Both the position numbers and the translations under genes were made by a program. The notes beneath the pieces were generated by a model. That model saw only the letters and a list, made by a program, of their open reading frames with translations, had not been told where the DNA came from and did no database searches. This document shows, piece by piece, positions 1 to 36,426 of a DNA stretch of 36,426 bases. Location of the stretch: the sequence record SRR22947725_1570, one strand, 5' to 3'. Within the stretch, counting starts at the first letter, position 1; every line of letters starts with the position of its first letter.

Positions 1-6
1 TGCCAT
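1..6 (-). CDS. Probable first two codons (Met-Ala) of a gene running off the left edge
   Basis: Reverse complement of 1-6 is ATGGCA, 8 nt downstream of a minus-strand TACTTTTG motif (15-22). The product cannot be identified. Confidence 0.35.
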
Positions 7-14
7 TAGGACAG

Positions 15-22
15 CAAAAGTA
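15..22 (-). promoter_or_regulatory. Bacteroidota -7 promoter element (TACTTTTG)
   Basis: caaaagta on + is TACTTTTG on -, matching TAnnTTTG, in intergenic DNA just upstream of an ATG. Confidence 0.5.
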
Positions 23-87
23 GTGCTTTTTGTTGTTTCGATGTAATAGAAAAAATGGAAACCTTTTTTATTTAAGCATTAAGCCAC

Positions 88-444
88 TTACCGTTGTTGA
101 TATAGTTCAACAGCGACAGACTGAACATGTCCTCCGATGGGAGGGTTAATCTTCGCTACCTTTACCGAAACATCTTCAACCAAAGGAGCTTCATCAAAAA
201 CACGCTTTAATATTCTCTTAGCTACATGCTCCAAAAGTTTTGAAGGAATAGCCATTTCTTCACGGACACAAGCACATAACAGCACATAATCCACGGTATC
301 CTTTAAATTATCTGACTCCGAAGAAGGCTGTAAGTTTGCCGACACCCATATATCTACCCGATACGCACTACCAATAAGCGTTTCTTCAGGTAAACAACCG
401 TGGTAGGCATACACCTGAATGTTTTCTACATATACTTTTCCCAT
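88..444 (-). CDS. folB: Dihydroneopterin aldolase
   Basis: 118 aa with YAYHGCLPEE, DNLKDTVDY, LLEHVAKRI and VKVAKINPPIGG, all typical of FolB. Confidence 0.95.
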   Translation of the reverse strand: MGKVYVENIQVYAYHGCLPEETLIGSAYRVDIWVSANLQPSSESDNLKDTVDYVLLCACVREEMAIPSKLLEHVAKRILKRVFDEAPLVEDVSVKVAKINPPIGGHVQSVAVELYQQR

Positions 445-451
445 AGGTTGT

Positions 452-459
452 CAAATATA
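452..459 (-). promoter_or_regulatory. -7 promoter element for folB (TATATTTG)
   Basis: caaatata on + is TATATTTG on -, 7 nt upstream of the folB ATG. Confidence 0.65.
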
Positions 460-491
460 AAAACTTAATCAGTTGAGTTAGCCTAAATAAT

Positions 492-499
492 TACCTTTG
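492..499 (+). promoter_or_regulatory. -7 promoter element for glnS (TACCTTTG)
   Basis: Exact TAnnTTTG 17 nt upstream of the glnS ATG, in a divergent intergenic region. Confidence 0.7.
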
Positions 500-516
500 C
501 GCAAATCATTTTTCTG

Positions 517-2517
517 ATGAGCGAAACGCACACAAAGCATTTTATAGAACACCTTATTGATGAAGACCTTTCTCAAGGCCTCAGTCCGAAGGATTTGCGC
601 TTTCGTTTCCCGCCAGAACCAAACGGGTATTTACACATCGGTCATGTAAAAGCAATATGCTTAAGTTTTGAATTAGGTAAACGATATAACGCACCAGTTA
701 ACTTAAGGTTTGATGACACCAACCCAGCCAAAGAAGAACAACATTTTGTTGATGCTATAAAAAAGGATGTTTTATGGCTTGGTTATCAGTGGGATAAGGA
801 GTGTTATGCTTCTGATTATTTTGAACAACTTTACAATTGGGCCATTGTGCTTATTAAGCAAGGAAAGGCCTATGTAGACCCACAAAATCCTGAACAAATT
901 GCAGAACAAAAAGGAACACCGACTACCCCAGGTATAGATAGCCCCTACCGAAACCAACCTATTGAAGACTCACTACGCATATTTGAGGAAATGAAAGCGG
1001 GTAAGCATAAAGATGGGGCTTTTACACTTCGCTTTAAAGGGGACATGAGCGCACCTAATATGCTACTCCGCGACCCAGTGATGTACCGCATCCTAAAAAA
1101 AGCGCATCATCGAACAAAAGATGACTGGTGTATTTATCCTATGTACGATTGGGCACACGGACAATCTGATTTTGTGGAACAAATTTCACATTCACTGTGT
1201 ACTCTAGAATTTAAACCCCATCGCGATTTATATGAAGCTTTTTTAGACACGCTTGCACCTAAAGGACTTCGACCAAAACAACGCGAATTTGCTCGTCTTA
1301 ACTTAAATTATACCATCACAAGTAAACGCAAACTGCAACGTCTTGTTGAAACAGGAAAAGTTACAGGATGGGATGATCCAAGGATGCCCACTATTAGCGG
1401 GTTAAGACGTCGAGGCTACACGCCCGCAGCACTTCGGAAGTTTGCGGGAGCGGTTGGTATTGCAAAAAGAGAAAACATCATCGACGCATCATTACTGGAG
1501 TTTTATGCACGAGAAGATTTAAATAAAAAAGCCACCCGCGCCATGGCTGTGTTACACCCACTAAAAGTAGTTATAACAAATTACCCCGAAGGACAAACAC
1601 AACAACTAGAGACAGCTAATAATCCAGAAGACGAAACAGCAGGATCCCGGACGATACCTTTTGGAAAAACGTTATTTATAGAGCAAGAAGACTTCTTAGA
1701 ACAAACGCACAACAAGTTTTTCCGCTTAACGATTGGAAGTGAAGTTAGACTTAAAAGTGCGTTTATTATTAAAGCAGAACGAGTAGATAAGGATGAAAAT
1801 GGCAACCCTACTATTGTATATTGTACATACGACTCAAAAAGCCTTAGCGGAAGCGGGTCCTCTGAAAGCCAACGCAAAGTAAAAGCAACCATTCATTGGG
1901 TGTCTTCCGAACACGCAAAACAAATTGAGGTACGTCATTATGACCGCCTTTTTAAGGTTCCAAGTCCCGACGGAGACAAGGACGTTGATTTTATGAGTCA
2001 TTTAAACGAGCATTCATTTACTGAAGAGACAGCATACGCAGAGCCGATGTTGGCTGAAGCAAATCCTGGAGCGCACATTCAATTTCAACGTCTTGGATAT
2101 TTTATTTGTGACCAAGACAGTACCGCTACTAGAAAGGTGTTTAACAAAACGGTTGCACTTCGGGATACGTGGTCTAAACAGCAACAACCAAAAACCCCCC
2201 AGCCAAAGCAGCAAGACAAACCGATGGATGTTTTTCGAAGACTAGGCAAAAAGTATACAGGGCTTTCTGCTGAAAAACAAATTGACGCTAGAGCCCAACT
2301 CGAAGGTCTTTCTTCAAGTGTTTCTATAGAAGAATTAGCACCACTTTTTAATACCGCTGCAAAAAAAATAGGCACTCGAATAGCTGTTGTTATTATTTTA
2401 AAGCAGCTTTTATTGTCTGGCACAAAACAAACCCAAGAAATTACAGCTTTTATTACAAAAGCACAAGAAGACAACAACCAATTATTAGCAACTTATGCTC
2501 AAGAGATTTCCTTATAG
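517..2517 (+). CDS. glnS: Glutamine--tRNA ligase with ~110-aa C-terminal extension
   Basis: RFPPEPNGYLHIGH (HIGH motif), WCIYPMYDWAH, HSLCTLEF, SKRKL, GWDDPRMPT, QFQRLGYF and FNKTVALRDTW. Confidence 0.97.
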   Translation: MSETHTKHFIEHLIDEDLSQGLSPKDLRFRFPPEPNGYLHIGHVKAICLSFELGKRYNAPVNLRFDDTNPAKEEQHFVDAIKKDVLWLGYQWDKECYASDYFEQLYNWAIVLIKQGKAYVDPQNPEQIAEQKGTPTTPGIDSPYRNQPIEDSLRIFEEMKAGKHKDGAFTLRFKGDMSAPNMLLRDPVMYRILKKAHHRTKDDWCIYPMYDWAHGQSDFVEQISHSLCTLEFKPHRDLYEAFLDTLAPKGLRPKQREFARLNLNYTITSKRKLQRLVETGKVTGWDDPRMPTISGLRRRGYTPAALRKFAGAVGIAKRENIIDASLLEFYAREDLNKKATRAMAVLHPLKVVITNYPEGQTQQLETANNPEDETAGSRTIPFGKTLFIEQEDFLEQTHNKFFRLTIGSEVRLKSAFIIKAERVDKDENGNPTIVYCTYDSKSLSGSGSSESQRKVKATIHWVSSEHAKQIEVRHYDRLFKVPSPDGDKDVDFMSHLNEHSFTEETAYAEPMLAEANPGAHIQFQRLGYFICDQDSTATRKVFNKTVALRDTWSKQQQPKTPQPKQQDKPMDVFRRLGKKYTGLSAEKQIDARAQLEGLSSSVSIEELAPLFNTAAKKIGTRIAVVIILKQLLLSGTKQTQEITAFITKAQEDNNQLLATYAQEISL

Positions 2518-3109
2518 TGCCCTTATTTTTTGTTTATTAACATCAACAATAGCTCAATCCCAAAACGACATTGGCTCTTGGCTTATTTATAAGAATAAAC
2601 TTTCCTTAAACGAAAAAACCAGCATTAACACCCAATATCAATTGAGGAGTTTTACGCTTGATTTTTCTGAAGATCAAACGCTTATCACTACAGGCTTAAG
2701 CCACGCTTTACTTCCAAACCTTTCTATTGCCGCTGGATATAGAAGGTTAAGCACAAGTACGTTTTTAGAAAACGGAATGTATCAAAAGATAGCATTAAGT
2801 TCGAGCTTTGGTAAGCTTAAGCTTACCAATACTTTTATGCTTGAAGAACGTTGGATAGACGAAGATTTTGCATTGCGTTATCGCGTAGGCTTTTCTCTTC
2901 GCCTTCCTATAGCTTCACAGACGGCTGTTATTGTTTCCGAAGAGGCATTTTTACAAAACACAGGCACAAGTTTTAATCAAAATCGGTTTACTGTTAAGTT
3001 TGTTCACACAGTTTCAAAAAAAATTCAGTGGACCACGGGCATTATGCATTGGCAGTTTAGCAATCTTAAACGCTGGGTTCTTTTAGCCACACTAAGCCAT
3101 ACACTATAA
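2495..3109 (+). CDS. DUF2490-like outer-membrane beta-barrel protein
   Basis: Signal-peptide-like N-terminus, GSW near the mature N-terminus, LEERW, RYR and FNQNR motifs, alternating beta-strand pattern. Overlaps the glnS end by 23 nt. Confidence 0.7.
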   Translation: MLKRFPYSALIFCLLTSTIAQSQNDIGSWLIYKNKLSLNEKTSINTQYQLRSFTLDFSEDQTLITTGLSHALLPNLSIAAGYRRLSTSTFLENGMYQKIALSSSFGKLKLTNTFMLEERWIDEDFALRYRVGFSLRLPIASQTAVIVSEEAFLQNTGTSFNQNRFTVKFVHTVSKKIQWTTGIMHWQFSNLKRWVLLATLSHTL

Positions 3110-3141
3110 AAAAAACCCGCAACAAAACATGTGGCGGGTTT
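3108..3141 (-). terminator. Intrinsic terminator between convergent DUF2490-like and SPFH genes, possibly bidirectional
   Basis: Inverted repeat aaacccgc (3113-3120) / gcgggttt (3134-3141). The A-run at 3108-3115 gives a U-tract on the minus strand. Confidence 0.8.
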
Positions 3142-3161
3142 AAATTGTATTTAAGCCGTTA

Positions 3162-4088
3162 TTATTTATTTTCTGAAGCAGCTTTATTTTTCATCGCTTC
3201 GCCAATTTGATTACTTGCCGTAAAGGACGCTACCATATTGTTTAGCATTTCAGAACCAGCCTGTGGAGAGTTAGGCAATAAAATTAGGTTACTATTTGTT
3301 TCTCCTCCTATCGACTGTAGTGTATCGTAGTGTTGCGTTACCACAATTAGGGCGGAGGCTTCTTGTGAATTAATTCCGACCTTGTTTAAGACCTCAACAG
3401 ATTCTTCTAGTCCACGGGCAATCTCCCTACGCTGATCGGCTATACCTTGCCCCTGAAGGCGCTTAGATTCGGCCTCTGCAATTGCTTTTTCCACAATTAA
3501 AATTCGTGCAGCATCTCCTTCATATTGTGCCGCGATTTTTTCTCGCTCTGCAGCATTAATACGGTTCATCGCTTCTTTTACCTGTAAGTCAGGGTCAATA
3601 TCTGTAACGAGTGTTTTAATAATATCATAGCCATAATTTATCATAGCGTCGTTTAACTCCCCTTTCACAGCAATTGCAATATCATCCTTGCGCTCAAAAA
3701 CATCATCTAAACGCATTTTAGGCACTTCTGCCCGCACTACATCAAAAACATAAGACGTTATTTGATCGTGTGGATAGTCTAGTTTATAGAAGGCTTCATA
3801 AACCTTTTCCCTAATAACCTTATACTGAACGGAGACTTTGAGCTTGACAAAAACATCATCCTTTGTCTTTGTTTCAACGATAACATCAAGTTGTTGGATT
3901 TTTAAGCTTAGCCGTCCAGCAATACGATCAACAATAGGAATTCGCATTTGAAACCCTGATTGGCGAATGCTTTTAAAACGCCCAAAGCGCTCAACAATTG
4001 CTGCGGATTGTTGTTTGACAATAAAAATTGCTGAAAAAACAAAAAGGACAGCGAAAAAAAGAATAAGAATATTTAACAGAAAACCCAT
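3162..4088 (-). CDS. SPFH/band-7 (stomatin/prohibitin-like) membrane protein
   Basis: N-terminal TM helix, IVERFGRF, ETKTKDDVFV, VFDVVRAEVPKM, AMNRINAA and GQGIADQRREI. Confidence 0.92.
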   Translation of the reverse strand: MGFLLNILILFFAVLFVFSAIFIVKQQSAAIVERFGRFKSIRQSGFQMRIPIVDRIAGRLSLKIQQLDVIVETKTKDDVFVKLKVSVQYKVIREKVYEAFYKLDYPHDQITSYVFDVVRAEVPKMRLDDVFERKDDIAIAVKGELNDAMINYGYDIIKTLVTDIDPDLQVKEAMNRINAAEREKIAAQYEGDAARILIVEKAIAEAESKRLQGQGIADQRREIARGLEESVEVLNKVGINSQEASALIVVTQHYDTLQSIGGETNSNLILLPNSPQAGSEMLNNMVASFTASNQIGEAMKNKAASENK

Positions 4089-4126
4089 TGTGTAGAAATT
4101 AAGATGAATTTAAATATATTAAATTA

Positions 4127-5632
4127 TTACGAGAGTTTAGTTAAAGCCGCGTTAATTCTTGCGACACTTTCTTCCACCCCAATGGCGTTAGAAACAGCAA
4201 AAACATCCGGACCACGCATAGACCCCACTAAGGCAAGCCTAAGGGGCGCCATTAGCATGCCAATACGAATTTCTTCACTTGCAGCCCACTCTTTAACTTC
4301 TGCACTTAGCGTTTCTGCATTTGCACCAGCATTTTGTTCAAGCACATTAATTACACCACGTAGTATACCTGGGGTTTCTTCTTTCCATTGTTTTCTTACA
4401 GCCTTTTCATCGTAATCTTTCGGCGCTACAAAAAAGAGACTTGCCTCATCCCAAATATCCGTAAGTAATGTAATCCGGTTTCTAATAAGAACAGACACAG
4501 CTTCTAGAGAAACGGTATTTACGGTTAGATTCTTTCTGTCTAATACCCGCTTTAGTAAGGCTGATAGCTTTGGAATAGGTAGTTGATGCGCATATTGCTG
4601 ATTAAACCACTTACAACGTTCTGGGTCAAAACGCCCTCCAGATTTTGTGATATTGTTCAAGGAAAAAGTATCTATAAGCTCTTCTATTGTAAACAACTCT
4701 TCTTCTCCCCCAGGATTCCACCCTTGAAGCGCTAAATAATTTATAAGCGCTTCAGGAATATATCCAGCCTCCTTAAATCCGATTGTTTTTTCTCCCCATT
4801 GTAGTGGAAAGACTGGAAACCCAAGCGCATCTCCATCACGCTTTGATAGCTTTCCTTTTCCTGAAGGCTTTAAGATTAATGGGACATGAGCAAATATAGG
4901 CGCCTCCCATCCAAATGCCTTATATAACAGAACATGTAATGGCATTGAAGGCAACCACTCTTCACCCCTTATAACATGTGATATTTCCATAAGATGATCA
5001 TCCACAATATTTGCAAAATGATAGGTTGGCATCCCGTCCTGTTTAACGAGTATTTTATCATCTAAAAGCGATTTATTAACCGTTATTTCACCCCGAACAG
5101 CATCGAGTAATGAAATATTTTCTTCCTCGCCCAGGGCATGTGTTTTAAAACGCACGACATAAGGGGTTTTGTTTTTAACGAGCGATTCACATTCTTTTTT
5201 ACTTAGCGTTAGACTGTTTCGCAACTCCTCTCTGTTGTTCCAGTTATATATAAAAGTCTCCCCGTGTGACTCGGCTTCTTTTCTTAGCGCCTGTAATTCA
5301 TCATGAGTATCAAAAGCAATATAAGCATTTTCGCTGCTTAAAATATCATCTATATATTTGATATACAGGTCTTTACGCTCACTTTGTCGGTATGGACCAT
5401 GTTCTTTTTCAGTATTTGGGCCTTCGTCAGGATCGATCCCCAGCCACTTCAAAGCATTTATGATGTAGTCTTCTGCGCCTTCAACATAGCGTTCTTGATC
5501 GGTGTCTTCAATGCGTAACACAAACACTCCTTTGTTCTTTTTCGCAAACAAATAGTTGTATAAAGCGGTACGCACACCACCTATATGAAGTGGCCCTGTT
5601 GGGCTGGGAGCAAAACGAACACGAACAGACAT
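4127..5632 (-). CDS. gltX: Glutamate--tRNA ligase
   Basis: RVRFAPSPTGPLHIGG, LRIEDTD, GPYRQSER, VDDHLMEISHVIRGEEW and KLSKRDG. Confidence 0.97.
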   Translation of the reverse strand: MSVRVRFAPSPTGPLHIGGVRTALYNYLFAKKNKGVFVLRIEDTDQERYVEGAEDYIINALKWLGIDPDEGPNTEKEHGPYRQSERKDLYIKYIDDILSSENAYIAFDTHDELQALRKEAESHGETFIYNWNNREELRNSLTLSKKECESLVKNKTPYVVRFKTHALGEEENISLLDAVRGEITVNKSLLDDKILVKQDGMPTYHFANIVDDHLMEISHVIRGEEWLPSMPLHVLLYKAFGWEAPIFAHVPLILKPSGKGKLSKRDGDALGFPVFPLQWGEKTIGFKEAGYIPEALINYLALQGWNPGGEEELFTIEELIDTFSLNNITKSGGRFDPERCKWFNQQYAHQLPIPKLSALLKRVLDRKNLTVNTVSLEAVSVLIRNRITLLTDIWDEASLFFVAPKDYDEKAVRKQWKEETPGILRGVINVLEQNAGANAETLSAEVKEWAASEEIRIGMLMAPLRLALVGSMRGPDVFAVSNAIGVEESVARINAALTKLS

Positions 5633-5645
5633 AATTTATTTTGTT

Positions 5646-5653
5646 CAAATATA
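5646..5653 (-). promoter_or_regulatory. -7 promoter element for gltX (TATATTTG)
   Basis: caaatata on + is TATATTTG on -, 13 nt upstream of the gltX ATG. Confidence 0.65.
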
Positions 5654-5690
5654 CAATCCATTGCCCGCATCTTGTACGTCTCTAAATGAA

Positions 5691-5698
5691 TATATTTG
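5691..5698 (+). promoter_or_regulatory. -7 promoter element for ybeY-mnmG (TATATTTG)
   Basis: Exact TAnnTTTG 4 nt upstream of ATG 5703. Confidence 0.65.
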
Positions 5699-5702
5699 CG
5701 CG

Positions 5703-6149
5703 ATGGAATCGCAACTTGAATATATATATGAAACCGACTTTTCTTTAAAGACAGAAAAGTTATATTCATCATGGTTGGTAAGTTGCTCTAATTATTATGG
5801 CGCGCACTCTTTATTTCTCGCCTACGCATTTATGGATGACGACGCCCTACACGCCCTAAACCTTAAGCACCTTAAACACGATACACTTACTGACATCATT
5901 ACTTTTGACGATTCGGTAGGAAAGGATATTAATGCTAATATTGCTATTTCCATCGACAGGGTAAAAGCAAACGCATTAATATATTCAGTTTCTTTTGATA
6001 TTGAATTGCTTCGAGTTATGTCTCATGGCTTGTTACATTGCTTAGGTTTTTCTGACAAGACTCCTGCAGAGGCTCAGGCGATGCGGACTGAAGAAGATGT
6101 TTGTATTAACTTGTTCCACGTGGAATACAAAAACACAAAAGATGTTTAG
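5703..6149 (+). CDS. ybeY: rRNA maturation endoribonuclease YbeY
   Basis: LNLKHLKHDTLTDIITFD, ELLRVMSHGLLHCLGFSD and MRTEED. Start moved from TTG 5661 to ATG 5703 because the promoter motif lies between them. Confidence 0.9.
   Translation: MESQLEYIYETDFSLKTEKLYSSWLVSCSNYYGAHSLFLAYAFMDDDALHALNLKHLKHDTLTDIITFDDSVGKDINANIAISIDRVKANALIYSVSFDIELLRVMSHGLLHCLGFSDKTPAEAQAMRTEEDVCINLFHVEYKNTKDV
6112..6127. promoter_or_regulatory. parS-like site (ParB binding)
   Basis: TGTTCCACGTGGAATA, 15/16 match to the palindrome TGTTCCACGTGGAACA, inside the 3' end of ybeY. Confidence 0.8.
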
Positions 6150-8013
6150 CCATCAATACGACGTTATTGTTGTTGGTGGTGGTCACGCTGGCGCTGAGGC
6201 CGCCGCCGCCGCCGCAAACCTCGGAAGCAGCACTTTATTGGTTACAATGAACCTTCAAAACATTGGCCAAATGTCATGCAATCCAGCAATGGGAGGTATT
6301 GCTAAAGGACAAATTGTGCGAGAAATCGATGCCCTTGGAGGGTATAGCGGAATTGTATCAGACAAAACAGCTATTCAGTTCAAAATGCTGAATCGATCTA
6401 AAGGTCCCGCTATGTGGAGCCCAAGAGTTCAGTCAGACCGGATGCTATTTGCCGCCGAATGGCGCTTGATGTTGGAACAAACACCAAACCTTGATTTCTA
6501 TCAGGACATGGTTTCTGATCTATTAGTTGAAGGAGACAGGGTTACTGGAGTAAAGACCTCATTGGGCATTGAAATCAAATCAAAAACCGTCGTCCTTACA
6601 AGTGGCACTTTTCTCAATGGTCTTATTCACATTGGTGAAAAGCAGTTTGGCGGAGGTCGTGCCGGTGAAAGCGCTTCTTTCGGAATTACTGAACGACTTT
6701 CTGCTCTTGGTTTTGAGTTCGGGCGTATGAAAACAGGAACCCCCCCACGCGTTGATGGCCGCTCGTTGGATTATTCAAAAATGGCAGAACAGCCAGGGGA
6801 CACTAATCCCTCAACATTTTCCTTTTTAGACCACTCCGTTCCTCTAACCAAGCAGCGTTCTTGTCACATGACCTATACGAGTCCGCAAGTACACGATTTG
6901 TTACGCGAAGGTTTTGATCGTTCTCCTATGTTTAACGGTAGAATTAAAAGTATTGGCCCACGGTATTGCCCATCTGTTGAAGATAAAATTAATCGTTTTT
7001 CTGACAAAAGCCGGCATCAAATTTTTGTTGAGCCAGAGGGGTGGAACACTGTTGAAGTTTATGTTAATGGATTTTCAACCTCTCTTCCTGAGGAAATTCA
7101 ATTCAAGGCTTTACGCGCAGTTGAAGGTTTTGAAGCTGTAAAGTTTTTTAGACCTGGCTACGCAATTGAGTATGATTATTTCCCCCCTACTCAGCTTAAA
7201 CATTCATTAGAAACGAAACCCATTAAAGGCTTGTTTTTTGCGGGGCAAATAAATGGCACCACTGGCTATGAAGAAGCTGCCTCTCAAGGCATGATGGCTG
7301 GAATTAACGCTCACCAACAAACAATTGGCGCGGATTCTTTTATCCTCTCTAGGGATGAGGCATACATCGGGGTTTTAATTGACGACCTTATTACCAAAGG
7401 AACTGAGGAGCCGTATAGAATGTTCACTTCACGCGCAGAGTATCGTACACTTTTACGACAAGATAACGCAGATACCCGACTTACCCCTAGGTCATACACG
7501 CTAGGCCTTGCTTCAGAAGAGCGTTTACGTCAAATGGAAAGACAGGCAGCTAAATCAGACTCCCTACTTTCATTCTTTAATAAAACCAGCATACTTCCAG
7601 ATGCAATAAATCCGATTTTGAGAGAGAAAGACTCTGCTCCAGTCAAGCAATCGTTAAAAATGAGCAAGGTGTTGTCTCGCCCAAACATAACCATCAATGA
7701 CTTTCTTTCTCAAGACCATGTCGCCTCATTTGTGGCCGAGAACGAGATTGACAAATCAGTTTTAGAGCAAGTAGAAATACAAGTAAAATACGCAGGATAT
7801 ATTGCAAAGGAAAAGCTGCAAGCTGACAAGTTAACGCAACTTGAACATGTTCCAATTCCAGAAAATTTTGATTACAATAAGGTTAAATCCCTATCCTTTG
7901 AGGCAAGACAAAAACTCACACAAATTAAACCAGTCACCATTGCACAGGCATCAAGAATTAGCGGGGTTTCTCCTAGCGACCTTTCTGTTTTGCTCGTCTA
8001 TATGGGGCGTTAA
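6142..8013 (+). CDS. mnmG: tRNA uridine-5-carboxymethylaminomethyl(34) synthesis enzyme MnmG (GidA)
   Basis: YDVIVVGGGHAG, MSCNPAMGGIAKG, KTGTPPR, GPRYCPSVEDK, AGQINGTTGYEEA and EPYRMFTSRAEYR. Start placed at ATG 6142 (MFSHQYD), overlapping the ybeY end. Confidence 0.97.
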   Translation: MFSHQYDVIVVGGGHAGAEAAAAAANLGSSTLLVTMNLQNIGQMSCNPAMGGIAKGQIVREIDALGGYSGIVSDKTAIQFKMLNRSKGPAMWSPRVQSDRMLFAAEWRLMLEQTPNLDFYQDMVSDLLVEGDRVTGVKTSLGIEIKSKTVVLTSGTFLNGLIHIGEKQFGGGRAGESASFGITERLSALGFEFGRMKTGTPPRVDGRSLDYSKMAEQPGDTNPSTFSFLDHSVPLTKQRSCHMTYTSPQVHDLLREGFDRSPMFNGRIKSIGPRYCPSVEDKINRFSDKSRHQIFVEPEGWNTVEVYVNGFSTSLPEEIQFKALRAVEGFEAVKFFRPGYAIEYDYFPPTQLKHSLETKPIKGLFFAGQINGTTGYEEAASQGMMAGINAHQQTIGADSFILSRDEAYIGVLIDDLITKGTEEPYRMFTSRAEYRTLLRQDNADTRLTPRSYTLGLASEERLRQMERQAAKSDSLLSFFNKTSILPDAINPILREKDSAPVKQSLKMSKVLSRPNITINDFLSQDHVASFVAENEIDKSVLEQVEIQVKYAGYIAKEKLQADKLTQLEHVPIPENFDYNKVKSLSFEARQKLTQIKPVTIAQASRISGVSPSDLSVLLVYMGR

Positions 8014-8844
8014 ATGTTCCACGTGAAACCTTTTGATGTTGTTGATCATTTAGTGTCCAAAGCGTCTTTTCGCTTAACGTTTGACAACAAGCGTAAGGCT
8101 TGGAAAACGCTACCAGAGCTTTCTGAAGAGTCGCTTCAATTGTATTATCCCAATGACACCTATGCTTCACATATTGATAAGGCCACAGATGTTAAGTCGC
8201 TAGTTTATATGTGGATTAAAAAGCGAAATATTAAAAAGAAACTTTCTTGGATTCGCGCCTTTTCTTCTCAAGGAAACTTATTGGATTTTGGCGCAGGAAA
8301 TGGAGCTTTTGCACTTGAAGCAAAGAAAAAGGGGTGGCATGTTTCGGCATATGACGCCTCGACTGTGGCAAAAAAACTGCTTACCCTAAAGGAACTTAAC
8401 ACAGTCAATTTACCATTAACAGACAGTTATGATGTTATTACATTATGGCATGTATTTGAGCATTTACCCAATCCAGAAGAACAACTAAAAATGTTTTATA
8501 AGGCGTTAGCTCCTGGAGGTGTTTTAGTTTTAGCCCTTCCCAATTATGAATCTTGGGACGCAAAACACTATGGTGCAGGTTGGGCAGCATATGACGTGCC
8601 ACGTCACTTATGGCATTACAATAAAGAGGCTATTGCAATGATGGCCGATGAAGCTGGGTTTAATCAAGTGAGGATTCACAACATGTTTTGGGATGCTTTT
8701 TATATTTCATTGCTTTCAGAAAAGTATCGCAAATCAACCTTCGCTTGGTTTTTAGCCTTTTTTAAAGGGCTATACTCAAATTTACTAGGGTGGAATAAAA
8801 AGAACACCTCCTCCCTTTCCTTTATACTCCAAAAACCAAAATAA
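8014..8844 (+). CDS. Class I SAM-dependent methyltransferase
   Basis: LLDFGAGNG SAM-binding motif, YDVITLWHVFEHL and WAAYDVPRHLWH. Directly abuts mnmG; the start codon overlaps a parS-like site. Confidence 0.85.
   Translation: MFHVKPFDVVDHLVSKASFRLTFDNKRKAWKTLPELSEESLQLYYPNDTYASHIDKATDVKSLVYMWIKKRNIKKKLSWIRAFSSQGNLLDFGAGNGAFALEAKKKGWHVSAYDASTVAKKLLTLKELNTVNLPLTDSYDVITLWHVFEHLPNPEEQLKMFYKALAPGGVLVLALPNYESWDAKHYGAGWAAYDVPRHLWHYNKEAIAMMADEAGFNQVRIHNMFWDAFYISLLSEKYRKSTFAWFLAFFKGLYSNLLGWNKKNTSSLSFILQKPK
8015..8030. promoter_or_regulatory. parS-like site (ParB binding)
   Basis: TGTTCCACGTGAAACC, 15/16 match to TGTTNCACGTGAAACA, immediately after the mnmG stop. Confidence 0.8.
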
Positions 8845-8979
8845 AGCGTTTTAAGCGCGTTTTAAACGCGTGGCCAACACAGTGAGCCTGTAAGCGATTT
8901 TCTCTTCCATGACCGCGCTAAGAACAACCTTAACCCATAGATATAGTTTATTGAAACACACAACGCCTAAAGAAAAACC

Positions 8980-10116
8980 TTATGCGGCTTTTTGGTGCAA
9001 CAATCGCGTAAGCTTAAAAGAAAGATCTGTAAAAATCATTTGAGCATTTCCGTTGCGTTCCAAGTGATATGCACTTTCTTCAAGCGCATGAATAATGGGG
9101 AGTATGTTTGCCCCACTGATGTAGGCTGCAAACTTTTTTAGTTTGAAGTCGGAATGCAGATGATAAACAGCAAGGCTATTTAGCTCATAGTGCTCAAGAA
9201 GTGCAAAACGGAACACCCTAATAGCAAAAGCGATAAACTCCTTTTGGGTTTCTACCCCTTTCGAGGATAACTCCTGACCCCACGCGGTTAGTTCTAGCAC
9301 AACCCCTTTATTTCCTTTTGCACGAAATGCAGTACGAACCCAAGCAACAAACCAATCTTCGTAGGCCCCATGGCTGTTTTGTTTGTCAAAAAGCGCGATG
9401 GCAGCACCAAGATTTCCTTTAGCCTCTGTTGCTACAGAATTTGCAACTTCTAGGCTCGCCCCTTTTTCTTTCAAATGCTCAGTAATAGTGTTTGAAGGAA
9501 TTTTTCCTAAAAGGGTACGCTGACACCGGGAACGAATTGTGGAAATAAGCTGGTTTTCATCAGGGCACAACAGCAGAAACAATGTTTTAGCAGGCGGCTC
9601 TTCAATGCTTTTTAGAAGCTTATTTGACGCAGCAATAGTTAATTTTTCTGCATGCCAAACAATCACACATTTCCAACCACCTTCAAAAGATTTTAATCGG
9701 ACCTTTTGCATAAGCTGTAAGGCATCATTTACTCCAATAACAGCTTGCTTGTTTTCAACACCCAAAAACGAAGACCAATCATAGAGCGTCCCATAAGGAT
9801 GTTCTTGAACAAACTGCCTCCACTCTTTTCCAAATGCAGAAGAGGTGGGTTTAGAGGGAACTTCAGTTGTGGTAGCGGTAGGAAAAATTAGGTGAATGTC
9901 GGGGTGAATCAATTGATTGGCCTTGATTCTAGAAGCGGGATTTTCACCATCCTGTTGTTTACAAACGAGTGCATTTGCGTAAGCCAACGCCATAGAAAGT
10001 AATCCGCATCCATCGGCCCCTTCAAAAAGCTGCGCATGTGGAACGCGCCCAGAAGTGACGTTTTGTGCCAATGCTTTCTTTTCGGCCTCATGACCTATAA
10101 TGTCTTCAAAACGCAT
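8980..10116 (-). CDS. holB: DNA polymerase III subunit delta'
   Basis: MRFEDIIGH, RVPHAQLFEG, HPDIHLIFP, ASNKLLKSIEEPP and TIRSRCQ. Start trimmed to ATG 10116 because the longer ORF runs across the pgk promoter. Confidence 0.9.
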   Translation of the reverse strand: MRFEDIIGHEAEKKALAQNVTSGRVPHAQLFEGADGCGLLSMALAYANALVCKQQDGENPASRIKANQLIHPDIHLIFPTATTTEVPSKPTSSAFGKEWRQFVQEHPYGTLYDWSSFLGVENKQAVIGVNDALQLMQKVRLKSFEGGWKCVIVWHAEKLTIAASNKLLKSIEEPPAKTLFLLLCPDENQLISTIRSRCQRTLLGKIPSNTITEHLKEKGASLEVANSVATEAKGNLGAAIALFDKQNSHGAYEDWFVAWVRTAFRAKGNKGVVLELTAWGQELSSKGVETQKEFIAFAIRVFRFALLEHYELNSLAVYHLHSDFKLKKFAAYISGANILPIIHALEESAYHLERNGNAQMIFTDLSFKLTRLLHQKAA

Positions 10117-10175
10117 GCCTAAATATACAAACTGTGTTAAAACTATAGCGTAACACAAAAACCCATTTCTTATTG

Positions 10176-10183
10176 TATTTTTG
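10176..10183 (+). promoter_or_regulatory. -7 promoter element for pgk (TATTTTTG)
   Basis: Exact TAnnTTTG 17 nt upstream of ATG 10201. Confidence 0.65.
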
Positions 10184-10200
10184 CGCAAATAACCAATTTG

Positions 10201-11388
10201 ATGAACACCCTAGAAACCCTCTCCTTTGCAAATGAACGCGCCCTTCTCCGTGTTGATTTTAATGTTCCACTTGACAAAAACGGGAATGTAACCGACGCCA
10301 CCCGTATAGCAGCAGCAATGCCTACGATAAAGTACATTTTAGATCAGGGAGGAAGCTGTGTATTACTTTCGCATTTAGGTCGACCAAAAGGGAAAGACCT
10401 TACACTAAGTTTAAACCAAATAATACCGGCTTTAGAAGAACATCTTGGCAAAAAGGTTCAATTTAGCCCCGAAGTGATAGGCACAACAGCGACTAAGCAA
10501 GCAGCAGCTTTACAGCCTGGAGAGGCCTTGTTGATGGAAAACGTACGCTTCCATGAAGAGGAGACTCAAGGTGATGAAGCGTTTACCGCAGCGTTAGCCA
10601 ACTTAGGAAGTGTTTATGTAAATGACGCCTTTGGAACAGCGCATAGAGCACATGCATCTACAACTATAATAGCCCAGCATTTTCCAGGAAAGAAGTGTTT
10701 TGGACGTTTATTAGCGGGTGAAATAAAAGCGATTGACAAGGTAATGTCAACAGGCGACAAGCCAGTTTTAGCTATTTTGGGAGGAGCCAAGGTTTCCTCT
10801 AAGATTACGATTATTGAAAACATTTTAAGTAAAATAGACCATCTCATTATTGGAGGGGGAATGGCTTTTACCTTTATTAAAGCCCAAGGGGGATCTATAG
10901 GAAAATCGATTTGCGAAGATGATAAGATGCCATTAGCCCTTTCTATTTTGGATCAAGCCAAAAAGCTTGGCGTTCAAATACACTTACCTATTGACGTACG
11001 CGCAGGGCAAGATTTTTCTAACGACACCCCTCAAAAAGTTTTTCCAATAGATCAAATTCCAGACGATTGGGAAGGAATGGATGCAGGTCCCGCATCTGAA
11101 GAAAGGTTTAATGCTGTTGTTAAGCAGTCTAAAACTATTTTATGGAATGGGCCGCTTGGAGTTTTTGAGTTTTCCAATTTTGCAGCAGGAACTCGCGCAT
11201 TGGGTGACAGCATTGTTGCTCAGACCAAAGCAGGAGCGTTTTCTCTTGTTGGCGGCGGGGATTCTGTGGCAGCCGTAAAGCAATTCGATTTACAAAACGA
11301 TGTTAGCTATGTGTCTACTGGCGGCGGAGCAATGCTTGAAAGTCTTGAAGGAAAAACACTTCCTGGGATTGCTGCTATGTTGGCGTAA
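10201..11388 (+). CDS. pgk: Phosphoglycerate kinase
   Basis: RVDFNVP, SHLGRP, ENVRF, VNDAFGTAHRAHAS, GGAKVSSK, WNGPLGVFE, GGGDS and STGGGA. Confidence 0.98.
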   Translation: MNTLETLSFANERALLRVDFNVPLDKNGNVTDATRIAAAMPTIKYILDQGGSCVLLSHLGRPKGKDLTLSLNQIIPALEEHLGKKVQFSPEVIGTTATKQAAALQPGEALLMENVRFHEEETQGDEAFTAALANLGSVYVNDAFGTAHRAHASTTIIAQHFPGKKCFGRLLAGEIKAIDKVMSTGDKPVLAILGGAKVSSKITIIENILSKIDHLIIGGGMAFTFIKAQGGSIGKSICEDDKMPLALSILDQAKKLGVQIHLPIDVRAGQDFSNDTPQKVFPIDQIPDDWEGMDAGPASEERFNAVVKQSKTILWNGPLGVFEFSNFAAGTRALGDSIVAQTKAGAFSLVGGGDSVAAVKQFDLQNDVSYVSTGGGAMLESLEGKTLPGIAAMLA

Positions 11389-11407
11389 TTTTTGATATCA
11401 ATTACAC

Positions 11408-12382
11408 ATGCGTTTATTTTATCTTTTTTTAGCAGCATGCGTGTTCGGTTGTACAGGCCGTCCAACCCAACCGCTGCTTAAAACGTCTAGCGGAAACATT
11501 AACACCATAAGCGTCGTTATGCCAGATTTGCTTTGGCAAACCGAAATCGGCGATGCCGTTCGAGCCGCGTTTGCTTGTCCAGCTGAGGGGCTTCCACAGC
11601 AAGAGCCGTTATTTGACTTACGGCAAATGCCACCGGAAGTATTTTCGGGATTTGCGCGTTCAAGCCGTGCCATTTTATGGGTAGGTTTTAGCGATGAAAT
11701 TGTGTTAAGAACAGACACAAACCCCTACGCAAAACCACAACAGATGGCCGTGTTTAGCGCTCCGGATACTTCATCGTTGGTAGAAATGATTTTATCACAA
11801 TCTGAAGGTGTCATAAAATCATTTAAAAAAGCAGAAGTTAAAGAACGACAGCGACGCACAACAAAATCTGTATTAAAACAAGAAACGCTAAAAGAACGTT
11901 TTGGGATAGAGCTTTCACTTCCTTCCGCCTATTCCTTACTGAAACAGGACAATAACACTGTGTGGTTTCAGCGCCAAATACAAAAAGGTCATGTAAACCT
12001 TTTGGTGTACACGCTACCGCGTACAACAAAAATCAACAAGGAGTCTCCCTTAAGCGATATTATCCGCATTCGTGATTCTGTTGGCAAAGCATTTGTTCCA
12101 GGGCGATTAGACGGGGGGTATTTAATTACGGAAGCGGCTTATGAACCGTATGTGTATTCCAGTAAAATAGGATCGTATCCAGCGATTGAAACGCGCGGAA
12201 CTTGGGAAGTTAAAGGAGATTTTATGGCAGGACCCTTTCTACAGTATTTACTAGACGATAAGGACAACAACCGAATATTGGTAATGGAGGGATTTGTTTT
12301 TGCACCGACAGGAGCAAAACGAGATTATATTTTTGAAACAGAGGCAATTATACGCTCACTAAAACAAGCAAAAGAAAATTAA
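11408..12382 (+). CDS. DUF4837-like lipoprotein
   Basis: Lipobox-like VFG-C at residue 15; [23 protein letters not shown] and EGFVFAP resemble this Bacteroidota family. Confidence 0.7.
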
Positions 12383-12549
12383 GACTTCGTCGTGTCCTCT
12401 TCTTTTTCTTCTTCTTTAGTTGCGTTTTTGAACTCTTTAATTCCTGTTCCAAGGCCCTTCATAAGCTCAGGAATTTTACGGCCACCAAAAAGCAGCAATA
12501 TAACAAGTGCTATAACGAGAATTTGGACAGGACTAATAGCAAGCAACAT
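12379..12549 (-). CDS. tatA: Twin-arginine translocase subunit TatA/E
   Basis: [25 protein letters not shown]; start at ATG 12549 (MLLAISP). Confidence 0.93.
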
Positions 12550-12564
12550 AGTTTGAGTTTTAAA

Positions 12565-12572
12565 CAAAGGTA
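12565..12572 (-). promoter_or_regulatory. -7 promoter element for tatA (TACCTTTG)
   Basis: caaaggta on + is TACCTTTG on -, 15 nt upstream of the tatA ATG. Confidence 0.65.
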
Positions 12573-12624
12573 ACAAAGAAAATCGATTTGTTACATGGTT
12601 CGACTGAAGTACAACACAACTGAC

Positions 12625-12632
12625 TATCTTTG
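12625..12632 (+). promoter_or_regulatory. -7 promoter element for the M23-GH3 genes (TATCTTTG)
   Basis: Exact TAnnTTTG 6 nt upstream of ATG 12639. Confidence 0.65.
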
Positions 12633-12638
12633 TATCAA

Positions 12639-13511
12639 ATGAGTACTAAAAAGAGAAAAAAAGCAACATTCTGGAAGCGGTGGCTTGCAACCTACCGTTT
12701 TGTGATTTTAAGAGAGGAAACCTTTGAGGAGCGCTTTTCTCTTAAGCTCAATCGACTTAACGTGTTTCTTGTAGTAAGCCTCTCTGTGCTGATTCTTATT
12801 TCTGCAACTTTTCTGGTTATTTCTCGAACCCCTTTAAAAGAATATATTCCGGGTTACGATTCTTCCGAGTTGCGTCGCCAAGCGATACGAAACAATTATC
12901 GTCTAGATTCATTACAGCAAACATTGCTTCGTAATCAGCAGTATATTACATCAGTAAATAAAGTCCTTAGCGGAGATCTAAACTTTAAAGAATTAGAGAC
13001 CCAGCGCTATGTAGATTCACTTCAAATAGACACGACTCTTGTAGACTTTCCTACCTCAGAAGCAGATTCATTGCTTCGCGCAGATGTGGCTCAAGACGAC
13101 AAGTATAACGTTTTAGAATCGGCAATTCAAACGGTTCCTTTTGTGTTATTTCCACCAGTTACAGGAACAATTAGTCAAGAATATGACCCAAGCGTGGAAC
13201 ATTATGCTGTTGATATTGTTGTACCACGGAGTAGCCCAGTAAAAGCCGCAGCGGAGGGAAATGTTGTTTTTTCGGGTTGGACCACCGAAACAGGATATGT
13301 TATTATTATTGTTCATCCCTTTAATATTATTTCGGTCTATAAGCACAATGCGTCGTTAAACGTTAGACAGGGTGAAGCGGTTGTTCCAGGGCAGGTAATT
13401 GCCATTGCGGGAAATTCTGGAACCATGACCACTGGCCCGCATTTGCACTTTGAGCTTTGGAGTGATGGCTACGCCCTCAATCCGGTTGAATTTATAGAAT
13501 TTGAAAGATGA
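12639..13511 (+). CDS. Membrane-anchored M23 family metallopeptidase
   Basis: N-terminal TM helix; HYAVD (HxxxD), YKHN and TTGPHLHFE (HxH) zinc motifs. Confidence 0.92.
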
Positions 13512-15007
13512 GCCTAAAACAATTTATCGCTAAAAAATGGGCAAAGCGCGCAGTTAAAGAAACTCAAATATGGGCGAATAACCCCATTGAAATGCAACAA
13601 AAAGTTTTAGAGGAATTGGTGCATCGAGCAAAAAACACGGAATTTGGAAAGGATCATGACTTTGATCATATTAACAGCTATGAGGACTTTTCAGCACGCG
13701 TTCCAATCAGTGATTATGAGGGCCTGCGCCCTTACATAGACAAAGTTGTTGCCGGAGAATCTGACATTTTGTGGCCAGACAAACCGTTGTACTTTTCAAA
13801 GACCTCAGGAACTACTTCAGGGGTAAAGTATATCCCTATCTCAAAGGAATCGATGCCAACTCATATCAAAGTAGCTCAAAACGCCCTCTTTCATTACATG
13901 CATCACTCAGGCAACACGACTTTTGTTGATGGTAAAATGATTTTTTTACAAGGCAGCCCTGTGCTATCTAAAACAAACAGCATTGACACAGGAAGGTTGT
14001 CAGGAATAGTAGCACATTACATACCGTCATACCTTCAACGCAATAGAATGCCCTCATGGCAGACGAACTGTATTGAAGATTGGGAACAGAAAGTAGACGC
14101 AATTGTTTCCGAAACAGCTGAGGAGGACATGCGGCTTATAAGCGGGATTCCTCCATGGGTAAAAATGTATTTTGAACGGTTAAAGGCAAAAACTGGAAAG
14201 TCTATTGCTGAGCTATTTCCTAATTTTTCATTATTTGTTTACGGAGGCGTAAATTATGCCCCATATAGAGGGGTTTTGGAAGAACTTGTTGGAAAAAAAA
14301 TTGACAGTGTTGAATTATACCCTGCCTCAGAAGGTTTTATTGCGTTTCAAGATCAGCTTGAAGGACCCGGAATGTTGTTGCAGCTTGATGCGGGAATTTT
14401 TTATGAGTTTATTGAAGTGGATAGGGTTTTTGAGGATAACCCGCCACGGATTTCATTAGCATCGGTAAAAAAAGGGGTCAATTATGCCCTAATCATGAGC
14501 ACCTCTGCGGGCTTATGGGGGTATAACATTGGCGATACGGTTGAGTTTGTAAGCCTAGCCCCCTATCGCATTATTGTCTCAGGCCGAATTAAACACTTTA
14601 TTTCAGCTTTTGGCGAACATGTCATTGGTAAAGAGGTGGAGCGCGCCATGGAGAAGACCTTAACGCAGCTTCAGGCAACTGTTTCCGAATTTACCGTTGC
14701 TCCCCAAGTGACACCAAAGGAAGGATTGCCCCATCATGAATGGTGGGTTGCTTTTGAACACCAACCAGCCAGCATTGCTGATTTTTCCGCAACACTTGAT
14801 GCCGAAATGCGCAAGCAAAACACCTATTATGACGACTTGGTTGCAGGAGGCGTGCTTCGCCCGTTGGTTGTTAGGGCACTCCCTGCAGACGGCTTTGAAA
14901 CATACATGAAAAGTGTTGGAAAACTTGGAGGGCAAAATAAAACCCCGCGACTAACGAATGACAGAAAGATTGCGGATACATTAATTAAATTGTTTCCTAG
15001 AAAATAA
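13508..15007 (+). CDS. GH3 auxin-responsive-promoter family protein (adenylate-forming, acyl-acid amido synthetase-like)
   Basis: KTSGTTSGVKYIP P-loop, YPASEG, YNIGDTV and GGQNKTPRL. ATGA overlap with the M23 gene. Confidence 0.88.
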   Translation: MSLKQFIAKKWAKRAVKETQIWANNPIEMQQKVLEELVHRAKNTEFGKDHDFDHINSYEDFSARVPISDYEGLRPYIDKVVAGESDILWPDKPLYFSKTSGTTSGVKYIPISKESMPTHIKVAQNALFHYMHHSGNTTFVDGKMIFLQGSPVLSKTNSIDTGRLSGIVAHYIPSYLQRNRMPSWQTNCIEDWEQKVDAIVSETAEEDMRLISGIPPWVKMYFERLKAKTGKSIAELFPNFSLFVYGGVNYAPYRGVLEELVGKKIDSVELYPASEGFIAFQDQLEGPGMLLQLDAGIFYEFIEVDRVFEDNPPRISLASVKKGVNYALIMSTSAGLWGYNIGDTVEFVSLAPYRIIVSGRIKHFISAFGEHVIGKEVERAMEKTLTQLQATVSEFTVAPQVTPKEGLPHHEWWVAFEHQPASIADFSATLDAEMRKQNTYYDDLVAGGVLRPLVVRALPADGFETYMKSVGKLGGQNKTPRLTNDRKIADTLIKLFPRK

Positions 15008-15065
15008 ATACCTTGCACCTCCGTTTTAATTGTACCAAAACAAATTGCAATAATTCCGAAGAACC

Positions 15066-16121
15066 ATGAGCACAGCGACACCTAATCAACCTGACAATAA
15101 AGAAGAAATAGACCTCGGGGTACTATTTAATGCTATTGGAAATGGTATTTCTAAGCTTTTCAATGCTATTTCAAGCACGATACTGTTTATTTTAAACAGC
15201 ATCCTCACATTTATTATTTTTGTACGCAAGAAAATAGCTTATTATGCTATTGCATGCGGAGTAGGCCTAGCAATTGGAATAGCTTTCGAAGTATTCATAC
15301 CTAAAGAATACTCAGGAACCTCGACAGTACAGCCCTATTTCGATAGCGCGCGCCAACTATACAACAATATAAATTACCTTGATGGATTGGCCGCTCAAAA
15401 AGACTCAATTCAGTTGTCCCGCTTTTTTGGCATTTCACTAAAGGAGGCAGCATCGATAAATAGCGTTGAAATTACACCCTTTATTTCCCAAATTAAGAGT
15501 AGACAGGCGTATAACAAATACGTAACAGCCTTAGACTCTATTGTTGCCGCTGAAATAACGTACGATGATTATGAAAAGCAGCGGGGTAAATTTGACAGTA
15601 AAATACACCTAATAAGGGTCAAAGCAACGGATAAAGAAATCTACCCATCTCTTTTAGATCCAATTTTAGCATCTGTTTCGGATCAAGACTATTTTAAACA
15701 ACAACAAACAACAGCATTTCAAAACCTGGAACTTAACGATTCTATCACACAAGTATCGATGGTTCAGACCGACAACTTACTCAAATTATTTGAGAAGGTT
15801 AGAATTGTTGAAGCGAATAAAGAATTTTCAAACGGCACAAACCTTTATATGTCTGACAAGGCTGAGGACAACGCAGAAATCGCATTGCTTGAGCGGAAGA
15901 TTGAACTCTCCGAACGCCTTGAAAATATCAGAAATGCAAAGCTAGAAACGATGCAAGTCGTTGATATAATTTCTCAGTTTCCTGAAGTTGGTTTTGAAGA
16001 GAAAAGCCTTTTGAAAAACAAAAAAATTCAAGGGATTGCAATAGGCTTTGTTCTATTGAGTTTGTTTTACTTGATCCTGTACATTGATCCTTTGATTGCC
16101 ACAAGAGATTCCAAAAAATGA
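15066..16121 (+). CDS. Wzz-like polysaccharide co-polymerase (chain-length regulator)
   Basis: EEIDLGVLF N-terminus, two TM helices flanking a large helical periplasmic region, first gene of the polysaccharide locus. Confidence 0.65.
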   Translation: MSTATPNQPDNKEEIDLGVLFNAIGNGISKLFNAISSTILFILNSILTFIIFVRKKIAYYAIACGVGLAIGIAFEVFIPKEYSGTSTVQPYFDSARQLYNNINYLDGLAAQKDSIQLSRFFGISLKEAASINSVEITPFISQIKSRQAYNKYVTALDSIVAAEITYDDYEKQRGKFDSKIHLIRVKATDKEIYPSLLDPILASVSDQDYFKQQQTTAFQNLELNDSITQVSMVQTDNLLKLFEKVRIVEANKEFSNGTNLYMSDKAEDNAEIALLERKIELSERLENIRNAKLETMQVVDIISQFPEVGFEEKSLLKNKKIQGIAIGFVLLSLFYLILYIDPLIATRDSKK

Positions 16122-17131
16122 ATATTTTAGTTACAGGCGGTGCCGGCTTTATTGGTTCGCATGTAGTCAAACAGTTTGTAAAGGATACAAGCTACAATGT
16201 TTATAATTTAGACGCGCTTACCTACGCAGGAAACTTAGACAACCTTCAAGGATTAGAGCAGCAAGAAAACTATACGTTTTTACAGGGCGATATAACAGAC
16301 TATCCGTTTGTTAAGGCGCTGTTTTTAGAGCATGTTTTTGACTATGTTATTCACTTAGCAGCAGAATCTCATGTAGATCGCTCGATTGAGGATCCTTTTA
16401 TTTTTGCCAAAACAAATATCATAGGCACCTTAAACCTTTTGCAGTGCTTTAAGGAGTGCCCTGGACAACTTTTCTACCATATCAGCACAGACGAGGTTTA
16501 TGGTTCCTTAGGGCAAATAGGGCTATTTACAGAGACTTCTCCCTACAAACCGAACTCGCCTTACTCAGCCTCAAAAGCAAGCTCCGATCATTTTGTAAGA
16601 GCGTATGGAGAGACCTATAAGCTTCCAATTGTTATTTCTAACTGCTCCAATAATTATGGACCAAATCAATTTCCCGAAAAGCTGATTCCCGTTTGTATTC
16701 AAGCGATTGTCAATAATGAGAAAATCCCAATTTATGGCGACGGAAACTACACCAGAGATTGGTTGTATGTTGAAGATCACGCCGAGGCAATTCAAACAGT
16801 TTTGGAGCAAGGCAAGGCAGGAGAAACATACAATATTGGCGGATTGAATGAATGGAAAAACATTGATTTGGTTAAGCTTTTGATTCGTGAAACCGACAAA
16901 GCACTTGGCCGATCTGAAGGGAGTTCACTTTCGTTGATTGAATTTGTAAAAGACCGCCCGGGGCATGACAAGCGATACGCCATAGACAATTCAAAAATAA
17001 AACGTGAACTAGACTGGTCACCAAAACACAGCTTTGAAGCAGGGATTGTAAAAACAATAAACTGGTATCTTAGCAATCAAGCGTGGATAACCGCCATTGA
17101 AGACGGTTCATACAGAAAGATAAAAACATAA
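16118..17131 (+). CDS. rfbB: dTDP-glucose 4,6-dehydratase
   Basis: [45 protein letters not shown] and [12 protein letters not shown]. Confidence 0.97.
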
Positions 17132-17988
17132 TGAAAGGAATTATACTTGCTGGAGGATCAGGCACACGGCTTCACCCGATAACTTTATCGGTAAGTAAAC
17201 AGCTTATGCCGGTTTACGACAAACCCATGATATACTATCCGCTATCTACTTTAATGAGCGCAGGTATTCGAGAAGTTTTAATTATATCTACCCCTCAAGA
17301 TTTGCCGCTTTTTGAGCGCCTTTTGGGAGATGGAAGCCAACTAGGCTGTTCATTTTCATATGCAGTTCAACAAGAACCCAAAGGCCTTGCACAAGCATTT
17401 TTAATCGGCGAATCTTTTATTGGAAACGATTCGGTTACGCTAATTTTAGGCGACAATATTTTTTATGGCTCAGGACTTGAAAAGAATCTACAAGAAAGTA
17501 TTAACCCCAATGGAGGAACGATTTTTGCCTACAGCGTACAAGACCCTGAACGCTATGGGGTTGTTACATTTGACTCGGATGGGAAAGCGATTTCGTTGGA
17601 AGAAAAACCAAAGCAATCAAAATCTAATTTTGCCATTCCTGGTATTTATTTTTACGACAATGAGGTTGTTTCGATTGCCAAAAGCATTAGCCCCAGCAAA
17701 AGAGGGGAACTGGAAATAACAGATATTAATAGAGCCTATTTGCAGCGGAATAAACTCCAAGTTAAGGTATTGGATCGCGGAACTGCTTGGCTAGATACGG
17801 GAACCTTTTCCTCATTAATGCAAGCCGCGCAATATGTACAAGTGATGCAAGAAAGACAAGGGCTCCGCATTGGAGCCATAGAAGAGATTGCCCTTCAAAT
17901 GGGATATATTTCTACTAAACAGTTTGAAATAGTCACTAAGCCTTTTCAAAAGAGCGGTTATGCAAATCTAAAACTAGATGGAATTTAA
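17131..17988 (+). CDS. rfbA: Glucose-1-phosphate thymidylyltransferase
   Basis: [45 protein letters not shown] and WLDTGT. Confidence 0.97.
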
Positions 17989-18523
17989 AAAAACGAAATT
18001 AGCGGGGTGTCTTATTTTCACGCCATCTATTTTCTCAGACGAGCGCGGATATTTTGCGGAAACTTTTCGAAAGAGTTGGCTGACAGAATATGACTATTTT
18101 GATTCAGAATTTATTCAAGATAACCAATCACATTCTATTTTTGGTACGATTCGCGGGCTTCATCTTCAAACTGGTGAACACGCTCAAACAAAGTTAGTTC
18201 GCGTTCTTTCTGGAAGAATACTAGATGTTGCTGTAGATTTGCGTAAAGATTCTCCAACTTTTGGCGAGCACTTTTCGGTGGAGCTTTCTGCTGAAAACAA
18301 CCAGCAGCTTTGGATTCCTAAAGGATTTGCACACGGATTTTCTGTACTTTCTGACGAGGCGGTTGTATGCTATAAGTGCGATGCCTATTACAACAAAGAA
18401 TCCGAATCTGGGATTCATCCTTTGGACTCCACCTTAAATATTGATTGGCAGATTTCAAAAGCGCAACAAACGATATCGGATAAAGATTTATCGCTGCCAC
18501 TACTTAATGCGCCTCTATTATGA
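17978..18523 (+). CDS. rfbC: dTDP-4-dehydrorhamnose 3,5-epimerase
   Basis: [32 protein letters not shown] and YKCDAYY. Confidence 0.96.
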
Positions 18524-19278
18524 AAACAGTGTTGGTTACTGGAGCAAATGGGCAATTAGGACAAGCAATTCAAGCAGTTGCACAAAGGTATTCAGAACTC
18601 TCATTTCTTTTTGAAGGTAGAGAAACATTGGATGTTACAAATGAGGAAGAAGTGAGCGTTTTTTTTGCAAATCACAAGATAGATTTTTGTATTAATACCG
18701 CAGCCTATACAAATGTGGACAAGGCAGAGACAGAAAAAGAAGCGGTATACGCCTTAAACGAAAAAGCCCCAAAATTGCTAGCGGAAGCCTGTAAAGAACA
18801 CAACGTATTTTTAATCCATATCTCTACTGACTATGTTTTTGATGGCACCAAAGGCGCCCCTTACACCACGGCAGACAAGCCCAACCCGATTAACGTATAT
18901 GGTGCATCAAAATTGGCGGGAGAACAAGCCCTAGCTGCTGTTGGTGGCGACTACTGTATTGTACGTACGTCGTGGTTATACTCGGAATACGGGAGCAATT
19001 TTCAGACTAAAATTTTAGAAAAAGCAAAAACAGCTCCACACCTACAGGTAGTTAGCGACTTGTTAGGTACGCCGACCTACGCCCCGAATTTAGTTGTATT
19101 TTTGTTAAATAAAATCAACGATTCAGCGTTTACAAGTAATGTGGAACACTTCAGCGATGGAAAAACCATGAGTTGGTATGCGTTGGCGAAACGGCTTACC
19201 CAAATTGAAATTAAAGAAATAGCTTCAGAAACGTTAAACCTTAAAGCGAAAAGACCGAAGAATACGGCAATTATATAA
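18520..19278 (+). CDS. rfbD: dTDP-4-dehydrorhamnose reductase with a short C-terminus
   Basis: TGANGQLG, AAYTNVDKAE, HISTDYVFDG, YGASKLAGE and RTSWLY; only 252 aa. Confidence 0.92.
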   Translation: MKTVLVTGANGQLGQAIQAVAQRYSELSFLFEGRETLDVTNEEEVSVFFANHKIDFCINTAAYTNVDKAETEKEAVYALNEKAPKLLAEACKEHNVFLIHISTDYVFDGTKGAPYTTADKPNPINVYGASKLAGEQALAAVGGDYCIVRTSWLYSEYGSNFQTKILEKAKTAPHLQVVSDLLGTPTYAPNLVVFLLNKINDSAFTSNVEHFSDGKTMSWYALAKRLTQIEIKEIASETLNLKAKRPKNTAII

Positions 19279-19281
19279 TCT

Positions 19282-20379
19282 ATGACTAAACTTTTAGAAA
19301 ATAAAGTAGCGTTAATCACAGGAATTACGGGTCAAGACGGTTCCTACTTGGCCGAATTTTTAATTGAAAAAGGATATGAGGTGCATGGCATTATTCGACG
19401 CTCGTCTTCATTCAATACGGAACGTATAGAGCACCTATATATCGAAGAGCTGATACGTGACCTACACTCTGACAGAAAAGTTTCTCTGCATTATGGAGAC
19501 ATGACAGACTCTACAAACCTTATTCGTTTAATTCAAGAAATCAAACCCGATGAGATTTATAATCTTGCCGCACAGTCTCACGTAAAGGTTTCTTTCGATC
19601 TTCCTGAATACACAGCCGAAACAGATGCTGTTGGCACGCTACGGTTGTTAGAAGCCGTTCGCATATGTGGTCTAGTTGATAAGACACGAATTTATCAAGC
19701 ATCAACTTCTGAGCTGTATGGGAAGGTTCAAGAAATACCCCAAACAGAAACGACACCTTTTTATCCACGATCGCCGTATGGGGTTGCAAAAATTTATGCT
19801 TTTTGGATTACAAAAAATTATCGTGAATCTTATGGGATGTATGCTGTTAATGGTATTTTGTTTAACCATGAATCTGAACGCAGAGGTGAAACATTTGTTA
19901 CGCGCAAAATTACTTTAGCCGCTGCTCGAATAGCTGCAGGTAAACAAGACAAGTTATACCTTGGAAACCTAGACTCGCTTCGTGATTGGGGTTATGCAAA
20001 AGACTATGTAAAGTGTATGTGGTTAATGCTCCAGCACGATACTCCTGAGGACTTTGTTATTGCTACGGGAATCCAACATTCGGTACGTGCATTTTGTACC
20101 CTTGCTTTTAAGGAAGTCGGTATTACCCTTAAATGGGAAGGAAATGGCGTTAAGGAAAAAGGCGTATGTGTTGCCACTGGAAAAGTTTATATTGAAGTTG
20201 ATCCAAAGTATTACCGCCCAGCAGAAGTGGAAACGCTTCTTGGAGACCCAACGAAAGCAAGAGAAGTTTTGGGATGGAACCCTAACGAAACCTCTTTTGA
20301 GGGTTTGGTCAAGATAATGGTCAAGCACGATATGGAGTTAGCCAATAAAGAAACGACCATTAAGAAATCCCACGACTAA
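19282..20379 (+). CDS. gmd: GDP-mannose 4,6-dehydratase
   Basis: [42 protein letters not shown] and FVTRKIT. Confidence 0.97.
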
Positions 20380-21459
20380 ATGGATAAATTGGCTAAAATA
20401 TATGTTGCAGGACATAGAGGCTTAGTGGGCAGTGCGTTGTGCAAGGTCTTGCAGCAAAAAGGATATACAAACCTAATTTATCATACCCACGCTGAGTTGG
20501 ACTTGACCGATCAAAAAGCCGTTGAAGCATTCTTTGCTAAAGAAAAGCCAGAATATGTCTTTCTCGCTGCAGCAAAAGTAGGCGGTATAGTTGCCAACAA
20601 CACGTATAGGGCAGATTTCATTTATCAAAATATGATGATTCAAAACAACGTGATTCATCAAAGTTATGTACATGGCGTAAAGAAGCTGTTGTTTTTGGGA
20701 AGTACGTGTATTTATCCAAAAGAATGCTCACAACCCATGCGTGAAGACGCCTTATTAACAGGCCCGTTGGAATATACGAACGAGCCATACGCCATTGCCA
20801 AAATAGCAGGCATTAAAATGTGTGAAAGCTATAATGTACAGTACGGCACGAATTTTATTTCCGTGATGCCTACAAATTTGTATGGGCCAAACGATAATTT
20901 TGATTTAGAGACATCGCATGTATTACCAGCCTTACTACGCAAAATGATCTTAGGGAAGTATTTACAAAACAATGACCTTGATGCTGTTAAATCCGACCTA
21001 GAAAAGAGACCCATAGAAGGCATTGACCACACAGCTTCTGAGGAGCAAATCTTGAATGCCCTAAGTAAATACGGAGTTAGAAGAAATAATGAAACGGTGG
21101 AAGTTGAAATATGGGGCACAGGCGCGCCGATGCGCGAGTTTTTATACAGCGAAGACATGGCAGATGCTTGTGTGCACATCATGCAAAGAGTTGACTTTAA
21201 GGACACCTATGACAACAGCCAAAAAGAAGTGCGCAATACACATATTAACATTGGAACAGGAAAAGAGAATTCGATTAAAGAACTAGCCGAAACGATTCAA
21301 GAAATCGTTGGGTTTAAAGGCAAGCTGTATTTTAACACTTCAAAACCTGATGGAACCATGCGGAAGTTGACCGAGGTTTCAAAGCTTATGGATTTTGACT
21401 GGAAGGCTACATTTCAATTAAAACAAGGGATAGAAAAGGAATTAAAACAATATAAATGA
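20380..21459 (+). CDS. fcl: GDP-L-fucose synthase
   Basis: [62 protein letters not shown] and KPDGTMRK. Confidence 0.96.
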
Positions 21460-22124
21460 TTAAAGTAGCTGCATTATTGCCAATGAAAGGCATTTCTGAG
21501 AGGGTACCAGGGAAAAACTTAAAATTTTTTAATGGAAAGCCTTTATATTATTGGGTTTTGAACACACTTTTGAGTTCTGAAAAGATTTCAACAGTTTACA
21601 TCAATACAGATTGCGAAAAAATCACACAGGATGTGATGTATAATTTTAAAGAAAGAGTTTGCATAATCAATAGACCTAAAGAGCTTCAAGGGAATTATGT
21701 TTCTATGAATAAAATTATTGAACACGACATTTCAAAAATTGACAGTGTTTATTTTTTACAAACGCACAGCACGAACCCGTTATTAACAAAAAAGTCATTA
21801 GAAAATGCAATAGAAAAATATTTTGAAAATTTAGATGAAGGGAAATCGGACAGTTTGTTTACAGTGACTAAAGTTCAAAAACGGTTTTACACTTCTGACT
21901 TTAAACCGCTCAATCACGACCCAACTATGTTGGTAACCCAGCATTTAGAACCTATTTTTGAGGAAAACTCATGTTTGTATCTTTTCTCAAGAGACTCTTT
22001 TTTTCTAGCAAACAATAGAATCGGAAAAAACCCAGCGATGTTTCAAATAAGTCAACACGAAGCCATAGACATTGACACCCCAGAGGATTTTGCAATAGCT
22101 GAATCAATAATTAAAGAAGCGTAA
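21456..22124 (+). CDS. Acylneuraminate/ulosonate cytidylyltransferase family protein (NeuA/KdsB-like)
   Basis: [17 protein letters not shown] (variant of IPARxGSKRxxxKN), STNPLL, ENSCLY and DIDTPEDF. Confidence 0.88.
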
Positions 22125-22125
22125 T

Positions 22126-22914
22126 ATGAATACATTTAACCATAGGTCTAGTCTTTTAAAATCGAAAGTGACCTCCAAACAACTAACATTTGGTTCTTGG
22201 GTAACCATTCCACATCAATCTATAATAGAAATTTTATCATCGGCAGGTTTTGAGTGGCTTGTGCTTGACTTGGAACATTCTGCTATTGATTTTCAAAAAA
22301 CACAAGAAATGATGGGGCATATTCAAGGTCAGGGCATGCAGGGGTTGGTAAGGGTGTCTTCAAACGACCCAGTTGTAATTAAAAGATCAATGGATATTGG
22401 CGCTGATGGAGTTATAATTCCAATGGTTTTAAACCAAGATGAAGCAAAAAAAGCCGTTGATGCTGTCCGCTATCCGCCTTTGGGAAGTCGCGGGGTAGGT
22501 CTTTCTAGGGCACAACATTATGGAACAGGTTTTCTTTCTTATAATGAATGGGTGAATAATCAATCTGTGGTAATTGTTCAAATAGAACACATTGATGCAG
22601 TCAACAATTTAGAACCTATACTTGAAGTCGATGGAGTTGACGGCATAATTGTTGGTCCCTATGATTTATCAGCATCATTAGGGAAGCCCGGAAAGTTTGA
22701 TGATGCAGAGATTATAGATGCTTTAAAACGTATAGAAGAAGTATCTTCTAGATATAATAAATCATTGGGGTATCATGTGATAAACCCAAGCCACCATGAT
22801 GTAATGTCAAAGGTTAATCAAGAATACAATTTTATTGCGTTTAGTTTGGACTTCTTCTTTTTAGGGGATAAAGTAAGGGGCGAAATGCATAACTTAAGAC
22901 AAAAACTTAAGTAA
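22126..22914 (+). CDS. HpcH/HpaI-family class II pyruvate aldolase (GarL/RhmA-like)
   Basis: LDLEHS, LVRV, YPPLGSRGVG, VQIE and GPYDLSASLG; the catalytic His and Arg and the metal-binding Glu and Asp appear intact. Confidence 0.92.
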   Translation: MNTFNHRSSLLKSKVTSKQLTFGSWVTIPHQSIIEILSSAGFEWLVLDLEHSAIDFQKTQEMMGHIQGQGMQGLVRVSSNDPVVIKRSMDIGADGVIIPMVLNQDEAKKAVDAVRYPPLGSRGVGLSRAQHYGTGFLSYNEWVNNQSVVIVQIEHIDAVNNLEPILEVDGVDGIIVGPYDLSASLGKPGKFDDAEIIDALKRIEEVSSRYNKSLGYHVINPSHHDVMSKVNQEYNFIAFSLDFFFLGDKVRGEMHNLRQKLK

Positions 22915-22916
22915 TT

Positions 22917-23777
22917 ATGAAAATAGTAGTTTTTGGCGGCGCAGGATTTTTAGGTTCATATGTGGTAGAGGAATTAATAAAAAGAGGCTACGAGGTAACC
23001 GTTGCCGACTTATTTCAACATACTGCTGAAGCATCATTTAAAAAATGTGATATTATTAATGAAAATGAAGTTAAAAGTATATTCACTCAACAATATGATG
23101 TTGTTTACAATTTTGCAGGGTTTTCGTCTTTAGATTTAGCTAATCAACACCCAAAAAAAGTATTAGAACTCAATGTTATGGGAAATCTTAACATACTTAC
23201 CCACATAAAACCCTCTAAGATAAAGCGTTTTGTTTTTGCATCCAGTGCATATGCAATGAGCGATAAGGGAACCTTTTATGGAATCAGTAAATTGACTTCT
23301 GAAAAAGTAATCGAGCAATTTGGGAAGACACAGAACCTACCGTTTACAATTCTTCGTTATGGCTCTGTTTATTCAGATAAAAACTTTCCCAACAATTATA
23401 TCTATAATTTAATTGCGGAAGCAATAAAAACTAACAAAATTATTCATGGTGGAGATGGCTTAGAATTGCGCGAATATATTCATGCTGAAGACGCAGCAAA
23501 TTTGTCATGTGATATTATTGAAGATGATTCACACAAAGGTGAAAACTATATTATTACAGGGAACACAAAGATTAAACGAATTGACTTATTCCATATGATT
23601 AATGAGATTCTTAACAACAAACTACAAATCGATTGCCTAGATAATTCCTACAAAAATCATTATAAATTAACACCGTACTCTTTTCAGCCAACAACATGCA
23701 AAAAGCTTACGCCGAATCCTCATATAGAATTAGGACAAGGATTGTTAAGGTGTGTCCAAAAAATAAGCGATGAATAG
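22917..23777 (+). CDS. NAD-dependent epimerase/dehydratase (extended SDR)
   Basis: FGGAGFLGS, FASS, YGISK (YxxxK), LRYGSVY and REYIHAED. Confidence 0.88.
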   Translation: MKIVVFGGAGFLGSYVVEELIKRGYEVTVADLFQHTAEASFKKCDIINENEVKSIFTQQYDVVYNFAGFSSLDLANQHPKKVLELNVMGNLNILTHIKPSKIKRFVFASSAYAMSDKGTFYGISKLTSEKVIEQFGKTQNLPFTILRYGSVYSDKNFPNNYIYNLIAEAIKTNKIIHGGDGLELREYIHAEDAANLSCDIIEDDSHKGENYIITGNTKIKRIDLFHMINEILNNKLQIDCLDNSYKNHYKLTPYSFQPTTCKKLTPNPHIELGQGLLRCVQKISDE

Positions 23778-24444
23778 AATTTCTTACCCAAAAAGTCAAT
23801 TTCCACATTCTGCAGCAAACCATGTAGCGAATCAGCTTACAAAAAGTCTTAAGAAAAAGAACAGTATAAATGTTGCCCTATCGGGAGGGAATTCACCATT
23901 ACCTGTTTACGAAGCACTTAAAGACTTTTCAATCGACTGGAAACGCATTTCATTTTTTCTAGTTGATGAAAGGGCGGTTCCTGTAACTGATTCTCAAAAT
24001 AACTTTGGAAACATTAATAAGGCAATTTTTGAGCACATCCCTAGTAAAGCATACTGTGTTCACGATGGCACAAAACCTCCTGAAATAAGCGCTGAAGAAT
24101 ATGAGGGGAATCTTTTAAAAAACATTCCAAAAGCTAACGGCCACGTTCAGTTTGATCTTATTTTACTCGGTATGGGATTAGACGGGCATATTGCGTCTCT
24201 TTTCCCAAAAAATAAAGCACTTAATGAAGTGTCAAAAGCTGTAGTACACACCTACGTTAATCAATTAAATTCCACCAGAATATCGTTGACGTTGCCAATT
24301 ATTAATAATGCTTTTAGAAGAATACTTTTAATTGACTCTAAAAAAGAAAAGCTGTTTAAGACTAACGCCTGGAAAACATTGCCAATTGGTCTTGTCGAAA
24401 CTGAAAATATGGATAGAATAATTAGCGAGCTAGATGAAAATTAA
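23770..24444 (+). CDS. pgl: 6-phosphogluconolactonase family protein (DevB/Pgl-type)
   Basis: ALSGGNSP, LVDERAVP, LLGMGLDGHIASLFP and RISLTLP. Confidence 0.85.
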   Translation: MNRISYPKSQFPHSAANHVANQLTKSLKKKNSINVALSGGNSPLPVYEALKDFSIDWKRISFFLVDERAVPVTDSQNNFGNINKAIFEHIPSKAYCVHDGTKPPEISAEEYEGNLLKNIPKANGHVQFDLILLGMGLDGHIASLFPKNKALNEVSKAVVHTYVNQLNSTRISLTLPIINNAFRRILLIDSKKEKLFKTNAWKTLPIGLVETENMDRIISELDEN

Positions 24445-25084
24445 ATCTCTTTTTTTTGATTTTGACGGAGTAATTGCGGATTCAGTTGGATGCAAAACAG
24501 AAGCCTTCAGAGACATCTACCTTCCTTACGGGGAAGAAATTGCCAGTAAAGTTGTAGACCACCATTTGAAAAATGGTGGAATATCCAGGTTTGAAAAGTT
24601 TGTTACTTATCACGCTGACTTTTTAGGAAAGACAATCAGTCAAAATGAACTTAATAACCTTTGTGAAAAATTTTCAAGTTTAGTTATTGATAAGGTAATT
24701 GAAAGCAAGGAGATAAACGGATTTTCAGAGTTTATTAAACTTCACGGCAAAAAATTCAATAAATGGATAATAACTGGAACCCCTACAACTGAAATAATTA
24801 ATATTCTAAAACGACGTAACATGGATGACATTTTTGTTGACGCTTTCGGATCACCAGAAAAAAAAGGGTATTGGACAGAACAGATTATTAAAAATCATAA
24901 TTTAAATAGAGACGAAATCGTATTTCTAGGTGATGCAAAAGCAGACTTTGAAGCTTCCCAAGCCTCAGGGTTAAAATTTATTTTGCACAGAAGTGAAGCT
25001 AGTGGAAAGTATTTTGACGACAAGCAATTTACAGAAATGAATGATTATCATGATTTATGGAATATCCTAAACAATTTTAAATGA
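24434..25084 (+). CDS. HAD-superfamily phosphatase
   Basis: FDFDGVIADS (motif I), ITGTP (motif II), Lys in SPEKK (motif III) and LGDAKAD (motif IV). Confidence 0.9.
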   Translation: MKIKSLFFDFDGVIADSVGCKTEAFRDIYLPYGEEIASKVVDHHLKNGGISRFEKFVTYHADFLGKTISQNELNNLCEKFSSLVIDKVIESKEINGFSEFIKLHGKKFNKWIITGTPTTEIINILKRRNMDDIFVDAFGSPEKKGYWTEQIIKNHNLNRDEIVFLGDAKADFEASQASGLKFILHRSEASGKYFDDKQFTEMNDYHDLWNILNNFK

Positions 25085-26025
25085 TTAACGTACTTGTGAC
25101 TACGACGTCCTTTCAGGACACTCCAGGAATGCACCATGATCTGTTAGAAAGGCAAGGGTGGAAACTGAAGATACTAAGAGGGCCATTACCTGAAAAAATA
25201 TTGTTGCCAATTGTTGATCAATATGACGCCGTAATTTGTGGTGATGACGACTATACCGAAGCGGTTTTAAAAAAAGGCAAAAAAGGCAAACTAAAGGCAA
25301 TCTCTAAATATGGCGTGGGACTTGACAAGATTGACCTTAAAGCAGCAAAAAAACTTGGAATAACAGTTACAAATTGTCCTGCAGTAAACCCCCCTTCAGT
25401 TTCCGAACACGTAATCGCCCTTCTTTTATCTTTTGCAAGAAACATTCCAATTCATGCCCAAAATTTTAACAATTCCAAATGGGAAAGGATGACAGGAATA
25501 GAAATTATGGGTAAAACTGCTGGAATAATTGGACTCGGCGCTATTGGGCGTGAGTTGTGTCCAAAACTCCATGGGCTTGGTCTAAAAGTCATGGCTTTTG
25601 ACCTCAACCCTGACAAAGCATTTACGGACAAGCACAAGTACCTTGAGGTTGTAGATGCTTTAGAAAATATTTTCAAGGAGTCAGATATAATTACACTACA
25701 TACCCCCCTAAATGACAACACGAAGCACATCATTAGCCGTGAAGTTATTTCTAAAACGCTCAAAAAAAAGCCAATAATTATCAATACGGCACGGGGAGAG
25801 CTTGTTGACAGCCATGCAATTGTCGATGGTATAAAGGAAGGTAAAATAAAAGGGTACTTGGCAGATGTACTTAAAGAAGAACCGTTATCAAAAAACGAAC
25901 CTCTTTTAGCGTGTGAAAATGTCATTATAACACCACACGTAGGATCCAGAACCTTCGAAAGTGTGCAGAGGCAAGGTACAATGGCGGTGAATAATTTGAT
26001 TGAGTTGGTAGAAAAATGGACATAA
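25081..26025 (+). CDS. D-isomer-specific 2-hydroxyacid dehydrogenase (SerA-like, no ACT domain)
   Basis: KYGVGLDKID, GIIGLGAIG, TLHTPL, INTARG, DVLKEEP and ITPHVGS. Confidence 0.9.
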   Translation: MINVLVTTTSFQDTPGMHHDLLERQGWKLKILRGPLPEKILLPIVDQYDAVICGDDDYTEAVLKKGKKGKLKAISKYGVGLDKIDLKAAKKLGITVTNCPAVNPPSVSEHVIALLLSFARNIPIHAQNFNNSKWERMTGIEIMGKTAGIIGLGAIGRELCPKLHGLGLKVMAFDLNPDKAFTDKHKYLEVVDALENIFKESDIITLHTPLNDNTKHIISREVISKTLKKKPIIINTARGELVDSHAIVDGIKEGKIKGYLADVLKEEPLSKNEPLLACENVIITPHVGSRTFESVQRQGTMAVNNLIELVEKWT

Positions 26026-27797
26026 GTGAGAGCTATAGCAAGTATACGTGCTGGATTTTCCCTATCATAGGGCTTTATCCAATACTTAAACTTAATTATT
26101 CCACGCCACTTCTAATCCTTCTCTTTCTACACATAGTTTTAAAGCAAAGACCTCAAATAACGACAAGTTCTGTTAGAAGTGTAGCCCTACTTACGGCATT
26201 TTTAGCTTATTTTTTGATTACGTTATCTTATTCTAATAATTTTACGCAAGGTATAAACGAGTGGATTAGACTCATGCCACTTCTTTTAATCCCTCCCTTT
26301 ATTTTCTTTTGGAATTTTTCAATATCCCCTAGCGAAAAAACAAACTTTATTAAAATTTTTGTTTTTAGTAATATAGTTTTTTGTTTTTTGCTGCTATATA
26401 TCTTGGGTTTTTTTGACTCAATTAAAGGAAGCTTAGCGGAAGAGATAAGCGCACGTTTTTTATCTGATTATGCACAAAAAATCATTCATTCAAAAGACAA
26501 CCCATTGTTTGGATGGTTGTTTGTTAATAAGGCTTACTTCTCGATGAATACTATCATGGCTCTTTTTCTGGTTTTTCAACTTCATATACAAACACCCATT
26601 AAGCTTCTAATTTCATCATTATTTGTGTTTGTTATTCTTTACTCTTTTTCTGTGCCTAACGTTTTTGTACTTGTTTTGATAAGCATTTTTGTTGGAACTA
26701 AGCTGTGGTCAATTGGCACGATTCTACAAAAGGCATCACTTTTCTTAGTAGCTGTAGGGCTAATTTTAACAATAGTTTATAAACTCAATACCCGTGACAT
26801 CAATAAGGCAGTTGTTTTTGCTAATGAATTTTTTGAGGCAGATCAAAGTGAAGGGAACGACCCTAGAAAAGCAATTTACCATTCCGCACTAGAAATATAT
26901 CGCGAATACCCGATGGGCGTTGGAATTGGTGCTACACAAACAAAATTAGATGAAAAGTATAAAAACCGAATTGATGGCGACGCCAATCAGCTATTATTCA
27001 CGGAAGAATTAAATGATGATTACTGGTTTAAAAACAATGTAATTGTAGAAAAAAACACATTAATCTCGCCTGACGATATTGAAAATGCAGAGATTATTGC
27101 TACCGTTCCCGGAGGTAGTCCAAAAGGCTTTTCATTATCAAAGTCTATACAAGTTAATTCCTCAGAACAATATACGTTATCTGCCTACTTAAAGCCTATT
27201 GGTAAGGTTGTTGGGATTCTTCGTTTTGGTGACTTGTCAAGCGGAAGGGTAAATATTAATTTTGCCCAAAACAACATTTCTTTTAAAGGGAGCGAAATCA
27301 CGGATGTATTATTAATGGAAGAGCCCGACGGCTGGTACAGGGTGGCAATTACTACTGCCTTAGACAGCGGAAACCACAATTTGCTTTTAGGAATAACAAA
27401 CACTACAGAGGGCTACAACATGACTGCAACCAAAGCGCTCAAAATGGGCGCCTGGGGGATACAACTTAATAAAGGACAAGAGGTCTTGCCATATTCACGA
27501 AGCACGAAAGACTTGTATGATTATGCGTACAGAAATAGGCTAAACACACACAATTACTTTTTACACGTCTTGATGATTGGTGGACCCGTAGCGTTATTTT
27601 TGTTTCTGGTTTATTTAGGCAAAATGGCCACAGATTTTTATAAAACTAATAATACAATCTCATTAGTTTTTTTTGGACTACTGGTTATTAACATGTTAAG
27701 CGAAAATATTTTGTTCAGACACGCAGGGATTTTTTTTGTAACAGTTTTTATGTTATTTAGCTACGCTCACAGACCTTACTCACAAACACAACATTAA
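26016..27797 (+). CDS. O-antigen ligase/Wzy_C family membrane protein with a large inserted soluble domain
   Basis: Multiple TM helices; DPRKAIY...PMGVGIG and NTHNYFL...GG motifs, separated by a ~170-aa hydrophilic insert. Confidence 0.78.
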   Translation: MDISESYSKYTCWIFPIIGLYPILKLNYSTPLLILLFLHIVLKQRPQITTSSVRSVALLTAFLAYFLITLSYSNNFTQGINEWIRLMPLLLIPPFIFFWNFSISPSEKTNFIKIFVFSNIVFCFLLLYILGFFDSIKGSLAEEISARFLSDYAQKIIHSKDNPLFGWLFVNKAYFSMNTIMALFLVFQLHIQTPIKLLISSLFVFVILYSFSVPNVFVLVLISIFVGTKLWSIGTILQKASLFLVAVGLILTIVYKLNTRDINKAVVFANEFFEADQSEGNDPRKAIYHSALEIYREYPMGVGIGATQTKLDEKYKNRIDGDANQLLFTEELNDDYWFKNNVIVEKNTLISPDDIENAEIIATVPGGSPKGFSLSKSIQVNSSEQYTLSAYLKPIGKVVGILRFGDLSSGRVNINFAQNNISFKGSEITDVLLMEEPDGWYRVAITTALDSGNHNLLLGITNTTEGYNMTATKALKMGAWGIQLNKGQEVLPYSRSTKDLYDYAYRNRLNTHNYFLHVLMIGGPVALFLFLVYLGKMATDFYKTNNTISLVFFGLLVINMLSENILFRHAGIFFVTVFMLFSYAHRPYSQTQH

Positions 27798-27830
27798 AAT
27801 CAAGGAAATTTAATTATAAAACTACGTAAC

Positions 27831-28598
27831 ATGGTGAAAGATTATTTGAAGAGATTATTTTATCGGGTTCAACAACTTTTTTTTGGAATAGGAGAAATTA
27901 ATAAGGGTAATCAGGGTAAAATAAACTTTATTGATGTGGGCTCTGTTGGAAGGTTACCCCAGCCATGGCTGTCAAACTCTCATTTCATTAAAAATGCACT
28001 TCTTTTTGAACCGAATGAATCACAAAACTTAAAAGATAACATCATAAAGTTAGATGTTGCCTTATGGAAAAATGAGGAAGAAAAGGACTTTCATGTGTAT
28101 AAAAACTCACACGGCTCATCTCTTTTTTTACAAAACTATGAGTTTGTAGAAAATAAATTTGACGAATTAAACACAAAGGGTAATAAAAAATTAAACATGT
28201 CATGGCATAAACGTAGTAAGCGGGTTAAAACAATAAAATTAAAATGTAAAACACTTGATAAGGTTTTAGAAAGACATAACCCAAGAGACATCCCTTTCCA
28301 CTTTTTAAAGGTTGATGCTCAAGGTGCAGAATATGAGATATTATTGGGGGCAAAAAACTTTATTAATTCAGACAATTGTATCGGAATGCAGCTAGAATTA
28401 TTTAACATTCCAATGTATAAAGGAATTAAGCTTAAAAAAGAGGTAATTGACTTTCTCGATAATGCAGGGTACAAAATTTTAAAAGAACTCCCCTCCCATG
28501 GGTCTTTTTTGTCGCAAAATGACGTTGTATTTATTAAGAAAGATATAAAGGATCAATTTATTCCTTTAGCGGAACTTATTCATAGGGTTTATAAATAA
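27831..28598 (+). CDS. FkbM family methyltransferase
   Basis: FIDVGSVG, LFEP, GSSLF, TLDKVL and FLKVDAQGAEYEILLG. Confidence 0.85.
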   Translation: MVKDYLKRLFYRVQQLFFGIGEINKGNQGKINFIDVGSVGRLPQPWLSNSHFIKNALLFEPNESQNLKDNIIKLDVALWKNEEEKDFHVYKNSHGSSLFLQNYEFVENKFDELNTKGNKKLNMSWHKRSKRVKTIKLKCKTLDKVLERHNPRDIPFHFLKVDAQGAEYEILLGAKNFINSDNCIGMQLELFNIPMYKGIKLKKEVIDFLDNAGYKILKELPSHGSFLSQNDVVFIKKDIKDQFIPLAELIHRVYK

Positions 28599-28647
28599 CT
28601 TTTTAAAATGAAGCTTTTAAATAAGTCGCGTTAAGAAAAAATCAAGC

Positions 28648-29883
28648 ATGAATAAAATCTTTGTAGTTTTAATGCGTAACATCGGATTACACAATTCCAC
28701 TGGCAAAATTTCCGGAAAGGCTCTTTATCTTATCTACACAAGTTTGGCAAGTATGTCACTATCTGTATCTGAGTTTGCCTTATTCGTTATTTTCTGGACA
28801 ACGCTCAGGTTTTTTATTTATCTAGGATCTAACAACTATTATATCTCTTTTTTTTCAGCAGTAAGAGAAAAGTTGGTTGCAAAAAAATGGCATAATAAAG
28901 TATTTTCAACGATTCTAATAACTGGTGTTGCCTTTTCTGCGCTATCATTTGTCTTCTTTTTTGTTTTTTTTAAGTCTTATCATGTGAGCTTATTAGGCGC
29001 TTTAGCAGTTATTAGCGGTATAATACTTAAATGTTTAGCAGAGTTTTCGAAAGCAAGCCATAGTGTGTTTCTTGCCGTCATATCAGAAGACTTGACACTT
29101 AATGCTGTTTTATTAGGCTCGTTCCTTTTTTTACCTGAAAACCCAACAATTCTATTTTTTTCGCAATGGGCGATTATAGCATATGTAATAGCAATGATTG
29201 TTTCTTATTTCGGAATTGTAAGAAAATTTGGTTTAGAATGGTTTCCAAGAATTCATATACCGTTTAACTTTTTTTCTTATTTCAAAGCGGGGCTTAGCCT
29301 TACAATTTACAGAGGACATGAGATGACAGCGTTTTTCTTAATACGCACCGTGGGCAAGTATTTTTACGGAGAATACTTTGTTGCCTCAACACACATATTA
29401 TTACAGTTTTACAACATCGTTAAATTATATGTTTTGGGAACGATTTCAGGATATCAGTCAAAAATCACTTTGGAGCGTGTTACAAAATGGACCATGAAAA
29501 CAGTTCAAGAATTGTATTTTTTAGTTTTAAAAAGAGCATCTCTATTATTTGCAGCAGGAATTTTTCTCGGATTTGCACTTAAAACACACATCATTATACT
29601 CTTTTTCCCAAACTACTTAGAAATTACACCCAAAGTGAACATCATGTTAATTATCGGCATAATTACGTTTGTTTTTGAACCATTACATTACATTTTTATT
29701 TACAACAATTTGATTCAAAACAAAAAAATGATAAACATATTTCTAATAGTTGTTCTTTTAATCCTATCGTCTTTAAGTATTCTTAATATAAATTCATTCA
29801 TCTGGCTTTGCGCGATGATTACCTACCCCTTAATTGTTCAATTTTTATTTGTTTTACAAAAAGCCAAATCACTTAAGCAATGA
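28648..29883 (+). CDS. Probable Wzx-type polysaccharide flippase
   Basis: 411 aa, about 12 hydrophobic segments, LSVSEFALF after TM1 (like Wzx LxxxxYG), located within the polysaccharide locus. Confidence 0.6.
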   Translation: MNKIFVVLMRNIGLHNSTGKISGKALYLIYTSLASMSLSVSEFALFVIFWTTLRFFIYLGSNNYYISFFSAVREKLVAKKWHNKVFSTILITGVAFSALSFVFFFVFFKSYHVSLLGALAVISGIILKCLAEFSKASHSVFLAVISEDLTLNAVLLGSFLFLPENPTILFFSQWAIIAYVIAMIVSYFGIVRKFGLEWFPRIHIPFNFFSYFKAGLSLTIYRGHEMTAFFLIRTVGKYFYGEYFVASTHILLQFYNIVKLYVLGTISGYQSKITLERVTKWTMKTVQELYFLVLKRASLLFAAGIFLGFALKTHIIILFFPNYLEITPKVNIMLIIGIITFVFEPLHYIFIYNNLIQNKKMINIFLIVVLLILSSLSILNINSFIWLCAMITYPLIVQFLFVLQKAKSLKQ

Positions 29884-31061
29884 GTTATTTGTATTTTCTC
29901 TTTTTGCGTGTTATTTCTTATCTAGAGGCGGAGAATCAAATTATTATGTTTGCTGTTTTTTTAGCATTAATGGTATTTAGCTTAAACAACCTAGTACCAA
30001 AGAAATTGGATAAAAAAACAGCAGTGGTTTTTTTAAATGCATCTATAATTTTCACTACTGTTATAGTTCACACTTTAATTTCATCATCTGAAATTATCCT
30101 TAGGGATATAACCGTATTGATTCTTTACTTAATATGGTTTATTTATGTAACGCTGAAATTCCGTAAAAAAACCACAAACGAAGCGTTACTTTTTCTACTC
30201 ATTTCATTTTCACTTTATAATATCACTAATTATGTGCTATTTGAAATGTATTATTATGACGCTAAATTTGGGTACAACCAAACACTTTCATATTTCAATA
30301 TACTAGACTACTATGCTGTTTATCCCTTATCTTCTGGAAGAAATGTAAATTCCTCACAAATTGGGCTTATTAGCATCTTGGCAATGTACTTTTTCAAAAT
30401 TGAAAGCGGATACTTCAAAAAAATGTTGTTCTTAGTTGTTTCTCTTGCTCACATTTATTTTTTAGTACTGGCAGACACTAGGATTGCAATTGTATTAACA
30501 TTGTTTTTTACCACCACTCTTTTTATTGATTCAAGTAAAATTATCAGCTTAATTAAGGCTTATTGGAAGTTAGCACTTATTTCTATATTTATATTTATTG
30601 CTATTTTTTATCTGTCCTCCGTATTTGATTTTTTAAAGCGCGATGGCGAGTTAGTTTCTGACAATCTAAACAGGATAGAAATTTGGACAGCAGCCTTTCA
30701 AGTTATTTTTGATGATCTTAAATTATTTTTCGGCCATGGGCTACACGGTTTTGGAAAAAACTTCCCCCCAGATTTGATGCCTTATTTTTTAGACCAAAAA
30801 CTACAAACAACCCATAACGCACTTCTTCAATACACTGTTGATTTTGGTATCATAGGGCTTGGAATTTTTATATTTATTTTTGCGAATCTTTTGACCAGTT
30901 CGCTAAGAATAAAAGAGCGTATAATTTTTGTGTTACTTATAGCAACATTTTTTTACGGCATTACTGAATCAATTCCTACATTTTATTCTTTTGAGCCTAC
31001 TTTATTATTTTTATCTTTAGCAGCAATATTATTTTTAAAAAATGAAAGAGAAAACGGCTAA
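29880..31061 (+). CDS. Wzy polymerase / O-antigen ligase family protein
   Basis: Polytopic; ADTR, NRIEIW, FFGHG and THNALLQ...FGIIG (Wzy_C-type motifs). Confidence 0.75.
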   Translation: MSYLYFLFLRVISYLEAENQIIMFAVFLALMVFSLNNLVPKKLDKKTAVVFLNASIIFTTVIVHTLISSSEIILRDITVLILYLIWFIYVTLKFRKKTTNEALLFLLISFSLYNITNYVLFEMYYYDAKFGYNQTLSYFNILDYYAVYPLSSGRNVNSSQIGLISILAMYFFKIESGYFKKMLFLVVSLAHIYFLVLADTRIAIVLTLFFTTTLFIDSSKIISLIKAYWKLALISIFIFIAIFYLSSVFDFLKRDGELVSDNLNRIEIWTAAFQVIFDDLKLFFGHGLHGFGKNFPPDLMPYFLDQKLQTTHNALLQYTVDFGIIGLGIFIFIFANLLTSSLRIKERIIFVLLIATFFYGITESIPTFYSFEPTLLFLSLAAILFLKNERENG

Positions 31062-31806
31062 TGCTCTAAGAGTTATTACCAGACCTATTAGAGGGTTGAT
31101 AGATTTTATTTTTTTTAAATTATATTTTAGCTTAAAAAACAACTATGATATTCTTACTCCATTCAAAAACCAAGATTTATTGATTGTTGGGAATGGTCCG
31201 AGTTTAAAGAAAACTCCGTTGTCAGACATTAATATGGTTTCAATTGGAATGAATAAGATTAATTTACTTTTTGAGTCTACCAAGTGGAGACCCGACATAA
31301 TAACGTGTGTAAATGGGTTAGTTATAAAACAAAATCTTACATTTTTTAACTCGACAGAAACCCCCCTAGTGCTTCCTGTTAAGGCATTTTATTTAGGAGT
31401 TAAGCCAAGACCAAACATCATTTATGTTTTTTTAAAAAAATCAAAAAGGTTTTCTAAGAATATCCAATCACTCTCTGAAGGATGCACAGTCACTTACACA
31501 GCTTTACAAATCTCAGCATATTTAACCCCAAAATCTGTAAATATTGTTGGTGTTGATCACAACTTTACTAAATCAGAAGGCAAGCCATATGAAATAAAAA
31601 AGTTTAAAGGAAATGACGACAATCATTTTCATCCAAATTATTTTAAAGGACAATTCTGGGGTGTGCCAGATTTAGAACAAAGCGAAATTCTATTCCAAAA
31701 AGCTAAACAGTATTTTGATGATCAACAAATTCCATCTACAGACTACACCATTGAAGGGAAGCTAAATATATTTGATAAAGGTCAGATTAAAGAAATCCTT
31801 GACTAA
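31042..31806 (+). CDS. DUF115/Maf-like protein, putative CMP-ulosonate (sialyltransferase-like) glycosyltransferase
   Basis: LIVGNGPSL, GMNKI, TVTYTALQ, NIVGVDHNF and NHFHPNYF, which parallel Cst-II IIAGNGPSL...IYLSGIDFY. Confidence 0.7.
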   Translation: MKEKTANALRVITRPIRGLIDFIFFKLYFSLKNNYDILTPFKNQDLLIVGNGPSLKKTPLSDINMVSIGMNKINLLFESTKWRPDIITCVNGLVIKQNLTFFNSTETPLVLPVKAFYLGVKPRPNIIYVFLKKSKRFSKNIQSLSEGCTVTYTALQISAYLTPKSVNIVGVDHNFTKSEGKPYEIKKFKGNDDNHFHPNYFKGQFWGVPDLEQSEILFQKAKQYFDDQQIPSTDYTIEGKLNIFDKGQIKEILD

Positions 31807-33007
31807 CAAAAAGAACTTGAAAACCCTTCTAATATCCCCCTTTTTTTATCCCGATGAAATTGGCATTGCCCTTTACAATAAACTTACTGTAGAGTATCTT
31901 TTAAAAAAGAAACATGATGTCAGTATCATCACAGCAGTCCCCTATTACCCTGAATGGAAAATCAAGCAACCATATGATAAGGCTAAGCTTTTCTCAAGAG
32001 AAAAGTATTTAACAGCAACTGTTTTTCGTGTAAAGCATTTTGTCCCAAAAAAGCCCACTGCTCTAAAGAGAGTTTTACAATTATTGCATTTTACATTGCT
32101 TTCATTAAGATATGTTTTTTCTGTGCCGAAAGATTGTAAAATTATAGTCGTTTCACCATTTACAAGCGGGATTATTACAGCGTTAGTTATTAAGTTATTT
32201 CGAGGGGGAAAGATATGGTGCCATATTCAAGATTTTGAATTTGATGCAGCAGTAGCGACTTTTACCTTTAAGCGATTTATAAAACCTCTTTACAAAATAG
32301 AATCTTTTTTATTCAATAGGTGCGATAAAATTAGTACGATAAGCAACGCAATGTTTGAAAAACTAAAGCACAAGACAAATACTCCAGCGATTTTATTTTC
32401 TAATTTTATTAATGTCGAAAGCTTTAAAAACACAAAAGACGAACCACACCCTTACTACCTTGAAACAGGTAGACCTCAACTTCTTTACAGTGGCAACCTT
32501 GGAGAAAAACAAGATTGGGGCTTTTTTCAAAGTTTTTGCCAAGAGGTCAAAGATGATATTGACATTACCGTTGTAGGTAATGGCGCCATGGGTGACAATC
32601 TTAAAGAGAAACTTAAGGGCTTAAGCAACATCCGCTTTTTTAATTTAGTTCCATATTCAGAATTGCCACAACTTTTGTGTAGTTTTGACGGACATATATT
32701 ATTCCAAAAAAAAGAAGTTATTGACAGTGTTATGCCCTCCAAACTTATAGCAATGATGTTAAGTGGAAAACCTTCTTTTCTTTATGGTAATCCTCTATCT
32801 GAATCTAAACTTGTAGTTGAAGAATCAAGGGGTGGGATTTTTTACAGTGGTGATAACGTTAATGAGTTTTCACAAAAAGTCATCAACTTATTACGGAACG
32901 ACAAAAAGAAGGAATCAATGGGAAATGCCGCCAAAAAAAACGTTCAATTACATTTTTCTGATAATAACATTTTGGAGAATTTTGAGAATAACCTAAAACA
33001 ATTATAG
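31799..33007 (+). CDS. WcaI-like GT4 glycosyltransferase (putative fucosyltransferase)
   Basis: FYPDEIGIALY, AVPYYPEW, HIQDFEFDAA, YSGNLGEKQ and VMPSKL. Start uncertain (TTG at 31772, 31799 or 31817). Confidence 0.85.
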   Translation: MTNKKNLKTLLISPFFYPDEIGIALYNKLTVEYLLKKKHDVSIITAVPYYPEWKIKQPYDKAKLFSREKYLTATVFRVKHFVPKKPTALKRVLQLLHFTLLSLRYVFSVPKDCKIIVVSPFTSGIITALVIKLFRGGKIWCHIQDFEFDAAVATFTFKRFIKPLYKIESFLFNRCDKISTISNAMFEKLKHKTNTPAILFSNFINVESFKNTKDEPHPYYLETGRPQLLYSGNLGEKQDWGFFQSFCQEVKDDIDITVVGNGAMGDNLKEKLKGLSNIRFFNLVPYSELPQLLCSFDGHILFQKKEVIDSVMPSKLIAMMLSGKPSFLYGNPLSESKLVVEESRGGIFYSGDNVNEFSQKVINLLRNDKKKESMGNAAKKNVQLHFSDNNILENFENNLKQL

Positions 33008-33008
33008 G

Positions 33009-34307
33009 ATGAAAATAACCGTAATTGGCACCGGCTATGTTGGCTTAGTCACAGGCACTTGTTTGGCAGAAGCGGGCAATGATGTCCTTTGCATTGATAT
33101 CGACAAGAATAAAGTTGAAAAAATGCAAAACGGGGAAGTGCCCATTTACGAGCCACACCTAGAAACCTATTTTGAACGCAACATCAAGGCGGGTAGGCTT
33201 CATTTTTCCACAGACCTTGAAAATGGGGTTGATCACGGGGAGGTTATTTTCTTAGCCCTTCCTACGCCAGAAGATGAAGATGGTTCTGCAGACTTATCTT
33301 ATGTGCTGGGCGTTGCCAACCAAATTGGCGACATGATGAAAGCGTATAAAATCATCGTTGGAAAAAGCACCGTCCCTGTTGGCACTGGGGAAAAAGTAAA
33401 AGCCGCATTACAATCTAAAACAGATATTCCTTTTGATGTGGTTTCTAACCCTGAGTTTTTGCGTGAAGGCTTTGCTGTGGAAGATTTTATGAAACCCGAT
33501 AGAATCGTAGTGGGCGTAGAGTCAGAAAGAGCTCAGAAAACCATGGAAAAGCTTTATAAGAATTTTGTACGCTCGGGCAACCCAATCGTTTTTATGGATA
33601 TCAAATCAGCTGAGCTTACCAAATATGCTGCCAACGCCTTTTTAGCAACGAAGATTACGTATATGAACGAAATCGCGAATTATTGCGAAAAAGTTGGTGC
33701 AAATGTAGATGATGTGCGCATGGGTATGGGTCTTGACGCGCGTATTGGCAAACGCTTTTTGTTCCCTGGCATTGGCTATGGCGGATCTTGCTTCCCTAAA
33801 GACGTAAAAGCATTACACAAATCGGGTAAAGATGCGCAGCATCACTTTGCCATTTTAGATAGTGTCATCGAAGTAAATGAAAAACAAAAAACAGTGTTGT
33901 ATCCCAAAATGGAACAGCATTTTGATGATAATTTAAAAGGCAAAAAGATCGCTGTCTGGGGGCTGGCATTTAAACCCGATACGGATGACATTCGCGAAGC
34001 TCCTGCCTTGTATATGATTGAAAAGCTATTAGCTGCAGGAGCAACCGTTACGGCATTTGACCCAGAAGCCATGGATAACGTAAAAGCGAAATTGGGCGAT
34101 AGCATTGCCTTTGCATCAAGCATGATGGAAGCTGTTCAAGATGCAGATGCCTTGCTGATTTGCACAGAATGGCATGCCTTTAGAAATCCAGACTTTAATA
34201 AACTTAAATTATCCTTAAAAACAAGTGTAGTTTTTGACGGACGTAATATTTACAGCCCCGAAGAAATGAAGGCACTAGGATTTACATATTATTCTATAGG
34301 ACGATGA
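33009..34307 (+). CDS. ugd: UDP-glucose 6-dehydrogenase
   Basis: IGTGYVGL, LPTP, KSTVPVGT, SNPEFLREG, GYGGSCFPKD and GLAFKPDTDDIRE. Confidence 0.96.
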   Translation: MKITVIGTGYVGLVTGTCLAEAGNDVLCIDIDKNKVEKMQNGEVPIYEPHLETYFERNIKAGRLHFSTDLENGVDHGEVIFLALPTPEDEDGSADLSYVLGVANQIGDMMKAYKIIVGKSTVPVGTGEKVKAALQSKTDIPFDVVSNPEFLREGFAVEDFMKPDRIVVGVESERAQKTMEKLYKNFVRSGNPIVFMDIKSAELTKYAANAFLATKITYMNEIANYCEKVGANVDDVRMGMGLDARIGKRFLFPGIGYGGSCFPKDVKALHKSGKDAQHHFAILDSVIEVNEKQKTVLYPKMEQHFDDNLKGKKIAVWGLAFKPDTDDIREAPALYMIEKLLAAGATVTAFDPEAMDNVKAKLGDSIAFASSMMEAVQDADALLICTEWHAFRNPDFNKLKLSLKTSVVFDGRNIYSPEEMKALGFTYYSIGR

Positions 34308-34996
34308 AAACAGTTATAAAAAGATTATTGAATAATTTAAGACACAGCCATATAAAAAAATACATTAGATGGAAAAGCAAATGGTTTGGAAACAAATATG
34401 GCGGATTTTATATTATACCAAAACTTCTTAGGAAAAATGCAATCGTATATTCGTTTGGAGTAGGAAAAGATATTTCTTTTGACAGAAAGCTCATAAGCAT
34501 CTTTGATTGCCAAATATTTGCATTTGACCCAACTCCAGACTCAATAGCATGGTGTAAACAACAAAATTTACCAGAACAATTCAAACTTTATGAATTGTCT
34601 AAAAAATCAGGCAATACCACATTTTTTTTACCAAAAAACAAAAACCACGTTTCAGGAAGTTTAGTCGGCCATAGACAAGTATCCTCTAAAAATACAGTAT
34701 CTGTCAAAATGAACTCTTTTAACGATATTTTGATGAACTTTAAACACAAAAAAGTAGATCTTATTAAAATGGATATTGAGGGTTCTGAATATGATGTGGC
34801 TGAAAGTATCCTAAATTCAGGCATCGAGATTAGTCAAATAGTTTTAGAAATCCATGAACGATTTTTTCAAAACGGGAAAGAAAAAACAATAAAACTTTTA
34901 GAAGCTTTTAGAAAAAATGGGTTTTTATTACATTCAATTTCAAGTAGTTATGAGGAGCTGTCTTTTGTACACAAAAAAGCGATTCAATACTTATAA
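34304..34996 (+). CDS. FkbM family methyltransferase
   Basis: VYSFGVGKDISFD, FDPTP, IKMDIEGSEY and QIVLEIH. Confidence 0.85.
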   Translation: MKTVIKRLLNNLRHSHIKKYIRWKSKWFGNKYGGFYIIPKLLRKNAIVYSFGVGKDISFDRKLISIFDCQIFAFDPTPDSIAWCKQQNLPEQFKLYELSKKSGNTTFFLPKNKNHVSGSLVGHRQVSSKNTVSVKMNSFNDILMNFKHKKVDLIKMDIEGSEYDVAESILNSGIEISQIVLEIHERFFQNGKEKTIKLLEAFRKNGFLLHSISSSYEELSFVHKKAIQYL

Positions 34997-35016
34997 CTTT
35001 ACAAGAAATATATTAA

Positions 35017-36000
35017 ATGAAAACAGCACTAATAACAGGCGCAGCAGGATTTTTAGGATCACATTTATGCGATAAGCTGTTGGCAAATAATATGGCAGTA
35101 ATCGGTATGGACAACTTGATTACAGGTTCCATGTCTAATATTGCCCATTTAGAGGACAATCCCAATTTTCGTTTTGTAAATCACGATGTGTGTGAGCATA
35201 TAGTAATTGAAGGCGACTTGGATTATATCCTTCATTTTGCTTCTCCTGCAAGCCCAATAGATTATTTAAAAATTCCCATACAAACACTTAAGGTTGGTGC
35301 GCTTGGCACGCATAACGTATTGGGATTAGCGAGAGCAAAAAACGCCCTTATTTTAGTGGCTTCTACGTCAGAAATTTATGGCGATCCTTTGGTTCATCCA
35401 CAAACCGAAGACTATTTTGGCAATGTGAACACCATAGGCCCTCGCGGCGTATATGATGAAGCCAAACGCTACTTAGAGTCTATTACCATGGCCTATCACC
35501 GTTATCACGGAGTAGACACCCGCATCATACGTATTTTCAACACCTATGGCCCTAGAATGCGCCTAAACGACGGTCGTGTTATTCCTGCCTTTATGGGACA
35601 AGCCTTAAGAGGTGAAGACCTGACAGTCTTTGGCGATGGATCACAGACGCGATCCTTTTGCTTTGTGGAAGACGAGATCGAAGGTATTTACCGCCTTTTA
35701 ATGAGTGATTATCATTTGCCAGTAAATATTGGAAACCCGGATGAAATTACCATTTTGGATTTTGCCCAAGAGATCATAGCCCTTACGGGAACAGATCAAA
35801 AAATAGTGTACAAGGAACTGCCTAAAAACGACCCACTACAGCGAAAGCCAGACATTACCAAAGCCAAAGAAATTTTGGGGTGGGAGCCAAAAGTGGGTAG
35901 AGCAGAAGGAATGCAGCGCACCTATAATTACTTTAAGTCTTTAAGCCAAGAAGAGTTAAATAAAATGGAACATAGAGATTTCACGTCTTTTAAAACCTAG
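35017..36000 (+). CDS. uxs: UDP-glucuronate decarboxylase (UDP-xylose synthase)
   Basis: [42 protein letters not shown] and GSQTRSFC. Confidence 0.93.
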
Positions 36001-36059
36001 CCAGACATACAATAAGCCCCTTATAATGTCGTTATTATACTTGACCAACTTTTTTACTA

Positions 36060-36426
36060 TTGGAGAAAAATATACAAGAAAGCTTTAAGTTATTACCATA
36101 CCTCCCTTTTTGGTTTTTTGAGTGGGGGTCTCTATTTGTTTGTTCTTTATACACCCTTAAGCCTACCTTTTTAACCAACAATAACACAACGGTCTTTTAT
36201 GTGTTAGTATCCATTTGGTTGCTTGGCGGGATTTTGTCCCGATTTTACAACTATGAGCGCAACCTGAATTTTACTAAACAATTACAACGTTTTATTTTAT
36301 TTTCTATCTTCTGGGCTGCTTTTTTTTATTTAGCTACCCTCTTTTTTTCGGATAAACTTGTATGGAACACTTTAGCAGTAATCAATTTTACAGTAAGCCT
36401 ATTCATTATAAAAGCGTTAGCCGTAA
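36060..36426 (+). CDS. Partial (5' end): membrane N-terminus of a WcaJ-like undecaprenyl-phosphate sugar phosphotransferase
   Basis: Open frame from TTG 36060 to the window edge, not in the ORF track (MEKNIQESFKLL...IWLLGGILSRFYNYERN...). Several TM segments with a W..FY...R pattern, directly after uxs. The catalytic domain lies outside the window. Confidence 0.6.
   Translation, partial: MEKNIQESFKLLPYLPFWFFEWGSLFVCSLYTLKPTFLTNNNTTVFYVLVSIWLLGGILSRFYNYERNLNFTKQLQRFILFSIFWAAFFYLATLFFSDKLVWNTLAVINFTVSLFIIKALAV

What the first reader, a model, noticed from the sequence alone, without database searches (positions are those of the whole stretch)
21456..26025. Candidate non-canonical CMP-ulosonic acid pathway using a pyruvate aldolase instead of NeuB/KdsA
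Seen: six contiguous genes, overlapping or 1-2 nt apart, inside a polysaccharide locus: NeuA/KdsB-type cytidylyltransferase, HpcH/HpaI aldolase, extended SDR, 6-phosphogluconolactonase, HAD phosphatase and D-2-hydroxyacid dehydrogenase. The window has no NeuB, NeuC, KdsA, aminotransferase or N-acetyltransferase. Established: this cytidylyltransferase family activates 2-keto-3-deoxy acids (Kdo, Neu5Ac, Kdn, Leg, Pse), whose known synthases use PEP. HpcH/HpaI enzymes (GarL, RhmA, HpaI) reversibly join pyruvate to aldehydes to give 2-keto-3-deoxy acids and are known mainly from catabolism. Inference: the aldolase runs biosynthetically, pulled forward by CMP activation, to make a nitrogen-free ulosonic or ulosaric acid (e.g. 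a 3-deoxy-hexulosonate, heptulosonate or Dha-type heptulosarate) for the surface glycan. I know of no characterised pathway with this gene set, but I cannot search to confirm novelty.
Basis: partly seen in the sequence, partly recalled or inferred. Interest (0 to 1): 0.85.

Follow-up and report, generated by a model that had tools for sequence, protein, structure and literature searches.

The report
Synthase-free CMP keto-acid sugar cassette
Six tightly packed genes in a surface-polysaccharide locus of a marine Bacteroidota-type bacterium belong to a widespread, uncharacterised gene set that most likely makes and CMP-activates an acidic keto sugar without the usual PEP-dependent synthase, and the enzyme that creates the keto-acid may be a dehydrogenase rather than the aldolase alone.

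Summary
Six translationally coupled genes lie at 21456-26025: a cytidylyltransferase, HpcH aldolase, extended SDR, 6-phosphogluconolactonase, HAD phosphatase and D-2-hydroxyacid dehydrogenase (2HADH). The 35 window ORFs scanned include no NeuB, KdsA, NeuC, aminotransferase or acetyltransferase.

The cassette recurs across many phyla. Of 52 well-flanked aldolase loci, 51 carry a cytidylyltransferase, 48 a 2HADH, 36 a HAD and 8 the full six-gene set. Four of five relatives' genomes lack NeuB altogether.

- Orthologues of the window's cytidylyltransferase occur in 23 sampled genomes. In 10 of these no aldolase lies nearby, and 9 of those 10 have no HpcH gene anywhere.
- Eight of the 10 carry a cassette of aldose-1-dehydrogenase-like SDR, lactonase-like hydrolase, 2HADH and cytidylyltransferase.
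- A cytidylyltransferase-2HADH fusion recurs in 31 protein clusters.
- Four hydrolase folds that include known lactonases alternate at these loci.

My reading is a NeuB/KdsA-independent CMP-2-ulosonic acid pathway (about 0.8). The keto group is probably installed by the 2HADH, with the aldolase working on a hydroxypyruvate-type C3-C4 bond (0.4). The product is unknown.

I found no published description. This scan flagged the same cassette at least ten times on other DNA.

The parts
21456..22124 (+). Cytidylyltransferase of the CMP-ulosonate synthetase family (type A; distant from KdsB, NeuA and PseF)
   Evidence: PF02348 81 bits. PseF 80.4 against cut-off 205.7 and KdsB 19.5 against 155.2. Best solved relatives are CMP-Neu5Ac synthetases, E 6e-12. 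An N-terminal glycine-rich loop [14 protein letters not shown] is present (the motif itself is recalled). Orthologues of 40-57% identity occur in 23 sampled genomes.
22126..22914 (+). HpcH/HpaI-type class II (metal-dependent) 2-keto-acid aldolase
   Evidence: PF03328 110.7 bits. HpaI 176, GarL 168-175 and RhmA 134 bits, all far below their equivalog cut-offs. H51, R76, E154 and D180 align with the His/Arg/Glu/Asp of HpaI and GarL (the roles of these residues are recalled). 4043 homologues were found, the best 120 at 59-99% identity.
22917..23777 (+). Extended SDR, nearest to nucleotide-sugar 4-epimerases and 4,6-dehydratases
   Evidence: PF01370 135 bits. Best solved relative is the UDP-hexose 4-epimerase 4zrm, E 2e-19. 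Found in 36 of 52 loci.
23770..24444 (+). 6-phosphogluconolactonase-family hydrolase (lactonase slot)
   Evidence: TIGR01198 158.8 bits, above the cut-off of 124.45. The same slot between the SDR and the HAD is filled by a PF04199 'cyclase' hydrolase in L016 and in L144-L146. PGL occurs in 10 and cyclase in 15 of 52 loci, never together.
24434..25084 (+). HAD-IA phosphatase
   Evidence: HAD_2 49.6 bits. The best named model is phosphoglycolate phosphatase, 38.9 bits, below its cut-off. Found in 36 of 52 loci. A HAD or an AroB-related phospholyase is present in 12 of 12 evaluable aldolase loci and in 0 of 10 aldolase-less loci of the orthologue sample.
25081..26025 (+). D-2-hydroxyacid dehydrogenase, short phosphoglycerate-dehydrogenase-like
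   Evidence: PF02826 175 bits. PGDH TIGR01327 226.6 against cut-off 454. Best solved relative is 1wwk phosphoglycerate dehydrogenase, E 1e-54. Found in 48 of 52 loci. Fused to a CTP_transf_3-like domain in L021 and in 31 protein clusters.
31042..31806 (+). DUF115/MptE-like protein, the probable transferase for the CMP-sugar
   Evidence: PF01973 43.9 bits. Homologues lie near the cassette in 12 of 52 aldolase loci and in 7 of 8 aldolase-less cassettes. That this family transfers CMP-nonulosonic acids is recalled knowledge.
27831..28598 (+). FkbM-family methyltransferase (possible O-methylation of the sugar)
   Evidence: PF05050 60 bits. FkbM genes are inserted inside the cassette in L001, L004 and L005.
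26016..31061 (+). Conserved downstream block apart from the FkbM gene listed above: a 593-aa Wzy_C-like protein, a 411-aa protein of no family and a 393-aa Wzy polymerase
   Evidence: The same three proteins follow the cassette in 5 loci including the window (families 32-34).

Best explanation
The six genes make and activate an alpha-keto (2-ulosonic) sugar acid for the surface glycan without any PEP-dependent synthase. I put this general claim at about 0.8.

Preferred mechanism (0.4). The alpha-keto-acid head is created by the PGDH-like D-2-hydroxyacid dehydrogenase, which oxidises C2 of a phosphorylated polyhydroxy acid.
- The lactonase supplies 6-phosphogluconate from 6-phosphogluconolactone. 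Alternatively 3-phosphoglycerate is the substrate.
- The product is 2-keto-6-phosphogluconate or (phospho)hydroxypyruvate.
- The HpcH aldolase works on the C3-C4 bond of this 2-keto-3-hydroxy acid. It either condenses a hydroxypyruvate-type enolate with an aldehyde phosphate such as glyceraldehyde-3-P, or resets stereochemistry by retro-aldol and aldol steps.
- The HAD phosphatase removes the terminal phosphate.
- The cytidylyltransferase forms the CMP-sugar.
- The GalE-like SDR epimerises or otherwise edits the sugar.
- FkbM enzymes may methylate it and the DUF115 protein transfers it.
On this reading the product is a CMP-2-keto-aldonic acid with a 3-hydroxyl, not a 3-deoxy acid.

Shown: gene content, coupling, conservation, family assignments, the fusions, and the absence of NeuB and HpcH genes in the named relatives.
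Inferred: every substrate, the order of steps and the product.
For: (1) Conservation. Among 52 loci with at least 4 kb upstream and 6 kb downstream of the aldolase, 51 have a CTP_transf_3 gene, 48 a 2HADH, 36 the extended SDR and 36 the HAD. 32 carry the five-gene set and 8 the full six-gene set.
(2) Independence from known synthases. NeuB was not found in 4 of 5 cassette genomes and lies on another contig in the fifth. No KdsA above cut-off was found in 5 non-Bacteroidota cassette genomes.
(3) The 2HADH is the constant partner of this cytidylyltransferase clade. It is seen in 12 of 12 evaluable aldolase loci and 9 of 10 aldolase-less loci of the orthologue sample. It is fused to a CTP_transf_3-like domain in L021 and in 31 clusters from several phyla and an archaeon.
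(4) Eight genomes have the cassette GT2, [MBL or cyclase hydrolase], cytidylyltransferase, 2HADH and adh_short SDR with no aldolase. No HpcH gene was found in 7 of these 8 genomes, nor in the two orphan-locus genomes, so 9 of the 10 aldolase-less genomes lack one; the tenth, G036, has a weak 37.7-bit hit. No strong NeuB was found in 5 of the 8. Their SDR is closest to glucose/aldose 1-dehydrogenases. The simplest reading of these cassettes is aldose to lactone to aldonate to 2-keto-aldonate to CMP.
(5) A Thalassovita plasmid pairs a XylB-like sugar 1-dehydrogenase (280 bits) and an SMP-30 gluconolactonase with a 48%-identical cytidylyltransferase, a 2HADH and GalE, without an aldolase.
(6) Four hydrolase folds whose families include known lactonases alternate at these loci: PGL, PF04199 cyclase, MBL and SMP-30. 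PGL and cyclase fill the same slot and never co-occur.
(7) The window's lactonase passes the 6-phosphogluconolactonase model.
(8) HpcH aldolases can use hydroxypyruvate as the nucleophile. This rests on reference-list entries for De Berardinis 2017 and Marsden 2019 seen in PMC7610986, and on 'hydroxyketoacid aldolase' structures among the homologues.
(9) DUF386/YhcH genes lie beside the cytidylyltransferase in relatives. The link of this family to keto sugar acids is recalled.
(10) A non-3-deoxy 2-hexulosonic acid is known in a capsule, the E. coli K3 antigen. I saw this only as a title in the reference list of PMC10433991.
Against: No natural biosynthetic hydroxypyruvate aldolase is known to me, and pyruvate is the normal donor of this family. 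The aldolase's role as an epimeriser or chain exchanger is ad hoc.

The aldolase is glued to the cytidylyltransferase, with a 1 nt gap here, adjacency in most loci, and 51 of 52 loci carrying both. That fits a direct synthase-activator pair.

Phosphate-handling genes (HAD or AroB-related phospholyase) go with the aldolase in 12 of 12 loci and with 0 of 10 aldolase-less loci.

In the cytidylyltransferase tree the aldolase-less copies lie mostly outside the clade of aldolase-linked copies, so the two cassette kinds may make different sugars.

All cassette 2HADHs score best against PGDH whether or not their context is phosphorylated, so that similarity says little about the substrate. A CMP-transferase acting on a 3-hydroxy-2-ulosonic acid has no characterised precedent that I know of. 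27 of 52 aldolase loci have no lactonase-like gene.
Confidence: 0.4

Rival explanations
1. The HpcH aldolase condenses pyruvate with an aldose phosphate or other aldehyde to give a 3-deoxy-2-ulosonate phosphate, acting as a KdsA/NeuB substitute. The HAD phosphatase acts like KdsC and the cytidylyltransferase like KdsB. The SDR, 2HADH and lactonase feed or tailor the sugar.
For: The aldolase and cytidylyltransferase are adjacent or nearly so in most loci, and 51 of 52 loci have both. The aldolase keeps the catalytic residues of pyruvate aldolases. A HAD or AroB-related phospholyase is present in 12 of 12 evaluable aldolase loci and 0 of 10 aldolase-less ones. The variant loci add a GmhA-like SIS isomerase, recalling KdsD or GmhA feeding an aldose phosphate. 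NeuB is absent from 4 of 5 relatives' genomes. Earlier agents of this scan reached this reading on other genomes; that is not independent evidence.
Against: The model gives no role to the 2HADH, which is present in 48 of 52 loci and fused to a cytidylyltransferase-like domain in 31 clusters. It gives no role to the lactonase-type hydrolases either (25 of 52 loci). Orthologous cytidylyltransferases work without any aldolase in 10 of 23 genomes. The HAD is of the IA type, not the KdsC-type IIIA.
Confidence: 0.3
2. The cassette tailors a keto acid made elsewhere, such as Kdo from the housekeeping KdsA or a nonulosonic acid from a NeuB-type synthase. It then re-activates that acid with a dedicated cytidylyltransferase. 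The aldolase and dehydrogenases edit the sugar or supply a side chain.
For: In non-Bacteroidota loci with the KdsB-like (type B) cytidylyltransferase, NeuB genes are present in at least 4 of 5 genomes. By coordinates they lie within about 2 to 14 kb of the cassette in four (against the locus ranges). L061 has a Pse/Leg-type gene set beside the cassette. The Thalassovita plasmid has kdsA and kdsB next to the sugar dehydrogenase and lactonase. One orthologue lies beside a WaaA-like Kdo transferase.
Against: The window has no synthase. 4 of 5 relatives with the window-type cassette lack NeuB. Loci with a neighbouring NeuB pathway have a second cytidylyltransferase of their own (L061). A lactonase and an aldolase have no obvious role in tailoring Kdo or a nonulosonic acid.
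Confidence: 0.1
3. The aldolase adds a pyruvate unit to an NDP-4-keto-6-deoxyhexose made by the neighbouring RmlB or Gmd, giving a branched-chain sugar of the shewanellose type. The other genes would belong to a different pathway.
For: rmlBADC, gmd and fcl lie directly upstream and fcl overlaps the cytidylyltransferase gene by 4 nt. Gmd and Fcl recur near related cassettes (L108, L143, L133, L135). Class II pyruvate aldolases can add to ketones; I saw this only as the title of Laurent 2020 in the reference list of PMC7610986.
Against: Most of the 52 loci have no rml or gmd genes beside the cassette. The aldolase's steady partners are the cytidylyltransferase and the 2HADH. This chemistry needs no CMP-transferase.
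Confidence: 0.05
4. The genes are catabolic, an oxidative sugar-acid breakdown route of the GarL/RhmA type that happens to lie in a polysaccharide locus.
For: A sugar dehydrogenase, lactonase and HpcH aldolase occur together in non-phosphorylative sugar catabolism (recalled knowledge). The aldolase's nearest named families are catabolic.
Against: No dehydratase, kinase, transporter or regulator is present. The genes are translationally coupled to glycan genes. A CMP-transferase is found in 51 of 52 loci. DUF115, Wzy, glycosyltransferase and methyltransferase genes are the usual neighbours.
Confidence: 0.03

Closest known systems
CMP-Kdo pathway (KdsD, KdsA, KdsC, KdsB)
   Same: The end point has the same logic: a keto sugar acid is made from a sugar phosphate, dephosphorylated by a HAD enzyme and activated by a CTP_transf_3-family enzyme. 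Variant loci even add a SIS isomerase.
   Different: There is no PEP-dependent synthase and, in the window, no SIS isomerase. The cytidylyltransferase scores 19.5 bits against a KdsB cut-off of 155. The HAD is of type IA. The cassette adds a 2HADH, a lactonase and an aldolase. Relatives' genomes keep a separate canonical KdsB-like gene.
Nonulosonic acid pathways (NeuC/NeuB/NeuA, Pse, Leg, Kdn)
   Same: The cytidylyltransferase's nearest solved relatives are CMP-Neu5Ac synthetases. A DUF115 transferase gene accompanies the cassette, as Maf-type genes do with Pse and Leg (recalled).
   Different: The window has no NeuB, NeuC, aminotransferase or acetyltransferase. PseF scores 80 bits against a cut-off of 206. 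NeuB is absent from 4 of 5 relatives' genomes.
Oxidative sugar-acid routes: XylB/XylC-type aldose dehydrogenase plus lactonase, 6-phosphogluconolactonase, and 2-ketogluconate(-6-P) reductases of the 2HADH family run in reverse
   Same: The enzyme families are the same: SDR sugar 1-dehydrogenase, lactonase (PGL, SMP-30, MBL) and D-2-hydroxyacid dehydrogenase.
   Different: Here they are coupled to a CMP-transferase and glycan genes, so they would run biosynthetically towards a 2-keto-aldonate. No such use is described in what I could search.
HpaI, GarL and RhmA/YfaU class II pyruvate aldolases
   Same: The fold family is the same and the His/Arg/Glu/Asp active-site residues are conserved.
   Different: Scores are about half the equivalog cut-offs. 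The context is glycan biosynthesis. The window's aldolase belongs to a large family of its own, with the best 120 homologues at 59-99% identity.
SerA plus SerB (phosphoglycerate dehydrogenase plus HAD phosphatase)
   Same: A short PGDH-like dehydrogenase lies next to a small HAD phosphatase. Together they could make hydroxypyruvate from 3-phosphoglycerate.
   Different: There is no SerC aminotransferase. PGDH scores 226.6 bits against a cut-off of 454.

Membership tests
CMP-Kdo pathway | PEP-dependent Kdo8P synthase KdsA | tested here: not met
   No DAHP_synth_1 hit among the 35 window ORFs scanned. TIGR01362 was above cut-off in 0 of 5 non-Bacteroidota cassette genomes.
CMP-Kdo pathway | KdsB equivalog cytidylyltransferase | tested here: not met
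   TIGR00466 scores 19.5 bits against a cut-off of 155.2. Four of the five relatives' genomes searched have a separate stronger CTP_transf_3 gene of 149-187 bits.
CMP-Kdo pathway | KdsC-type (HAD-IIIA) phosphatase and KdsD SIS isomerase | tested here: not met
   The HAD matches HAD-IA (TIGR01549 25.9 bits against 23.3). HAD-IIIA scores 23.3 against 44.6. The window has no SIS domain.
Nonulosonic acid (Neu/Pse/Leg/Kdn) pathways | NeuB-family synthase | tested here: not met
   There is no PF03102 hit in the window. NeuB was not found in 4 of 5 relatives' genomes. The window's own genome is not held.
Nonulosonic acid (Neu/Pse/Leg/Kdn) pathways | NeuA, PseF or LegF equivalog | tested here: not met
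   PseF TIGR03584 scores 80.4 bits against a cut-off of 205.7.
CTP_transf_3 (CMP-ulosonate synthetase superfamily) | Pfam domain above the gathering score | tested here: met
   81 bits against 22.6, covering residues 5-211.
HpcH/HpaI class II aldolase | Pfam domain above cut-off, with metal ligands (Glu, Asp), catalytic Arg and His | tested here: met
   110.7 bits against 25. H51, R76, E154 and D180 align with the corresponding residues of HpaI and GarL. The roles of these residues are recalled.
HpaI, GarL or RhmA (specific catabolic aldolases) | Equivalog score | tested here: not met
   176.4 against 368.8, 168.5 against 406.75 and 133.6 against 441.
6-phosphogluconolactonase | TIGR01198 score above cut-off | tested here: met
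   158.8 against 124.45. Activity was not tested.
D-3-phosphoglycerate dehydrogenase | TIGR01327 equivalog score | tested here: not met
   226.6 against 454. It is a member of the D-2-hydroxyacid dehydrogenase superfamily only.
Aldolase-cytidylyltransferase cassette (uncharacterised, defined here) | HpcH aldolase, CTP_transf_3 gene and 2HADH within 9 kb in a glycan locus | tested here: met
   The window has all three. 51 of 52 loci have the transferase and 48 of 52 the 2HADH.

The most novel reading that the evidence does not exclude
Bacteria and archaea have a third general way to make CMP-activated keto sugar acids. A PGDH-like D-2-hydroxyacid dehydrogenase, sometimes fused to the cytidylyltransferase, oxidises C2 of an aldonic acid or of (phospho)glycerate. 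A class II aldolase can extend or re-set the chain through a hydroxypyruvate enolate. The result would be 3-hydroxy-2-ulosonic (2-keto-aldonic) acids as an unrecognised class of glycan building blocks.
Probability: 0.35. Interest if true: 0.85.

Novelty: new variant of a known kind. Interest (0 to 1): 0.72.

Why it matters
All characterised routes to CMP-activated keto sugar acids (Kdo, sialic, pseudaminic and legionaminic acids, Kdn) start with a PEP-dependent synthase, and genome surveys for such sugars search for that synthase. This cassette is found from Flavobacteriaceae to Dehalococcoidia, candidate phyla and archaea, and those surveys would miss it. If it is confirmed, it would add a new acidic sugar class to surface glycans, together with new enzymes: a biosynthetic class II aldolase, a keto-installing dehydrogenase and a divergent CMP-transferase. 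It would also give a better rule for predicting such sugars from genomes. Cultured marine strains that carry the cassette make it directly testable.

Tried and rejected
Literature. Seven full-text searches found no description of the gene set.
- The SugarBase preprint (passages read) reports new CMP-linked ulosonic acids in Magnetospirillum but never mentions an aldolase.
- I followed the E. coli K3 antigen (4-deoxy-2-hexulosonic acid) as a possible chemical anchor. The paper that cites it says the K3 locus is still genetically undetermined (passages), so no link could be made. The one E. coli plasmid hit has a NeuB-type synthase and only a 32%-identical transferase.

Fused forms of the aldolase. 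The 'longer' search found a single 651-aa protein. Its extra N-terminal part gave only a sub-threshold Capsule_synth hit (17 bits against 20), so I did not use it.

The cytidylyltransferase as a housekeeping KdsB. I rejected this because 4 of the 5 genomes searched carry a separate, stronger KdsB-like gene.

The cytidylyltransferase tree. I built it to ask whether aldolase-linked and aldolase-less copies intermix. They mostly do not, so the tree neither supports nor excludes a shared product class.

Substrate clues from family scores. Every cassette 2HADH, in phosphorylated and unphosphorylated contexts alike, scores best against PGDH, so this was uninformative.

Not tried. Structure prediction was not run, because the tools return no coordinates for pocket analysis.

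Full report
**Observation.** The window is a Bacteroidota-type chromosome stretch. Housekeeping genes (GlnRS, GluRS, MnmG, Pgk, DUF4837, DUF2490) are followed by one long same-strand polysaccharide operon: rmlB, rmlA, rmlC, rmlD, gmd, fcl, the six genes of the finding, two Wzy-like genes, two FkbM methyltransferases, a DUF115 gene, a WcaI-like glycosyltransferase, ugd and a further SDR. Family assignments hold. Only the lactonase reaches a curated equivalog cut-off, TIGR01198 at 158.8 against 124.45. The other five are clear superfamily members that fail every named equivalog. None of the 35 ORFs scanned (of 38 of 120 aa or more) is a NeuB, KdsA, NeuC, aminotransferase or acetyltransferase. 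The window's genome is not held.

**The cassette is real and widespread.** The aldolase has 4043 homologues, the best 120 at 59-99% identity. A scan of one genome per species found at least 579 relatives, and the best 80 loci were kept. They come from Flavobacteriaceae and other Bacteroidota, Chloroflexota, Nitrospirota, Omnitrophota, Planctomycetota, Nitrosomonas, candidate phyla and archaea. Among the 52 loci (window included) with at least 4 kb upstream and 6 kb downstream of the aldolase:
- 51 have a CTP_transf_3 gene. 29 have the window's divergent type A, 28 a KdsB-like type B and 6 both.
- 48 have a 2HADH, 36 the extended SDR and 36 the HAD.
- 10 have a PGL and 15 a PF04199 'cyclase' hydrolase, never both.
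- 32 have the five-gene set and 8 the full six-gene set.

A second architecture replaces the SDR and HAD with a GFO-family oxidoreductase, a GmhA-like SIS protein, an adh_short SDR and an AroB-related putative sugar-phosphate phospholyase (TIGR04425, 419 bits against 400). Methyltransferases, DUF386/YhcH and DUF115 genes are frequent companions.

**Independence from known synthases.** NeuB was not found in 4 of 5 genomes of relatives that carry the cassette, and lies on another contig in the fifth. In five non-Bacteroidota cassette genomes no KdsA reaches its cut-off. NeuB genes are present there, however. By coordinates they lie 2 to 14 kb from the cassette in four of the five, so 'no synthase nearby' does not hold for every member of the wider family.

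**What changes the reading.** I anchored a second census on the window's cytidylyltransferase instead of the aldolase. In 301 and 401 sampled genomes of the class and phylum of a relative, orthologues of 40-57% identity, clearly separated from other family members at 37% or less, occur in 23 genomes. After fetching about 18 kb around each the picture was as follows:
- 13 genomes have an HpcH aldolase nearby.
- 8 have a compact cassette of GT2, [MBL or cyclase hydrolase], cytidylyltransferase, 2HADH and adh_short SDR with no aldolase. DUF115 follows in 7 of these.
- 2 are orphans.

No HpcH gene was found anywhere in 9 of the 10 aldolase-less genomes. No strong NeuB was found in 5 of the 8 cassette genomes. 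The adh_short SDR of these cassettes is closest to glucose/aldose 1-dehydrogenases. A Thalassovita plasmid shows the same logic with named families. It carries a XylB-like sugar 1-dehydrogenase, an SMP-30 gluconolactonase, DUF115, a 48%-identical cytidylyltransferase, a 2HADH and GalE, with no aldolase. In these cassettes the only evident source of the alpha-keto acid is oxidation: aldose to lactone to aldonate to 2-keto-aldonate.

**The 2HADH is also physically tied to the transferase.** L021 encodes a 583-aa fusion of a CTP_transf_3-like domain and a 2HADH. The fusion recurs in 31 protein clusters, 30 of them 539-610 aa long, from several phyla and an archaeon. Four hydrolase folds whose families include known lactonases alternate at these loci: PGL, cyclase, MBL and SMP-30. 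PGL and cyclase occupy the same slot between the SDR and the HAD (L016; L144-L146).

The aldolase keeps the His, Arg, Glu and Asp of HpaI and GarL and is almost always beside the transferase. Phosphate-handling genes follow the aldolase strictly in the orthologue sample: 12 of 12 evaluable aldolase loci against 0 of 10 aldolase-less loci. That is what a KdsA/KdsC-like scheme with a sugar-phosphate acceptor predicts. In the cytidylyltransferase tree the aldolase-less copies lie mostly outside the aldolase-linked clade, so the two cassette kinds need not make the same sugar.

**Synthesis.** The general claim is well supported (about 0.8): a NeuB/KdsA-independent pathway to a CMP-activated 2-ulosonic acid that a DUF115-type enzyme passes to the glycan. 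For the mechanism I prefer a 2HADH-centred scheme (0.4) over the pure pyruvate-aldolase scheme (0.3). My reason is that only the 2HADH-centred scheme gives a role to the most constant partner (the 2HADH), to the lactonase slot, to the fusions and to the aldolase-less relatives. In that scheme the 2HADH makes the keto group, from 6-phosphogluconate supplied by the lactonase or from 3-phosphoglycerate. The aldolase acts on a hydroxypyruvate-type C3-C4 bond, the HAD dephosphorylates, and the GalE-like SDR edits the sugar. HpcH aldolases are reported to accept hydroxypyruvate; I saw this only as reference-list entries in PMC7610986. Every substrate and the product are inferred. Nothing here identifies the sugar.

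**Novelty.** I found no description in seven literature searches. Supplements of bioRxiv preprints were closed and subscription journals are not covered, so an existing report cannot be excluded. This scan had already flagged the same cassette on at least ten other genomes, always with the aldolase-synthase reading. Those notes are leads, not evidence.

**Limits.**
- ORFs in loci were called with a simple longest-ORF rule.
- Presence and absence rest on tblastn at E<=1e-8 and at least 50% query coverage within 9 kb.
- Many genomes are incomplete MAGs.
- Genome samples are draws, not censuses.

Noticed in passing
L021:6160-7911 (+); proteins P0122-P0152: A single 583-aa protein fuses a CTP_transf_3-like N-terminal domain to a D-2-hydroxyacid dehydrogenase. 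The architecture recurs in 31 protein clusters from Bacteroidota, Ignavibacteriales, Deltaproteobacteria and a Hodarchaeota archaeon.
   Followed up: partly
L108, L109, L111, L113, L137, L141, L142, L143: An aldolase-less cassette of GT2, [MBL or PF04199 hydrolase], cytidylyltransferase, 2HADH and glucose-1-dehydrogenase-like SDR, usually followed by DUF115. It occurs in eight Bacteroidota genomes; seven have no HpcH gene and one (G036) only a weak 37.7-bit hit.
   Followed up: partly
L130-L133 (G603, G504): Composite loci hold two cytidylyltransferases, two 2HADHs and two DUF115 genes. The block of cytidylyltransferase, SDR, PGL, HAD and 2HADH is inserted into a GFO/SIS/adh_short/AroB-like variant locus, and only a divergent aldolase (37-38% identity) is present.
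   Followed up: no
L043:14447-15535 and relatives (L028, L039, L050, L134-L140): An AroB-related 'putative sugar phosphate phospholyase (cyclizing)' (TIGR04425, 419 bits, above cut-off) replaces the HAD phosphatase in a variant of the cassette. It comes with a GmhA-like SIS protein and an inositol-dehydrogenase-like GFO enzyme. Its substrate might be a heptulosonate 7-phosphate, like DAHP.
   Followed up: no
L148 (Thalassovita gelatinovora plasmid pAge77): A plasmid carries kdsB and kdsA beside a XylB-like sugar dehydrogenase and an SMP-30 lactonase. It also has three MptE-like/DUF115 genes, one of about 1580 aa, and the cytidylyltransferase-2HADH-GalE trio.
   Followed up: partly
window 26016-27797 (+): A 593-aa membrane protein has a Wzy_C/O-antigen-ligase domain and a central stretch (residues 323-493) that matches the 'phage head spike fiber' domain NF048003 at 54.5 bits, above its cut-off of 36. 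It is conserved directly after the cassette in five loci.
   Followed up: no
window 28648-29883 (+) and 15066-16121 (+): Two proteins of 411 and 351 aa have no Pfam or NCBIfam match, even at E 0.01. The first is conserved downstream of the cassette in five loci.
   Followed up: no
P0121 (651 aa, metagenome): This is the only longer homologue of the aldolase found. It carries about 400 extra N-terminal residues with a sub-threshold match to the KpsC/KpsS Capsule_synth family (17 bits against 20).
   Followed up: partly
L033:8759-12260: In a Dehalococcoidia locus the cassette is followed by LicD, a cytidylyltransferase-PEP mutase fusion, a TPP decarboxylase and an Fe-alcohol dehydrogenase. This is a phosphonate decoration pathway in the same glycan locus.
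   Followed up: no
window 517-2517 (+) and 4127-5632 (-): Two class I Glu/Gln-type tRNA synthetase genes lie 1.6 kb apart on opposite strands: a 666-aa GlnRS-like gene and a 501-aa GluRS-like gene.
   Followed up: no
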